Assembly (NCBI GenBank): GCA_048500355.1
Contig: JASNYD010000006.1
Coordinates: forward strand, 288,211 to 352,210
DNA from: Kofleriaceae bacterium
GTDB lineage: Bacteria > Myxococcota_A > Polyangia > Haliangiales > Haliangiaceae
DNA: 64,000 bases
Direction of reading: 5' to 3'
The notes beneath the pieces were generated by a model, which saw only the letters and a list, made by a program, of their open reading frames with translations, had not been told where the DNA came from and made no database searches. Shown piece after piece: positions 1-64,000 of this stretch. The position numbers were made by a program, and so were the translations under genes. How positions within the stretch are numbered: position 1 is the first letter of the stretch; every line of letters starts with the position of its first letter.

Positions 1-115
1 CGCACCGGCCGCAGCACGAAGTAGCCGGCCAGGATCGCGAAGAACGTCAGCGCCGCCCACGCCACGGCCGCCCCCTCGCCGGGGCGGAGGTCGAGCGCGG
101 CGGGCAGCGGGTTTC
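1..115 (-). CDS. Partial membrane transporter, N-terminus only; the gene continues beyond the window start. MFS-like or ATP/ADP-translocase-like N-terminal motif.
   Basis: Minus-strand frame reads TGA then GTG-AGNPLPAALDLRPGEGAAVAWAALTFFAILAGYFVLRPVR. The hydrophobic stretch followed by LRPVR resembles the N-terminal signature of MFS/TLC-type transporters. Only about 38 codons are visible. Confidence 0.35.
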
Positions 116-180
116 CGGCCACGGGTCACCGGGCAACCGCGGTCGCCCCGCCGCCATTCCCGCGCCGCCGCCGGCGGCCG

Positions 181-1692
181 TCACAGGCAGTCGTGGTAGC
201 CCTCGTCGCCGTTCCAGCCGCAGGTCCCGCCGTGGGCCGAGCAGTCGACCGAGTACAGCTCGCCCTCGTGGCAGTACGAGACCACCGCGCCGTCGCAGGC
301 GCCCTCGAAGCTGACGCCGCCGCACGCGCTCTCCAGGGCCTGGCCCTGGGCCAGCCCGACCGAGCCCCAGTTCTCGACCGCGGGCACGATCGTCTTGGTG
401 ATGGTCCGCGGCAGGTGGCCCGCCGCCGAGGCGGTGATCGTGACCGCGCCCTCGCCGACCGCGGCGAAGCGGTAGACGCCGTTGCCGTCGGCGGTCGTGG
501 TCTGGCCCGTGCCCAGCCGCACCGCGGCGCCGGCGAGGCGGGCGGTGGTGTCGGTGCCGCGGTAGACCACGCCCACCAGCGCGCCGGTGGCGCCGCCGCG
601 GGTCAGGCTGACGCTGCCCCAGTTGTCGGCGCCGGCCGAGACCGTGCGGGTGATGCTGGCGGTGCGGTAGCCGCTGCGGGTGACGGTGATGGTGTAGGTG
701 CCGGGCGCCAGCCCGGTCAGCTCGTAGACCCCGGTCGCCGACGCCGTTGCCGTCCGACCTCCGGACAGCGCGATCGTGGCGCCGCCGACCCGCGCCGCGG
801 TGTCGGTGCCCTCGTAGATCACGCCGCGCAGGGTCGCGGTCTGGGGCGGCGGCGGCGGGTCGGGCTGCTGGTTGCCGCCGCCGCACTGGGGCCCGACGGC
901 GAAGCCGCCGGCGGGCGCGCGGTCCATGCGGCTCGAGGTGGCCGCCCCCCACACCCCGTCCTCCGCGATGCGGTCGCCGGGGTGGTTGCGGTTCCACAGC
1001 CGCTGGAAGGCCTTCACCGCCAGCGGCCGGAGGTCGACGGCGCCGCTGCCGCGGTAGTCGAAGTGGACGGCGTCGCTCGCGCCGAACCAGGTGAAGCCGC
1101 GGGCGGTGAGCTTGCTCTTCCAGGTGCCGTGGGCCGGGACGTCGATGGCGACGCCCGACTCGTGGTTGGAGCGGCCGGGCTGGGCCGCGAGCGAGACCAC
1201 GCTGGTGCAGCGGCCGTTCCGGTACCAGTAGTAGAGGACGTACTGCTGGGCGGTGGCCCGCGTCGACGACGAGATGCCCATGGTGCCGCCGCCGGCGACG
1301 GCGTTGCGGAGCGCGGTCGCGGCGCCGGCGTTGAGCTTGGGCAGCGCGCCGGCGCCGAGGTTGACGTTGGCGATGTTGTCGATGCGCGCCAGGGTGCCGG
1401 GGCGCAGGCACTCGACCTCGGCGAGGAGCTGCTCCGACAGCGGGCGGACGCCGGCGGTGCTGCACGCGGTGCGCGCGACCTGGCCGACGGTGGTGGTGGC
1501 GGCGTAGACCCAGCGATCCGGCAGCTCGGGATCGCGGCTCAGCACGTCGTGCTCGTGATCGTGCTCGTCGTCGGCGTGATCGTGCTCGTCGGCGTCGACG
1601 CCGGTGCCGGCGTCGACCGTGACGTCGCATGCCGCGAGGAGGGCCAGGGCGGTCGCCAGGACGAGGTGGCCACGAGCGAGGGCGCGGATCAT
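181..1692 (-). CDS. Secreted lipoprotein of the peptidase M15 (VanY-like D-Ala-D-Ala carboxypeptidase / LAS) family with two CarboxypepD_reg-like beta-sandwich repeats and a Cys-rich C-terminal domain
   Basis: Internal ATG at 1692 gives MIRALARGHLVLATALALLAAC, a signal peptide plus lipobox. Motifs SNHESGVAIDV and DAVHFDY match the SxHxxGxAxD and second-His signatures of M15B/VanY. Two ~50-aa repeats (GVIYEGTDTAARVGGATI...GTYTITVTRSGY) resemble carboxypeptidase regulatory-like domains. The upstream part of the track ORF (to 2274) is compositional junk. Confidence 0.7.
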   Translation of the reverse strand: MIRALARGHLVLATALALLAACDVTVDAGTGVDADEHDHADDEHDHEHDVLSRDPELPDRWVYAATTTVGQVARTACSTAGVRPLSEQLLAEVECLRPGTLARIDNIANVNLGAGALPKLNAGAATALRNAVAGGGTMGISSSTRATAQQYVLYYWYRNGRCTSVVSLAAQPGRSNHESGVAIDVPAHGTWKSKLTARGFTWFGASDAVHFDYRGSGAVDLRPLAVKAFQRLWNRNHPGDRIAEDGVWGAATSSRMDRAPAGGFAVGPQCGGGNQQPDPPPPPQTATLRGVIYEGTDTAARVGGATIALSGGRTATASATGVYELTGLAPGTYTITVTRSGYRTASITRTVSAGADNWGSVSLTRGGATGALVGVVYRGTDTTARLAGAAVRLGTGQTTTADGNGVYRFAAVGEGAVTITASAAGHLPRTITKTIVPAVENWGSVGLAQGQALESACGGVSFEGACDGAVVSYCHEGELYSVDCSAHGGTCGWNGDEGYHDCL

Positions 1693-1837
1693 GGAGACCG
1701 CTTCAGCAACCGGGGTGCCAGCGTCCCACCTCCATGATCCGGGGCGGTTGGCGGCGGCGGGCGCGCGATCCCGCGATGACCAGCGGCCTCGCCACTGCAA
1801 CCGCCCGTGTGCAAACCGAGTGGTCCGACCTTTTTGC

Positions 1838-1866
1838 TTGACGTCCGAACCGGGGTTCTGTTGAAT
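1838..1866 (+). promoter_or_regulatory. Putative sigma70-like promoter (TTGACG, 17 nt spacer, TTGAAT) placing the transcription start at or next to the ATG of the downstream lipoprotein gene; possibly leaderless
   Basis: The sequence cTTGACGtccgaaccggggttctgTTGAATccgcgccATG is read directly. The -10 element is weak and this is only a sequence-pattern match. Confidence 0.25.
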
Positions 1867-1873
1867 CCGCGCC

Positions 1874-2935
1874 ATGAACCGGCCGCTCGGGGGAATCGCG
1901 CTGTCGCTCGTCGTCGCCTGCGCGGCGGGCTGTACCGGCACCATCGGCGGGGCCGATGACGACGGCGACGACGGCGGCCCGGTCACGCTCGCCTTCACCA
2001 CCCCGACCGCCGGCGGCGAGCACCCCCGCGACACCGTCGAGCCGTCGCTGGGCTGGCGCGCCGCCGTGGTCGACGTCGAGGTCGCGGTCACCGGCGCCCC
2101 GGCCCGGGTCGACCTGTCGGTGGGCGACGTCGCGCTGGGCACCCTCGACGCCAGCGGCCGCGGCCAGGCGGTGCTCGTCGAGCGCGGCGTCACCACCCTG
2201 ATCGCCACCGCCCGCGACGCCGGCGGCGCGGTGGTGGCCACCGCCTCGGTGGACGTGACGGTGGTGGAGCCCACCGTGGCCGACTGCCTGGGGTGGCTCG
2301 ATCTCTACGGCATCCCGTACGACGTCGGACCGGCGCGCCAGGGCGTGCCCGATCCGGTCACCCTGACCACCCCCATCAACGGCATCCCCTACCGCTACCT
2401 GGGCAACACCGGCGTGCGCCCGACCTTCTTCATGGACTGCTCGCTGGCCCGCTCGCTGCTCGAGGCCGCGCCCCACCTGCGCGCCCGCGGCGTGGTCGAG
2501 GTCACCGACATCGGCGTCTACAACTACCGCTGCATCGGCTCGGGCACGCCGCCCGACTGCCCGAGCGGCCTGTCGCAGCACGCGTACGCCCGCGGCATCG
2601 ACATCGCCGGCTTCACCGACGCCGACGGCATCTACTACTCGGTCAACGACGACTGGGTCATCGACCCGACGTCCGAGCCCACCTGCGCGGCGGCGACCGA
2701 GGGCGACAAGGACACCTTCCTGCACGAGGTCATCTGCGAGCTCAAGCAGCACGGCATCTGGAACATCGTGCTGACGCCCAACTACAACAGCGCCCACCGC
2801 AACCACTTCCACGTCGACCTCACCCCCGGCTCCAACTTCATCCGCAAGCCGGTCGCCGGTGGGGCCGACCTCGCGGCCGGCGACGAGCTGGGCGCCGTCG
2901 AGACCCGCCTCGACCTCGGCCCCGACGCGCACTGA
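1874..2935 (+). CDS. Lipoprotein with an extensin-like C-terminal / LAS (M15-like) zinc-hydrolase-type domain
   Basis: N-terminus MNRPLGGIALSLVVACAAGC is a signal peptide plus lipobox. The C-terminal region has SQHAYARGIDI and NSAHRNHFHVDL motifs (SxHxxGxxD ... HxH), typical of the Extensin-like_C / LAS metallopeptidase fold. It is divergent from the M15 gene. Confidence 0.6.
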   Translation: MNRPLGGIALSLVVACAAGCTGTIGGADDDGDDGGPVTLAFTTPTAGGEHPRDTVEPSLGWRAAVVDVEVAVTGAPARVDLSVGDVALGTLDASGRGQAVLVERGVTTLIATARDAGGAVVATASVDVTVVEPTVADCLGWLDLYGIPYDVGPARQGVPDPVTLTTPINGIPYRYLGNTGVRPTFFMDCSLARSLLEAAPHLRARGVVEVTDIGVYNYRCIGSGTPPDCPSGLSQHAYARGIDIAGFTDADGIYYSVNDDWVIDPTSEPTCAAATEGDKDTFLHEVICELKQHGIWNIVLTPNYNSAHRNHFHVDLTPGSNFIRKPVAGGADLAAGDELGAVETRLDLGPDAH

Positions 2936-2983
2936 GGGGCGCGGGCCGGGCCCGATCGGGGTCGCGGTCGAGCGCAGGGCCGG

Positions 2984-4021
2984 TCAGGTCCCGCCGCCGT
3001 CGCCGTTCGGGCGCGCCGCGTGCAGGCGGTGCTCGCGGGCGAGGACCAGCGCCTCCTTGGCCAGGCGCAGGACCAGCGGGCCGAGGATGAGGCCGGGCGC
3101 GCCGATCAGGGCGATGCCGCCGAACATGCCGACCATGATGAGGTACGCGGGCAGATCGAGCTGACCCCAGCGCGCGAGCATGGGGCGGAGCACGTTGTCG
3201 ATCGTGCCGATGACCGCGAGACCGACGACGGTGAGGGCGATCGCGGCCTCGACGCGGCCGGTGAGCGCGAGGCCGATCGCGACCGGTACCCAGACGAAGG
3301 CGGTGCCGACGGCGGGCACCACCGAGGCGGCGAGGGTGAGCAGGCCGAGGACGAAGGGCTCGGGGACATCGATCGCGACGTAGGTGATGGTGGCGACCGT
3401 GGCCTGGGCCAGGCCGGCGCCGCCGACGCCGATGAACAGGCCGCGTCCGGTCTCGGAGAAGGCGGCGGCCAGGCGGCGGAGGGCGGCCGGCTCGAGCGGG
3501 GCGTGGTGCTCGAACCAGTGGAAGGCCCGCGGACCGTCGACCAGCACCACGTAGGTGCCGGTGATGAAGACGAACAGGCCGAGGAGCGTCCGCGCCGCCA
3601 CCGCGAACACCACGCTCAGCACGTCCCAGGCCTGGCCGCCGTGGGCGACGATGAAGTCGAGCGGGCTCTGCTGCTGGGCGCCGGCGGTGGCGCCCTCGGT
3701 GACCAGCTTCTCGAACACCGCCCGCACCTCCTGGGACTCGATCAGACGCTCGGCGAGGAGGATGGTGTCGGCCACCAGCTTGACCGCGACGAGCCCGATC
3801 GGCACCAGGATGAGCGCGATGAGGGCGGCGGTGATGACGCCGGCCGCGCGCTGACGACCGCCGGTGAGGCGGGTGAGCGGCGGCACCAGGAAGCGCGCGA
3901 GCTGGCCGACCCAGATCGCCAGCACCAGCCACGTCCACAGCGGCGCCAGCACCAGGGCAGCGCCGACCACCAGGCCGATCACGAGGGCGCGCGGGACGCT
4001 GGGCGGCGGGCTCGGGCTCAC
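2984..4021 (-). CDS. AI-2E family transporter (PerM/YhhT/UPF0118)
   Basis: Multi-TM protein with the conserved AI-2E core (…LVDGPRAFHWFEHHAP…GRGLFIGVGGAGLAQATVA…TLAASVVPAVGTAFVWVP…). A GTG at 4021 gives VSPSPPPSVPRALVIGLVV as the likely true N-terminus. The upstream 119 codons of the track ORF are low-complexity. Confidence 0.75.
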   Translation of the reverse strand: MSPSPPPSVPRALVIGLVVGAALVLAPLWTWLVLAIWVGQLARFLVPPLTRLTGGRQRAAGVITAALIALILVPIGLVAVKLVADTILLAERLIESQEVRAVFEKLVTEGATAGAQQQSPLDFIVAHGGQAWDVLSVVFAVAARTLLGLFVFITGTYVVLVDGPRAFHWFEHHAPLEPAALRRLAAAFSETGRGLFIGVGGAGLAQATVATITYVAIDVPEPFVLGLLTLAASVVPAVGTAFVWVPVAIGLALTGRVEAAIALTVVGLAVIGTIDNVLRPMLARWGQLDLPAYLIMVGMFGGIALIGAPGLILGPLVLRLAKEALVLAREHRLHAARPNGDGGGT

Positions 4022-4106
4022 GCCCTCCGACTGTCGCCCCGGCGCGATCGGCGAGCAAGCGCGCCGCCGGTCGATATGCCGCGGCCGATGGAGTACGGTC
4101 GCCGCG

Positions 4107-4727
4107 ATGCGCACGCTCGTCCTCGCCGCCCTCCTCCTCGTGGTGCTCGCCGCGTGTCCCCGCAAGCCGCCGACCTCCGGCGGCGAGGCCGGCACCGGCA
4201 CCGGCGCCGCGCCGCCGCCGCCGCCGCCGGCGACGCGCACCCTCGCGGTGTCGAGCGGGCACCCGCTCGAGGGGCGGGTCGAGGGGACCGAGCGCGCGGG
4301 CGAGTGCACGACCGACGCCGACTGCTTCACCGGCGGCTGCTCGAGCGAGGTGTGCAGCGCCGAGGAGGGCGTGATCACGACCTGCGAGGTCCAGGACTGG
4401 CCGCAGGGCGCCGGCGCCGGCTGCGGCTGCGTGGCGGGGACGTGCCGCTGGTATCGCGACGGCGGCGCCGGTGGTGGTGGCGGCGGTGGCGGCGGTGGCG
4501 GGGCGGGCGGCGCGGGCGGCGCCGCCCAGGGCGAGGCCTGCCCCGACCGCCGCTGCGCGGCCGGCCTCGCCTGCGTCGAGTACTACGGCATCGCCGGCCC
4601 CAGCGGGCCGACGTTCACCTCGTGCGAGGTGCGCTGCGGCAAGGGCGGGCGCTGCCCCGACGGCCAGAGCTGCATCACGATCGCCGACGGGCCCGGCGAG
4701 GTGTGCCGACCCGCCGACGACCGCTGA
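4107..4727 (+). CDS. Cys-rich secreted lipoprotein with poly-Pro and poly-Gly linkers
   Basis: Internal ATG gives MRTLVLAALLLVVLAACP, a lipoprotein signal peptide. It has two Cys-rich modules (CTTDADCFTGGCSSEVC..., CPDRRCAAGLACVEYY...CEVRCGKGGRCPDGQSC) separated by a run of 16 Gly. Divergent from the AI-2E gene. Confidence 0.55.
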   Translation: MRTLVLAALLLVVLAACPRKPPTSGGEAGTGTGAAPPPPPPATRTLAVSSGHPLEGRVEGTERAGECTTDADCFTGGCSSEVCSAEEGVITTCEVQDWPQGAGAGCGCVAGTCRWYRDGGAGGGGGGGGGGGAGGAGGAAQGEACPDRRCAAGLACVEYYGIAGPSGPTFTSCEVRCGKGGRCPDGQSCITIADGPGEVCRPADDR

Positions 4728-4744
4728 CGCGCGCGGCCGGCGCC

Positions 4745-5560
<816 letters not shown>

Positions 5561-5700
5561 GACGCCATGATTTCCCGCGCCGATCCGACCTGTCAAGGAA
5601 GTCGCGAGCCCCAGGAGATCCGGAGCGCCGGCGAGAGCGCCGGCGAGAGCTCCCGGGAGCGTCTTCACCGCGCCGGTCCGGTCGGAGCAGCTCGCCTCGG

Positions 5701-6390
5701 TCAGCGTGGGGGCAGCTCGTCGAGGAACGCGACCACCGCGTCGGCGGCGCGCGCGACCGGATCGAACCCGGCTCGCTTCGGCACGTCGAGCCCGTGGTCG
5801 GCGTCGTCGAGCGCCACCAGGCGCGCCCGCGGCAGGGCCGCGACCACCGGGCCGAGCAGCGCCGGCGTCGCCAGGGCGTCGCGGGTGCCCGAGACGAACA
5901 GGAGCGGCAGGCCGACGTCCGCGAGGTGACGGGCCCGCTCGGTGCCGGGGGCGCCCGCCGGGTGGAGCGGGAAGCCGAGGAAGATCAGGGCCTCGATCCC
6001 GGGCAGGGGCGCCCGCGCCTGGGCCTGCGAGGTCATGCGACCGCCCATGCTCTTGCCGCCGGCGCACAGCCGCGAGGCCGGCGCCAGCTCGCGCGCGAAG
6101 GCGCAGGCGGCGCGCGCGAGGACCTCGACCACCGCCGGCGGATCGGGGCGGCGGCGGCCGGCGGTCATCGCGGGTTGCTCCCAGCGCAGGGTCGCGACGC
6201 CGCGGTCGGCGAGGGCGTCGGCGATGGCGACCATGAACCGGTGCGACATGCCGGCGCCGGCGCCGTGGCCGAGCACGTACAGCCAGCGCGCCCCGGCCAC
6301 CGGGCGGTGGAGCCCGGCGATCTCGCCGCGCGGGGTCGGGATGGTCACCGGCGTGGCGGGATCGGCGACGACGCCGGCGGGCGCGGTCAC
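5701..6390 (-). CDS. Alpha/beta hydrolase (dienelactone-hydrolase / KANL3-like family)
   Basis: GTG start gives VTAPAGVV...WLYVLGHGAGAGMSHRFM...CAGGKSMGGRMTSQAQ (nucleophile elbow GxSxG) ...DALATPA...DADHGLDV. Its start lies 9 bp from the stop of the upstream gene on the same strand. Confidence 0.65.
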   Translation of the reverse strand: MTAPAGVVADPATPVTIPTPRGEIAGLHRPVAGARWLYVLGHGAGAGMSHRFMVAIADALADRGVATLRWEQPAMTAGRRRPDPPAVVEVLARAACAFARELAPASRLCAGGKSMGGRMTSQAQARAPLPGIEALIFLGFPLHPAGAPGTERARHLADVGLPLLFVSGTRDALATPALLGPVVAALPRARLVALDDADHGLDVPKRAGFDPVARAADAVVAFLDELPPR

Positions 6391-6398
6391 GGCGTCCC

Positions 6399-8336
6399 TC
6401 AGTCGCCGACCAGCGGGCCGCAGGCGCCGGCGGCGCAGTCGCACGGGCCGCCGCAGGCGTCGATGATGTCGCCGCTGGTCAGGAACTCGCCCATCTGATC
6501 GATGAGGCGCTCGCGCCGCCGCGGGTTGTCGTGGGCGACGTTGCCCTGGTCGTTGAGCTGGTTGGTCGCCGGCGGCCGCGGCGACGGGTCCTCGTCGACG
6601 ATGACCAGCGCCGAGCCGGGCACGCCGGTGGGCAGGGGCAGACCCCACGGCATCTCGACCGACGGCCCGGCCAGCGGGATGCCCATCGTCCGCGCCTGCA
6701 TGTAGGCGGCGAGCGGGGTGACCTGGGCGTCGCCGAGCGAGGTGTACAGGAGGTACTGCTTGCGCGCCGTCCCCGGACCGGCGGCCAGGGGCGCCCAGTG
6801 CACCGGATCGATGACGTCGAGCCCCATCTGCAGCACCTGCTGGAGCAGGGTCTGCAGCAGCGGATCGGGGTACGCGCCCTTGAACGGCAGGCCGAGCACC
6901 GCCCAGTTGGTGGAGCGCTCGAAGAGCAGGCTCCAGTTGGCGGCGCCGACGTGGAGCACGGCCCGGGTCATGACCGGGTCGATCGCGAACAGCGTGCTGC
7001 CGAGGATGTGGCCCTGCGAGATGCCGTAGAAGGTCAGGTCGGCGGCGGTGTCGGCGACGCTCGCGCCGACGTCGTCGACCAGGATCTGGCTGGCCACCTG
7101 GGTCTTCGCCAGGGCCACCAGGGCGAGGACGTCGACCATGCCCTGGACGATGCGCTCGCCGAAGGCGGCGCCGCGGTCGAGGTCGCCCAGGGCCAGGATG
7201 ACGTCGGCGCTGTCCTCGCGCGACATGCCGCGCCAGTCGGCGCCGATGACGATGCGGCAGGTGCGGACGGCGAAGGCCTGCAGGTAGGCGCCACCGGTCT
7301 CCTCGATGCCGCCGAAGAAGCCGTGGCCGAAGACGGTGATGGGCGCGGGCTCGGCCGGGGTGGCGCACGCCGGCACGATCGCGACCGCGCGGGCGCGGGT
7401 GGTGCCGCGGACCTCGGGCCGGCCGGCGCCGTCGCGCAGGAGGCCGCCGGCGTCGCGCACGCTGGGGGCGTCGAAGTCGAAGCGGACCCGACGGGCGACG
7501 CCGGGCCGCGGATCGAGCTCGACCGCGACGTCGTGGAGCGCGAGGTTGACCCCGCCGGCGCCCTGGTACGCGGCGGCGGCGTCGCGGGCGGCCAGGAGGT
7601 CGGCGCGCAGCTCGTCGTCGGGCGCGGTCACGAAGTCCCAGGCCAGGAGGAGCTGGTCGCGGGCCACGCCGGCGGCGGCCAGACGATCGAAGATGTCGGC
7701 GTAGCCGGGGCGCAGGGCCTCGAGGCGGGCGTGGTCGGTGGGGCGGCCGGCGACCAGGGCGGCGAAGCCGGCCGGCACCGCGAGCTCGCCGCCGCCGGCG
7801 GCGCGCAGCGTCTTCTTGATGGCGACGATGTAGCGGCGGCCGCCGCCGAGGCGGGCCGCCGGGCGCAGGTAGAGGGCCTGGCGGTCGGGCTGGTTCGGCA
7901 GCGCGTTGACGTCGGCCTCGGCGAAGTGGGCCACCGGCATGCCCGAGGCGGCGTCGAGGATGAGGGTCGGGCTGTCGGGCGTGAGGCTGTGGCCGAGGTC
8001 GACGTGCCCGGCCAGGTTGCGGACGTCGAGCGGCGCGCCGAAGTGCGCGACGATCTGGGTGGCCGGCGAGTAGCCGCTGCGGCCGGCGAGGCGGGCCGGA
8101 TCGAAGGGCCGGCCGCTGTTGCCGGGCGGGATCGCACCGGCGGGGATGGCCAGCACGAAGCCGGTCGGCGAGGCGGCGCTGGGCTCGAGGTAGGTCGAGG
8201 GCGGCCACGGCGCCAGGCAGGCGCCGCCCTGGAGCGGGTTGCACTCCGGCGGGACGTCGAGCGACACGGGGTCCTCGCCGCACGCGGCCAGGCCTAGCAC
8301 GAACAGCGAGCTCGACACGAGCGACGACCGCGACAT
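6399..8336 (-). CDS. Large secreted lipoprotein, putative lipase/esterase-like alpha/beta hydrolase
   Basis: MSRSSLVSSSLFVLGLAAC is a lipoprotein signal. GHGFFGG and YGISQGHILGSTL (a GxSxG nucleophile-elbow-like motif) occur in the C-terminal half. No closer family assignment is possible without a search. Confidence 0.6.
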   Translation of the reverse strand: MSRSSLVSSSLFVLGLAACGEDPVSLDVPPECNPLQGGACLAPWPPSTYLEPSAASPTGFVLAIPAGAIPPGNSGRPFDPARLAGRSGYSPATQIVAHFGAPLDVRNLAGHVDLGHSLTPDSPTLILDAASGMPVAHFAEADVNALPNQPDRQALYLRPAARLGGGRRYIVAIKKTLRAAGGGELAVPAGFAALVAGRPTDHARLEALRPGYADIFDRLAAAGVARDQLLLAWDFVTAPDDELRADLLAARDAAAAYQGAGGVNLALHDVAVELDPRPGVARRVRFDFDAPSVRDAGGLLRDGAGRPEVRGTTRARAVAIVPACATPAEPAPITVFGHGFFGGIEETGGAYLQAFAVRTCRIVIGADWRGMSREDSADVILALGDLDRGAAFGERIVQGMVDVLALVALAKTQVASQILVDDVGASVADTAADLTFYGISQGHILGSTLFAIDPVMTRAVLHVGAANWSLLFERSTNWAVLGLPFKGAYPDPLLQTLLQQVLQMGLDVIDPVHWAPLAAGPGTARKQYLLYTSLGDAQVTPLAAYMQARTMGIPLAGPSVEMPWGLPLPTGVPGSALVIVDEDPSPRPPATNQLNDQGNVAHDNPRRRERLIDQMGEFLTSGDIIDACGGPCDCAAGACGPLVGD

Positions 8337-8383
8337 GGCCCGCGAGCGTATCGCGGCGGCGCGCGCGGCGATACCATCGCGTC

Positions 8384-9511
8384 GTGGTCGCCACGCGCCG
8401 CTTGCTGTCGATCACGCTCGTGGCCACGGCCGCGGGCGCGATCACCGCCTGCCACGTCACCTCCCGCTACCAGGACACCCGCCGCGGCGAGACCCGCCGC
8501 GAGCGGGCCGACGCCGCGCCCCGCCCGCTGCCGCCGTCGATGGAGGTCAGCCCCGACGGCCGCTTCCGCTTCGTCGAGCCGTTCGTGTGCGCGATGGAGA
8601 ACGTCACCGAGCTGGCGACCTTCGACGTCGAGCGCGACCGCCCCAACGCCGCCACCCTGGTGGTCGGCGTCATCACCGCCTCGCTGGGCGCGGTGGCGGC
8701 GGTCGCCGGCTGGTCGTCCGACGACGCCGCCGGCTCGCCGCTGTCGTACCTGGGCCCGGCCGGGGTCGTGGTCGGCCTGCCGCTGGCGATCGGTCCCCTG
8801 GTCGGCCACGACACGGCCCGGGTCCCGACCGGCACCCAGGAGCTGCGGACCGCCGGCGGCGAGGAGCCGTGCGGGACCCGGCCGCTGGCGGGCACCCGCG
8901 CCACCGTGCGCTGGAGCGGGCTCGAGGTCGCCGGGACCATCGACGCCGACGGCTACTTCTCGGCCTCGCCGTTCTCGTTCGTCGACGCCTTCGACGTCGG
9001 CCGCATCCCGGCCCTGGTCCTCGACATCGAGATCGAGCGCGACGGCGCCGAGCCCCTGCCGATGGAGGTCGTGCTCGACGCCGCGGCGCTGGCCGACGCC
9101 CGCGACGGCTACTTCGCGCGCGCCGGGATCGACGCCACCGTCGAGCCGCTGCGCAAGGTGCCGCGGCTGGTGGCCGGCGACCTGCGGGTGTCGCGGGTCC
9201 GGCGCGACGCCGACCGCGGCCTGCGCCTGGTCCTGCCCCTGGCCAACGACGGCCCCGGCGACGCCATGGGCGTCCGCCTCAGCGTCAACGCCGCCGGCGC
9301 CGAGCTCGACGGCCGCTTCGTCTACGTCGGCCGGGTGCCGGCGAAGAGCCGGCGCGAGATCGACGCCGTCATCCCGATCTCGGATCGCGCCGACCGCGCC
9401 CTGGCCGGCGACGACCTCGAGCTGGCGGTGATCGTGCGCGACGCCCACGGCACCGCGCCCGACGCCCCGGTGCGCTTCCGCGGCCGGGTGCTGTCGGATC
9501 CCTCGCGCTGA
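8384..9511 (+). CDS. Hypothetical lipoprotein
   Basis: GTG start gives MVATRRLLSITLVATAAGAITAC (lipobox). The 375 aa have a non-junk composition. No recognisable domain. Confidence 0.5.
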   Translation: MVATRRLLSITLVATAAGAITACHVTSRYQDTRRGETRRERADAAPRPLPPSMEVSPDGRFRFVEPFVCAMENVTELATFDVERDRPNAATLVVGVITASLGAVAAVAGWSSDDAAGSPLSYLGPAGVVVGLPLAIGPLVGHDTARVPTGTQELRTAGGEEPCGTRPLAGTRATVRWSGLEVAGTIDADGYFSASPFSFVDAFDVGRIPALVLDIEIERDGAEPLPMEVVLDAAALADARDGYFARAGIDATVEPLRKVPRLVAGDLRVSRVRRDADRGLRLVLPLANDGPGDAMGVRLSVNAAGAELDGRFVYVGRVPAKSRREIDAVIPISDRADRALAGDDLELAVIVRDAHGTAPDAPVRFRGRVLSDPSR

Positions 9512-9513
9512 TT

Positions 9514-9895
9514 GCGGGAAACGAACGGCGAGCCCGGCTCTCCGGTCGCCCTGAGCCCTTCACCGACCGCGGTCGGAGGTGGCGGGAAACGCGCGGTCGG
9601 AGATTGCGGGAAACGAGCGGAGAGCCCCCTCTCCGGTCGCCCTGAGCGCTCCACCGACCGCGGTCGGAGATGGCGGGAAACGAACGGCGAGCCCCATCTC
9701 TCCGGTCGCCCTGAGCGCTCCACCGACCGCGGTCGGAGATGGCGGGAAACGAGCGGCGAGCTCATCTCTCCGGTCGCCCTGAGCTCCACCGACCGCGGTC
9801 GGAGATGGCGGGAAACGAGCGGAGAGCTCATCTCTCCGGTCGGCCTGAGCCGCCCGAGCGCCAGCGAGGGCGTGTCGAAGGCCGACAGGCCGCGG
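9514..9895 (+). repeat. Tandemly amplified palindromic repeat element: ~5.3 copies of a ~70 bp unit (ctctccggtcgccctgagcgctccaccgaccgcggtcggagatggcgggaaacga...) followed by a unique 3' tail. A second, inverted copy lies at 42611-42712.
   Basis: Direct reading shows the unit contains the inverted repeat ccgaccg/cggtcgg. The 3' tail ctctccggtcggcctgagccgcccgagcgccagcgagggcgtgtcgaaggccgac is almost identical to the reverse complement of 42611-42668. Confidence 0.8.
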
Positions 9896-9953
9896 CCCCG
9901 CCCGAGCGACGTAGGGCGCGATTCCTTCCCACCCTCCCAGGCGCGCGAAGCGG

Positions 9954-10571
9954 CTACGGCGCCGCGAACACCATGACGTGGGCGGGGTCGACGACGTCAC
10001 CGGCCTCGACCACCGCGAACGGCCAGCGGGTCGGGCCGTCCCCCGGCAGCGCGCCGCCGCCGAACGGATCGCCGGCGACCCGCGGCCCCCACAGGCCGTC
10101 GAGCCACAGCGCGCACGACATCGCCTCGTCGTCGGCGCAGCGCGCCCGCACGTGCTCGACCAGCGACACCTTCAGCCCGGTGTCGTCGAGCCGCAGCTCG
10201 ACCGCGTCGGCGGGCGGGGCGTCGGCCGGCGCGCCGCCGATCCAGGCCCGGCCGATCGCGAAGCGGCCGGGGTTGGAGAAGGTGACCACCACCGGCAGGC
10301 GGAGGAGCTTGCGCGGCTCGCCGCCGTGCGACTGCAGCCAGGTGAGGAGCGGGCCCGACGGGGACAGGGGCGGACCGGGGACGAAGCTGGAGGTCATGGC
10401 GTCACTTTCGGCAGGGGGCGGGCCGGCGGCCTGCCCGTCGGCGGCCACGGGGCCTCCGCCGCCGGGACCGGTCGCGGGCCGGGAGGGACAGGCGCAGGCG
10501 GCCAGCGCGAGGGCGAAGGCGAGCGCCAGCGCCTGCGACGTCGGGGTGCACCGCGCCATCGATCGGGCCAT
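9954..10571 (-). CDS. Small lipoprotein immediately downstream of the DUF4157 toxin-like gene; candidate immunity protein
   Basis: Internal ATG (residue 211 of the track ORF) gives [28 protein letters not shown] (lipobox). 205 aa, protein-like composition, 11 bp gap to the upstream gene on the same strand. Confidence 0.5.
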
Positions 10572-10582
10572 CGGGGCCGATA

Positions 10583-11875
<1,293 letters not shown>

Positions 11876-12060
11876 GGGAAGGCTCCGGGCGGTTCGAATG
11901 CACCCCATGGTACGGCAAGGGCTGGCAAACCCTTCCCGCCCCCGCGCTGATGATCCGGGAGTGAATCGGGCCCGAGCCCCCGGCCGGACTGGCCGGACCA
12001 CCGCCGGGCCTCACCGGCCGGTCGGGAGCCGCGTGCCCTCCCCTGCTAAGGTCCGGGGCC

Positions 12061-14238
12061 ATGGCCACGACCCACTATCGCAGCTGCACGCTGTGCGAGG
12101 CCACCTGCGGCGTCGCGATCGAGGTCGAGGGCGACCGCGTGGTCGCCATCCGCGGCGACGACGACGACCCGTTCTCCCGCGGCTACATCTGCCCCAAGGC
12201 CACGGCCCTGGCCGACCTCCACCACGATCCGGACCGCCTGCGCCGACCGCTGGTGCGCGAGGGCGCGAGCTGGCGCGAGGCGGCGTGGGACGAGGCCTTC
12301 GAGCTGGTCGTGCGTCGCCTGCGCGAGGTCCGCGCCGCTCACGGCCCGAACGCCCTCGCCGTCTACCAGGGCAACCCCACCGTCCACAACCTCGGCCTGC
12401 TCATGCACGGCCAGGTCTTCCTGCGCAAGCTGGGCACCCGCAACGCGTACTCGGCGACCTCGGTCGATCAGCTCCCGCACATGCTGGCGGCGCTCATGAT
12501 GTTCGGCGACCAGCTCCTGATGCCGGTGCCCGACCTCGACCGCACCGACCACCTGATCATCCTCGGCGGCAACCCGCTGGTGTCCAACGGCAGCATCATG
12601 ACCGCGCCCGACGTCAAGGGCCGGCTCAAGGCCCTGCGCGCCCGCGGCGGCACCGTCACCGTCATCGATCCGCGGCGCACCGAGACCGCGGCGGTGGCCG
12701 ATCGCCACCTCTTCATCCGGCCCGGCACCGACGCCGCCTTCCTGCTGTCGCTCCTCCACGTCCTCTTCGCCGAGGGCCTGGTCCGGCCCGGGCGCCTGGC
12801 GTCGTTCACCGACGGCCTCGACGAGCTCGCCGCGATCGTCGCCGCCTACCCGCCCGAGCGCACCGCGCCGGCGACCGCGATCGCGCCCGACGACGTGCGC
12901 GCCCTGGCCCGCGCCTTCGCCGCCGCGCCCCGGGCCGCGTGCTACGGCCGCCTCGGCATGTGCACCCAGGAGCTGGGCGGGCTGTCGGCCTGGCTGTGCT
13001 ACGCGGTCAACGTCGTCACCGGCCGCCTCGACGCGCCCGGCGGGATCATGTTCACCACCCCCGCCGTCGACCTCTTGCCGCTGGCCCGCCGCCTCGGCTT
13101 CGACGGCGGCCACGCCCGCTGGACCAGCCGGGTGCGCGGGCTGCCCGAGTTCGGCGGCGAGCTGCCGCTGGCGGCCCTGGCCGAGGAGATCGCGACCCCG
13201 GGCCCGGGCCAGGTGCGCGCGCTCGTCACCAGCGCCGGCAACCCGGTGCTGTCGGCCCCGGGCGGCGGCCGCCTCGAGGCCCTCCTGCCCGGGCTCGACT
13301 TCATGGTCTCGGTCGATCCCTACCTCAACGAGACCACCCGCTTCGCCCACGTCATCCTGCCGCCGACCTCGCCGCTCGAGCACGCGCACTACGACCTGGC
13401 CTTCGCCGGCTTCTCGGTGCGCAACGTCGCCAAGTACTCGCCGCCGGTGTTCGAGCGCGGGCCCGATCAGCGCCACGACTGGGAGATCTACGCCGAGCTG
13501 GCCGCGCGCTGGTTCGTGCCCGGGAGCGCGCCCGGCCTGCTCGGTCCGCTGGGCGCGCTGGTGGCGCGCGCCGCCCGCGCCACCACCCTCGGCGTCACCC
13601 CCGAGATGGTGCTGGAGCTGGGGCTGCGCGCCGGCCCCCACGGCCTGCGCAAGGGCCAGGACGGCCTGTCGCTGGCCCGCCTGCGCGCGAACCCGCACGG
13701 CGTCGATCTGGGGCCGCTCGAGCCGCGCCTGCCCGGCCGCCTCGGCACCCGCGACCGCCGGATCGCGCTCGTGCCCGCCATCTACCGGGCCGACCTGCCG
13801 CGGCTCGACGCCCACCTCGCGGCCGCGGCGGCGCGCGCCGGCGGCGACGGCCTGGTGCTGATCGGCCGCCGCCACCTGCGCAGCAACAACTCGTGGCTGC
13901 ACAACAGCGAGCGGCTGGTGAAGGGCAAGCCGCGCTGCACGCTCCTGCTCCACCCCCGCGACGCCGCCGCCCGCGGCATCGCCAGCGGCGACGCGGTGCG
14001 CCTGGCCTCGCGCGCCGGCGAGGTCGTGGTCCCGGCCGAGGTCTCGGACGAGATCATGGCCGGCGTCGTCAGCCTGCCCCACGGCTGGGGCCACGGCCGG
14101 CCGGGCACGCGGACCCAGGTCGCCAGCGCCCACGCCGGGGCCTCGGTCAACGACGTCACGCTCCCCGAGCTGGTCGACCTGCTGTCGGGGACCGCCGCGC
14201 TGTCGGGGGTCGAGGTCACCGTCGAGCGGGTGTCGTGA
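12061..14238 (+). CDS. Molybdopterin-dependent oxidoreductase (NarB/NasA/FdhF-like monomeric molybdoenzyme with N-terminal 4Fe-4S)
   Basis: N-terminal CTLCEATCG...C (CxxCxxxC...C) Fe-S cluster motif. Molybdopterin oxidoreductase family signatures run through the whole 725 aa (…FSRGYICPKA…ILGGNPLVSNGS…MVSVDPYLNETTRFAHVILP…), and a C-terminal MopB-CT-like barrel carries the DAAARGIASGDAVRL motif. Confidence 0.85.
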   Translation: MATTHYRSCTLCEATCGVAIEVEGDRVVAIRGDDDDPFSRGYICPKATALADLHHDPDRLRRPLVREGASWREAAWDEAFELVVRRLREVRAAHGPNALAVYQGNPTVHNLGLLMHGQVFLRKLGTRNAYSATSVDQLPHMLAALMMFGDQLLMPVPDLDRTDHLIILGGNPLVSNGSIMTAPDVKGRLKALRARGGTVTVIDPRRTETAAVADRHLFIRPGTDAAFLLSLLHVLFAEGLVRPGRLASFTDGLDELAAIVAAYPPERTAPATAIAPDDVRALARAFAAAPRAACYGRLGMCTQELGGLSAWLCYAVNVVTGRLDAPGGIMFTTPAVDLLPLARRLGFDGGHARWTSRVRGLPEFGGELPLAALAEEIATPGPGQVRALVTSAGNPVLSAPGGGRLEALLPGLDFMVSVDPYLNETTRFAHVILPPTSPLEHAHYDLAFAGFSVRNVAKYSPPVFERGPDQRHDWEIYAELAARWFVPGSAPGLLGPLGALVARAARATTLGVTPEMVLELGLRAGPHGLRKGQDGLSLARLRANPHGVDLGPLEPRLPGRLGTRDRRIALVPAIYRADLPRLDAHLAAAAARAGGDGLVLIGRRHLRSNNSWLHNSERLVKGKPRCTLLLHPRDAAARGIASGDAVRLASRAGEVVVPAEVSDEIMAGVVSLPHGWGHGRPGTRTQVASAHAGASVNDVTLPELVDLLSGTAALSGVEVTVERVS

Positions 14239-14732
14239 GCGACGACGCGGCCGACCCGCGCCCGGGCGACGCGTCGGCCGCCGCCGCCGCCGGGCCGCTG
14301 TTCGATCGCCTCGGCGGCGCGCGCCTGCGCGCCGTGGTCGAGGACTTCTACGACCGCGTCTTCGTCGATCCGATGATCGGCTTCCTGTTCGCCGGCAAGG
14401 ATCGGGCCCGCCTGGTCGAGAAGGAGTGCGAGCTGGCCGCGCGCATGCTGGGCGCGCCGATCGCGTACACCGGCCGCACGATGCGCGAGGCCCACGCCCG
14501 CGTCCCCATCCTCGGCGGTCACTTCGATCGCCGCACCCAGCTCCTGCGCAACGTCCTGGCCGATCACGGCGTCGACCCCGAGGTCGTCGCCGCCTGGATC
14601 GATCACACCGTGGCCATGCGCGCCCAGCTCACCGCCGATCGCGGCAGCGAGTGCGACCACGAGGCGGCCGCCGCCCGCACCCACGTCGGCGGCGACAGCA
14701 CCGCGCCGGTGGCGCTGCGCCGCCGGACCTGA
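14235..14732 (+). CDS. Truncated haemoglobin (2/2 Hb, group II-like), translationally coupled to the molybdoenzyme
   Basis: GTG overlaps the upstream TGA (GTGA). trHb motifs are present: ...FYDRVFVDPMIGFLF...ECELAARMLGAPIAYTGRTMREAHARVPILGGHFD... Confidence 0.7.
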   Translation: MSDDAADPRPGDASAAAAAGPLFDRLGGARLRAVVEDFYDRVFVDPMIGFLFAGKDRARLVEKECELAARMLGAPIAYTGRTMREAHARVPILGGHFDRRTQLLRNVLADHGVDPEVVAAWIDHTVAMRAQLTADRGSECDHEAAAARTHVGGDSTAPVALRRRT

Positions 14733-14745
14733 ACGCCGCCGGCGC

Positions 14746-16527
14746 TCACGCCTCCCCGCGGCCGCCGCCGGCGCGCTGGGCCTGCGCCCGCGCCTTCTCG
14801 ATCGCGCGCTCGAGCCGCATCACCCGCACCCGGGGGTCGACCGCGCGCGCGAAGAAGACGATGACCTCGAGCAGGAGCGACAGCGCGACCGCGATCGCGT
14901 AGCAGGCGATCGCGACCTTGACCGCGGGGATGAAGATGAGCAGCCGCGGCGACGGCACCTCGACGTAGGGCGCGGGGAAGAACGCCCACAGGAGGCCGGC
15001 CGGCACCATCGCGATCATGAAGCCGAGCCAGGCCACGCCGTTGGCGCGGGCCAGGCGCTCGGCCAGCACCAGGCGGCGCCGCATCGCCAGCCAGCCCGCG
15101 AGCAGGTGGACGGCGATGCCGATCGCGCCGTACTTGAGCAGCTCGGTCGCCATGTGGCCGCGGTCGGGCAGGAGCGACGGGCTGAAGCGCGCGCCGAGCA
15201 CGCCGATGAGCGTGTAGTAGACGATGAAGAACGCCGGCACCCCGACCGCCAGCACGCGGACGTCGAGGCGCAGGCCGCCGCGCAGGCGCAGCCACCCGGC
15301 CAGGAGCACCGCCACCGCGGCCAGCCCCAGGACCAGGGCGGTGCGCAGGGCGCGACGGGCGAGCCGCGCCGTGCGCTCGCCGCCGAGGGCGCGGTCGACG
15401 ACGCGCTGGTTGGCCCGCACCCGGGCGTCGTCGAGCGCGGCGACGCGGGCGGCGTCGGCCGGCGACAGGGCGAGCGCGCCGAGGGCGGTCCGGCCCAGGC
15501 CGTGGCCGGGCGCCGGCAGGCCGAGGAGGACCGCCGCCGTCGGCGCCACGTCCATGAGCGGCACGTCGAGGGTGGCGCCCGGCACCACGCCGGCGCCGGC
15601 CAGGATGAGGGGCACGTCGACCACGGTCGGCTCGACGCCGCCGTGGCCGCCGCCGTCGGTGTGGCCGTGATCGGCGACCACGATCACGGCGTCGCGGGTC
15701 AGGTCGAGGCCGGTCAGGGACGCGCGCAGGGCAGCGTCGGCCTCGAACGCGGCCGCGCGGTACTCGGGCTCGGCGCCGCCGTAGTCGTGGCCGGCGGCGT
15801 CGACCACGCCGATCAGGATCACGACCAGCTCGTCGCCGGAGTCGACCACGCTGCGCGCGGCCTCGCGGAACCCACCCGGCCACGGCGCGTAGCGCGGATC
15901 GTCGAAGTCGCCGCGCTGGTCGCTGGTGATCATGCGGCGGAAGGCCTCGGCGGTGCGCTCGTCGAGGTCGTCGAGGTCGACGTCGGTGAGCGGCACCGAG
16001 CGCGGGCGCATGAACAGCGCGGGCATGGCGTCGTAGTCGCTGGCGAAGCCGCTGCGCATGCGGCCGCGCGCCGGGTCGGCCCCGCGCACGCGCGTCATCA
16101 GCGAGTCGACCCGCACCGGGGTCCGCACCCGGTTGGTGCGCACCCCCGAGTGCGCCGGCGGCACGCCGGTGAGGATGTTGACGTAGCCCGGCCGCGACCA
16201 GGTCGGGTACTGGGCGCGGGCGCGACCGTGGGCGCCGCGGGCGCGCAGCTCGTTCAGGTACGGCAGCTCCTGCGACACGTCGAGGCGCAGGCCGTCGATG
16301 ATGGCGATGACCACCCGCCCGGCCAGGGGCGGCGTGCCCGGTGGCTCGACCACCGGCGCGGCGGCGGCCAGCGCCGGCGGCCGGTCCAGATCGTTCATGA
16401 AGTCGGCGCCCGACAACCCGGCCTGGATGGCGCCCCAGGCGCCGATCACCAGCAGGAGCGCGGCGGTCGCCAGCGACCACGGCGTCGACGGGGGTGCGGC
16501 GCGCAGCACCGCTCGACGATGCCACAA
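14746..16527 (-). CDS. Membrane protein with a periplasmic alkaline-phosphatase-superfamily (type I phosphodiesterase/nucleotide pyrophosphatase-like) domain and a C-terminal multi-TM domain
   Basis: TTG or GTG start (16527 or 16509) gives a signal anchor (WHRRAVLRAAPPSTPWSLATAALLLVIGAWG). The AP-fold motifs are VVIAIIDGLRLD and AVIVVADHGHTDGGGHGG. Four to five C-terminal hydrophobic helices follow. The track ORF upstream of this is junk. Confidence 0.65.
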   Translation of the reverse strand: MWHRRAVLRAAPPSTPWSLATAALLLVIGAWGAIQAGLSGADFMNDLDRPPALAAAAPVVEPPGTPPLAGRVVIAIIDGLRLDVSQELPYLNELRARGAHGRARAQYPTWSRPGYVNILTGVPPAHSGVRTNRVRTPVRVDSLMTRVRGADPARGRMRSGFASDYDAMPALFMRPRSVPLTDVDLDDLDERTAEAFRRMITSDQRGDFDDPRYAPWPGGFREAARSVVDSGDELVVILIGVVDAAGHDYGGAEPEYRAAAFEADAALRASLTGLDLTRDAVIVVADHGHTDGGGHGGVEPTVVDVPLILAGAGVVPGATLDVPLMDVAPTAAVLLGLPAPGHGLGRTALGALALSPADAARVAALDDARVRANQRVVDRALGGERTARLARRALRTALVLGLAAVAVLLAGWLRLRGGLRLDVRVLAVGVPAFFIVYYTLIGVLGARFSPSLLPDRGHMATELLKYGAIGIAVHLLAGWLAMRRRLVLAERLARANGVAWLGFMIAMVPAGLLWAFFPAPYVEVPSPRLLIFIPAVKVAIACYAIAVALSLLLEVIVFFARAVDPRVRVMRLERAIEKARAQAQRAGGGRGEA

Positions 16528-16689
16528 GGCCGATGCTATGGTGACGCCATGTGGTACCTGGACGGCAACGTCCCTCACCTCCCGGACGTGCGGTCGCCGA
16601 GCTGACGACGAGACGATCAGACGCCTCTGTTCAACTCCTCGTGCCGCGCGTCCGGTGACCGCGGCCGACCCCGGGAAGTCGAGACCACC

Positions 16690-18123
<1,434 letters not shown>

Positions 18124-18138
18124 CGAGCGGAGGGGGCG

Positions 18139-18591
18139 GTGGCCAAGGCGCGCGCCGCGATCGCCCCCGTCCGCTGGGTCTACCTGCTCCTGGGCTGGGC
18201 GTTCTTCGCCATCGGCGTCGCCGGCATCGTGCTGCCCGTGGTGCCGGCCACGCCGTTCATGCTGCTGGCGCTGTGGGGGTTCTCGCGCAGCTCGCCGCGG
18301 CTCGAGGCCTGGCTCCTCGCCCACCGCCACTTCGGCGCGCCGCTGCGGGCGTGGAAGGCCCACCGGGTCATCCCGTGGCGCGGCAAGCTGGTGGCGTGGG
18401 CGTCGATGATCGGCAGCCTCCTCTACATGCTGGCGTGGTCGCAGCCGGCGTGGTGGGTCATCGCACTGGCCGCCGCGCTCATGGCCTACGGCGCGTGGTT
18501 CATCGCCCGCTGCCCGTCGTACCCGCCGCCCGCGGCGATCGCCCGCGGCGCCGCGGCGAACGAGGCGGACGCCGTGAGCCGCGAGCCGTGA
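18139..18591 (+). CDS. DUF454 (YbaN-like) inner-membrane protein
   Basis: ...VYLLLGWAFFAIGVAGIVLPVVPATPFMLLALWGFSRSSPRLEAWLL... is characteristic of the DUF454/YbaN family. It starts 15 bp after the KamA stop. Confidence 0.7.
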   Translation: MAKARAAIAPVRWVYLLLGWAFFAIGVAGIVLPVVPATPFMLLALWGFSRSSPRLEAWLLAHRHFGAPLRAWKAHRVIPWRGKLVAWASMIGSLLYMLAWSQPAWWVIALAAALMAYGAWFIARCPSYPPPAAIARGAAANEADAVSREP

Positions 18592-18601
18592 GCCGGATCT
18601 G

Positions 18602-19198
18602 GTGATCGACCTCGGCCGCCTCGACGCACGCGCGCTGGCCACGACCTGGGCCGCGGCGGCGCCGTTCCCCCACCTCGTCCTCGACGACGTCGTGGCCGAG
18701 GCCGACCTCGAGGCGCTGCGCGCGGCGGTCGCGATCGAGCCCCACCACCTCGAGCGCAGCGAGCTGGTCGACGCCCGCGGCTCGGCCCCGACGCCCTGGC
18801 ACCCGACCCTGGCCGCGCTGGCGGCGGCGCTGGCGACGCCGGCCACGCTGGCGGCGGTGGGCGCGATCAGCGGCCGGGCGGTGACGCGGGTCGAGGCCCG
18901 CAGCTACCTCTACCTGCCGGGCCACTACCTCCTGCCCCACACCGACAGCGGCCTGGGCCTGGGCCGGCAGGTGGCGTTCACGCTCTACCTCGGCCCCCAC
19001 GCCGAGGTCACCGGCGGCGAGCTCGAGCTGTTCCGTTGCACGCTGGTCCGCGGCGAGCTGACCGCGGCCGCGCCCGCCGTCCGCATCCCGTACCAGAGCG
19101 GTCGCCTGGTGCTGTTCGAGGTCTCCGACCGATCGCTCCACCAGGTGCGCGAGGTCACCGCTGGCCACCGGCGGTCGGTGGCGGGGTGGTTCTCGTGA
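18602..19198 (+). CDS. 2OG-Fe(II) oxygenase superfamily protein (prolyl-4-hydroxylase-like)
   Basis: HxD...H facial triad: YLLPHTDSG ... RSLHQV, with an RxS-type 2OG-binding context (RRSVAGWF). GTG start 10 bp after the DUF454 stop. Confidence 0.7.
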   Translation: MIDLGRLDARALATTWAAAAPFPHLVLDDVVAEADLEALRAAVAIEPHHLERSELVDARGSAPTPWHPTLAALAAALATPATLAAVGAISGRAVTRVEARSYLYLPGHYLLPHTDSGLGLGRQVAFTLYLGPHAEVTGGELELFRCTLVRGELTAAAPAVRIPYQSGRLVLFEVSDRSLHQVREVTAGHRRSVAGWFS

Positions 19199-19782
19199 TC
19201 GCCGAGTACCTGCTCGATCCCGACGTCGCCGTCGAGCTGCGGGCGGCGCTGGGCGCGGCCCCGATCCCGTCGCTCATGCTGCCGGCCGCGATCGATCCGC
19301 CGACCCTCGCCGGGCTGCGCGCCGGCCTGGCCGCCGCCGGCACCGTGCCCTACGACCTCGCCGACCGCGGCCGCTACCGCCTCAACGCCAGCCTCCGCGT
19401 CGACGGCCTGTGGACGAAGCTGGCGGCCACGACCTCGCTCCTCACCGGCGCGCCCCACCTGGTCGCGGGCGCGCGCTGGCTCGAGCTCGGCCACGGCGAC
19501 TACGGGCTCGCCCGCGACGACGCCTGCACCCGGCCGGCCGGCCCACACGTCGAGCTCACCCTCGACCTGTCCGAGACCTGCTCGGGCGAGGCCGAGATCG
19601 TCTACAGCGCGGGCGCCACCGCCGTGATCGTGCCCCAGCTCCCGGCCCTGCTCTCGCTGGTCGCCCGCGACCCGTCGGTCTTCCGCTACGAGCGCCCGCT
19701 CACCTTCCGCAGCGCGCACCTCCGCATCGTGCGCCTGCGGGTGTGGCTGGTGCCGGCGACGTCGCTGGCCCCGCCGGCCTGA
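19195..19782 (+). CDS. Hypothetical protein translationally coupled (GTGA overlap) to the 2OG oxygenase
   Basis: GTG at 19195 (residue 54 of the track ORF) gives VIAEYLLDPDVAVELRAALGAAPIPS.... 195 aa, protein-like, no clear catalytic motif. Confidence 0.5.
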   Translation: MIAEYLLDPDVAVELRAALGAAPIPSLMLPAAIDPPTLAGLRAGLAAAGTVPYDLADRGRYRLNASLRVDGLWTKLAATTSLLTGAPHLVAGARWLELGHGDYGLARDDACTRPAGPHVELTLDLSETCSGEAEIVYSAGATAVIVPQLPALLSLVARDPSVFRYERPLTFRSAHLRIVRLRVWLVPATSLAPPA

Positions 19783-19855
19783 CCAGCCGCCCGCGGCGGG
19801 GCGCGGCGTGTCGCTTGCCACCCTCTGCCGGGGCGGACTGTGGCACCGTGGAAGG

Positions 19856-21295
19856 ATGCGCACCCTGGCCTCGACGACCCTGACCCTGGTGCTCGCCCTC
19901 ACCCTCGTCGCCTGCGGCAAGGTCGAGAGCGATCTCCCCGACGCCGACGAGCCCCCGCCCACCGACGCCCAGGTGGACAGCCCCGACGCCCCGGACGTCA
20001 CCACCTGCACCCCCGACGAGTTCGTCGACTGCGACGGCGGCAACGCCCGCTTCTGCAACGCCAACGGCAACGGCGTGATCATCATGAGCTGCGGCACGGC
20101 CGGCTGCAACGCCGACGCCCGGCGCTGCAACCAGTGCGTCCCGTCGTCGGTGGTGTGTGACGGCAACGTCGTCGAGAGCTGCGACGCCGACGGCCTCGAG
20201 CTGCCCGACGAGCCGTGCCTGCGCTCGTGCATCGCCACCCCCAGCGCCCACTGCGAGTACATCGCGCCGGTCTACCTGCCCGACGTCTGCGACGCGCGGG
20301 CGACCATGCCCAGCCTCGCCATCAGCACCAGCGTCACGATCGACACCGGCCTCGACACCAACTGCACCGGCGGCATCGTCACCCAGACCGGCGGCCCGCC
20401 GATCTGCGTCATCCGCTACGGCACCATCGGCGTGCAGAGCGGCCGCACCCTGACCCTCACCGGCGGTCGCGCCGCCGCCTTCGTGGCCGACGGCGACCTG
20501 ACCGTGGCCGGCACCATCGACGCCGCGGCCAGCGGCCTCACCCACGGCCCCGGCGGCGGCACGCTCACCTCGGGCGGCCTCGCCAACGCGTCGGCCGGCG
20601 GCGGCGGCGCCGGCTACCTCACCGCCGGCGCGGCGGGCGCCAACCTCACCACCAACGGCGGCGCGAACAACGGCGGCGCGGCGTTCGATCCGCTGAGCGG
20701 CTCGGTCCTGGTCGGCGGCGCCCGCGGCGCGCGCCCCAGCATCGCGCTGGGCGTCAGCGGCGGCGGCGGCGGCGGCGCGCTGATGCTCGTGAGCTGCCGC
20801 GGCAACGTGATCGTGAGCGGCCTCCTCGACCTCGGCGGCGGCGGCGGCAACGGCGGCATCGACCTGTCCGCCGGACCTCAGCTCATGCTGATCGGCGGCG
20901 GCGGCGGCGGCACCGGCGGCTACGGCGTGCTGCAGGGCCTGGGCGTCCAGGTCACCGGCCAGGTCTTCGCCAACGGCGGCGGCGGCGGCGGCGGCGGTGC
21001 CAACGACGCGGCCGGCTCGGCGGGCGGCGACGGCACGCGCTCGACCACCACCGCCGCCACCGGCGGCGCCGGTGCGACCGCCGGGACCTCGGTCGGTGGC
21101 CGCGGTGGGACCGGCGGTCGCGTCGGCGCCAACCCCGGCGTCGGCCTCATCCCGACGTCCCAGGGCTCGCCCGGCGGCGGCGGCGGCTCGGTCGGACGCT
21201 TCCAGGCCTACACCCCGACCGGCGTCACCCCCACGCTCACGCCCTCGGCGGCGTCGCCGCCCTTCCAGAGCAACCGGACCGTGCCCACGCGCTGA
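19856..21295 (+). CDS. Secreted lipoprotein with an N-terminal Cys-rich module and a long Gly-rich (GGxGG) C-terminal region
   Basis: ATG at 19856 gives MRTLASTTLTLVLALTLVACGK (lipobox). About 14 Cys lie in the first 150 aa. The Gly-rich part carries right-handed beta-helix-like GGxGG repeats. Confidence 0.6.
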   Translation: MRTLASTTLTLVLALTLVACGKVESDLPDADEPPPTDAQVDSPDAPDVTTCTPDEFVDCDGGNARFCNANGNGVIIMSCGTAGCNADARRCNQCVPSSVVCDGNVVESCDADGLELPDEPCLRSCIATPSAHCEYIAPVYLPDVCDARATMPSLAISTSVTIDTGLDTNCTGGIVTQTGGPPICVIRYGTIGVQSGRTLTLTGGRAAAFVADGDLTVAGTIDAAASGLTHGPGGGTLTSGGLANASAGGGGAGYLTAGAAGANLTTNGGANNGGAAFDPLSGSVLVGGARGARPSIALGVSGGGGGGALMLVSCRGNVIVSGLLDLGGGGGNGGIDLSAGPQLMLIGGGGGGTGGYGVLQGLGVQVTGQVFANGGGGGGGGANDAAGSAGGDGTRSTTTAATGGAGATAGTSVGGRGGTGGRVGANPGVGLIPTSQGSPGGGGGSVGRFQAYTPTGVTPTLTPSAASPPFQSNRTVPTR

Positions 21296-21323
21296 GCCCC
21301 ATCACCAGCCGCGGGGACGACCG

Positions 21324-21351
21324 GCGCGGCCGGCGCCGGGCCGCCGCGCGG
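21324..21351. terminator. GC-rich palindromic hairpin between convergent genes (candidate bidirectional terminator)
   Basis: ccggcgcggccggcgccgggccgccgcgcgg contains self-complementary ccgcgcgg/gccgcgc arms. There is no U-tract, which is expected in a high-GC genome. Low confidence. Confidence 0.2.
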
Positions 21352-21356
21352 AGGCC

Positions 21357-22100
21357 TCAGAACATCCAGCCGGCGTCGAGGCCGACGCCGAGGGCGGGGT
21401 GGCCCTGCGCGGGCAGGCGGCCGGCGGCGTCGCGCTCGACGCTGGCGCCGAGCCCGACCATCGCGGTGAGCGCGAGGCGACGCCACGGTGTGAGGCGGTA
21501 GCCGACCTCGGCGCGGGCCCCGGCGACCAGCGTGGTGCCGAGGTGACGGTCGCCCAGCGACAGGCGCGCGGTCGAGAGATCGACGCGGCCGCCGACGAAC
21601 CAGCCGGTGCGATCGAGGCCGGGGATGCGCGACCAGCGGGCCCGCCCGCGCCAGTACCAGCGGTACTCGCCGGCCACGCCGAGGCGGAGGGCGTCGTAGT
21701 CGCCGGCGGCGGTGCGGCGGACGCTGACCGCCAGCGCCACGGCGGTGCGCGGACGCAGCGCGCGCTCGGCGCCGACCTCGAGGCCGGCGAGGCCGTCGAC
21801 GGAGGGCAGCGCGATCCAGACGGCGTGGCGTGGCGGCGCCGCGGCCGGCGCGGTGGCCAGCGCGTCGGCGGGCGGCGCGGCCGGGACCTCCGACGGCGCG
21901 GGCGACGCAGGGGGCGCGTCCGCGGGCGGCGCGACGGGCGGCACGGACGGCGCGTCCGCCGCCGACGGCTGGGCGCGGGCGGGAGCCGCGACGCCGGCGG
22001 CGGCCGCGAGGGCGACCGCGACCGTGGTCGCGACCAGCCGCGGTGCCGGCGGTGGTGCCGGTGCCGGTGCCGGTGCCGGCGCCCTTGGAAGGCCGATCAC
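21357..22100 (-). CDS. Secreted/outer-membrane beta-barrel-like protein, GTGA-coupled to the upstream esterase
   Basis: GTG at 22100 overlaps the esterase stop. A signal peptide (VATTVAVALAAAAGVAAPARAQP) and a Pro/Ala-rich linker precede an alternating hydrophobic beta-strand pattern ending in ...GVGLDAGWMF, the C-terminal aromatic residue typical of outer-membrane proteins. Confidence 0.5.
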   Translation of the reverse strand: MIGLPRAPAPAPAPAPPPAPRLVATTVAVALAAAAGVAAPARAQPSAADAPSVPPVAPPADAPPASPAPSEVPAAPPADALATAPAAAPPRHAVWIALPSVDGLAGLEVGAERALRPRTAVALAVSVRRTAAGDYDALRLGVAGEYRWYWRGRARWSRIPGLDRTGWFVGGRVDLSTARLSLGDRHLGTTLVAGARAEVGYRLTPWRRLALTAMVGLGASVERDAAGRLPAQGHPALGVGLDAGWMF

Positions 22101-22993
22101 GGCGCGCCTCCGCCGAGCGTGCGATCGAGGAAGTCGATGATGGCGAGCCAGGCCTCGGCGGTGTCGGACGACATGACGACGTCGTAGCGGCCGGCCGCGG
22201 CGTCGCGGTTCCACAGGTGGCCGCCGGCGGGCAGCGCCAGGAGCTCGGACGGCGTGCCGACGGCGTCGAGCGCCGCCTGCATGGCGCGCGCGTGCTCGAG
22301 GTCGACCAGCCAGTCCTCCTCGCCGTGGACGAACAGGAACGGCGGCGCGCCGGCGGCGACGTGGGTGACGGGCGAGGCCGCGTCCCACCGCTCGGGCACC
22401 GCCGCCTTGCTGCCGCCGACGAACTCGACCACGGCCGCGACCTCGGGGTAGAGGCGCAGGTCCTGCGGCCCGGCGCCCGAGATGACGGCGGCCGGCGGGC
22501 CGGTGGGGCCGGCCGCGCAGTCGGGCTGGTGGGTGGGCGCGCTCGCGGCCACCCCGAGCATCGACGCCAGGTGGCCGCCCGCCGAGTAGCCGAAGGTGGC
22601 GATGCGCGCCGGGTCGAGCCCCCACGCGGCGGCGCGGGCCCGCGTGAACGCCAGCGCGCACAGGGCGTCCTGCACCGCTGCCGGGTAGGTGCCGGCGGGC
22701 ACCAGGCGGTAGTTGATGTTGACCACCACGTAGCCGGCGCGGGCCAGACGCTCGGCGCCGAGCTGCATGGCGCCCTTGTCGCCCGAGCGCCAGCCGCCGC
22801 CGTGGATCGACAGCACCGCCGGCCAGCCGCCGGGCGGCGGCGCTCCCGCCGGCAGGTAGACGTCGAGCTCGGCCCGACCGTGGCGGTCATCGTAGGAGAT
22901 TCCTTCGATGGTCTCGACCCGGGCACAGCCGACGCCAACCAGCGTCCACAGGGTGAGAACCAGGAGCCACGGCCGCGACCGGGGGGACGTCAT
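22097..22993 (-). CDS. Alpha/beta hydrolase lipoprotein (esterase/lipase, BD-FAE/carboxylesterase-like)
   Basis: ATG at 22993 gives MTSPRSRPWLLVLTLWTLVGVGC (lipobox). The oxyanion motif is IHGGGW and the nucleophile elbow is GYSAGGH. DWLVDLEHA supplies the His. Confidence 0.7.
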   Translation of the reverse strand: MTSPRSRPWLLVLTLWTLVGVGCARVETIEGISYDDRHGRAELDVYLPAGAPPPGGWPAVLSIHGGGWRSGDKGAMQLGAERLARAGYVVVNINYRLVPAGTYPAAVQDALCALAFTRARAAAWGLDPARIATFGYSAGGHLASMLGVAASAPTHQPDCAAGPTGPPAAVISGAGPQDLRLYPEVAAVVEFVGGSKAAVPERWDAASPVTHVAAGAPPFLFVHGEEDWLVDLEHARAMQAALDAVGTPSELLALPAGGHLWNRDAAAGRYDVVMSSDTAEAWLAIIDFLDRTLGGGAP

Positions 22994-23047
22994 GGAAGGT
23001 GAGCAGAGCACGAGGCGGGCCAGCCCGGTTCGGGTCACAATGGGGAC

Positions 23048-23656
23048 GTGCGTACGGCCACCGTCCTCGCCCTGACCGCGGCCCTGGCGGCCGCCGGGTG
23101 CGACTCGCACCTCGAGGCCCGGGTCGGCGACGCGCTCCTGCCCCAGGCGCTGGGCGTGGTGCCGGCGGCCGCCGGGCCGACGGTCGTGGTGATGCCGGGT
23201 CAGCCCACGCCGGCCTTCGCGCCGGGCCCGGTGCGGGTGGCGATCGACCACGCCGTGCCGTGGCGCGAGGTCGAGCCGCTGCTCGCCGCCCTCGACGCCG
23301 CCGGCGCCCACCCGGCGTTCCTGGTCGGCCAGCGCCAGTACGTCCACGCCTTCCCGCTGTCGGACGAGCTGGCCGACGCGTACACGCTGCGCCTGCGGGC
23401 GCGCGCCACCGGCACGTTCTGCCTGTCGCCGCCGGGCACCCGCGAGGCCTACTGCGTGGAGGGCGGCACCCGCATGCACATCAGCTCGATGTACGTGCGC
23501 GAGGCGGTGCAGAAGGCGGTGGCCGAGTACCGCATCCGCCAGGCCTGGGTCATCCCCGAGCCCGACACCCGCTGGGCCGACGTCGTGCGCACGATCGACG
23601 GCGCCCGCACCTGCTGCCCCGACGGCTTCCGGGTGGCGGTCGCGCGCGCGCGCTGA
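23048..23656 (+). CDS. Hypothetical lipoprotein
   Basis: GTG start gives MRTATVLALTAALAAAGC (lipobox). 202 aa with several Cys, no recognisable domain. Confidence 0.5.
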   Translation: MRTATVLALTAALAAAGCDSHLEARVGDALLPQALGVVPAAAGPTVVVMPGQPTPAFAPGPVRVAIDHAVPWREVEPLLAALDAAGAHPAFLVGQRQYVHAFPLSDELADAYTLRLRARATGTFCLSPPGTREAYCVEGGTRMHISSMYVREAVQKAVAEYRIRQAWVIPEPDTRWADVVRTIDGARTCCPDGFRVAVARAR

Positions 23657-23782
23657 CCCGCGTCTGCCCCCGCGCGCCCGCGTTGGCGTCACCCGCGCGT
23701 CACCGGCTCGACTCCGAGACGCGCAGGGTTCGGCCCGTCGCCACTTCCCTTCGCCCGCGGATTTGGGCAGGGTGAGACCAGC

Positions 23783-25321
23783 ATGTCCGGGCCGGACGAC
23801 GAGATCCGCGCGACCACGCCGCCGCGCGACGACGCGACGCCGTTGCCGTCCGCCGACGGCACGGCCGAGGTCGTGCTGCTCGATCCCGAGGCCGCCGCCG
23901 ACATCACCCAGGAGATCCGCGCCGTCGCCGAGGCCCGCGCCGACGAGGACACCGGGCCCATGCCGGCGGCCGAGGCCGAGGCCGCCCCCGCGGCCGCGGG
24001 CGGCGGCGCCGACGACGAGCCCCTCGACGTCGACGAGCTGCGCGACGCCTGGGCGGTGCTCGACGTCGGCGAGCGCCTCGACGGCCTGCGCCTCCTGCCG
24101 CGGGAGGACGCCGAGGAGTTCTTCATCTCCTGCCACGCGGTGGACCAGACCGACGTGCTCCTGGCCATGCGCCCGGGCGAGCAGCGGTCGTGGATCCGCC
24201 TGCTCGAGCCCGACGACGTCGCCGACGTGATCCAGGCCGCGCCCGATGATCAGCGGGCGCGCCTGCTCGGCCTGCTCGACCGCCTGACCCGCAAGGAGGT
24301 CGAGGCCCTGCTCGCCTACGAGGAGGACGAGGCCGGCGGCCTCATGAACACGCGCTACACGCGCCTGCGCCCGGGCATGACCGTCGACGAGGCCATCGCC
24401 TACCTGCGCCGCCAGGCCCGCACCACCACCGAGACCATCTACTACTGCTACGTGCTCGACCCCGAGCAGCGCCTGGTCGGCGTGGTGTCGTTCCGCGACC
24501 TGTTCGCGGCGCCCGGCTCGGCCACCGTCGCCGAGATCATGGAGCGCGAGGTGGTGAGCGCCGCGCCCGAGACCGATCAGGAGCAGCTCGCCCACCTGTT
24601 CGCCGACCACGACCTGCCGGTCATCCCCATCGTCGACGCCGGCGGCTACATGAAGGGCATCGTCACCGTCGACGACATCGTCGACGTCGTGCAGGAGGAG
24701 GCCACCGAGGACGCCCAGAAGTTCGGCGGCATGGCGGCCCTCGAGGAGCCGTACCTCCAGGCCAGCCTGCTCGAGAACTTCAAGAAGCGCGGGGTGTGGC
24801 TGACCGTGCTCATGCTCGGCCAGATGCTCACCGCGAGCGTGATCGGCATCTTCCAGCACCAGCTCGAGACCGCGGTGGTGCTGGCGCTGTTCGTGCCGCT
24901 GGTCATCTCGAGCGGCGGCAACTCGGGGTCGCAGGCGTCGACCCTGGTCATCCGCGCCATGGCCCTGGGTGAGGTCCGCCCCGCCGACCTCCTGCGCGTG
25001 CTGCGCCGCGAGCTCCTGGCCGGCCTCGCCCTCGGCACGCTGCTGGGCGTGCTCGGCCTCCTGCGCGTGATCCTGTGGCCGGGCGCCAGCGACGCCTACA
25101 CCGAGCACTACGTGCTGGTCGGCGTGGTCATCGCCGGCAGCCTCCTGGGCGTGGTGCTGTTCGGCACCCTGGTCGGCGCCACCCTGCCCTTCCTCCTCCG
25201 CAAGCTGGGCGCCGACCCGGCCAGCGCCTCGGCGCCGTTCGTCGCCACCCTGGTCGACGTCACCGGCCTCATGATCTACTTCTCGATCGCCAACCTGATC
25301 CTGCGCGGCACCCTGCTGTGA
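23783..25321 (+). CDS. mgtE: Magnesium transporter MgtE
   Basis: An MgtE N-domain, tandem CBS domains (…YCYVLDPEQRLVGVVSFRDL… / …LPVIPIVDAGGYMKGIVTVDDIVD…) and a C-terminal MgtE membrane domain (…ISSGGNSGSQASTLVIRA…) form the full family architecture. Confidence 0.9.
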   Translation: MSGPDDEIRATTPPRDDATPLPSADGTAEVVLLDPEAAADITQEIRAVAEARADEDTGPMPAAEAEAAPAAAGGGADDEPLDVDELRDAWAVLDVGERLDGLRLLPREDAEEFFISCHAVDQTDVLLAMRPGEQRSWIRLLEPDDVADVIQAAPDDQRARLLGLLDRLTRKEVEALLAYEEDEAGGLMNTRYTRLRPGMTVDEAIAYLRRQARTTTETIYYCYVLDPEQRLVGVVSFRDLFAAPGSATVAEIMEREVVSAAPETDQEQLAHLFADHDLPVIPIVDAGGYMKGIVTVDDIVDVVQEEATEDAQKFGGMAALEEPYLQASLLENFKKRGVWLTVLMLGQMLTASVIGIFQHQLETAVVLALFVPLVISSGGNSGSQASTLVIRAMALGEVRPADLLRVLRRELLAGLALGTLLGVLGLLRVILWPGASDAYTEHYVLVGVVIAGSLLGVVLFGTLVGATLPFLLRKLGADPASASAPFVATLVDVTGLMIYFSIANLILRGTLL

Positions 25322-25331
25322 TCGGCGCCAG

Positions 25332-26069
25332 CTAGCCGAGGCCGGCCACGGCCAGGCCGGCGCACACCACCGGCGTCACGACCTCGAGCGCGCCGCCCAC
25401 CCGCGCCGGCACGACGTCGCGCAGCCGGTCGCCGACCAGGTTGCCGGCCAGGATCGCGACCGCGACGCCGGCGGCGAGGCCGAGGTACGACGGGTGCCAC
25501 ATCCCGACCGCGCCGTAGCCGCCGACCCGCACCACGTGCATCGCCGACGCGCCCACGCCGACCACCGCCAGGTAGCGCCGGCCGCTGAGCCCGGTCGACA
25601 GCAACAGCGGCCCGAGCAGGGCCGCCGCGCCGCCCGTGGTCGCGGCCAGGAACCCGACCGCGCCGCCCGCGGGCGCCACGCTCGCCGCCGGCAGGGACCA
25701 GCGCGCGCCGCTGGCCGCCCGCGCCAGCGCCCCGGCCGCCGCCACCAGCATGATCAGGCGGATCGCGCCGTCGGACAGCCCCGCCGTCAGCACCGCGCCG
25801 AGGAGCGTCCCCGGCACCAGCCCGAGCAGGAGGCGCCGCGCCACCGCGCGATCGAGGTCGCCCCGGTACAGCCACACCCGGTGCAGGTTGCCGACCAGGA
25901 GCGCCGCCGCGCTCACCACCAGCGCCGGCCGCGGCCCGAGCACCAGCGACAGCGCGAACACCAGCACCAGCCCGCCGCCCATCCCCGACAGGGTCGTCAG
26001 CGCGCCGGCGGTGAGCCCCAGCGCCGCCAGCGTCGCGAGCAGGGGGAGGTCGGTGAGCGCCGCGTCCAT
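25332..26069 (-). CDS. Sulfite exporter TauE/SafE family membrane protein (DUF81)
   Basis: Two-fold repeated 4-TM pattern with Gly-rich helices (...LSGMGGGLVLVFALSL... / ...AATTGGAAALLGPLLL...) is typical of TauE/SafE. Confidence 0.75.
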   Translation of the reverse strand: MDAALTDLPLLATLAALGLTAGALTTLSGMGGGLVLVFALSLVLGPRPALVVSAAALLVGNLHRVWLYRGDLDRAVARRLLLGLVPGTLLGAVLTAGLSDGAIRLIMLVAAAGALARAASGARWSLPAASVAPAGGAVGFLAATTGGAAALLGPLLLSTGLSGRRYLAVVGVGASAMHVVRVGGYGAVGMWHPSYLGLAAGVAVAILAGNLVGDRLRDVVPARVGGALEVVTPVVCAGLAVAGLG

Positions 26070-26173
26070 GCCCCCACGATGCCGAGCCGGGCCTCATTTG
26101 CATAATGGAATGATTTGATGAAGACCATCCGAAACCGTTATGACGGGGTCGGCCGCCGGGCTACCCTCGCCCC

Positions 26174-27016
26174 GTGCTCGACGAGCTCCGCTACCTGCTC
26201 CACATCACCGACACCGGCACCTTCACCGCCGCCGCGCGCAAGGCCCACCTGTCGCAGCCGGCGCTGTCGGCGGCGGTGCGCCGCCTCGAGGACGTCATGG
26301 GCGCGCGGCTGTTCCACCGCGGCGCCGCCGGCGCCGAGCTGACCGCCGCCGGCCACGCGCTCCTGCCCCACGCCCGCGCCGCCCTGGCCGCGGTCGAGGA
26401 CGGCCGCCGCGCCGTCGCCGAGCTCGAGGCCGGCGCCACCGGCGAGGTCCGGCTGGGCGCCGGCGCCACCGCCTGCACCTACTTCCTGCCCCCGATCCTC
26501 GCCACCTACCGCAAGCGCTGGCCGGGGGTCGTGCTGCGGGTGCGCGAGGCCTTCGGCGACGAGCTCGAGGAGCTGGTGACCGCCGGCGCCATCGACATCG
26601 CGATCATCACCGCCGCCACCCGCCGCGGCGGCCGCCGCGACGGCCTCGACCCGTGGCGCGACGACGAGCTGATCGTGGTCGGCGCGCCCGGCGTCAACCC
26701 GCGCGACGCCGGCTGGATCACGTTCGGCGCCGGCTCGCCGACGCGCGCCCTGCTGCTGGCACGCAACCCCGGCGCGCAGGTGGTCATGGAGCTGGGCTCG
26801 ATCGCCGCGGTCAAGGGCCACGTCCGCGCCGGCATCGGCCTGGCCCTGGTGTCGCGCGCCGCGGTCGCCGCCGACGTCGCGCGCGGCGCGCTGGTCGAGC
26901 TCGAGCTGCCGTGGGCGCCGGTCACCCGCCGCCTGGCGCTGCGCCACCGCGGCGTCGATCGCCTGCCCCCGGCCGCCGCCCGCCTCCGCGATGTGCTGCT
27001 GGAACGCTTGCCCTGA
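26174..27016 (+). CDS. LysR-family transcriptional regulator
   Basis: N-terminal HTH LRYLLHITDTGTFTAAARKAHLSQPALSAAVRRLEDVMGARLFHR plus a LysR substrate-binding domain. Divergent from the TauE gene. Confidence 0.85.
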   Translation: MLDELRYLLHITDTGTFTAAARKAHLSQPALSAAVRRLEDVMGARLFHRGAAGAELTAAGHALLPHARAALAAVEDGRRAVAELEAGATGEVRLGAGATACTYFLPPILATYRKRWPGVVLRVREAFGDELEELVTAGAIDIAIITAATRRGGRRDGLDPWRDDELIVVGAPGVNPRDAGWITFGAGSPTRALLLARNPGAQVVMELGSIAAVKGHVRAGIGLALVSRAAVAADVARGALVELELPWAPVTRRLALRHRGVDRLPPAAARLRDVLLERLP

Positions 27017-27046
27017 GCGACCGTCCCGGCTATCAGGAGTCTGCCG

Positions 27047-27943
27047 ATGATCCCGACCCGCGTGTACCACTATCGCGATCCCGCGGCGGTCATCCTCGGC
27101 CTCAAGGAGCTGCGCAAGAAGGGCCTGACCCCGCGCGGCATCCTGTTCGTCGCGCTCGACCCGCGCGGCGAGACCTACATCGCGGTGCCCGAGGATCTCG
27201 ACGCGGTCGCCAACGTCCGGGTCGGCGACAAGCTCTCGCTCGAGCCGCCGTGGCAGGGCCGCTACTTCCACCTCGACGCCGTCCATCGCCTGCCCGGGGA
27301 CACCGTGCTGTGGAACGGCGATCGCCGCCTCGGCGACACCGGCAGCGCGCCCGAGGTCGCGTGCGCGATCTCCGAGTGGCTCAAGGGCTCGAGCGCCAAG
27401 AACGTCTTCCTCGGCTGCACCCCGCACCAGCCCGGGTCGTGGTGGACGCTCGATCACCGCTCGCCGGTGGTCGACCTCCACGCCCGCGGCCTGGTCGACA
27501 CCGTGGTCACCACCTCCGGCCTGCTCGCCCGCCGCATCGACGAGCCCGGCCTCTTCCACATCGACTTCGCGACCCTGGCCGCCCACCAGGGCCCGCGCGA
27601 CGGGTGGCAGGAGGTGTTCAAGAGCGAGATGGGCAACATCCTGCTCGTCGAGCGCCGCGTCCTCGGCTACCGGCTGGTCCTGACCTGCGAGCGCGGGCTG
27701 GTCGAGATCGACGTCAGCCACCTGCCCGATCTGGTGATCGAGACCGCGCGCGTGCCCATGCAATCGGGCTTCGGCGTGGTCGGCCGCATCGACGGCGGCG
27801 CCTTCGCCGTCACCGCCGGTCGGGTCGAGCCGTGGGGCCTGTCCGACGTCAGCCCGGCGATGCTGGTGGGCTCGCCCAACGAGACCATCCTCGATCTGCC
27901 GCGCACGCTGCGCGAGCACCCCGACCTGGCACCTCCGGAGTGA
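27047..27943 (+). CDS. Hypothetical protein, 30 bp downstream of the LysR gene on the same strand
   Basis: 298 aa with balanced composition (MIPTRVYHYRDPAAVILGLKELRKKGLTPRGILFV...). No motif recognised. Confidence 0.5.
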   Translation: MIPTRVYHYRDPAAVILGLKELRKKGLTPRGILFVALDPRGETYIAVPEDLDAVANVRVGDKLSLEPPWQGRYFHLDAVHRLPGDTVLWNGDRRLGDTGSAPEVACAISEWLKGSSAKNVFLGCTPHQPGSWWTLDHRSPVVDLHARGLVDTVVTTSGLLARRIDEPGLFHIDFATLAAHQGPRDGWQEVFKSEMGNILLVERRVLGYRLVLTCERGLVEIDVSHLPDLVIETARVPMQSGFGVVGRIDGGAFAVTAGRVEPWGLSDVSPAMLVGSPNETILDLPRTLREHPDLAPPE

Positions 27944-28032
27944 CGTCGCGCGCCCGTGATCCGGACCATGCGACCGGGTCCGGCCACGCTTTCGGCCTCG
28001 ACGCCGCGCGCCGCGCGCCGAATACTCGAGGG

Positions 28033-28248
28033 ATGTCGGCTCCGCTCCCTCACGCTCGGGTCGTGCGCAAGGGCGGCGTCGCGGTCGCGCCGCCGCCGGT
28101 GCCCATGCGCGAACGCCTGGCCGCCCTCGAGGCCGGCCTCGGCCCGCGGACCCGCGACGCGCTGGCCGCGATCATCGGCCTGTGGCCGGTGACCGCCGTG
28201 CTCCTGCTCGCGCTCGGGCTGATGTGGCTGTCGGTGATGAACGCCTGA
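28033..28248 (+). CDS. Possible small membrane protein (71 aa)
   Basis: MSAPLPHARVVRKGG...AAIIGLWPVTAVLLLALGLMWLSVMNA has one C-terminal TM helix. It is the in-frame tail of a junk ORF. Weak call. Confidence 0.25.
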   Translation: MSAPLPHARVVRKGGVAVAPPPVPMRERLAALEAGLGPRTRDALAAIIGLWPVTAVLLLALGLMWLSVMNA

Positions 28249-28317
28249 CGCCCCGCCCGATGCCGCGCGCGGACGATCGGCGCGCCCGACCGGGATCCGG
28301 ACGGCGCGCGTCACCGG

Positions 28318-29451
28318 TCAGAAGCGGCCGCTGGCCGCGAACCCGGTCAGCCCGGGACCGAACACCGGCGTGAGGCTCACGCCCAGGTCCTCGGCCTGCT
28401 TGGACAGCGGGTCGATGCGGTAGGCCTCGGGCCGGTTGATGATGACCAGGGCCACGCCGGCGGCCAGGGCCAGCCCGCCGGCCACGTACATCGTCGCGGC
28501 CAGGGTCTGCTTGTTCTCGGCGCTCGACTTGAGGTCGAAGGTGGCCGGGGTCGGCATCGAGCAGCCGCCCGACGGATCGGTCTGCGCGCAGCGGGCGATC
28601 GCGGCGTCGTAGTCCTCGAAGCCGCCCTTGGCCGAGCTGTGCATGAACGCGCCGACGCCGCCCAGCACGACGCCGGCGCCGAGCACGGTGTACGGCACCC
28701 AGACCGGCATCTTGCGCTTCTCGCGGGTCAGCTCGGCGTCGGTGAACAGCTTGAGCTCCATGCGCGAGGTCTCGCCGCCGCCGAGCTTGAGGTTGAGCTG
28801 GGTCGGCGCGTAGCCGGGCGCGCGCGCGGCGATCGAGTGCTCGCCGGCGCGGATGAGCGCGGCGTAGGTCCCCGGCCCCTGCAGCACCTCCTTGCCGTCG
28901 AGGATCAGCACCGAGCCGGGCTCCGACACCGTGTACTCGACGCGGACGAGCTGCTTCTCGACCAGCAGCTTGAAGTCCTTGGCGCGGGCGAACTTGTCCT
29001 CGCCCAGCGGCAGGTCGCCGTGGGACAGCGCCTTCTCGAGGGCGGCGTGCATGTCGACCGGCTGGTCGAGGTTCACCAGGGCCAGCGCCAGGTTGTAGTG
29101 GATGGCGGGGTGGTCCCAGTGGGTGAGGGCCTCGCGGTACTTCTCCGCCGCCTTGGGGAAGAGGGCGTCGCGCAGCATGCCGTTGGCCTCGTTGAACAGC
29201 GCCAGCGCCTTGCGCTGCTGCTCCGCGGACACGCCGCGGGCCCACGGCCGCGAGTCCTCCTGCTGCGCGGTCGCGAGATCCTTGTCGGTGAACTGCTTGG
29301 GCGGCCCCTGCGGCTCCTCGGGCTTGTCGCCGGGCGGCTTGTCCCCGGGCTGCGCGGCGGCGGCCGAGACGAGGAGGGCGAGGGTCAGCCCGGACGCGAC
29401 GGTGGTGGCGACGGTGGAGGCGGTGGAGGCGATCGACGTGAAGGCTCGCAT
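28318..29451 (-). CDS. Secreted/membrane-anchored protein with TPR-like repeats, a PEGA-like domain and one TM helix; encoded immediately downstream of the kinase-NTPase gene
   Basis: ATG at 29451 gives MRAFTSIASTASTVATTVASGLTLALLVSAAAAQP (signal). The TPR-like segment is AAEKYREALTHWDHPAIHYNLALALVNLDQP. The PEGA-like segment is VSEPGSVLILDGKEVLQGPGTYAALIRAGEHSIAARAPGYAPTQLNLKL. The TM helix is VWVPYTVLGAGVVLGGVGAFM. Confidence 0.6.
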   Translation of the reverse strand: MRAFTSIASTASTVATTVASGLTLALLVSAAAAQPGDKPPGDKPEEPQGPPKQFTDKDLATAQQEDSRPWARGVSAEQQRKALALFNEANGMLRDALFPKAAEKYREALTHWDHPAIHYNLALALVNLDQPVDMHAALEKALSHGDLPLGEDKFARAKDFKLLVEKQLVRVEYTVSEPGSVLILDGKEVLQGPGTYAALIRAGEHSIAARAPGYAPTQLNLKLGGGETSRMELKLFTDAELTREKRKMPVWVPYTVLGAGVVLGGVGAFMHSSAKGGFEDYDAAIARCAQTDPSGGCSMPTPATFDLKSSAENKQTLAATMYVAGGLALAAGVALVIINRPEAYRIDPLSKQAEDLGVSLTPVFGPGLTGFAASGRF

Positions 29452-29567
29452 GTCATCTCCGGTGGGATCAGGCTCGCGACGACCGAGCCAGCGACGAACG
29501 TGAAGGTGAAGAGGATGGGCCAGGTCGTGCCGGCGCCGGCACGCGCCGGACCGGGAGCACGACGTCG

Positions 29568-32597
<3,030 letters not shown>

Positions 32598-32967
32598 GGT
32601 GCGATCGGCGGGCGCGCTGCGACCGTCGGCGGGCGCCGGCGCGGGCCGCGCCGGCGCGGGCGCCGGCGCGGGGGACCGCGGCCGGGCCGACCGGGGGCGC
32701 CGACCGCGCCGCCGATCACCTGGGTCTTGTCGCTGGGCGCGGCCTTGCTTCCGTTGCTGTTCGGATCACTCATCGGGCACCGGGTGGGCTAGCGAGAACG
32801 GCAGAGGACGACCGCACGCGCGGTTCCCCCTTGTGGACCGCGGAGATAGTAGCGTGAACCTCGACGTAGATCGTGGGAAACGGGCGCTTTCCTCACGCGG
32901 CATCGGTAGGGTCGCTTACACACCGACGGGTAGCGAGTGAGCGCACACGCGCGCTACTGTCGCCGCG

Positions 32968-34713
32968 ATGGCGACACCCGCGACGACGATCGACGAGCTG
33001 GCCCGCGGCTTCCGCGCCGCGTACCTCGACCACGCGACCCTGACCGCGCAGCTCGAGGCGTGGCGCGACGCCTTCCCCGACCTGGTGCGACTGCGCTCGC
33101 TCGGCACGACGCCCGAGGGCCGCGACCTGTGGCTGCTCACGCTGGGCGTCGAGCCCGACCGGGCGCGGCCCACCGCCTGGATCGACGGCAACATGCACGC
33201 CTCGGAGCTGGCGGGGTCGAGCGTGGCCCTGGCCATCGCCGAGGACGTGCTGCGCGCCCACGTCGAGCCCGAGGCCTTCGCGCGGCGCAGCGGGCTGGCG
33301 GCGTCGGTGATCGAGCGCGTGCGCGCCGCCCGCTTCTTCGTCTTGCCGCGGATGAGCCCCGACGGCGCCGAGTGCGTGCTGCGCACCGGCCGCTTCGTGC
33401 GCAGCGTGCCGCGCGACGAGCGCCCCGACCGCGGCGCCGCCCGCTGGCGCAGCGGCGACGTCGACGGTGACGGCCTGGCGTTCGTGATGCGCCAGCTCGA
33501 TCCGACCGGCGACTACGTCGCCAGCGCCGCCCACCCCGACCTCCTGGTGGCGCGCGAGCTCGACGACGCCGGGCCGTTCTACCGCGTCCACCCCGAGGGC
33601 ACGATCGAGCACTTCGACGGCTTCACCGTCCCCGAGCCGGTGTTCGTCGGCGACAACCCGATCGATCTCAACCGCAACTTCCCGTGGTCGTGGTCGCCGG
33701 CCCACGAGCAGCTCGGCGCCGGCCCGTTCCCGGCCAGCGAGCCCGAGTCGCGCGCCGTCGTCGAGTGGGCGGTGGCCCACCCCGAGATCTTCGCCTGGCT
33801 CAACCTGCACTGCTACGGCGGCGTCTTCATCCGGCCCCTCGGCCACGGCCCCGACAGCAAGATGGATCAGGACGACCTCGGGCTGTGGAGGCTGCTCGGG
33901 CAGTGGGCCGAGGCCGACACCGGCTACCCGATGGTGTCGGGCTACGAGGAGTTCCTCTACGCGCCCGACCAGCCGCTGCACGGCGACCTCACCGACTTCG
34001 CCTACAACCAGCGCGGCACGATCGGCTACGTCGTCGAGCTGTGGGACATCTACCGGCGCCTCGGCCTGCCCCGCCCCAAGAAGTTCGTCGACTACTACAC
34101 CCACCTCACCCGCGCCGACATGGAGAAGCTGGCCGCGTGGGACCGCGAGCACAACGCCGGCCGCATCGTGCGGCCGTGGCGCAAGGTCACCCACCCGCAG
34201 CTCGGCGAGGTCGAGGTCGGCGGCATCGATCCGCGCTTCGGCCTGTGGAACCCGCCGTTCGAGCTGCTCGACGAGGTGTGCCAGGCGCAGAGCCGCTGCT
34301 TCCTGCGGGTGGCGGCGCTGGCGCCGGCGGTGACCGTGCGCCACGCCCGCGCGGTGGCGCTGGGCGACGGCCTGTCGCGCGTCGAGCTGGTGGTCGACAA
34401 CACCGGCTACCTGCCGACCTACGTCCTGTCGTCGGCGAAGAAGCTCGACTGGAACGAGCCGCTCTACGCCGACGCCACCTGTGACGGCGGGTGCGCGCTG
34501 GTCGACGGCGCGGCCGCGCGCGTGACCGTCGGCCACCTCGAGGGCTGGGGCCGCGGCGTCGGCACCGGCGCCAACGAGCTCGCCTACCTGCGCAGCAACG
34601 GCAACCGCGGCAGCGGCCGCGCCACGTGGGTGGTGCGCGGCCAGGGCGTCGTGCGCGTCCGTGCCGGCTCGTGCCGGGTCGGCTTCGTCGAGGCCACGGT
34701 CGAGCTCGGCTGA
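32968..34713 (+). CDS. Peptidase M14 family zinc carboxypeptidase
   Basis: The HxxE zinc-site context is WIDGNMHASELAG. Downstream carboxypeptidase-A-like motifs are DLNRNFP and NLHCYGG, and an M14 catalytic-Glu context is IGYVVELW. Confidence 0.8.
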   Translation: MATPATTIDELARGFRAAYLDHATLTAQLEAWRDAFPDLVRLRSLGTTPEGRDLWLLTLGVEPDRARPTAWIDGNMHASELAGSSVALAIAEDVLRAHVEPEAFARRSGLAASVIERVRAARFFVLPRMSPDGAECVLRTGRFVRSVPRDERPDRGAARWRSGDVDGDGLAFVMRQLDPTGDYVASAAHPDLLVARELDDAGPFYRVHPEGTIEHFDGFTVPEPVFVGDNPIDLNRNFPWSWSPAHEQLGAGPFPASEPESRAVVEWAVAHPEIFAWLNLHCYGGVFIRPLGHGPDSKMDQDDLGLWRLLGQWAEADTGYPMVSGYEEFLYAPDQPLHGDLTDFAYNQRGTIGYVVELWDIYRRLGLPRPKKFVDYYTHLTRADMEKLAAWDREHNAGRIVRPWRKVTHPQLGEVEVGGIDPRFGLWNPPFELLDEVCQAQSRCFLRVAALAPAVTVRHARAVALGDGLSRVELVVDNTGYLPTYVLSSAKKLDWNEPLYADATCDGGCALVDGAAARVTVGHLEGWGRGVGTGANELAYLRSNGNRGSGRATWVVRGQGVVRVRAGSCRVGFVEATVELG

Positions 34714-34793
34714 GCGTGGGATGCCTTCACCCGCGCTTGATCCGAGCCGCGGGCGTCTCGCCGCCGGGAACGCGGGTCAGCCCCGGCCCGGGA

Positions 34794-35330
34794 TCAAGTC
34801 CGCGCGATCGCGGCCGGCACCGGCGACCGCCGCTGGACGCGGCGCTCCAGCCGGAAGGCGACGATCCCGACCACGAGGAGGCTCGGACCACCGAGCGCGC
34901 GGAGCAGCACGGCGGACGGCAGCACACGCAGGGCCACCTCAGGGCGGAGCTCGGCGGCCACCGTCTCGTCGTCGCCGTGGTGAGCGTGGCCGCCCAGCGC
35001 GGCGATGAGGATGGCGAGCGAGATGATGAGCGAGCCGAGATCCAGCGCCAGCAGTCCCCAGGCGGCGGGGCGCAGGACCCGGAGCCGGGGCCGGATCGAC
35101 ACGGCGCCGCCGACGAGCGCGCCCAGCCCGAGCCACGCGAGCGCCGCGACCGATCCGGACCCCGTGGCGACGACGATGGCGCCGACCCCACCGGCGAGCG
35201 CGAGCACGAGGGCGACCGCGCGCAGCACCGCCCGCCGCCCGCCGGTCAGCTCGTCGGGCAGCGGGGGCGCTCTCGGCACGCGCGCGAACCATCCCCCCTG
35301 GTCCAGGCCCAGATGCTCCCGGAGCGCCAT
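34794..35330 (-). CDS. Hypothetical small membrane protein
   Basis: ATG at 35330 gives MALREHLGLDQGGWFARVPRAPP. Three predicted TM helices (AVLRAVALVLALAGGVGAIVVA, ALAWLGLGALVGGAV, LALDLGSLIISLAILIAAL). The rest of the track ORF is junk. Confidence 0.45.
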   Translation of the reverse strand: MALREHLGLDQGGWFARVPRAPPLPDELTGGRRAVLRAVALVLALAGGVGAIVVATGSGSVAALAWLGLGALVGGAVSIRPRLRVLRPAAWGLLALDLGSLIISLAILIAALGGHAHHGDDETVAAELRPEVALRVLPSAVLLRALGGPSLLVVGIVAFRLERRVQRRSPVPAAIART

Positions 35331-35378
35331 GCCGGGAGGTTGCCACGCGCCGGCCCGGCAAACGCGGTAAGAAGCGGC

Positions 35379-36236
35379 ATGGTGCCCGAGCCCGCCGCCG
35401 GCCCGGATCGCGACGCGCCGCGCGGCGGGGCCTGGTATGCCATCGGCGACGTCCAGGGCTGCATGGACAGCCTCGAGCGGCTGCTCGCCGCGATCGCCTA
35501 CGACCGCGGGCGCGACCGGCTGTGGCTGGTGGGCGATCTGGTCAACCGCGGCCCGCGCTCGCTCGACGTGCTGCGCTGGGCGCGCGCCCAGGGCGACGCG
35601 GTGGAGGTCGTGCTCGGCAACCACGATCTCCACCTGCTGGCCCGCGTCGCCGGGGTCGCGCCGGCCAGGCGCCGCGACTCGCTCGACGACGTGCTGGCGG
35701 CGGCCGATCGCGACGAGCTCGTCGACTGGCTGCGTACCCGGCCGTTCGTCCACGCCGCCGCCGGCCACGTCCTGGTCCACGCCGGCCTCCACCCCCGGTG
35801 GACGGTGGCGCGAGCGCGCGCGCTCGCCGCGGAGCTCGAGGCCGGGCTCGGCGGCGACGACTGGCGGGCGTGGCTCGGCCAGCTCGGCAACGGCGCGCCG
35901 GCCTGGCGCGACGACCTGATCGGCGCGGCGCGGGTGCGCGCGCTCCTCGCCTGGTTCGTGCGCGTGCGCTGCGTCGACGGCGACGCCGCGCCGGTCACCG
36001 ACTTCGACGGCCCACCCGAGGACGCGCCGGCCGGCGCCGCGCCCTGGTACGCCGCGCCCGAGCCGGCGTGGGCCGATCACGTCGCCGTCTTCGGCCACTG
36101 GGCGGCGCATGGCCTGCGCCTGGGCGAGCGATGGATCGCCACCGACGCCGGCTGCGTGTGGGGACGCGCCCTGGCCGCGGTCCGCCTGCCCGAGCGCGCG
36201 GTGACCCAGGTGAAGAGCGTCGAGGCGGCGAGCTGA
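35379..36236 (+). CDS. apaH: Bis(5'-nucleosyl)-tetraphosphatase (symmetrical), ApaH
   Basis: Metallophosphoesterase motifs are in ApaH order and spacing: GDVQGC, LWLVGDLVNRGPRS, VLGNHDLHLL, VHAGL. Confidence 0.8.
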   Translation: MVPEPAAGPDRDAPRGGAWYAIGDVQGCMDSLERLLAAIAYDRGRDRLWLVGDLVNRGPRSLDVLRWARAQGDAVEVVLGNHDLHLLARVAGVAPARRRDSLDDVLAAADRDELVDWLRTRPFVHAAAGHVLVHAGLHPRWTVARARALAAELEAGLGGDDWRAWLGQLGNGAPAWRDDLIGAARVRALLAWFVRVRCVDGDAAPVTDFDGPPEDAPAGAAPWYAAPEPAWADHVAVFGHWAAHGLRLGERWIATDAGCVWGRALAAVRLPERAVTQVKSVEAAS

Positions 36237-36273
36237 CGGCGCGGCCGGCGCGGCCGGCGCGAGGACGCGGCCG

Positions 36274-37068
36274 TCAGCGGCAGGTCGGCTGCGCCCCGAG
36301 CACGCCGGCGTCGCCGGGCCGGGCGTCGCCGAGCGTGGCCGGGAGGTACACGCCCTGCTGGCGGCAGGCGGCGGCGGTGCTGGCGCCGACGTAGAACGCG
36401 CTCGCGCCGCGCCGCACCTGCAGGTAGACCTCGCCGACGCCCTCGGTGGAGCTGGGGCCGACCGGCAGCACGACCTCGTCGGTCGCGCCCGGCGCGATCG
36501 TGGCCACGACCTCGCACGCGTGCGGCCCCCAGCTCGCGACGCAGCGCTCGACGGCGACCGGGTCGGGTGCGGCGCTGTAGAAGACGAAGCGGGTGGCGTC
36601 GGGATCGGCCGTCGCCGCGGGGACGAAGGTCCACGCCGCGGCCTGGCCGCGCTCGCCGTGGAGGAACGCCCAGGCGTAGGCGTCGTCGCCGGGCGCGGCC
36701 GCCCCCGGCACGTCAACCGCGGCGCTGGCCACGACCTGCTCGTCGTCATCGACGATCTCGACCAGGTGACCGCCGCCGGCGAGCAGGACGCCGAGGCCGT
36801 TGCCCTCGCCCAGGTAGCGGGCGAACTCCCAGCCGGTGTCGCTCTCCCAGACCACGTCGAGCCCGTCGACGCGGAGCCGGAGCCCGTCGCGGGTGGGCTC
36901 GGGCAGGAAGGACGACGCCACCAGGAGCCCCTGTCCGGGGGGCGGCGCGGCGTCGAGGCGTGACGCGACCAGGGTCTGGGTCGGACGCACGTCGGTGGTG
37001 CAGCCGGCGACCAGGGCCAGGAGCGTCGAGGGGATGAGGGCGGTGCGGACGGGGTTGATGACCTTCAT
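36274..37068 (-). CDS. Hypothetical lipoprotein
   Basis: ATG at 37068 gives MKVINPVRTALIPSTLLALVAGCTT (lipobox). 264 aa, protein-like. Upstream track ORF is junk. Confidence 0.55.
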   Translation of the reverse strand: MKVINPVRTALIPSTLLALVAGCTTDVRPTQTLVASRLDAAPPPGQGLLVASSFLPEPTRDGLRLRVDGLDVVWESDTGWEFARYLGEGNGLGVLLAGGGHLVEIVDDDEQVVASAAVDVPGAAAPGDDAYAWAFLHGERGQAAAWTFVPAATADPDATRFVFYSAAPDPVAVERCVASWGPHACEVVATIAPGATDEVVLPVGPSSTEGVGEVYLQVRRGASAFYVGASTAAACRQQGVYLPATLGDARPGDAGVLGAQPTCR

Positions 37069-37183
37069 GCTAGCTTGGACGACGGTCCCCGGGCCCAGGG
37101 AAAACGTCGCGGCGGCAGCTCGTCGCGCACCGGCGCCGTGATGATCGGCTTTCCCTGGACGCCCGCTCGATCGTCCAACCCTC

Positions 37184-38095
37184 GTGCGCCCCCTCGCCGC
37201 CGTCATCGCCGCGCTCGCCGCCGCCTGGCCGGGCGGGGCGCGCGGGGACGACGGGCCGGTGGCCGGGCCGGTGATCGTGATCGTGCGCGACGCGACCGTG
37301 CCCGAGACCGTCGAGGCGGAGCTCGCGCCGCGGATCCGGGCCTGGCTCGAGGCCGCGCCGGTGGAGGTGGCGGTGGTGGAGATCGCGATCGCGGACGGCC
37401 ACGCGATCGTGATCGTCGATGGTCGGCGCCGCGAGATCGAGCTGGGGCCGTGGGACGGCCCGACCAGCTCGCGGCGGATCGTCTCGCACGTCGTCGATCT
37501 GGCCCAGGGCGCGGCCCAGCTCGCGCCGCTCGCGCCGCTCGCGCGGGAGCCGTCGTCGGCGACGACCGCGCCGGTCGCGGCGGCGGCGGCGGTGGCGTCG
37601 ACCACCGCGGCGGCGCCCCGGGTGACCGTGGTCGCGACCTCGCGCCTGGGGCGCGGGCTCGACGCCACCGATCCGTGGACCCTCGGCCTCGGGGCCGAGC
37701 TCGGGCTCGCGCGCGGGCGGTGGCGCGCCGCGGTCGGCCTGGGCTGGAGCCACGCCGCGACCCACCGCCCGGGGACGCCCGAGGAGAGCCGCCACGACGC
37801 GTGGCCGGTGGCCGCGATCGGCGCGGTCGCGCTGGGGCCGCTCGAGCTGGGCGCGCGCGCCGTCGTCGCCCCGGGGCGGCTCGGCGGCGCGATCACGGCG
37901 AGCCCGGTCCACGCCGGCGTGGCGGCGATCGTGCGCTGGCGGCCGGGCCTGGCCGCGGCGCCCGGCCTCGTGCTCGACCTCGGCGTCGAGGCCTGGGCGC
38001 AGCGCCTCGCCGTGACCATCGCCGGGGTGCCGGTCTTCACCAGCCCGCGGGTCGCGCCGTACCTGGGGCTCGGCCTGGGCTGGGGGTGGCCGTGA
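37184..38095 (+). CDS. Secreted protein (N-domain, Pro/Ala linker, C-terminal beta-strand-rich domain) leading an ECF sigma operon; paralogous to the gene at 60332-61432
   Basis: MRPLAAVIAALAAAWPGGARG is a signal peptide. The C-terminal region ...LGLGAELGLARGRWRAAVGLGWSHA...YLGLGLGWGWP parallels ...VGAGLELGLWLVRDTLALEVVGTRW...RLGVEVGWR of the other copy. Its TGA overlaps the sigma GTG. Confidence 0.55.
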   Translation: MRPLAAVIAALAAAWPGGARGDDGPVAGPVIVIVRDATVPETVEAELAPRIRAWLEAAPVEVAVVEIAIADGHAIVIVDGRRREIELGPWDGPTSSRRIVSHVVDLAQGAAQLAPLAPLAREPSSATTAPVAAAAAVASTTAAAPRVTVVATSRLGRGLDATDPWTLGLGAELGLARGRWRAAVGLGWSHAATHRPGTPEESRHDAWPVAAIGAVALGPLELGARAVVAPGRLGGAITASPVHAGVAAIVRWRPGLAAAPGLVLDLGVEAWAQRLAVTIAGVPVFTSPRVAPYLGLGLGWGWP

Positions 38096-38676
38096 AGGGC
38101 GCGACGGCGGTGGCGGCGGCCGAGCTCGAGCGCGACGACGAGCTGGTGCGCGCGGCCCAGGGTGGCGACCGCCGCGCGTTCACGCGGATCTTCCGGCGCC
38201 ACGCCGACCGCGTCCACACCCACCTCACGCGGCTCGTCGGGCCGGTGCCCGAGCGGGACGACCTGGTGCAGCAGGTGTTCCTGTCGTTCCACCGGGCGCT
38301 GCCCGGCTTCCGCGCCGAGGCGTCCCTGGCCACGTTCCTCCACCGCATCACCGTCAACGCCGCCTTCGACCACCTGCGCGGCCGTCGCCGCGCCGCCGCG
38401 CCGCTCGAGCCGGCCGAGGTCGAGCGCCTGCTCGATCCCGGGCTCGATCCGAGGCAGCGCGCCGAGACCCGCGACGACCTGGTGCGGCTGTTCCGCCTCC
38501 TCGATCGCCTCGCCGCGCCCAAGCGCATCGCGTTCGTGCTGGTGGCGATCGAAGGCCTGTCGCTGGCCGAGGCCGCCGCGCTGGTCGACGCCAGCGCCGA
38601 CACCGTCAAGCAACGGGTGCGCGCCGCACGGCGCGAGCTGGACGTGCTCATCCGTCGGGAGGATCGCGATGTCTGA
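38092..38676 (+). CDS. ECF (sigma-70 family) RNA polymerase sigma factor
   Basis: GTG start overlaps the upstream stop (GTGA). Region 2 is DDLVQQVFLSFHRALPGFRAEASLATFLHRITVNAAFDHLR and region 4 is RIAFVLVAIEGLSLAEAAALVDASADTVKQRVRAARREL. Confidence 0.8.
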   Translation: MKGATAVAAAELERDDELVRAAQGGDRRAFTRIFRRHADRVHTHLTRLVGPVPERDDLVQQVFLSFHRALPGFRAEASLATFLHRITVNAAFDHLRGRRRAAAPLEPAEVERLLDPGLDPRQRAETRDDLVRLFRLLDRLAAPKRIAFVLVAIEGLSLAEAAALVDASADTVKQRVRAARRELDVLIRREDRDV

Positions 38677-39741
38677 CCGCTGGCTCGATCGCTCGCTGGG
38701 ACACCTCGCTCGGCTCGAGGCGCCGCTCGACGACCTCGGCCGGGCCCGCCTCGAGGCCAGCCTCGAGCGCGCGCTCGACGACGTCGGCGCGGCGGCGCCT
38801 CGGCCGGCAGCCGGCGGCGCGGCCCGGCGCCGGCGCCGGCGCTGGCTGACCGTCGCGGCCATCGGCGTCGCGACCGTGACGCTCGGCGCGGCGGCCGCCG
38901 CCGTGCTCGAGCTCGGGCGCGCCGCCCCGCCGCGGCCGGCGCCCGCGTCGCCAGGAGCGGCGCCGGAGGAGCGGGGCGGGCCGGGCCGCGGACGGTCCCC
39001 GGCGGTGGGCGCGCCGGGCGAGGCGCCCAGCGAGCTGCCGGCGACCGCGCCCGACGAGCTGCCGGCGACCGCGCCCGACGAGCTGCCGGCGACCGCGCCC
39101 GACGAGCTGCCGGCGACCGCGACCGCGGCGCGCGCGCGCCTGGCGCGCCGGCTGCGCGCGCGCCCGACGCGACGGCGACGCGCGCGCCCGACGCGCGCCT
39201 GGCTCCCGCGCCGGGCGCCCCGGCGGCGCTCGCCCCGGCGCCGGGCACCACACCGGGCGGCGACGTCGAGACCGCCGCCGCGCTGTTCGAGCGCGCCGAG
39301 CGCGCCCTCGCCGCCGGCGATCGCGACGGGGCGCGGGCCGCGCTGCGACGGCTCCTCGATCGGTTCGCGGGCGAGCCGCTCGCCGACGACGCGCGCTACC
39401 AGCTCGCGCGCCTGGCTCGCCACGATCCACCGGCGGCCCTGGCCTACCTCGACGCCATCCGCAGCCCGTCGCTCGCCGAGCCTGCCGCCTTCCTGCGCTG
39501 CGCGGTCAAGGCCGACGCCGGCCACGCCGACGCCGCGACCTGCCTGGAGGCGTTCCGCCAGACCCACCCGCGCTCGGCCCACGGCGACGACGCGCTGCTG
39601 CGGCTGGCCGAGCTCCACTTCCGCCGCGGCGACTGCGCCGGCGCCGCTCCGCTCCTCGCCGACTTCCTGCGGCGCCACCCCGACCACGCCCAGGCCCGCG
39701 CCCGGCTCGCCCGCTGCCAGGATCCGGGCGCCGCGCGCTGA
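38669..39741 (+). CDS. Anti-sigma factor (N-terminal anti-sigma region, one TM helix, Ala/Pro linker with 4 x 30 bp tandem repeats, C-terminal TPR domain); the reading frame appears disrupted between about 38950 and 39180
   Basis: ATG overlaps the sigma stop by 8 bp. Frame A gives MSDRWLDRSLGHLARLEAPLDDLGRARLE...RRWLTVAAIGVATVTLGAAAAAVL (TM) ...ELPATAPD x4, then degenerates into Arg-rich junk. Frame C from about 39120 gives ...APDARLAPAPGAPAALAPAPGTTPGGDVETAAALFERAERALAAGDRDGARAALRRLLDRFAGEPLADDARYQLARL... (TPR) and ends with TGA at 39741. The frame switch is not resolved. Confidence 0.5.
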
Positions 39742-39830
39742 CGCGCCTCGCCCCCCAGCGCGGGGAGCGCGATGGCCGCGCGCGGGCGTCGCCTCATGCA
39801 CGCCGGCGTCGCCGGGCGTATGCTCGCACC

Positions 39831-40364
39831 ATGAGCGAGGCCGAGCGGTACGACGAGAGGCTCGCGGCGGCGCGCGCACACCCCGGGCTGGCGACGGCGA
39901 TGGCGACGCCGCCGACGACCTGGCTGACGCTCGCCGTCGTGGTCGTCGCGGGGATGGCGCTGTCGATCGTCCTCACCGTCACCTTCTATCCGTGGGACGA
40001 TCTCGACCGCATCCCCGAGGGCGTGCGCGCGATCCTGATGGTGTCGTGGCTGCCCACGATCGCCGCCTCGGTCGCCTCGCTCTGGCTCCTGATCGACGCC
40101 CTCCGCCTGGCCAGCCAGCCCACGCGCCACCTCCTGGCGGTCGCCGAACCCGGGCCGCGCGGGCCGGCGCCCTTCTTCCTGGACCTGGTCACCGAGGACG
40201 GCCAGCGCCACCGCTGCCGGGCCCGCCGCCGCGCGGCGTCGGTGGTCAAGCTCGGCCTGGTCACGCCGGGCGACGTCGGGATCGCCGTCTGCAAGGGCGA
40301 GGTCGTCGTCGAGTGGGTGCCGTTGCCTCCGGTGCCGGCCGGCCGCGTGTACGATCGGGTCTAG
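39831..40364 (+). CDS. Hypothetical membrane protein
   Basis: Two TM helices (WLTLAVVVVAGMALSIVLTVTF, AILMVSWLPTIAASVASLWLLI). 177 aa. Confidence 0.5.
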   Translation: MSEAERYDERLAAARAHPGLATAMATPPTTWLTLAVVVVAGMALSIVLTVTFYPWDDLDRIPEGVRAILMVSWLPTIAASVASLWLLIDALRLASQPTRHLLAVAEPGPRGPAPFFLDLVTEDGQRHRCRARRRAASVVKLGLVTPGDVGIAVCKGEVVVEWVPLPPVPAGRVYDRV

Positions 40365-40365
40365 C

Positions 40366-40495
40366 GCGGTCGGGCGCGGTCGGGCGCGGTCGGGCGCGGT
40401 CGGGCGCGGTCGGGCGCGGCAGGCGCGGCAGGCGCGGCAGGCGCGGTCTGGCGCGGCGGGCGCGGTCTGGCGCGGCGGACGCGGTCGGGCGCGCC
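40366..40495. repeat. 10-bp tandem microsatellite (gcgcggtcgg x6, gcgcggcagg x3, and degenerate units) between convergent genes
   Basis: Read directly: ctagcgcggtcgggcgcggtcgggcgcggtcgggcgcggtcgggcgcggtcgggcgcggcaggcgcggcaggcgcggcaggcgcggtctggcgcggcgggcgcggtctggcgcggcggacgcggtcgggcg. Confidence 0.7.
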
Positions 40496-40510
40496 GGGCG
40501 GTTCGACATC

Positions 40511-41695
40511 CTAGCCGCGGGCCGCGGCCTCGCGCAGGAGCGCGCGGGCGATGACCAGACGCTGGATCTCGCTGGTGCCCTCGTAGATGCGGGTGACGCG
40601 GGCGTCGCGGTACAGGCGCTCGACCGGGTAGTCGCGCGAGTAGCCGTAGCCGCCGTGGAGCTGGACCATGCGATCGACCACCCGGCCGCAGGTCTCCGAC
40701 GCGAAGAGCTTGGCCATGCTGGTCTCGGCCGCGGCCTTGTGGCCGGCGTCGAGCATGCGGGCGCCGCGCAGGGTGAGCAGCCAGGCGGCGTCGAGCTCGG
40801 TGCGGCTGTCGGCGAGCACGAACTGGGTGTGCTGGAAGTCGGTGAGCACCTGGCCGAAGGCGCGGCGCTCGCGCCCGTAGGCCAGGCCGCCGGCCAGCGC
40901 CGCCTCCGCCAGGCCCAGCGACAGGGCGGCGATGCCGAGCCGGCCCGCGCCCAGCGCCGACAGCGCGATGGCGTAGCCGCCGCCGCGCTCGCCGATCCGG
41001 TGCTCGTCGGGGACGCGGCAGTCCTCGAGGTGGAGCGCCACGGTGCCCGAGGCGCGCTGGCCCATCTTGTCCTCCTCCTTGCCGATCACCAACCCCGGGG
41101 TGCCGCGCTCGACCACGAAGGCGCTGATGCCGGTCGCGCCCGGGCCATCGCTGCGGGCGAAGACCAGGTGGAAGCCGGCGTGGGCGCCGCTCGTGATCCA
41201 CATCTTCGTCCCCGTCAGCACCCAGCCGTCGCCGTCGCGGCGGGCCGAGGTCGTCAGCGCCGCGGCGTCGGAGCCGCACCCCGGCTCGCTCAGCGCGAAG
41301 CTGGCCGGGCCGAGCAGGCCGCGGGCGTAGGGCGCCAGCCAGCGCGCCTTCTGCGCCGGGGTGGCGTGATCGGCGAGGATCCGCGCCACCAGGTTCGACG
41401 ACGCCAGCACCACCGCGGTCGAGGCGCAGGCCCCGGCGATCGCCTCCATGGCCAGGACGTAGCCGACGTTGTCGGCGCCGCCGCCGCCGTCCTCGAGCGG
41501 CACCTTCATGGCCAGCAGCCCGAGCTCGCCGAGCGCGCCGATCTCCTCGAGCGGGAAGCGGCCGTCGCGGTCGCGCGCCGCCGCGCGCGGCGCCAGCCGC
41601 CCGCGCGCGAAGGTGCGGGCGGTGGCCATGATCATGAGCTGCTCGTCGGTGAGGGACGGGTCGATCCGGGACAGCCTGGGGTCGGTGCCTGCCAT
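40511..41695 (-). CDS. Acyl-CoA dehydrogenase
   Basis: ACAD N, middle and C-terminal domain motifs are present (…[21 protein letters not shown]…[17 protein letters not shown]…[23 protein letters not shown]…). Confidence 0.9.
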
Positions 41696-41865
41696 CGTGC
41701 GCTCCTTGCCGGGATCCGGGTGCGCGCCGCGATCCGCGCCGGCGCCGCCCGCACGTCGACGCGCGGGTACGGCGGGCTGGAGGGTCGGCGCCTGGATCCG
41801 TATCTGCCCCAGGGGGCGCCGCCAGGGGAAGCCCCCCGCCTCCCGATCTTGACAGGTGAGCTGTC

Positions 41866-42372
41866 ATGATCCTCGATCGAGCGATGCGGTCGCGCCCCCC
41901 TCGCAAGCTGCGCAAGCGCCACGTCGGCGGTGAGCTCCGCGCGGTCGTCGACGAGACCATCGCCCTGTTCCATCGCGTGCGCTGGGTCGCCGAGCAGATC
42001 TACGGCGAGGAGGGACGCTCGACCGCGCGCCGCGGCATCCTGCGCGGCCTCGCCCGCTACGGCCCGCGCACGGTGCCCCAGCTCGCCCGCTCGCGCTCGG
42101 TGACCCGCCAGCACACCCAGAGCGTGGTCGACGAGCTCGCCGCCGCCGGCCTGGTGACGCTGGTCGACAATCCCGCCCACGCCCGCTCCCGCCTGGTCCG
42201 GATCACGCCCCGCGGCGCCGCCCTGGTGGCGCGCCTCGACGCGGTGGACGCCCGGGTCCTGGCCGCGATCGGCCACGGCCTGACCACGCCCGCCCTCGCC
42301 GTCACCGTGCGCACCCTGCGCGCCGTCCGCGAGGCCTTCGAGGACGAGGCCCGCTGGCGCGCCGCGCTGTGA
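41866..42372 (+). CDS. MarR-family transcriptional regulator
   Basis: Winged-HTH core GILRGLARYGPRTVPQLARSRSVTRQHTQSVVDELAAAGLVTLVDNPAHARSRLVRITPRGAAL. Divergent from the acyl-CoA dehydrogenase gene. Confidence 0.8.
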   Translation: MILDRAMRSRPPRKLRKRHVGGELRAVVDETIALFHRVRWVAEQIYGEEGRSTARRGILRGLARYGPRTVPQLARSRSVTRQHTQSVVDELAAAGLVTLVDNPAHARSRLVRITPRGAALVARLDAVDARVLAAIGHGLTTPALAVTVRTLRAVREAFEDEARWRAAL

Positions 42373-42610
42373 GCCCCGCCGCCGCCTCGGCCGGCCGCCG
42401 CCGTGCCGTACGCCTCGGCCGCCGCCGCCGCGCGCCGCCGCGGCGCCGCCGCGCGCCCACGCCCGATGTGGCGACTCAGCCAGCCGGTTGCCGCTCTGCC
42501 GGCGACGTCCGCCCGTTCGACCTCGCAGCGATTCCGACGCCGAGACGCCGCGAAGGCCCTGTCGGAGGTCCTCGACCTGCGCCAAACCTCCCAACGAACG
42601 GCGTCGGCAC

Positions 42611-42712
42611 GTCGGCCTTCGACACGCCCTCGCTGGCGCTCGGGCGGCTCAGGCCGACCGGAGAGATTGGCTCGCCGTTTGTTTCCCGCAACCTCCGACC
42701 GCGGTCGGTGAA
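42611..42712 (-). repeat. Second, inverted copy of the palindromic dispersed element seen at 9514-9895 (single unit plus tail)
   Basis: gtcggccttcgacacgccctcgctggcgctcgggcggctcaggccgaccggagag matches the reverse complement of 9841-9895 base for base. The following ...gtttcccgc..ctccgaccgcggtcggtg matches the repeat unit with a few substitutions. Confidence 0.75.
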
Positions 42713-42740
42713 GAGCTCAGGGTGTGCGGGTCTCTTCTGA

Positions 42741-43690
42741 TCCGGGTCCGAGCTCGGATCCGAGCCCGAGCCCGAATCCGAATCCGAGCCCGAATCCGAA
42801 TCCGAATCCGAGTCCGAATCCGAATCCGAATCCGAGCCCGAGACCGAGACCGAATCCGAATCCGAGTCCGAGACCGAATCCGAGCCCGAGACCGAGACCG
42901 AATCCGAGCCCGAGACCGAGACCGAATCCAGCCCGAGCCCGGATCCGAGCCCGAGACCGAATCCAGCCCGAGCCCGGATCCGAGCCCGAGCCCGGATCCG
43001 AGCCCGAGCTCGAAATCCGAGACCGAGTCCGAGACCGAATCCGAATCCGAGCCCGCGACCGAATCCGAGCCCGAGACCGAGACCGAATCCGAGACCGAAT
43101 CCGAATCCGAGTCCGAGACCGAATCCGAGACCGAGACCGAGACCGAATCCAGCCCGAGCCCGGATCCGAGCCCGAGCCCGGATCCGAGCCCGAGCTCGGA
43201 TCCGAGCCCGGATCCGAGCCCGAATCCGAATCCGAGCCCGAATCCGAATCCGAGACCGAATCCGAATCCGAGCCCGAATCCGAGCCCGGATCCGAGCCCG
43301 AGCCCGAGCCCGAGTCCGAGCCCGAATCCGAATCCGAGCCCGAGCCCGAGTCCGAGCCCGAATCCGAATCCGAGCCCGAGACCGAGTCCGAGCCCGACTC
43401 CGAGACCGAATCCGAGACCGAATCCGAATCCGAGCCCGAATCCGAATCCGAGCCCGAATCCGAATCCGAGCCCGAGCCCGGATCCGAGCCCGAGTCCGAG
43501 CCCGACTTCGAGACCGAATCCGAGACCGAATCCGAATCCGAGCCCGAATCCGAATCCGAATCCGAGCCCGAATCCGAATCCGAGCCCGAATCCGAATCCG
43601 AGCCCGAATCCGAATCCGAGCCCGAATCCGAGCCCGAATCCGAATCCGAGCCCGAATCCGAATCCGAGCCCGAGACCGAATCCGAGCCCG
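42741..43690. repeat. ~950 bp hexanucleotide microsatellite (CCGAGC/CCGAAT/CCGAGA-type units, about 155 units) in an intergenic region
   Basis: Direct reading shows tccgagcccgaatccgaatccgagcccgagaccga... continuously. Every translation frame switches between [18 protein letters not shown] (or on the other strand GFGLGL, SDSG) motifs, so unit-level indels break any single frame. This is interpreted as non-coding. Confidence 0.85.
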
Positions 43691-43699
43691 AACGCTCCG

Positions 43700-43940
43700 G
43701 GCCCCGCGCCGCCGGTGCACGCCGTGCCTCGGCTCGAATCGGCGGATGTCGGGGCGCCCCGCGCGGCCGGTGCACGCCGTGCCTCGGCTCGAATCGGCGG
43801 ATGTCGGGGCGACCGGGCCCCGCGCGGCCGGTGCACGCCGTGCCTCGACTCGAATCGGCGGATGTCGGGGCGCCCCGTGCCGCCGGTGTACGCCGTGCCT
43901 CGGCTCGAATCGGCGGATGTCGGGGCGCCCGGCCCCGCGC
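43700..43940. repeat. Four tandem copies of a ~57-62 bp unit (ccggtgcacgccgtgcctcggctcgaatcggcggatgtcggggcgccccgcgcgg)
   Basis: The unit is read directly four times with small variations (units begin near 43712, 43768, 43830, 43885). A short gcgaggcgccgc duplication follows. Confidence 0.75.
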
Positions 43941-44005
43941 CTGGGCGAGGCGCCGCCCCGCGCCGGGCGAGGCGCCGCGCGGCGGATGGCCAGGCGTCCG
44001 GCGCG

Positions 44006-45208
<1,203 letters not shown>

Positions 45209-45217
45209 GTCAGCCGA

Positions 45218-47266
<2,049 letters not shown>

Positions 47267-47329
47267 GGCGCGGCCGGCGCGTTGTACGCGAACCCCGGCG
47301 GGGGCGCAAACCCGCAGGGCCCCGGCCGG

Positions 47330-47776
47330 TCAGGGCCGGCGCCGGCGCGAGCGCACGACCATCGCCGCCGGCAGGACCCCGTCGGCCTCGAGCGCCCGCA
47401 GCCGCTCGCCGAGCGGGCGCAGGACGGCCAGGCGCGCCGGATCGGCGGCGTGGGCCTCGCACAGGGCGGAGTGGCGCTCGCGGGCGGTCTCGTCGGGGTA
47501 GTCGCCGGGGTGGGCGAGGACGTGGGCCAGGGCGCAGACCGCGGCGCGGAAGGCGAGGTCCTCGCTCACCTCCCCACCGGCCCCGGCCCCGCCGCCCGCG
47601 GCGCCCGGCCCGGCCGCCCCGCCGGCCGCGGCGTCCCCACGCAGCCCGCCCGCGCCGCCCGCTCCGTCGTCGGACGAGCCCCCGGCCGCCGCCAGCGCCC
47701 GCGCGGCCTCGACGTCACCGCGCTCGGCGCGCTCCACCAGCGCCACGAGCGCGTCGAGATCGCGACCGGCCACCAC
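47330..47776 (-). CDS. Possible small hypothetical protein with a Gly/Ala low-complexity centre
   Basis: MVAGRDLDALVALVERAERGDVEAARALAAAG...EDLAFRAAVCALAHVLAHPGDYPDETARERHSALCEAHAADPARLAVLRPLGERLRAL. The termini look protein-like but the call is weak in this GC context. Confidence 0.3.
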   Translation of the reverse strand: MVAGRDLDALVALVERAERGDVEAARALAAAGGSSDDGAGGAGGLRGDAAAGGAAGPGAAGGGAGAGGEVSEDLAFRAAVCALAHVLAHPGDYPDETARERHSALCEAHAADPARLAVLRPLGERLRALEADGVLPAAMVVRSRRRRP

Positions 47777-47825
47777 CCGCGGAGCGTAGCGCGTCCGGGC
47801 GACGCCGTCCGGTAGCGGTGGGGGA

Positions 47826-48665
47826 TCAGTCGAGGTCGCGGCGGACCGAGAGCACGCCGGCCACGTCCATGCGCTCGGCGCCCGCCACCGGCAGGCCGGC
47901 GGCCAGCTCGACCCGCCACAGGCCCTTGACCCGCCAGTGACCGCCGCCGCGCAGCGCCAGGTGATCGAGGCCCCAGCCGTACCAGCCGGCCTGCACGTCG
48001 GCGCCGGCGAACAGCGCCAGCCAGCGGACGGGGCGCGCGGTGAGATCGACCGAGGCCAGGGCCGCCGCCCGCCCGGTGCGGCCGCTGGTCGACGACGCGT
48101 ACCAGCCGAGCGCGCCGGCGTGGCCGTGCAGGCGCACGCGCGGGGCCAGGAGCCAGGTCACGCCGGCCCCGACGAGGAGCCCGCCCGAGCTGCTGTCGAG
48201 GCGCGAGCGCGTGAACGGCACCTCGACCCGGGCGTGGAGCGCGCGCACGAACGGCCGGCCGGCCAGCACGCCGTCGCCGCCCCACGCCACGTGCGCGCCG
48301 AGCGGACCGTAGCCGAGCTCGTCGACGGCGAGCACCGCGTTCTGCACGAACACGGCGTCGACCGCGCGCAGCGAGAAGCCCCACTCCAGGCCCCACTCCT
48401 CGAGCAGGCGGATCTGCACCGTCGCGTCGCCGCCGAGCGTGCCGTAGAAGTCGGGGGTGTCGACGAGCGCGCGCGCGCCCAGGCGTACCGCGACGTCGGC
48501 GTGGAGGCAGCCGCCGCGCCCGCCGTCGATGCCGCTGTCGCGCCACGGCAGGGTCACCGGATCGTCGATGTGCTCGGCGCACGGCGCGGTGGCCTCGAGG
48601 TCGGCGGCGGCCGGCGCGCTCGCGCCGAGCACCACCAGCGCCGGCAGGAGCCGCCGCGCCCTCAC
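47826..48665 (-). CDS. Secreted/outer-membrane beta-barrel-like protein, GTGA-coupled to the upstream PHP-domain lipoprotein
   Basis: GTG at 48665 overlaps the upstream stop. The signal peptide is RRLLPALVVLGASAPAAADLEA. An alternating hydrophobic/aromatic strand pattern follows (…GWYGWGLDHLALRGGGHWRVKGLWRVELAAGL…). Confidence 0.5.
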   Translation of the reverse strand: MRARRLLPALVVLGASAPAAADLEATAPCAEHIDDPVTLPWRDSGIDGGRGGCLHADVAVRLGARALVDTPDFYGTLGGDATVQIRLLEEWGLEWGFSLRAVDAVFVQNAVLAVDELGYGPLGAHVAWGGDGVLAGRPFVRALHARVEVPFTRSRLDSSSGGLLVGAGVTWLLAPRVRLHGHAGALGWYASSTSGRTGRAAALASVDLTARPVRWLALFAGADVQAGWYGWGLDHLALRGGGHWRVKGLWRVELAAGLPVAGAERMDVAGVLSVRRDLD

Positions 48666-51592
48666 CGCTGCCCTCGCGGCGGGGTCCAGCCGTCGCCGCC
48701 GACGTCGACGAGCAGCGGGCTGGTGAAGCCGATGGGCCAGCTCTCGGGCACGATCCGGGTCATGTGGAAGCGGCGGTCGGTGGGCGCGATCGGATCGGGC
48801 GGGTTGAGGATGGGCCCCACGTCGTCGTCGTCCTCGGCGTCCTCGACGTCGGCCCGGTCGACGTCGCCGTCGCCGTCGTTGTCGCCGGTGTCGAGGACGC
48901 CGTCGCCGTCGAGATCGGCGTACGGCGGCGGCGCCAGGCCGGCCTCGATGACGAGCCAGTCGTCGCCCCCGCCGGGGACGAGGTCGGCGAGCGCGACCTC
49001 GCCCTGCCAGCGCACGACGCCGGCGGCGCCGAAGGGATCGGCGGGCGCCGGCAGGTCGCGCACCAGCACGCGCTCGCCGGCCGAGGTCACGACCCGGACC
49101 TCGTCGACGGGGATCCACGGCGCGGCGCGGACGGTGATGGCCACGACGTCGCCGGCCACCGGCACCACCGGCTCGAGGCCGAGGCCGCGGCGGGGCGCGC
49201 CCGACGGGCCGATCGCGACCTCGATGAACACCCCGGTGCCGGCGACCGCGCGCCCGGCGCGCAGCGCGGCGTTGAAGCTGGCGGCGGTGACCTCGCCGAC
49301 GGTGCCGCCGGTCTCGACCCAGGTCCGGCCCCAGCCGAGCTGGTTGTCGCGCAGCCCGTGCGAGTCGCTCGCCGCCACCCCCGGCACCGGGTGGCCGGCG
49401 GAGATCAGCGCGAACCACAGCGGCCGGGTCTTGGCCCACTCGTCGGCGCCGGCGCCGTTCTGCACCTCCATGACGTCCCAGTCGAGGTTCTGGCGGCCGC
49501 CGCCGGGCCGGCGCAGCAGCGCGCCGTTGCCGCCGGCGGCGGGCGCGGCCGGCAGGCCCTGGCGCGGATCGAACCCGATCGCGCGCAGGTAGCCGAGGTC
49601 GCGTCCGAACTGGGTCTCGTCCCACGGGTGGTTGATCATGATGACGCCGTCGGGGCCCATCATCGGCCCCAGGCGATCGAAGAGCTGGCCGGGCTCCAGC
49701 CGCTCGTCCCAGGGCGCGCCGCCGCGCGGCTCGCCGGGGACCGCGGGGAGCGGCCAGAAGTTGAAGTGGCCGATGACCCGCGGCAGGTCCTCGCCGGGCA
49801 GCTCGAGCCAGGGGATGAGCTGCGTGGTCTCGAGGCCGCCCATCACCAGCAGCCGGTCGGCCACGCCCAGTGCGGCCAGGGCGTCGTCGTACTCGCCGAT
49901 CGCGTCGTGATCGGTGGCGGCGATGACGTCGATGCCGGCGGCCACGAACGAGCGTACGCGATCGAGGTCGGGGAGGCCCGAGTCGAACGAGCGGCGGCCG
50001 TGGACGTGGAGATCGGCGCCCAGCCAGCCGGCCGGACGCACGGGCAGCGCGGTCAGCGCCAGCTCGTGGCTGGCGATCTCGCCGCCGACCAGCGTGACCT
50101 CGACCCGGGCCAGCGTGGCGTCGGGGCCGGCGCTGGCGTAGAGCCAGTAGCGTCCGGGCGGCGCCTCGACCTCGGTGCCGGCGGGATCGACGAGCACGCG
50201 GTTGCAGGCCGGCGACGCGCCGTCGGGCGGACCCAGCCACGGCGCGCACGGCGTCAGGCGGCCGTGCAGCGAGCCCCGCACCGCGGCGCGGGTGGCGTCG
50301 TCGGCGGGCTCGACCACGACCACGGCGTGGACCGGCGCCGGGATCCCGCCGCCGTCGTCGAGCGTGACCGCGAGCTGGAGCGTCGCCGGCGGGTCGATCG
50401 CGAGCTCGCCGACCGCGCCGTCGGCGGCGACCGGGCCCTCGGCCACCTTGCGGCCGAAGCTCCACAGCTCGTACGCCAGCGAGGTGCCGAACGGGACCGC
50501 GGCGCGGAACGTGCCATCCGCCGCCGGCACCACGGCGGCGACCGGGACCCGCTCGGCGCCCGCCACCACCATCAGCGAGGCGCGGCGCACGTCGCCGCCC
50601 CAGCCCAGGCCACCGGCGGTGACCCGGCCGTTGACGACGATCGCGCCGCGGTCGCCGTGGACCTGGGCGCGCGCCGCCAGCGCCGCGGTGATGGCGGGGG
50701 CCGGGCCGGCGCCGCCGGTGCCGGGGCCGGCGGCGACGAGGAAGCGCTCGAACACCACGGCGTCGCCGGGACGGACCAGCTTGAGGTCGGTGCCGAGCGC
50801 GGTGATCTCGAGATCGGCCACGCCGTGGACCTGGGGCTGGCTGCATGCGATCACCGCGTAGGACGGGGCGAGGGCGTCGGGGGTGGCGGCGGCGACGTAG
50901 CGATACGGCGACCACAGCGCCGTCAGCTTGAGCAGATCGAGCTCGGGCTGCTGGTAGCCCTGCCCCGCCACCGGCGTGAACGGGACCCCGCGCCGCTTGC
51001 CGAGGTGGACCGCGTCGGCGATCACGAAGGCCTGCGCGTACGGCGAGGCGTTCCACAGCTCGCTGTGCACGCGCAGCCCGGGATCGCAGGTGTGGAGCTC
51101 GTAGCGGGTGGCGACCTTCACGTCGCGCCGTCCGTCGAGGTGGCCGCGCACCACCACCGCCACGAACTCGGGGCTGCGGTCGATCACCTCGAGCTCGGTG
51201 TAGGCGAAGGCGTCGGCGGGCAGGATCCCGGCGAGCTGGTACGACAGCGTCAGATCGTCGCGACCGCCGGCCGGACCCAGATCGATCAGCGTGCCGCCGG
51301 TGGGGGCCAGGTCGATGGGCGCGTCGAGCTCGTTGATGACCGCGGTGACGACCCCGTTGGACAAGGCGATGGCGCGCGCCGAGCCCTCGGCGAGCTCGAG
51401 ACGCAGCTCGGCCGGCAGCGTGGCGTGGGCGCCGATGTGGAGGCGGGGCGCCGCGCACTCGATCTCGAGCTGCGGGCACGGCCGGGTGGCCTCGCAGTCG
51501 CCGCCGAGGCAGCTCGAGCGCTGACAGGCGAGCTGCGCGCTCGCGAGGCCGAGCGCCGTCACCACCGGTACGACCACCTCGACCCTGGGCAC
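48662..51592 (-). CDS. Large secreted lipoprotein containing a PHP-type metal-dependent phosphoesterase (CehA/McbA-like) domain and an acidic Asp-rich C-terminal region
   Basis: GTG at 51592 gives VPRVEVVVPVVTALGLASAQLAC (lipobox). The PHP motifs are ADLHVHGRRSFDSG ... IDVIAATDHD ... and a downstream His cluster (HFNFW, INHPWDE, DSHGL). Calcium-binding-like DxDxDG repeats lie near the C-terminus (DLDGDGVLDTGDNDGDGDVD). Confidence 0.65.
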   Translation of the reverse strand: MPRVEVVVPVVTALGLASAQLACQRSSCLGGDCEATRPCPQLEIECAAPRLHIGAHATLPAELRLELAEGSARAIALSNGVVTAVINELDAPIDLAPTGGTLIDLGPAGGRDDLTLSYQLAGILPADAFAYTELEVIDRSPEFVAVVVRGHLDGRRDVKVATRYELHTCDPGLRVHSELWNASPYAQAFVIADAVHLGKRRGVPFTPVAGQGYQQPELDLLKLTALWSPYRYVAAATPDALAPSYAVIACSQPQVHGVADLEITALGTDLKLVRPGDAVVFERFLVAAGPGTGGAGPAPAITAALAARAQVHGDRGAIVVNGRVTAGGLGWGGDVRRASLMVVAGAERVPVAAVVPAADGTFRAAVPFGTSLAYELWSFGRKVAEGPVAADGAVGELAIDPPATLQLAVTLDDGGGIPAPVHAVVVVEPADDATRAAVRGSLHGRLTPCAPWLGPPDGASPACNRVLVDPAGTEVEAPPGRYWLYASAGPDATLARVEVTLVGGEIASHELALTALPVRPAGWLGADLHVHGRRSFDSGLPDLDRVRSFVAAGIDVIAATDHDAIGEYDDALAALGVADRLLVMGGLETTQLIPWLELPGEDLPRVIGHFNFWPLPAVPGEPRGGAPWDERLEPGQLFDRLGPMMGPDGVIMINHPWDETQFGRDLGYLRAIGFDPRQGLPAAPAAGGNGALLRRPGGGRQNLDWDVMEVQNGAGADEWAKTRPLWFALISAGHPVPGVAASDSHGLRDNQLGWGRTWVETGGTVGEVTAASFNAALRAGRAVAGTGVFIEVAIGPSGAPRRGLGLEPVVPVAGDVVAITVRAAPWIPVDEVRVVTSAGERVLVRDLPAPADPFGAAGVVRWQGEVALADLVPGGGDDWLVIEAGLAPPPYADLDGDGVLDTGDNDGDGDVDRADVEDAEDDDDVGPILNPPDPIAPTDRRFHMTRIVPESWPIGFTSPLLVDVGGDGWTPPRGQR

Positions 51593-51686
51593 GGGAATAA
51601 TCGTAGCCGAACTGCCGTCACGGCCGCGCGGCGGTGAACCGATATCGGCGGTCGCGTGGGCCGATCCGGCGTGCGATACGTGAGCC

Positions 51687-52661
51687 ATGCGCGCCTGGCG
51701 AGTCCATGCCCACGGTCAGCACAGGGACGTGCTGCGCCTCGAGGAGGTCCCGGCCCCGGAGCCGCCGGTGGGGGGCGCGGTGGTGCGGATCGAGGCCGCC
51801 GCCCTCAACTTCCCCGACCTCCTGAGCATCGCCGGCCAGTACCAGGTCAAGGCGCCGCTGCCGTTCACGCCCGGCATCGAGGCCGCGGGGACCGTGATCC
51901 GCGCCGGCGACCGCAGCCGCCATCGGGTCGGTGACCGCGTCATCGTCAGCGCACCGTGGGGCGCGTTCGCCGACGAGCTCGCGGCGCCCGACGCCCAGCT
52001 CCTGCCGTGGCCGGCGGGGCTGACCGCGGCCGAGGCGGCGAGCTTCGTCGTCACCTACCACACCGGCCACCTCGGCCTCGTCCACCGCGCGCGGCTGCGC
52101 GCCGGCGAGACCGTGCTGGTCCACGGCGGCGCCGGCGGCGTCGGCATCGCCGCGATCCAGCTCGCGAAGGCGAGCGGCGCGACGGTGATCGCGACCGCCG
52201 GGACCGACGACAAGCTGACGGTGTGCGCGGCCGCCGGCGCCGACCACGTCGTCAACTACCGCGGCGCCGACTGGGTGAGCGCGGTCAAGGCGCTGACCGG
52301 CGGCCGGGGCGCCGACGTCATCTACGACCCGGTGGGCGGCGACGTCTTCGATCAGAGCCTGCGCTGCCTGGCGTGGGAGGGGCGGCTCCTGGTCATCGGC
52401 TTCGCCTCGGGGCGCATCCCCGAGCTCAAGCTCAACCGCGTGCTGCTCAAGAACGTCGACGTCATCGGCCTGTACTGGGGCGCCTACCAGCACCACGACC
52501 CGGCGCGGGTGACCGCCACCCACGCCGCCCTGTGCGATCTGGTCGCCGCCGGCGCCTGCCGGCCGCTGATCTGGAAGGAGCTGCCGCTGGCCGAGCTACC
52601 CGCGGCCCTGACCGCCCTCGAGAGCCGGGAGAGCCACGGCAAGATCGCCGTCGTGCCCTGA
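51687..52661 (+). CDS. NADPH:quinone oxidoreductase / zinc-type alcohol dehydrogenase-like (MDR superfamily)
   Basis: GroES-like N-terminal domain and a Rossmann motif LVHGGAGGVGIAAIQLAK. The Qor-like length is 324 aa. Confidence 0.85.
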   Translation: MRAWRVHAHGQHRDVLRLEEVPAPEPPVGGAVVRIEAAALNFPDLLSIAGQYQVKAPLPFTPGIEAAGTVIRAGDRSRHRVGDRVIVSAPWGAFADELAAPDAQLLPWPAGLTAAEAASFVVTYHTGHLGLVHRARLRAGETVLVHGGAGGVGIAAIQLAKASGATVIATAGTDDKLTVCAAAGADHVVNYRGADWVSAVKALTGGRGADVIYDPVGGDVFDQSLRCLAWEGRLLVIGFASGRIPELKLNRVLLKNVDVIGLYWGAYQHHDPARVTATHAALCDLVAAGACRPLIWKELPLAELPAALTALESRESHGKIAVVP

Positions 52662-54167
52662 GGTCCCGCGCGACGCCCCGGCCGCGGCGAGCGCGGGCGC
52701 GGTGGCCGCCGCGGTGGCGGGCGCCGGCGCCCGGTCGGCGCCGCCGAACCGCAGCGCGATGGCGTGGCGACGGAAGCCGAAGATCCGGGTCAGCATCGGC
52801 CGCACCACCAGGCGGTGGGCGAGCGCGCCCAGCGGCCCCAGGGGCGGCGCGTAGAGCACGCGATCGATCATCACCGTCCGATCGCCGTCGGCGACGAAGC
52901 GGTGCTCGTGCCACCAGCTCCGGTACGGGCCGCGGTGCTGGGCGTCGACGAACCCCTGCCCCGGCTGCCACGCCTCGATCACCGTGCGCCAGCGCAGGGG
53001 CACGCCGGCGACGCGCAGGCCGTAGTCGATCACCGTGCCGGGGGCCATGGCGATGGGGCGCGGCGTCAGGATCTCGAAGCCCAGCGCCGGCGGCGTGAGC
53101 AGCTCGAGGTTGGCGGCCTCGGCGAAGAACGGGAAGACCTCGGCGAGCGGCGCCGCCAGCTCGGTGCGGGTCTCGAGCACGTAGCGGGGGCGCCGCGTCG
53201 CCAGGTAGGGCGCCGCGGGCAGCGGCGTGGTGGCGTCGACGCGCGCGATGCGCACCGCGGCGGCGCCGGCGGCGAGGTCGGCCACGGCCGACGCCAGGGT
53301 GGTGAAGGCGAAGCGGAAGCCGCGCGCGAGCGCCGCCGCCGGCGCGCAGCGCTGGCTCGCCAGGAGCAGCTCCGCCCGCGCCCCGAGCACGGCGCGCAGG
53401 GCGACCGCCGGCGCCGGCAGGGGCGCGGCGCCGCCGAGGGCGGTGGCCACCGCCCGGGTCAGGGTCGCGTTGTCGACCGGGGTCGGCGCCACCGCGTTGA
53501 CCGGGCCGCGCCAGCGCGCGTCGCCGAGCGCGACCACGATCAGCTCGACCAGGTCGGCGAGGTGGATCCACGACATCCACTGCCGCCCCGAGCCGAGGCG
53601 GCCGGCGACCCGCGCCCGCGCCAGCGGCGCCAGGCGGGCGAGCACGCCGCCCTCGGCGCCGAGGACGATGCCGGTGCGCAGGAGCACCGTGCGCGCCGCG
53701 GGCACCCGCGCCGCCGCCGCCTCCCAGTCGGCGCACAGCTCGGCGGCGAAGCCGGCGCCCGGCGCCGCGCGCTCGTCGAGGACCTCGTCGCCGCGGTCGC
53801 CGTAGATCCCCACCGCGCTGCCGGAGATCAGCACCGGCAGCGGGCGCGGCCGGGCGGCGGCCGCCGCCGCCAGCGCCGCGGTCACGCCGACCCGGCTGGC
53901 GCGCAGCGCGCGGCGACGGGCCGCGGTCCACCGGCGGTCGGCGATGGGCTCGCCGGCGAGGTTGACCACGGCGTCGGCCTCGGCCATCGCCGTGGCCAGC
54001 GCCGCCCCGTCGCCGGCCGCGACCAGCTCGACGTCGGGGCCGAGCCGGCGCCGGGCGCGGACCGGATCCCGGACCAGCGCGGTGACGCGGTGGCGATCGC
54101 GGGCCAGGCGGAGCAGGAGGGCGCGGCCGATGAAGCCGGTGGCGCCGGTGACGAGGACGCGCATCAT
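52596..54167 (-). CDS. TIGR01777-type NAD-dependent epimerase-family protein (SDR39U1/DUF1731) fused to a C-terminal SRPBCC (polyketide-cyclase-like) domain
   Basis: ATG at 54167 gives MMRVLVTGATGFIGRAL (Rossmann GxxGxxG). DUF1731-like C-terminal segment, then an SRPBCC-like segment (...YVLETRTELAAPLAEVFPFFAEAANLELLTPP...WRTVIEAWQPGQGFVDAQHRGPYRSWWHEHRF...). The 3' end overlaps the quinone-oxidoreductase gene on the other strand by about 66 bp. Confidence 0.7.
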   Translation of the reverse strand: MMRVLVTGATGFIGRALLLRLARDRHRVTALVRDPVRARRRLGPDVELVAAGDGAALATAMAEADAVVNLAGEPIADRRWTAARRRALRASRVGVTAALAAAAAARPRPLPVLISGSAVGIYGDRGDEVLDERAAPGAGFAAELCADWEAAAARVPAARTVLLRTGIVLGAEGGVLARLAPLARARVAGRLGSGRQWMSWIHLADLVELIVVALGDARWRGPVNAVAPTPVDNATLTRAVATALGGAAPLPAPAVALRAVLGARAELLLASQRCAPAAALARGFRFAFTTLASAVADLAAGAAAVRIARVDATTPLPAAPYLATRRPRYVLETRTELAAPLAEVFPFFAEAANLELLTPPALGFEILTPRPIAMAPGTVIDYGLRVAGVPLRWRTVIEAWQPGQGFVDAQHRGPYRSWWHEHRFVADGDRTVMIDRVLYAPPLGPLGALAHRLVVRPMLTRIFGFRRHAIALRFGGADRAPAPATAAATAPALAAAGASRGTSGHDGDLAVALPALEGGQGRG

Positions 54168-54832
54168 GCACCTCCGCGCTGGCGCAGGAGCGCCGCGACC
54201 TCGGCGCGCGCGGCGGCGTCGGACCTCCACGCGCCGCGCCAGGCGACCGTGGTCATGGTCGCCTCGGGCTGCCGGACGCCGCGCACGGTCATGCACAGGT
54301 GCGTGCTCTCGAGCTGGACGCCGACCGCGCCGGCGCCCAGGTGGTGGGCGATGGCGTCGGCGATCTGCGCCGTCAGCCGCTCCTGCACCTGCGGCCGGCG
54401 GGCCAGGACCTCGACGGTGCGCGCCAGCTTGGACAGGCCGACCACCCGCCCCTCCGCCGGCAGGTAGGCGACGTGGGCGCGGCCGGAGAACGGCAGGAGG
54501 TGGTGCTCGCACAGCGAGTGGAAGCCGATGTCGCGCACCACCACCAGCTCGTCGGTGCCCTCGGCGAAGACCCGGGCCAGGTGGCGGCCCGGGTCGTCGC
54601 GGAGCCCGGCGGTCAGCTCGGCGAAGGCGCGGGCGACCCGGGCCGGGGTGTCGCGCAGGCCCTCCCGCGCCGGGTCCTCGCCGAAGGCGAGGAGCAGCTC
54701 GCGGACGGCGCGCTCGGCGCGGGCGTGATCGAAAGGACGGAGGGCGGGGCCGGCGCGATCCTCGTCGAGCTCGTCGAGCCCGGCGCGCGCGACCGGCGCG
54801 ATGGCGGTGTGGAGCGAGATGGGTGGCGTCAC
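54164..54832 (-). CDS. folE: GTP cyclohydrolase I (FolE)
   Basis: Canonical FolE motifs: DTPARVARAF ... SLCEHHLLPFSGRAHVAYLP ... VQLESTHLCMTVRGV. Its stop overlaps the ATG of the downstream epimerase-family gene (ATGA). Confidence 0.9.
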   Translation of the reverse strand: MTPPISLHTAIAPVARAGLDELDEDRAGPALRPFDHARAERAVRELLLAFGEDPAREGLRDTPARVARAFAELTAGLRDDPGRHLARVFAEGTDELVVVRDIGFHSLCEHHLLPFSGRAHVAYLPAEGRVVGLSKLARTVEVLARRPQVQERLTAQIADAIAHHLGAGAVGVQLESTHLCMTVRGVRQPEATMTTVAWRGAWRSDAAARAEVAALLRQRGGA

Positions 54833-54918
54833 GGCGCCTATGACGAGGCCGCGCGCCGCGACGGTACAGACGATCTGCGCGCGACGGATCGATCGCCGAC
54901 CGGGTCCGGACGGCGCGC

Positions 54919-55017
54919 CGGCCGCGCCGTCGAGGTTCGACCGCGGCGCCCCGGCCGCGCCGTCGAGGTTCGACCGCGGCGCCCCGGCCGCGCCGTCGAG
55001 GTTCGACCGCGGCGCCG
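54919..55017. repeat. Three tandem 33-bp direct repeats (ggccgcgccgtcgaggttcgaccgcggcgcccc), each with an imperfect internal palindrome, in the folE / DUF4397 divergent intergenic region
   Basis: Read directly. gcgccgtcga..tcgaccgcggcgc forms an imperfect hairpin within each unit. Confidence 0.7.
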
Positions 55018-55170
55018 GCGACGGTCCGCGATCGTTCCCGTCGAGAATCGACGCCGCGCGCGAAACCTCCGCGCCCGATCGCGACGTCGTAGCGGCGGTT
55101 CGTGGCCGCGCGAATGCGCGCGGGGCCGCGACCCCTAGCCCGAGCCTCGCCCTTTCCCGACGGAGGAACC

Positions 55171-56592
55171 ATGCGCCCGACCCGCTTCGCGATCCCCCTC
55201 ACCCTCGCGTTCGCCGCGCCCCTGGCGGCGTGCGGCGACGACGACGCCACCGACCCGCAGCCCGACACCGCGCGCCTGCGCGTGGTGCACGCCTCACCCG
55301 ACGCCCCCGCCGTCGACATCTACGCCCAGGGCGTGGCCACGCCGCTGGTGACGAACCTCGCCTACGGCCAGGTCACGCCGTACCTCGAGCTCGACGAGGG
55401 CACGTACACCCTCGAGCTCCGCGCCGCCGGCGCCACCGGCGCGCCGGCCTTCACCACCGGCCCGCTGTGGGTCGGCGACGACAAGGCCTACACCGCGGTG
55501 GCCGCCGGCTTCCTGGCGTCGACCGCCGACGCCGATCGGTTCCGCGTCCTCGCGCTCGAGGAGGGCTTCACCGCCCCCGGCGCCGATCAGGTCGCGGTGC
55601 GCGTCGTCCACGCCGCCGCCGACGCGCCCACCGTCGGCATCGACGTCGGCGCCGACGACCCGGCCAACCCGGAGGTGCCGTCGCTGGCCCGCTTCGCCGA
55701 CACCGGCGCCGCCGGCATCGCCCTGCCCGCCGGCCAGCCGCTGCGCATCGGCATCGCCGCCGGCGGCGCCACCGTCACCAGCTTCAGCGCGCCCGCCCTG
55801 CCCGGCGGCGCCGAGCTGTTCGTGATCGCGATCGGGCGCCTCGGCGATCTGCCGCGTCAGCCCACCGGCTTCTCGCTCGCCGCCATCGGCGACGCCGGTC
55901 TGGTCGGCATCCTGGCCCAGGACCCGACGGTGTACGCGCTCCACGCCTCGCCCGACGCCCCCGACGTCGACGTCCGGGTGGCGGCCAACGACGCGCTCCT
56001 GATCGGCGACCTCGGCTACGGCGAGCTGCGCGGCGTCCAGGTGCCGCCCGGCTCGTACGAGCTGGACTTCTACGCCGCCGGCAGCGCGCCCGGCACGCCC
56101 GCGGCCTCGGCCCAGGTCCCGGGCCTCGCCGCCGGCCAGCGCTACCTCGCCGTGGCCACCGGCTTCCTCGCCCCCGGCAGCGGCGAGCCCGGCTTCCAGC
56201 TCATCGCGGTCGCCGACGAGCTGGCGATCGACGCCAGCGGCGCGCGCCTCGGCGCGATCCACGCCTCGCCCGACGCGCCCGCCGTCGACATCGCCACCGC
56301 CACCGGCCAGGTGATGGACTCGCCGGCCCTGGTCGCCGGCCTGGCGTTCGGCGCGGCCGCCGCCGGCGCGGGCCTCGAGGTGCCGGCCGCGAGCCTGCGG
56401 GTCGGCGTGGCCGCCGCCGGCCAGTCCACCGCGGTCGCGACGTTCGACGTCACGACCGTCGACGGCCTGCGCGCCTTCGCCGTCGCCACCGGCGCGCTGG
56501 CGCCGGCCGCCGGCCGCCAGCCCTTCCGCCTGACGATCGTCGACACCTCCGCCTCGCCGTGGACGGCGACCGCGATCGCGCCCAACCCGTGA
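55171..56592 (+). CDS. DUF4397 domain lipoprotein
   Basis: GGAGG 6 nt upstream of the ATG. MRPTRFAIPLTLAFAAPLAAC is a lipobox. Four repeats of the DUF4397 signature (RVVHASPDAPAVDIY / RVVHAAADAPTVGIDV / YALHASPDAPDVDVRV / GAIHASPDAPAVDIA). Confidence 0.7.
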   Translation: MRPTRFAIPLTLAFAAPLAACGDDDATDPQPDTARLRVVHASPDAPAVDIYAQGVATPLVTNLAYGQVTPYLELDEGTYTLELRAAGATGAPAFTTGPLWVGDDKAYTAVAAGFLASTADADRFRVLALEEGFTAPGADQVAVRVVHAAADAPTVGIDVGADDPANPEVPSLARFADTGAAGIALPAGQPLRIGIAAGGATVTSFSAPALPGGAELFVIAIGRLGDLPRQPTGFSLAAIGDAGLVGILAQDPTVYALHASPDAPDVDVRVAANDALLIGDLGYGELRGVQVPPGSYELDFYAAGSAPGTPAASAQVPGLAAGQRYLAVATGFLAPGSGEPGFQLIAVADELAIDASGARLGAIHASPDAPAVDIATATGQVMDSPALVAGLAFGAAAAGAGLEVPAASLRVGVAAAGQSTAVATFDVTTVDGLRAFAVATGALAPAAGRQPFRLTIVDTSASPWTATAIAPNP

Positions 56593-56717
56593 CCGCCTGA
56601 CCGACCTCCAGCCAGGAACCGAGGCGGCCGGATCCCGAAGGGTCCGGCCGCGAGGTGCGCCACGGGCCGCGGCGAGCGAGGGCCGCTCCGGCGGCCCGTC
56701 TGCTAGGATCGGGCGGG

Positions 56718-57509
56718 ATGGACGGAGTCGCGCGCACCCACCGGGACACGATCGCGTTCGTGCTGGCCATCCTCGGCGCCGCGACCTGGTCGGTGTTCCC
56801 GACCATCGCGCTCCTCCACGACCGCCTCCCCGATCGGGCGCTGGGGACGGACCTCATCCTGGCCACCGCCCTCGTCGTCGGCGCCGCGCTCGGGGCCGCC
56901 TCCGCGGCCACGCTGTGGCGACAGGTGGCGCTGGCCACCGCCGGCGTCGCCGGCGCCCTGACCGCCGCGCTGGCGGTGGGCGTGATGGGGCAGATCGATC
57001 GCGGCGCCTCGACCGCCCCGCTCGCCGCCCTGCTCACCGTGCTGGTGACCGCGCTGGCCGCGGTCGGCGGGGCCGTGATCGGCCGCCGGACGAGGCGGCC
57101 GTGGCCGGGGCTGGTGGCGGCCTGGATCGTCCTCGCCGCCTCGGGCATGGCCTGGGCCGGCCTCGGCCTGGCCGCCGTGCGCGGCGCCAGCATCGGCGCC
57201 GGCCTGATCACGACCGCGCTCCTGGTCGCGTCGCTCCTGGGCGCGGTCGCCGCGGGCCTCCTCGATCGCCGCGCCCGGCCCAGCTCGATGGCGGCCTGGC
57301 TGCTCGGCCTCGAGGTGTCGACCTTCGCGATCGTCGCCCTCAACGAGGACTCGAGCGCCGCGGGCGTCGTGGGCGTCTTCATCGGCGGGCTCCTCCTGTC
57401 GCTCCTGTTCGTCGGCGCCGCCGCGCTCGGCCTGGCCGCGGTCCGCCGCCACCAGCCACCGCCGACGGTCGAGGCCACCGTGCCGACCGCCGAGGTGGTC
57501 GAGCGCTGA
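56718..57509 (+). CDS. Hypothetical polytopic membrane protein
   Basis: ATG at 56718 gives MDGVARTHRDTIAFVLAILGAATWSV. Six to seven hydrophobic helices rich in Ala/Gly/Leu. Confidence 0.5.
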   Translation: MDGVARTHRDTIAFVLAILGAATWSVFPTIALLHDRLPDRALGTDLILATALVVGAALGAASAATLWRQVALATAGVAGALTAALAVGVMGQIDRGASTAPLAALLTVLVTALAAVGGAVIGRRTRRPWPGLVAAWIVLAASGMAWAGLGLAAVRGASIGAGLITTALLVASLLGAVAAGLLDRRARPSSMAAWLLGLEVSTFAIVALNEDSSAAGVVGVFIGGLLLSLLFVGAAALGLAAVRRHQPPPTVEATVPTAEVVER

Positions 57510-57554
57510 CGCCTCACGCGGGCACGAGCGCCTCGGCTCGGCCACGCCTCCGCT

Positions 57555-58952
57555 TCAGTCGACGCGGGTGAGGCACTCGACGACCAGCCGCTCGCCGGCG
57601 CCCAGGGTGCCGCGGTAGCTCGCCGCCAGGCCCGATGGCGTGTAGTCGCACGCCGGCGACGCGGCGATCTCGAAGCAGTCGCCGCCGGCGCCGTCGCAGC
57701 GCTCGACCGCGCGGCGGGTCGCGCCAGCGACGGCGAAGGCGCGGCAGCGCTCGGTGACGGTGTCGGTCCCCAGCTCGCCGAACAGGCACGGCCGCCGCGC
57801 CATCACCCCGGTGGCGGCGCGGGTGACCCGGTACAGGCGCTGGCTCATCGGCGCCTCGCACAGCGGCGCGAACACGGCGCGCGACGGGAACTCCCGGACC
57901 ACCGCGTCGAGGCGGATGGCCGGCGCCGCCTCGACGTCGGTGCCGGGCGCGACGCAGGGCTCGAGCGACGGGCGCTCGGGCGAGGCCGGATCGGGGACCA
58001 CGACCACCGGATCGATCGAGCCGTACATGCCGGCGAGCATGACCAGCCCGGCGGTGGGCGTCAGGCCGCGCAGGAACTCGATGTACTCGGTCGGCGGCGT
58101 GAGGTACGGGCTGTCGAGGCGCGGCCGGCAGCGCGCCTTCTCGCCGAACCTGCGCGGCTGGTCGGGGTCGCAGACCACGCCGAACTCGAAGCAGCGGAAG
58201 CTGGTCCGCGGCCCCAGCGGGCTGGTGGGGCCGGCCTCGGGATCGCCGTAGATCGCCGGATCGAAGGCCGAGCAGTCGTCCTCGTCGGTGAGGAACAGCA
58301 CCAGCAGGAGCGCGTCGGCGCGGCGGAAGCCGGCGTTCTCGGGGTGACGGCCGTCGAGGGCGCGGCGCACCGCCTCGAGCGGCTGCTCGAAGCCGCAGCC
58401 GTCGACGCCGAGGCTGGCGGCGCATGCGAACGCCTCGCCCAGCGTGCCCTGGTAGTTGGTGCTCCGGCCGCCGGCGCCGTCGTCGCGATCGATCAGGAAG
58501 GTGCCCTGGACCGGGCAGGTGACGCCGACGGCGCCGACCCGGAAGCGACCGTCCCAGCTCGTCGCCGGGCAGCCGGGCACGCCGTCGACGCCGACGCCGA
58601 CATCGGTCGAGATCACGGCGAGGTGGAGGTCCGCCGGCTCGCCGAGGTCGGTGGTGAGCTGGGCGAAGAGCTGGTCGCCCGCGGCGGCGACCAGCGCCGC
58701 CTGCTCGGGCGCCATCGAGCCCGAGGTGTCGACGACCAGGAGCACGTCGATGGCGCGGGTCGGCGCCGGCAGCGGATCGAGGACGGTGCGGAAGTCCTCG
58801 CCCAGCACGATCTCGGTCGAGCGCTCGCAGGCGGCGAGCGCCGCCGCCGCGACGGCGACGGCGACGGCGACGGCGACCAGGGACCCGGCGCGACGCCCGA
58901 CGCGATCGCGGCCGCGACCGCCGCCGCGCGCGCGCGCCGCCGCCGCGATCAC
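57555..58952 (-). CDS. von Willebrand factor A (VWA) domain lipoprotein with a Cys-rich C-terminal region
   Basis: GTG at 58952 overlaps the upstream stop (GTGA). LVAVAVAVAVAAAALAAC is a lipobox. VWA MIDAS motif DVLLVVDTSGSM, with LVLFLTDEDD downstream. Confidence 0.7.
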   Translation of the reverse strand: MIAAAARARGGGRGRDRVGRRAGSLVAVAVAVAVAAAALAACERSTEIVLGEDFRTVLDPLPAPTRAIDVLLVVDTSGSMAPEQAALVAAAGDQLFAQLTTDLGEPADLHLAVISTDVGVGVDGVPGCPATSWDGRFRVGAVGVTCPVQGTFLIDRDDGAGGRSTNYQGTLGEAFACAASLGVDGCGFEQPLEAVRRALDGRHPENAGFRRADALLLVLFLTDEDDCSAFDPAIYGDPEAGPTSPLGPRTSFRCFEFGVVCDPDQPRRFGEKARCRPRLDSPYLTPPTEYIEFLRGLTPTAGLVMLAGMYGSIDPVVVVPDPASPERPSLEPCVAPGTDVEAAPAIRLDAVVREFPSRAVFAPLCEAPMSQRLYRVTRAATGVMARRPCLFGELGTDTVTERCRAFAVAGATRRAVERCDGAGGDCFEIAASPACDYTPSGLAASYRGTLGAGERLVVECLTRVD

Positions 58953-59734
58953 TTCGCCCCCTTGCACGCCGTCGACAGCCGCGGTCGCTGCGCCGACCGC
59001 GGCCAGCCGGCGTCGAAGGCGTCGAGCGCCTCGGCCCACCGCCCGTCGCCCAGCCGGCACATGGCCTCGACGCGGATGGCCGCGGCCTCCTCGGCGAGCT
59101 GGCCGCGGCGTCCGAAGCGGGCGACGTGCTCGTCGGCGGCGAGGAGCGCCGCCGACGCGTCATCGCGGCGGAGCGCAGCCATGGCGTCGTCGACCAGCGC
59201 GACCTCCGCGGCGAGCGTGGAGCGGGCCGAGGTGGCGCCCAGGCGATCGCCCGGCGGCCGGCGCGACGGCGGGGGCGGCTCCGGAGCCGCCGGCGCGGGG
59301 TGCGGCGCGGCGGCGGCCGCGTGCTCGGCCTCGTGAGCGGCGCCGGGGACGGCCGCGCCCGCGGGCGCCGGTCCGGTCGCGCCGTGCGTGCCGTCGGGCG
59401 GGGCCGCGACCGCCGGCGGCGCGGCCGTCACGACGGAGGGAGCCTGCTCGGTCCCGGGACCGCGCGCCCCTGGCTCGCGCATCACCCACCAGGTCGCGCC
59501 GCCGACGACCAGGGCCAGCGCGCCGACCAGGGCCAGCTTCACCCCCAGCCCGGTCGCCCCGGCGCCGGCGCTCGCCGCGCCCGCCCCCGCCCCGCCCGCG
59601 CCCGCCGCCACCCCGGCCGCGCCCGCGATCACCTTCGCCTGCATGCGCGCGATCGCGGCGTCGTCGGGGCCGAGGCCGTCGCGGGCGGCGTCGACCAGCG
59701 CCTGGGCACGCGGGCTGAGCGGATCGGGCGTCAT
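58949..59734 (-). CDS. Anti-sigma-factor-like membrane protein (cytoplasmic N-domain, one TM helix, periplasmic Ala/Pro-rich and helical domain)
   Basis: ATG at 59734 overlaps the sigma stop (ATGA). MTPDPLSPRAQALVDAARDGLGPDDAAIARMQAKV..., then the TM helix LGVKLALVGALALVVGGATWWVM. The periplasmic part has a TPR-like tail (...AEEAAAIRVEAMCRLGDGRWAEALDAFD...). Confidence 0.55.
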   Translation of the reverse strand: MTPDPLSPRAQALVDAARDGLGPDDAAIARMQAKVIAGAAGVAAGAGGAGAGAASAGAGATGLGVKLALVGALALVVGGATWWVMREPGARGPGTEQAPSVVTAAPPAVAAPPDGTHGATGPAPAGAAVPGAAHEAEHAAAAAPHPAPAAPEPPPPSRRPPGDRLGATSARSTLAAEVALVDDAMAALRRDDASAALLAADEHVARFGRRGQLAEEAAAIRVEAMCRLGDGRWAEALDAFDAGWPRSAQRPRLSTACKGAK

Positions 59735-60330
59735 GGGATCTCCGGGGCGCGCCGCGCCACCGCGGCCTCGAAGGCGCGGCGCGCGAGGCGGAGGCGAGAG
59801 TAGGCGGTGTTGAGGTTGAGCCCGAGCAGGGCGGCGACGTCGGGCACCGAGAGCTGCTCGAGCTCGACCAGGGTGAAGACCAGGCGCTTGTCCTCGTCCA
59901 GCGTGTCGAGGATCGCCGCCACCGCCGCCGCCGCCTGCGCCCGGGACAGCGCGGCGAACGTGTCGTCGGCCGAGGCCAGCGTCCCCTCGTCGATGGCGTC
60001 CTGGCGATCGGTCTTGCGGCTGGCGGTGCGACGGTAGGCGCCCGCCACCCGCCGCGCGATCGCGAACAGCCAGGTCTCGACGCGAGCGCGGCCGGCGAAC
60101 TCGGGCAGGCGGCGATGGACGACCACGAACACGTCCTGGACCGCGTCCTCGAGCTGGGCCTCGGCGACGCCGAAGGCGCGCACCGTCCGCCACACGAAGC
60201 GGACGTGGGCCTGGTAGACCTCCTCGAAGCCGGGCGCGGCGACCGCGGCGGCCGCGGCGGGCGCGGCGACGGTGGCGGGCGCGACGGGAGGCATCGAGGG
60301 TTGGTGTCCGGACCGGGCGATCTCCGTCAT
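59731..60330 (-). CDS. ECF (sigma-70 family) RNA polymerase sigma factor
   Basis: Region 2 is FEEVYQAHVRFVWRTVRAFGVAEAQLEDAVQDVFVVVHRRLPEF and region 4 is RLVFTLVELEQLSVPDVAALLGLNLNTAYSRLRLARRAF. ATG at 60330 (alternative at 60294). Confidence 0.75.
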   Translation of the reverse strand: MTEIARSGHQPSMPPVAPATVAAPAAAAAVAAPGFEEVYQAHVRFVWRTVRAFGVAEAQLEDAVQDVFVVVHRRLPEFAGRARVETWLFAIARRVAGAYRRTASRKTDRQDAIDEGTLASADDTFAALSRAQAAAAVAAILDTLDEDKRLVFTLVELEQLSVPDVAALLGLNLNTAYSRLRLARRAFEAAVARRAPEIP

Positions 60331-60331
60331 G

Positions 60332-61432
60332 CTACCGCCACCCGACCTCGACGCCGAGGCGAACGCGGCCGGCCAGGGGATCGGGCTGGAACAGGACGGT
60401 CCCGCGATCCAGGACGAAGCGCGGCCGGTCGATGGCGCGCAACATGTCGAAACCACCGACCAGGGCCACGTGCTCGCCCAGGCGCGCCCGCAGCAGGACG
60501 CCGAGCCCGGCGGCGCTGTACGGGCCTTCACCCACCCGCGCGTCGAACAGCCCGACGCCGCGGCCGGTCATGGTGCCGACCTCGCCCAGGGCGCACACCC
60601 GCGGCCCGTAGCGATCGGGCTGCCAGCACGCCCGCACCGCCAGCGCGTCGAGGCCGACGGCGGCGCCGAAGCGCTGGCTCGCCGGCAGCCCGGCGAGCCG
60701 CTCGAGCCAGCGGGTGCCGACCACCTCCAGCGCCAGCGTGTCGCGGACGAGCCACAGCCCCAGCTCGAGCCCGGCGCCGACCTTCGGCGTGATGCCGGCG
60801 CCGCTGACCAGCGCCGGGCGAAGGCCGCCGTCGGTGCGGACCCGCGACGCGGTCGGCGGTGGCGGCGGTCGCGGCGAGGCGCGGCGTCCTGCCCGACCCG
60901 GGCGCGGCGGCGCGGGCGACGGCGGGGGCTCGAGGTCCGCGGGTCGGCGCGGATCCATCGACGCCATGACGTTGCCGTCGTCAGGCGGCGCCGCCACCGG
61001 CGATGTGGGCGCCAGCGGCGCCACCGGCGCCAGGGCGCGGGCCTCCGCCACGGCGCGCGCCAGCACCACCGCCACCGCGTCGGCGAGCTCGTCGCATCGC
61101 CCCGCCACCAGCTCGCGATCGACGTCCGCGACCGGCGTCCACACCACGACCCGCGCCCGCAGCCGGCGCCCCGTCCGCGCGACCGTGATCGTCGCGTCGA
61201 GGGTGTCGCCGGCGCCGAGGGGTCGCGGCAGGCGGGCGTCGAGGCGCGCCCGCAGCGCCGCCTCGTCGGGGCAGCCGGCCGGCGCCCGCCAGCGCACGCT
61301 CGCGCTGGCCACGGCGGGCGGCGCCGGCTCGGCCGCGGCCGTCCGCCCCGCCATCGTCGCCGCCATCGCCGTCGCCGCCGCCGCGAGGGCGACGACCAGC
61401 GCCACCCGCGCGAGACCGCGGCGACCCGTCAC
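60332..61432 (-). CDS. Secreted protein (N-domain, Pro-rich linker, C-terminal beta-rich domain) leading the second ECF sigma operon; paralogue of 37184-38095
   Basis: GTG at 61432 gives VTGRRGLARVALVVALAAAATAMAATMAGRTAAA (signal). The Pro-rich linker is LAPVAPLAPTSPVAAPPDD...PPPSPAPPRP. The C-terminus is ...LGVEVGWR. Its stop lies 2 bp from the sigma ATG. Confidence 0.5.
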   Translation of the reverse strand: MTGRRGLARVALVVALAAAATAMAATMAGRTAAAEPAPPAVASASVRWRAPAGCPDEAALRARLDARLPRPLGAGDTLDATITVARTGRRLRARVVVWTPVADVDRELVAGRCDELADAVAVVLARAVAEARALAPVAPLAPTSPVAAPPDDGNVMASMDPRRPADLEPPPSPAPPRPGRAGRRASPRPPPPPTASRVRTDGGLRPALVSGAGITPKVGAGLELGLWLVRDTLALEVVGTRWLERLAGLPASQRFGAAVGLDALAVRACWQPDRYGPRVCALGEVGTMTGRGVGLFDARVGEGPYSAAGLGVLLRARLGEHVALVGGFDMLRAIDRPRFVLDRGTVLFQPDPLAGRVRLGVEVGWR

Positions 61433-61606
61433 CGGGTCCACGGTACGCGGCGCGCGGGACGGCGGCAACCGGGCGCCGCGGCGACCCCGGCCACCCGCGG
61501 GTGCGGCGCCGGCGTGACACGAGGGGGCGACCGCATCCACGATCTGTCAGGACGGCGCTCGCGACCCGTCGTTGCACCGCCCCCCGGGCTCGCATACGTT
61601 CCGGGC

Positions 61607-62116
61607 ATGTCCGCCAGGAGCCTGCGTCGCAGCTTCGCCACCCCGCTGGTCGTGACCCTCGCGGTCCCGGCCTGCATCGTGAGCTCGGGCACGAAGTCGC
61701 CGCCCGCCGGCACGACCACCGATCACCGCGCCCAGCCCCAGCCACAGGTCAACCCGCCGCGCACCGTCGAGCCCGGCGACCCCACCAGCGAGACGCCGCG
61801 CGACCCGCAGCCCGGCGACACCACGGTGCAGGCGCCCCCCGGCGACGTCGAGCTCCGCTCGTGGCACGTCCACCAGAGCACCTCCGACAAGGCCTGCTAC
61901 GCGACCCTGAACATCACGTGCCCCACCCAGGCGACGTGCAACCCGCCACGGCCCAGCAAGGTCGAGTGCCCGCCGGGGCTCACCATGCCGCAGGGGTTGA
62001 CGATCGAGGAGACCTACCCCGGCCAGTGCGGCGTCTTCTACCCCGATCCGCCGTGCCCGGCGGGCGCCACCTGCAACCCGCCGCCCCCGGTCTCGGTCGC
62101 CTGCCCGACGCGCTGA
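61607..62116 (+). CDS. Small Cys/Pro-rich lipoprotein with internal CPxxATCNPP repeats
   Basis: ATG at 61607 gives MSARSLRRSFATPLVVTLAVPAC (lipobox). Repeated motifs are CPTQATCNPPRP ... CPAGATCNPPPP. Confidence 0.55.
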   Translation: MSARSLRRSFATPLVVTLAVPACIVSSGTKSPPAGTTTDHRAQPQPQVNPPRTVEPGDPTSETPRDPQPGDTTVQAPPGDVELRSWHVHQSTSDKACYATLNITCPTQATCNPPRPSKVECPPGLTMPQGLTIEETYPGQCGVFYPDPPCPAGATCNPPPPVSVACPTR

Positions 62117-62128
62117 GCGCCGACCGCG

Positions 62129-62836
62129 ATGTCCGCGCCCGAGGCCTCCGACCGCGTCCGCGTCGAGTGGCGCAACCGCATCGCCGCCGAGTACGGCTCG
62201 GCGGCGATCACCCAGCACTTCGTGCTGTGGCTCATCCAGCTCGGCGCCAGCCCCGACCTGATCGACGACGGGCTCGCCATCGTCAAGGACGAGCTCGTCC
62301 ACTCCGGGCTGTCGGCCGAGGTCTACACCGACGCCGGCGGCGACGAGCCACCGGCGATCGATCGCGCCGGCCTCGGCCTGCCGCGCCGCGACGTCGCGCT
62401 CGAGCTCGACGTCCTGCGCGCGACGCTGCAGATCTACTGCCTCAACGAGACCGTGGCGGTGCCGCTGTTCAGCCACCTGCGCGCCGGCGCGACGGTGCCG
62501 TCGGCGCGCAAGGCCCTCGACCGGATCCTGCGCGACGAGGTGCGCCACCGCGACTTCGGCTGGGACTGCCTCGACTGGTTCCTGACCACGCCGCTGGCCG
62601 ATCGCCTCCCGGCCCTGGTCGAGGCCGAGCTGCCGCGACTCTTCGCCCACCTCCACGAGAGCTACGGCAGCCGCGACGACGGCGGCGTGACCGACGACGA
62701 CCGGACGTGGGGCCTGGCCCCGCCCCACGAGTACGCCGACATCCTCGACGAGACCTTCACCCGCGACTACCTGCCGCGCTTCGCCGCCCGCGGCGTCGAC
62801 GCCGCCCCGGCGTGGCAGGCGCGGCGCCCGGCCTGA
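62129..62836 (+). CDS. Ferritin-like (di-iron four-helix-bundle) domain protein
   Basis: The paired ExxH-type ligand spacing (DELVHSG ... RDEVRHRD) is typical of ferritin-like/DUF455-type proteins. 235 aa. Starts 12 bp after the previous gene. Confidence 0.55.
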   Translation: MSAPEASDRVRVEWRNRIAAEYGSAAITQHFVLWLIQLGASPDLIDDGLAIVKDELVHSGLSAEVYTDAGGDEPPAIDRAGLGLPRRDVALELDVLRATLQIYCLNETVAVPLFSHLRAGATVPSARKALDRILRDEVRHRDFGWDCLDWFLTTPLADRLPALVEAELPRLFAHLHESYGSRDDGGVTDDDRTWGLAPPHEYADILDETFTRDYLPRFAARGVDAAPAWQARRPA

Positions 62837-63009
62837 TCGTTCCCACGCTCGATCGTGGCGGCGATGGCCTGCCCGTCGAACCGCGGACGTTCAGAACCTC
62901 CATGATGGAGTGCGCCCTTGCAGGTGTCGCCGCCGCCGTGACGAGGGCGAGGATCGGGACCGGCCTCCCCATTGATTTCGGCGGGCTGCCCCGGGATAGT
63001 GCCGCCCCG

Positions 63010-63957
<948 letters not shown>

Positions 63958-64000
63958 GCCCGCACCGGCCGGGACACCGACCGGCAACCGACCGCGCCGA

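Follow-up and report, generated by a model that had tools for sequence, protein, structure and literature searches.

The window analysed here is a 64-kb stretch of DNA from a Kofleriaceae bacterium, an uncultured myxobacterium of the Haliangiales lineage. Between two convergent genes it contains a gap of about 1.6 kb (42373-44005), which is repeat-built non-coding DNA. The gene on the left codes for a MarR-family regulator (GC3 0.94-0.98) and was recovered identically by gene calling on another contig, L001. The gene on the right codes for a Ser/Thr protein kinase (GC3 0.92-1.0), of which orthologues were found at 97-66% identity. The features of the gap, and of a second locus of the same repeat family, are the following.

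41866-42372, plus strand: MarR-family regulator gene, left flank (Pfam MarR_2, E=4e-9; 168 aa)
42376-42463: (CCG)-like imperfect GC-rich repeat (TRF periods 3, 13, 24, 27)
42594-42729, plus strand: REP-like stem-loop element, with modules C, A and B in order
42594-42612, plus strand: module C, located by pattern match; begins ACGAACGGCG
42613-42656, plus strand: module A, a conserved predicted stem-loop of about 44 nt with two nested stems; core CCTTCGACACGCCCTCGCTGGCGCTCGGGCGGCTCAGG at 42616-42653
42693-42722, plus strand: module B, with the perfect 14-nt palindrome CCGACCGCGGTCGG at 42695-42708
42723-42743, plus strand: junction between module B and the hexamer array, GTGTGCGGGTCTCTTCTGATCC
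42744-43690: hexamer array, imperfect and compound, with about 158 units of the form GARNCC (minus strand: GGNYTC; TRF and unit parse)
42772-42812: left copy of a 41-nt direct repeat (right copy at about 43526-43566) bounding the 754-bp segment missing from L001
42924-43155: block with all four frame-breaking units (GAATCC-AGCCC at 42924, 42959 and 43145; GAGCTCGAAATCC at 43006)
43697-43941: locus-specific 55/61-bp alternating minisatellite (TRF, 4.2 copies)
43932-44005: 22-bp repeat and GC-rich hairpin block (TRF; fold of kinase-sense RNA)
44006-45208, minus strand: Ser/Thr protein kinase gene, right flank (Pfam Pkinase, E=8e-35)
9512-9953, minus strand: second locus of the REP-like family, with module A followed by four to five tandem 66-69-bp units carrying module B

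Composition of the intergenic gap

A previous, sequence-only reading had described the gap as lying between convergent genes and as composed of a palindromic dispersed element (42611-42712), a hexanucleotide microsatellite of about 950 bp and four tandem units of about 60 bp. The MarR_2 and Pkinase matches agree with the convergent arrangement, and all three repeat classes are present near the positions given for them, a chance match having been excluded for each. However, the gap also contains two more repeats (42376-42463 and 43932-44005) and about 130 bp of unique sequence (42464-42593). The dispersed element extends over 42594-42729 as part of a four-module mosaic. The microsatellite has the length and position described but is imperfect and compound rather than pure, and the tandem block is really an alternation of 55- and 61-bp units in 4.2 copies. 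The GC-rich repeat at 42376-42463 starts just past the MarR stop codon, is read by TRF as three units of 24-27 bp, and is overlapped by GC-rich inverted repeats. At the other end, the block at 43932-44005 adjoins the kinase stop codon and is missing from the orthologous locus on contig L150, which is 98.1% identical to the window over 6.3 kb.

The hexamer array is reported by TRF at 42741-43691 with a period of 6 (158.8 copies, score 727); the signal at period 18 is stronger (score 815), and self-identity is best at lag 18. Parsing gave about 152 units, 143 of them of 6 nt, with GAATCC (55), GAGCCC (47), GAGACC (23), GAGTCC (8) and GGATCC (8) as unit counts; GAATCCAGCCCGAGCCCGGATCC is a k-mer from the interior of the array. 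The frame is shifted by three 5-nt units and one 7-nt unit, the former lying within the copies of a single duplicated block, where exact repeats are offset by 186 and 221 bp. The array contains 67 of the 110 GANTC sites of the window. The idea of a GANTC methylation sponge was set aside; arrays in other genomes often use GANTC-free units. Its head-to-tail units fall within the 1-6 bp of a simple sequence repeat. A CRISPR array was rejected as well, because the units abut without spacers both here and in the 55-bp array, and Pfam scans found no cas-type families.

The minisatellite at 43697-43941 can also be scored as 2.1 copies of a 116-bp unit (TRF). No further copy of its 55-bp unit was found in the window, in 140+ fetched loci, in JGI metagenomes or in viral contigs, and L150 has a single partial copy as against 4.2 in the window. 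The minisatellite probably arose by local tandem duplication of a sequence that is single-copy in this close relative.

Dispersed modules and hexamer arrays in related genomes

The REP-like element matches 9784-9897 on the opposite strand over 114 nt (89%), and none of 100 shuffles gave such a match. An exact 50-nt copy of the module A region (9834-9883, minus strand) is included in it. Module C forms an 11-nt inverted repeat with 42673-42683, and three more copies of module B are found at 9549-9738 on the minus strand. The second locus is without a hexamer array, lies between convergent coding regions (GC3 0.99 and 0.95), and contains 3.8 copies of a 66-bp period at 9592-9850 (TRF). In total, 44 copies of module A were collected from the window, the PRO4 MAG and metagenome contigs, the module being present in eight of 13 fetched PRO4 MAG loci and in 24 metagenome contigs. 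An alignment of 28 copies contains 14 pairs, and 94% of the cells can pair, versus 27-48% with slid partners. Compensatory changes occur at four pairs, one of which is found as GC (19), CG (6) and UA (1); one copy has its inner stem swapped, and RNAalifold returned the same structure. The predicted stem-loop is backed by this covariation, which represents few independent events among copies related by descent. Module A had no match among viral contigs, and a phage origin is accordingly without support.

Four modules (A-D) form a mosaic in related Myxococcota contigs and are often joined to hexamer arrays at conserved junctions. The layout is C-A-B-HEX in the window, A'-HEX-D in L088 and D-HEX-D-C-A-B-HEX in L022. 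The GTGTGCGGGTCTCTTCTGATCC junction is kept in L150 and at a non-orthologous locus, L066, and is weaker in L022. About 40% of the module-fetched copies with enough downstream sequence have a hexamer array no more than 260 bp away on the downstream side.

At least 120 loci have similar hexamer arrays, mostly in Myxococcota and Planctomycetota. The window array (947 bp) is the longest of them, followed by one of 630 bp, which is in line with the earlier remark that the gap is unusual in size and repetitiveness; arrays in long-read assemblies measure 185 bp at most. They lie between convergent (24), tandem (38) or divergent (13) genes, and also inside genes, where by a crude test 17 of 128 are found (48-288 bp, read in several frames, as DS, ES/EP, NP or GF repeats). 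Such varied contexts do not support a single regulatory role. In the tandem contexts, 24 arrays are GARNCC-sense and 14 GGNYTC-sense relative to the upstream gene, and this lack of a preferred orientation argues against a general function as a 3' hairpin. Shared flanking modules are clear only in the window/PRO4 lineage and possible in one planctomycete MAG; five other multi-locus genomes with arrays have no shared flanks. Since modules beside arrays are clear in one lineage only, they do not generate arrays in general. Similar architecture elsewhere had been expected to define a new repeat family. This expectation holds for the palindromic element in combination with a hexamer array, which recurs in related genomes with conserved junctions, but not for the 55-bp unit. 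No prior description of myxobacterial hexamer repeats or REPs, or of the repeat sequence itself, was found in the literature.

Length variation, folding and origin of the array

Across three assemblies the hexamer array measures about 48 bp (L150), 193 bp (L001) and 947 bp (window); both short alleles were read from metagenome assemblies built with short reads, in which repeats can be collapsed (coverage of L150 is about 5x), and the longest is read from the window assembly alone. With these short-read alleles included, copy number varies between close genomes. The gap had been proposed as a hotspot for slippage, recombination or assembly error, and a comparison of its length in related strains had been suggested. 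In that comparison both the array and the 55-bp unit differ in length, and the contrast of 193 and 947 bp at zero SNPs, the short allele in the 98% relative and the breaking of contigs in the region all agree with the proposal. At orthologous loci with 82%, 81% and 76% kinase identity, the next gene follows 28-150 bp past the kinase and there is no gap. Judged from these comparisons, the gap lies at a synteny breakpoint and is of recent origin.

The length variation may be partly an artefact of short-read assembly. That the assembly misrepresents the array altogether, the true array being short like that of L001 and the window inflated or mis-joined, or the true array being even longer, is unlikely in our view, though it deserves weight. 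L001 is the sole other contig that crosses the array (a MarR look-up retrieved no further one), and it is 754 bp shorter while having zero SNPs against the window over about 15 kb. In addition, Logan contigs end within the 55-bp repeat and within module A. However, the window array is not featureless. No exact repeat inside it is longer than 64 bp, and it contains locus-specific unit variants and nested block duplications, which assemblers do not invent. By an exact prefix/suffix walk, the L001 array equals the window array minus one 754-bp segment between the 41-nt direct repeats, and such an exact one-segment loss is more readily explained by a low-k shortcut in L001 or by a real deletion than by inflation of the window array. 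The differences between the two contigs are confined to three tandem repeats; the two others, short repeats of 137 and 106 bp in total, differ by 20 and 33 bp, suggesting real copy-number variation between near-identical strains.

The folding potential of the array is strand-specific. The G/T-rich (minus) strand is hairpin-prone, with z=-17.9 as RNA and z=-8.7 as DNA, whereas the plus strand is not (z=-1.4 and z=+4.1, respectively). The folds outside the array (z=+0.96 for 42373-42745 and z=-2.35 for 43690-44010) are not informative. A selected RNA or DNA element in cis, such as a giant kinase 3' hairpin, an insulator between the convergent genes or an sRNA gene, would be in keeping with the very stable kinase-sense folds of the array and of the 55-bp repeats (43690-44010). 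It would also agree with the strong hairpins of like hexamer units found right after the kinase stop in L150 and L151, and REPs are known to act in such ways (PMC3733652). We nevertheless consider such an element improbable. The self-complementarity follows from the unit sequence and needs no selection, the orientation of arrays relative to the upstream gene is not biased to the structured strand elsewhere, and a few units suffice for a hairpin, as in L150, which leaves about 158 units unexplained. A sigma-70 promoter scan of the gap found no site, under consensus rules that may not suit the phylum. No intrinsic terminator (GC-rich hairpin plus U run) was found in 41700-44300, where stable hairpins without a U tract are present. 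At gathering thresholds, Rfam had no hit anywhere in the window, and a relaxed search of both repeat loci returned only eukaryotic microRNA-model noise far below threshold.

It is very unlikely that the gap contains a composite mobile element with a hexamer tail made by a dedicated mechanism, such as RT template slippage or a transposase-linked polymerase. Modules and arrays with conserved junctions do occur at non-orthologous loci in two subfamilies, and the side of the array is nearly constant, 19 copies having it downstream and three upstream of module A. However, the orientation of the array relative to module A varies, like arrays are common in module-free genomes, and the five multi-locus genomes mentioned above lack shared flanks. 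Neither the window nor the genes called on related loci yielded a transposase or a reverse transcriptase, and a seed of two or three units in the module plus ordinary slippage would explain the junctions equally well. Some eukaryotic retroposons have microsatellite tails, to which a tail of this kind would be comparable.

The gap had also been described as gene-free, and this stands: the four frame changes and a GC3 of at most 0.84 in the frames of 42373-44005, compared with 0.92-1.0 in the flanking genes, speak against a coding gene across it, and an independent gene call on the L001 locus placed no gene there. No coherent ORF spans the gap with the single frame, start and coding composition of a repeat protein, and the array codons GAA or GAT are rare at the genome GC3 of about 0.96. 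An unannotated gene, or its remnant, for a low-complexity repeat protein, (Asp/Gly-Ser)n on the minus or (Glu-Pro/Ser/Thr)n on the plus strand, is hardly credible: the array has no stop codons in all six frames, similar arrays are read inside genes elsewhere, the 18-bp period GATTCGGATTCGGGCTCG resembles the staphylococcal Sdr/Clf Ser-Asp unit, and the P0121 annotation of a related MAG extends the kinase ORF into the gap region, but the frame-breaking units split any frame into three different peptides, no start codon in coding-like sequence lies upstream, GC3 is flat on either side of the array, the 55/61-bp units are not divisible by three, and the P0121 extension results from a frameshift inside the coding repeat of the kinase.

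We therefore favor, as the probable explanation, a mosaic element of the REP/BIME kind that includes a slippage-prone microsatellite, which was expanded here by repeat dynamics; the gap would be neither a gene nor a dedicated machine. At a synteny breakpoint, a lineage-specific C-A-B stem-loop element lies downstream of both convergent genes and, in this family, carries a short hexamer array, or the seed for one, at a fixed junction. Units such as GGATTC and GGGCTC on the G/T-rich strand are near-palindromic, so that this strand could fold back on itself via G.T or G.U pairs. Such fold-back would favor slipped-strand mispairing and recombination between internal direct repeats, and hence fast growth and shrinkage of the array. 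In the window, the array would have reached about 158 units while accumulating variant units, duplicated blocks and indels that break the frame, as an unconstrained sequence should. Slipped-strand mispairing is an accepted mechanism for variation of simple sequence repeats, and hairpin and slipped structures are tied to repeat instability (PMC7015867). The account starts from what was directly observed, namely the anatomy of the gap, the absence of coding signals, array lengths that differ between assemblies, modules that recur with arrays, and the strand-specific folding potential; slippage through hairpins would then be the cause of array growth, and the region is presumably near-neutral with respect to selection. 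At most, it may provide the kinase transcript with a very stable predicted 3' hairpin region, which by analogy to REPs would serve as a terminator or exonuclease block.

To our knowledge, a kilobase of simple repeat is rarely tolerated in bacterial genomes. At this locus such a repeat appears to be forming at a synteny breakpoint, with a graded series of 48-, 193- and 947-bp alleles in near-identical strains. If long reads confirm the lengths, the array would be a sensitive strain marker for this uncultured Haliangiales population and a natural system for hairpin-driven repeat expansion in bacteria. In practice, such repeats break or collapse short-read assemblies, and a mis-extended kinase annotation is already present in a public MAG (P0121). 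The reading of one DNA repeat as DS, ES/EP, NP or GF linkers in different genes suggests that, in these phyla, some low-complexity protein segments start as DNA-level microsatellites. More tentatively, the quasi-palindromic GARNCC/GGNYTC arrays might represent a class of their own of expandable DNA that folds on itself and is enriched in Myxococcota and Planctomycetota. They would arise as DNA and then be tolerated or put to use everywhere, as protein linkers read in several frames and as intergenic hairpins. In this Haliangiales lineage they might be integral to a REP-like mobile mosaic element not described before, as its part with variable copy number. If so, bacteria would have a parallel to the mobile elements that take microsatellites along and spread them.

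Comparison with known repeat systems

The closest likeness is to the REP/BIME sequences (repetitive extragenic palindromes and bacterial interspersed mosaic elements) of enterobacteria and pseudomonads. Most REPs lie downstream of genes and separate ORFs that converge or run in one direction (PMC3733652), and both window loci likewise lie downstream of genes, between convergent coding regions. The family consists of extragenic stem-loop modules (the module A fold and the module B palindrome) in many dispersed copies, at two loci in the 64-kb window and in relatives. As in BIMEs, these are mixed with other motifs, modules A-D and hexamer arrays varying in order and orientation, sometimes in tandem. 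The family differs from REPs in its tags: within 8 nt before the stem, at the palindrome end, GTAG was found in 0 and CGTC in three of 43 module A copies. The usual sequence at this place is TTGTCGGCC, the GTC of which belongs to the stem. Among about 35 scanned window ORFs and the gene calls on related loci, no transposase families and no RAYT gene were seen. Module A, at about 44 nt, has two nested stems, and, unlike classical REPs, the family includes hexamer microsatellites.

The BOX elements of Streptococcus pneumoniae have the structure boxA-(boxB)n-boxC, and the mycobacterial MIRU-VNTRs are dispersed intergenic repeats with variable tandem copy number. The window family may share with both the dispersed intergenic modules and a central tandem part that varies in copy number between loci and strains. 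The layouts of L088 and L022 would fit a BOX-like plan, whereas in the window the array is not followed by a terminal module D. The end modules have no sequence relationship to those of BOX or MIRU elements, and the unit is a 6-bp quasi-palindrome in up to about 158 copies, compared with 45-100 bp in those systems.

E. coli K-12 has few hexanucleotide repeats (PMC7015867). Like other bacterial SSRs and VNTRs, the window array has short head-to-tail units whose copy number differs between near-identical strains. Contingency loci have short repeats, placed in promoters or at ORF 5' ends, that turn genes on and off. In contrast, the window array is about 950 bp long, imperfect, and situated between the 3' ends of two genes, and therefore it cannot switch either ORF. 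The likeness to (CTG)n/(CAG)n repeats concerns mechanism only, in that one strand forms hairpins with wobble or mismatch pairs while its complement does not, and length is unstable; the unit here is a hexamer and the host a bacterium. The staphylococcal Sdr/Clf genes have an 18-bp Ser-Asp repeat unit. The 18-bp period of the minus strand, GAT TCG GAT TCG GGC TCG, would similarly read Asp-Ser-Asp-Ser-Gly-Ser, and related genic arrays in other genomes read as (DS)n. However, the window array lies outside an ORF, has four frame breaks, and is without signal peptide or anchor context. Taken against these systems, the gap is an unusually large example of known bacterial repeat kinds rather than a new kind of system.

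The gap and its coding potential

The gap at 42373-44005 is a non-coding, fast-changing repeat cluster at a synteny breakpoint between convergent genes. An undescribed REP/BIME-like mosaic element is present there in one copy, with a greatly expanded quasi-palindromic hexamer microsatellite built into it, together with a locally born minisatellite. The G+C content of the window is about 75%, and the features in and around the gap are as follows.

Features of the gap and its flanking genes
41866-42372, + strand: MarR_2 gene, converging on the gap
42376-42463: (CCG)-rich imperfect repeat, the first item in the gap
Between this repeat and the palindromic element: unique sequence, about 130 bp
42594-42729: dispersed palindromic element
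42744-43690: hexamer array (Tandem Repeats Finder: period 6, 158.8 copies; the period-18 signal is stronger)
43697-43941: 55/61-bp minisatellite, 4.2 copies
Last item, reaching the kinase stop codon: 22-bp repeat and hairpin block
44006-45208, - strand: Pkinase gene, converging on the gap

The three repeat classes named in the sequence-only reading were all confirmed by reading the sequence and by Tandem Repeats Finder. Two further repeats, the (CCG)-rich repeat and the 22-bp repeat/hairpin block, add to them. Its interpretation is supported, with refinements. Its view that the region is gene-free is also borne out. GC3, used as a coding signal, is 0.92-1.0 in the flanking genes vs at most 0.84 in every frame of the gap. 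The array has six stop-free frames only because its units contain no stop codon; since four units are of odd length, a single frame passes through PNPS, RIRA, EPES and RDRI peptides in turn. Moreover, neither 55 nor 61 bp is divisible by three, and the gap stayed empty when genes were called independently on the same locus. A coding gene is ruled out by GC3, the four frame shifts, the unit lengths and the absent gene call. In Rfam, nothing was found at gathering thresholds, and the eukaryotic microRNA hairpin matches of a relaxed search were sub-threshold noise. Scans for sigma-70-like promoters and for canonical terminators gave no site.

Elsewhere in the window, a 24-bp tandem repeat (39023-39125; 4.3 copies, 96% identity) reads ...APDELPAT... 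in one frame, and a 52-nt repeat occurs four times (55269-56292; 71-87% identical, spacing 318-333 bp) inside the DUF4397 gene, probably representing repeated protein domains. The gene at 29568-32765 (-) encodes a large protein in which a Ser/Thr kinase domain is fused to a Novel STAND NTPase 1 domain (nSTAND1, E=9e-119), and the one at 10583-12010 (-) a protein with an eCIS_core domain; both genes are conserved neighbours in related loci.

Synteny breakpoint and length differences

Homologues of the kinase carry the name Kofleriaceae, and the label of one orthologous contig is Haliangiaceae, genus UBA2376, which puts the organism within the Myxococcota. At loci with 82%, 81% and 76% kinase identity, synteny with the window holds on the upstream side of the kinase; on the downstream side 28-150 bp separate it from the next gene, and neither MarR, nor acyl-CoA dehydrogenase, nor a long gap is present. 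The gap therefore sits at a synteny breakpoint, and what it contains is young in evolutionary terms. The 82% locus (L151) carries, immediately past the kinase stop, an inverted pair of short CTCGGG/CCCGAG-type arrays (6197-6330) with a predicted hairpin of about -80 kcal/mol, an arrangement that may be the ancestral state of the site. Inside the kinase gene, 44097-44145 is a 9/18-bp in-frame coding repeat in the Ala/Gly-rich kinase tail. One orthologue (P0001, 97%) is 9 residues longer; in the NCBI protein MBE7452003.1 (P0121, Kofleriaceae MAG; annotated 543 aa), a frame shift lies around the equivalent position, and the annotation passes the stop codon and the 55-bp repeats, ending at the start of the hexamer array.

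A comparison for length polymorphism, a check proposed by the sequence-only reading, gave different lengths between assemblies: the array measures 947 bp in the window, 193 bp in L001 and about 48 bp in L150. L001, a contig of ENA ERZ27309507 with a k141-style name, overlaps 39212-55241 with zero single-base differences and only three differences in all, each in tandem-repeat copy number. Its array is that of the window with a single 754-bp segment, flanked by a 41-nt direct repeat, missing, and all four frame-breaking units are lost with this single deletion, which could be real or a low-k assembler shortcut. The other two differences affect a repeat of 10 bp at 40364 (20 bp shorter in L001) and a repeat of 33 bp at 54918 (33 bp shorter); because these repeats are short (137 and 106 bp), real variation seems the likelier explanation there. 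The former (40364-40500) is a 10/19-bp tandem repeat, GCGCGGTCGG, of about 13.5 copies just 3' of the acyl-CoA dehydrogenase gene; L001 lacks two of its units. The latter (54911-55016; 3.2 copies) lies between the GTP cyclohydrolase I and DUF4397 genes, L001 being one unit shorter. L150, a contig of ENA ERZ3604713, shows 98.1% nucleotide identity to the window over 6.3 kb, and the kinases are 97% identical. After the shared kinase stop it has a single partial 55-bp unit, then roughly eight GGGCTC units and finally REP-like modules, the window layout in miniature, although its low coverage makes repeat collapse possible. Logan contigs (SRR9305633) end within the 55-bp repeat at one side and within module A of the element at the other. 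The exact array length is provisional pending long reads.

The hexamer array and its counterparts in other genomes

The array is compound rather than pure, with units of the form GARNCC (GAATCC 55, GAGCCC 47, GAGACC 23, GAGTCC 8, GGATCC 8). Four units break its register, three of 5 nt (GAATCC-AGCCC) and one of 7 nt. The 5-nt units sit in copies of a single duplicated block, at offsets of 186 and 221 bp, and no exact internal repeat is longer than 64 bp. GANTC, a CcrM/HinfI-type motif, has 67 of its 110 window sites inside 42744-43690 (70.7 per kb); in the rest of the window its density is 0.68 per kb, where base composition would predict 2.1 per kb.

GGATTC and GGGCTC are near-palindromes, and the G/T-rich strand self-pairs via G.U or G.T, whereas the C/A-rich strand cannot. 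For 43151-43690, the minus strand folds as RNA at -395 kcal/mol (z=-17.9; plus strand z=-1.4) and as DNA with z=-8.7 (plus strand z=+4.1); the (GGGCUC)n run of L150 also folds on itself. Strand-specific hairpins are associated with slipped-strand instability (PMC7015867), and units may have expanded through such hairpins of the array. The array could serve the kinase transcript as a 3' hairpin, but array orientation at other loci gives such a role no support.

Scanning species-representative genomes with a degenerate array pattern gave at least 120 loci. Among the matches listed, Myxococcota make up about one third of the genomes with arrays; several loci each occur in the Myxococcota PRO4, JAXMNT, JAYZQJ and JAYVSF and in the Planctomycetota CAZMSZ and JAJDCP, and two in one Thermoanaerobaculia MAG (Acidobacteriota). 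The window's array is the longest of these matches, followed by 630, 426 and 396 bp, all in PRO4; long-read assemblies have arrays of at most 185 bp. Between genes, arrays are spread roughly at random over convergent, tandem and divergent settings, and they point either way relative to the upstream gene. The 630-bp array (L113 of the PRO4 MAG, 2788-3606) has no frame-breaking unit and fills the space from the stop of a 677-aa gene to a same-strand gene for a 174-aa membrane protein. Since it ends 34 bp before the ATG, it occupies the expected promoter or 5' leader of the latter gene.

By a crude flank test, 17 of 128 arrays lie in genes; all are 48-288 bp long and keep the frame. They are read, gene by gene, in different frames, as (DS)n, (ES/EP)n, (NP)n or (GF)n, which suggests that the arrays arose at the level of DNA. 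The in-gene arrays of L013 (312-599, PRO4 MAG), L018, L031, L071, L094, L106 and L118, encoding (NP/SP)n, (DS)n, (EP)n or (GF)n, use codons rare for their high-GC genomes.

The mosaic element and its relation to REPs

The counterpart of the 42594-42729 element lies on the other strand at 9784-9897 (114 nt at 89%, including 50 nt exact), where it heads 4-5 tandem 66-69-bp units at 9510-9897.

9510-9953: second intergenic repeat cluster of this family; after module A come 4-5 tandem 66-69-bp units, all with module B

This cluster, between convergent coding regions, lacks a hexamer array. Four modules (A-D) were defined. Module A, CCTTCGACACGCCCTCGCTGGCGCTCGGGCGGCTCAGG, has 44 copies in the window, the MAG 'uncultured delta proteobacterium PRO4' (CAADGB01) and 24 short contigs of one metagenome series. 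A 28-copy alignment supports a two-stem hairpin of about 44 nt: pairing holds in 94% of cells vs 27-48% with slid pairing partners, one pair is G-C in 19 copies, C-G in 6 and U-A in 1, and two pairs of the inner stem are swapped in one copy, though the copies share descent and independent compensatory events are few. RNAalifold independently gave the same fold. Module B includes the perfect palindrome CCGACCGCGGTCGG.

In contigs fetched by module A alone, a sample unbiased toward arrays, a hexamer array lies at most 260 bp downstream in about 40% of the copies with enough downstream sequence; over all copies, it is downstream in 19 and upstream in 3. Judged from these sequences, module and array belong together. 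In five copies of the A' subfamily, from at least three loci, the array begins at the identical base after ...CTCGTTGCTTGATGAGAG, and ...CTCAGGGTGWGCGGGTC... between module B and the array is common to the window, L150 and L066, a different locus immediately past the stop codon of a gene for a membrane protein; L022 shares it less clearly. Given these conserved junctions, either the array would be copied along with the element, or the element would bring a few-unit seed that expands independently at each site. Unit composition varies by locus, which shows local evolution of each array. The flanking modules shared between arrays are specific to the window/PRO4 lineage.

The suggestion that similar repeats elsewhere would define a new family thus holds for the palindromic element with its array but not for the 55-bp unit (about 60 bp in the original description), copies of which were found nowhere else among the sequences searched. 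No transposase was seen in the window or related loci. The GTAG or CGTC tags that define REP super-families (PMC3733652) are absent here (0/43 and 3/43 copies). However, module order and orientation vary, as in D-HEX-D-C-A-B-HEX (HEX, hexamer array) in L022 and B-A-C-D-HEX in L099, and these combinations resemble the mosaic (BIME) organisation of enterobacterial REPs.

Follow-up and report, generated by a model that had tools for sequence, protein, structure and literature searches.

Two convergent genes, encoding a MarR-family regulator and a Ser/Thr protein kinase, are separated by a gap of 1634 nt (~1.6 kb) in the 64,000-nt stretch of DNA from an uncultured myxobacterium (Kofleriaceae) analyzed here (hereafter the window, to whose positions all coordinates refer unless another contig is named). 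The middle of the gap is occupied by a long hexanucleotide tandem array, and the remainder of the gap is also repetitive (Table 1). Beyond the MarR gene, as seen from the array, is an acyl-CoA dehydrogenase gene, and on the opposite side the kinase gene is paired with an ABC-F ATPase gene. Part of the left flank of the array (42611-42722) is a 112-nt copy, on the opposite strand and at 92% identity (blastn), of the end of an element amplified at 9510-9886, where a 66-nt unit is present in ~5 tandem copies between two convergent genes; judged from these sequences, the unit appears to be a dispersed element able to amplify in tandem. The repeats of the right flank (43701-44005) lie directly 3' of the kinase stop codon and are GC-rich and hairpin-prone (fold z-score -2.35), and they may represent a candidate kinase terminator or a REP-like element. 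A short-read contig of the same strain (L002) ends within their 43701-43938 portion. Scanning of 41800-44300 revealed no sigma-70-like promoter or intrinsic terminator, and Rfam at gathering thresholds gave no match in the whole window. Elsewhere in the window, at 39023-39241, two adjoining 24-nt tandem repeats (x 4.3 and x 4.9), one frame of which reads as ELPATAPD repeats in a long ORF, probably constitute a coding low-complexity repeat.

Table 1. Features of the gap between the MarR and kinase genes and of its neighborhood (window positions).
Feature	Position	Strand	Basis
MarR-family regulator gene, pointing toward the array	41866-42372	+	Pfam PF12802
Left non-coding flank: CCG-rich tract (42376-42457) and dispersed-element copy (42611-42722)	42373-42740	.	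Tandem Repeats Finder; blastn; GC-by-codon-phase spread ≤0.06
Hexanucleotide array (CCGARN), ~158 copies; 18-nt unit CCGAAT-CCGAAT-CCGAGC	42741-43691	+	Tandem Repeats Finder, pattern scan, unit census
Phase block A, 31 units	42742-42927	+	Spacing and phase analysis
First -1 indel, CCGAATCC^AGCCCG, phase shift	42928-42932	+	CCG anchors 11 nt apart
Phase block B, 5 units	42933-42962	+	Spacing and phase analysis
62-nt exact internal duplicate of 43137-43198, offset 186, containing a -1 indel	42951-43012	+	Self-comparison
Second -1 indel, sequence context same as first	42963-42967	+	Spacing and phase analysis
Phase block C, 7 units	42968-43009	+	Spacing and phase analysis
+1 indel (GAGCTCGAAATCCGAG)	43010-43016	+	Spacing and phase analysis
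Phase block D, 22 units	43017-43148	+	Spacing and phase analysis
Third -1 indel	43149-43153	+	Spacing and phase analysis
Phase block E, 89 units, 534 nt = 178 codons, longest in-phase block; PNPS on +, SD/SG on -	43154-43687	+	Spacing and phase analysis
Right non-coding flank: 55-nt tandem repeat x 4.2, then 22-nt repeats to 44005	43701-43938	.	Tandem Repeats Finder; no codon periodicity
Ser/Thr protein kinase gene, pointing toward the array	44006-45208	-	Pfam PF00069
ABC-F ATPase gene, conserved pair with the kinase gene	45218-47266		Pair kept in ~20 MAGs

Tandem Repeats Finder resolves the array into 158.8 copies of a 6-nt period (74% matches, score 727), and an 18-nt higher-order unit repeated 54.7 times (score 815) fits the identical hexamer array. 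The original prediction, made from the letters of the window, had proposed a (CCGARN)n microsatellite of about 155 units, and these values bear it out. So does a scan of the 64-kb window with a four-unit degenerate pattern, (CCGARN)4, with ≤2 mismatches allowed: all 138 matches fall on the plus strand and within the array, compared to 0.04 expected from dinucleotide shuffles, and the same scan found the hexamer family nowhere else in the window. Parsing on CCG anchors yields 154 intact units (58 CCGAAT, 50 CCGAGC, 23 CCGAGA, 8 CCGAGT, 8 CCGGAT and seven others of rarer forms), in which the CCGA core is nearly invariant and the last two positions carry the variation. The GC content of the array is 65.7% versus 75.8% for the window. 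The head-to-tail repetition of a short unit (1-9 nt) that characterizes bacterial simple sequence repeats (SSRs) and VNTRs is present here far above chance; the array is real and unusually long for a bacterium, an extreme example of an otherwise ordinary kind of bacterial SSR. The near-invariance of the CCGA core could stem from selection (on a Pro codon or a binding motif) rather than from neutral slippage.

Short tandem repeats are depleted in bacteria overall, and their density in prokaryotes rises with GC content (PMC12699852). The earlier claim that such arrays are essentially unknown at 70% GC was too strong, given both this dependence on GC and the presence of two long arrays in another Kofleriaceae MAG (L035), one of ~430 nt (GGGCGGA/GGCGGA; L035 positions 11066-11497) and one of 345 nt (CGGCCCT; 12303-12648). 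The two L035 arrays are in inverted orientation. They and another inverted repeat lie on either side of a small gene whose product falls in the 23S rRNA-intervening-sequence protein family (PF05635, E 4e-13); from its layout, this locus looks like a cassette bounded by inverted microsatellites.

The 6-nt register of the window array is interrupted by four single-base indels (-1 near 42928, -1 near 42963, +1 near 43011 and -1 near 43149), as determined from the spacing of the CCG anchors and phase analysis. Five phase blocks result, and none of the six frames runs through the array as a single frame. All six frames are free of stop codons across the array, and for this reason gene callers can be misled by it. 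Because the four 1-nt indels split the array into phase blocks, plus-strand ORFs shift from PNPS to RIRARD to EPGSEP motifs and minus-strand ORFs shift from SD/SG to RIR to GFGL. That the frames switch and that none is intact had been correctly predicted; the cause given, unit-level indels, was not correct, as the gain or loss of 6-nt units would preserve the frame. Similarly, the in-frame (SD/SG)n run placed on the minus strand exists, but it spans 178 codons rather than the ~190 residues originally estimated. The three -1 events have a common sequence context, CCGAATCC^AGCCCGAGCCCGGATCC, and the identical context is also present once without the deletion, at 43460-43486. One of these indels lies within the exact 62-nt internal duplicate and would appear to have been copied by segmental duplication inside the array. 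Given the exact duplicate, the single context of the three deletions and the undeleted copy of that context, we regard the indels as copied sequence and not as errors in the reads, be they random or systematic.

When GC content is broken down by codon phase, genes stand clearly apart from non-genes in this genome: the spread between phases is 0.3-0.5 in genes (maximum 0.92-1.0) versus ≤0.08 at 42400-42700 and 43600-43900, and codon periodicity is absent from both flanks of the array. We found no start codon or signal peptide for the array frames, no family match for the small ORFs of the left flank and no trace in the window flanks of a domain, signal peptide or C-terminal sorting tail. Furthermore, the gap between the two genes is free of called genes in an independently assembled contig (L001, discussed below). 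The broken frames, the flanks without codon periodicity and the empty gap in the independent assembly support the original view that the array is most likely non-coding. A C-terminal extension of the kinase by frameshift was also considered and ruled out, since the stop codon is positioned as in the orthologues and the flank lacks codon periodicity.

The minus-strand SD frame matches the NCBIfam models for ClfA, ClfB, SdrC and SdrD at 70-77 bits, where the cut-offs are 999-2500; with the ClfA and Sdr models its E-values are 1e-20 to 1e-22. The matches to these MSCRAMM models are confined to the SD region of each profile, and a plus-strand ORF matches the same models. Because only the SD region is matched, the bit scores fall below the cut-offs and the plus-strand ORF matches too, this signal is compositional. 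The 103 codons upstream in the SD frame encode Arg/Pro/Ala-rich repeat sequence without a signal peptide or domain. These results agree with the original description of the frame as reminiscent of serine-aspartate surface proteins, with neither an N-terminal domain nor a start. On the plus strand, a protein-database search with the PNPS frame (178 residues) is uninformative on homology: the hits were all generic low-complexity proteins rich in Pro, drawn from every kingdom, with algae among them.

In one-genome-per-species collections, the best matches of the kinase are from Kofleriaceae MAGs (Myxococcota), at up to 81% identity, and the ABC-F/kinase gene pair is kept in ~20 of these. Downstream of the kinase, the MarR and acyl-CoA dehydrogenase genes are found in none (0 of ~20) of these relatives. 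In the closest of them (L039, kinase 81% identical), a convergent gene starts right at the kinase stop codon, with no repeat. From L039 and the ~20-relative comparison, the repeat-filled gap is therefore lineage-specific and located at a break in synteny.

A second assembly of the locus is provided by L001, an ENA MEGAHIT k141 short-read contig of the same strain in which the kinase and MarR proteins are identical to those of the window. Over ~15 kb there are 0 SNPs between the two, and all differences fall in three tandem arrays. In L001 the hexamer array is shorter by 754 nt (~192 nt, or ~32 units versus ~158), although as a short-read contig it may be collapsed there. The L001 junction falls within a 41-nt repeat common to positions ~42812 and ~43526. 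L001 covers the outer 72 and 165 nt of the array only, by which both ends are independently confirmed; all four indels are located in the interior. The other two differences are found at a 10-mer array at 40364-40500 (GCGCGGTCGG x 13.5), where L001 has two units (20 nt) fewer, and at a 33-mer array at 54911-55016 (x 3.2), where it has one unit (33 nt) fewer. As both of these arrays can be spanned by 150-nt reads, their differences hint at real repeat-number polymorphism. The 126-unit difference at the hexamer array could be either real length variation in a near-clonal population or the product of collapse in short-read (de Bruijn) assembly. Of the assemblies located through exact copies of the MarR and kinase proteins, L001 alone extends across the array; the other short-read (Logan) contigs of the strain, including L002 and L089, end in the flanking repeats. 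In Myxococcus xanthus, the per-site indel rate at short tandem repeats is ~820-fold higher than at other sites (PMC11069108), with which the restriction of the L001 differences to repeats agrees. A practical consequence is that arrays of this kind cause collapse or breaks in short-read metagenome assemblies and so stay invisible in most MAGs.

The two strands of the array differ strongly in their predicted self-pairing. Folding of the block 43154-43690 was compared with that of shuffled controls for both strands, as RNA and as DNA. The minus (G-rich) strand as RNA is predicted to reach -393.6 kcal/mol versus -272.5 kcal/mol for shuffles (z -16.8), and as DNA it gives a z-score of -8.8, whereas the plus (C-rich) strand gives -1.6 as RNA and +3.5 as DNA. 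The G-rich strand (TCGGAT/TCGGGC) is almost fully self-complementary if G-T/G-U wobble pairs are counted, and in 75% of units the two variable positions read AT or GC, dinucleotides that are self-complementary. Visual inspection of the minus strand places most GGG tracts 12-18 nt from one another, and folding predicts wobble hairpins. Among other candidate identities for the array, a CsrA-type GGA sponge was set aside, as folding predicts that helices would hide the GGA motifs, and a telomere-like repeat was ruled out, as the array is internal, with contiguous sequence to either side.

With the exact 36-nt higher-order motif as query, the hexamer family was found in five JGI metagenome contigs (L083-L087; 70-75% GC). 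These have the array alone in common with the window, with no homology in the flanks, and for lack of flanks common to the loci a mobile element with conserved ends was ruled out. In three of the five contigs the array reaches the end of the contig, which would be expected of assemblies breaking at the array. In L086, the array is read in a Pro-Asn/Pro-Ser frame that matches the phase of the coding DNA to either side, and belongs to a protein of a 29-member family. Proteins of this family combine a signal peptide and a conserved Cys-rich domain with a Pro-rich linker, which is hypervariable, and a Gly-Cys/transmembrane/RRR tail. The linker of an L086 homologue is also made of CCGAGT/CCGAGC/CCCGGT hexamers. 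Two members of the family are named MYXO-CTERM domain-containing protein by JGI, and the tail is conserved (invariant Cys, RR); the NCBIfam scan of L086 gave no MYXO-CTERM score for the tail, and the label is thus a putative one, resting on the two homologue names and the conserved Cys/RR tail. At ~560-700 of L086 (minus strand), no stop codon follows the Gly-Cys/transmembrane/CRR tail of the PNPS-linker ORF, which continues in frame into an apparent lipoprotein signal peptide (…AFSLGGC) of the next gene, while the homologues end at RRR; a gene fusion, the loss of a stop codon or an error of assembly could account for this.

In the remaining contigs, the array extends the ORF of a small membrane protein in the PNPS frame (L085), shares the phase of a sulfatase ORF and is likewise in the PNPS frame (L087), separates divergent genes and falls in a Glu-Ser/Glu-Pro frame with respect to the downstream ORF (L084) or begins 5 nt past a YaeQ stop codon (L083). 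The PNPS frame is thus on the coding strand in three of the five arrays, against an expectation of ~1 in 6 per locus (binomial p ~0.04). On this basis, the CCGAAT/CCGAGC family is often translated as a linker, and PNPS rather than SD is the meaningful frame, which shifts the emphasis of the original prediction away from the minus-strand SD frame: where the family is translated elsewhere, it is in the plus-strand Pro-Asn/Pro-Ser frame. A related hexamer in a different frame occurs in a Myxococcales protein (L078, 12428-12480), in which (CCCGAA/CCCGAG)9 encodes a (Pro-Glu)n linker preceding a transmembrane segment.

Our preferred reading, to which we assign a probability of roughly 0.7, is that the window array is a non-coding, length-unstable SSR, most likely a tolerated product of slippage in a dispensable gap between convergent 3' ends. 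The array would have grown by replication slippage and unequal recombination over several rounds, which would also have duplicated the frame-breaking 1-nt indels. Folding predictions point to slipped hairpins on the G-rich strand, and not on the C-rich strand, as the likely driver. Large expansions and contractions may be tolerated at this site because neither a promoter nor a coding frame lies within it, and the array is most probably without a dedicated function of its own. In related bacteria, units of this type code for the (Pro-Asn/Pro-Ser)n linkers of secreted proteins, and the copy in the window was possibly seeded from one of these.

Several alternatives to a tolerated, non-coding slippage product bear on whether the array is as long as it appears and whether it is expressed. 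It is unlikely that the length of the array, or part of its internal structure, is an assembly artefact, with a true length nearer 32 units or with 1-nt indels that are uncorrected long-read errors in a repeat beyond polishing by short reads. The ~192-nt array of L001, joined at the shared 41-nt repeat, and the confinement of the indels to the interior, beyond L001 coverage, are what an artefact would leave. De Bruijn assemblers, however, typically collapse repeats rather than the reverse, and other short-read contigs (L002, L089) end at these repeats; moreover, across ~15 kb of unique sequence the window shows no errors relative to L001, which also confirms both array ends independently, and the interior has a distinct, non-periodic higher-order structure in which the undeleted context at 43460-43486 opposes systematic error. 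Translation of the array, as an SD-repeat surface protein from the minus strand or as a Pro-rich/acidic repeat protein from the plus strand, is highly improbable. The six open frames and the E-values of the SD frame against the ClfA and Sdr models would favor it, but the latter signal is compositional, the frames are broken four times between non-coding flanks and the 103 upstream SD-frame codons supply no signal peptide. In addition, Asp would mostly be encoded by GAT, yet the genes of this genome are 92-100% GC at third codon positions, and the agreement of the kinase stop position with its orthologues argues against translation as well.

The array might instead act, or have once acted, as something more than a tolerated repeat. 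As a functional nucleic-acid element, it could lengthen the kinase transcript at its 3' end by a highly structured segment (a terminator, stabilizer, RNase III substrate or protein sponge) or be a protein-bound DNA array. The minus-strand RNA would be the sense strand for kinase read-through and is predicted to form near-continuous helices (z -16.8), the G-rich strand begins 3-5 nt after a stop codon in L083 and L085, and the gap lacks a canonical terminator. We nonetheless judge such a role distinctly unlikely: the orthologous loci are without the array, a 126-unit difference in copy number is apparently tolerated, and no Rfam family is matched in the window. The helical repeat expected of protein-binding arrays is matched by neither the 6-nt nor the 18-nt period, and a convergent gap places the G-rich strand downstream of one gene in either orientation. 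An alternative concerning origin, compatible with a non-coding array today, is that the array is the (Pro-Asn/Pro-Ser)n linker of a decayed gene, which expanded once freed from constraint; we hold this to be possible but doubtful. It is suggested by the CCGAAT/CCGAGC units of L085, L086 and L087, which are read as PNPS and share the phase of the neighboring coding DNA (p ~0.04), by the hypervariability of the linker across the 29 members of the L086 family and its construction from CCGAGT/CCGAGC in a homologue, and by the near-invariant CCG (Pro) core of the window array. Against it, the window flanks contain other repeats without codon periodicity and no trace of a domain, signal peptide or sorting tail, and they share no homology with those of L083-L087.

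More broadly, and only tentatively, we propose that this Kofleriaceae lineage may carry a dispersed CCGAAT/CCGAGC satellite with two lives: in the genes of secreted proteins it would furnish evolvable (Pro-Asn/Pro-Ser)n linkers and tails, and in non-coding DNA it would undergo large, hairpin-driven expansions and contractions. One DNA repeat can in this manner act as raw material for disordered protein linkers. If the length of the window array and the difference between 32 and 158 units are real, the array is among the longest short-unit repeats described in a bacterium, and it offers a natural case for the study of large expansions, strand-asymmetric hairpins and escape from mismatch repair in a very GC-rich prokaryote.

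Reports of bacterial repeat families with 6-9-nt units are rare, those studied best being GGGAATC in Xanthomonas (up to 26 units) and GGGGA(C/T)T heptamers in Nostoc (up to 179 nt), both mostly intergenic (Rehm et al. 2015, PMC4692102). The hexamer family described here resembles these often intergenic, copy-number-variable SSRs in that one unit family is present at several loci (here, metagenome contigs) of large-genome environmental bacteria and has one G-rich, structure-prone strand. It differs in that the window array, at ~158 units and 950 nt, far exceeds 26 units or 179 nt, in that its unit is a hexamer without a G4 motif, predicted to form a wobble-paired hairpin rather than a quadruplex, and in that part of the CCGAAT/CCGAGC family is translated as linkers. 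As in bacterial VNTRs and slippage microsatellites, the copies are arranged head to tail; their number differs between two otherwise identical assemblies, through real variation or through short-read collapse. Unlike in typical bacterial microsatellites, the array is far longer, the apparent change is one of 126 units rather than of single units, and there is a degenerate higher-order structure with copied frameshifts. With the SSR contingency loci of host-adapted pathogens it shares a short-unit repeat, here putatively hypermutable, but it is found in an environmental myxobacterium, between two 3' ends and not in a promoter or 5' coding region, and its hexamer unit preserves the frame; as the array lies between convergent stop codons, with no promoter-like site found, phase variation is not indicated.

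Among protein-coding repeats, the Pro-rich linkers preceding MYXO-CTERM-type tails in L086 and its homologue use the same hexamers (CCG-AAT, CCG-AGC, CCG-AGT), whereas the window array has a broken frame and no surrounding ORF, domain or tail; an array in frame between a folded domain and a tail is found in L086 only. The minus-strand (SD/SG)n frame of 178 codons recalls the staphylococcal Clf/Sdr MSCRAMMs, but the organism is of a Gram-negative lineage, and the frame has no signal peptide, A domain or LPXTG anchor, matches in composition only and provides neither a single intact ORF nor a full-length match above the NCBIfam cut-off. Expandable repeats of eukaryotes, such as CGG/CCG and CTG/CAG, have one strand that forms hairpins with non-Watson-Crick pairs and undergo large length changes, much as is predicted for the array; in the case described here the host is bacterial, the unit is a hexamer and the proposed mechanism of expansion derives from folding predictions. 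Should the two lives proposed for the satellite prove true, a change of 126 units within a population that shows 0 SNPs over 15 kb would constitute a bacterial counterpart of the eukaryotic repeat-expansion loci.
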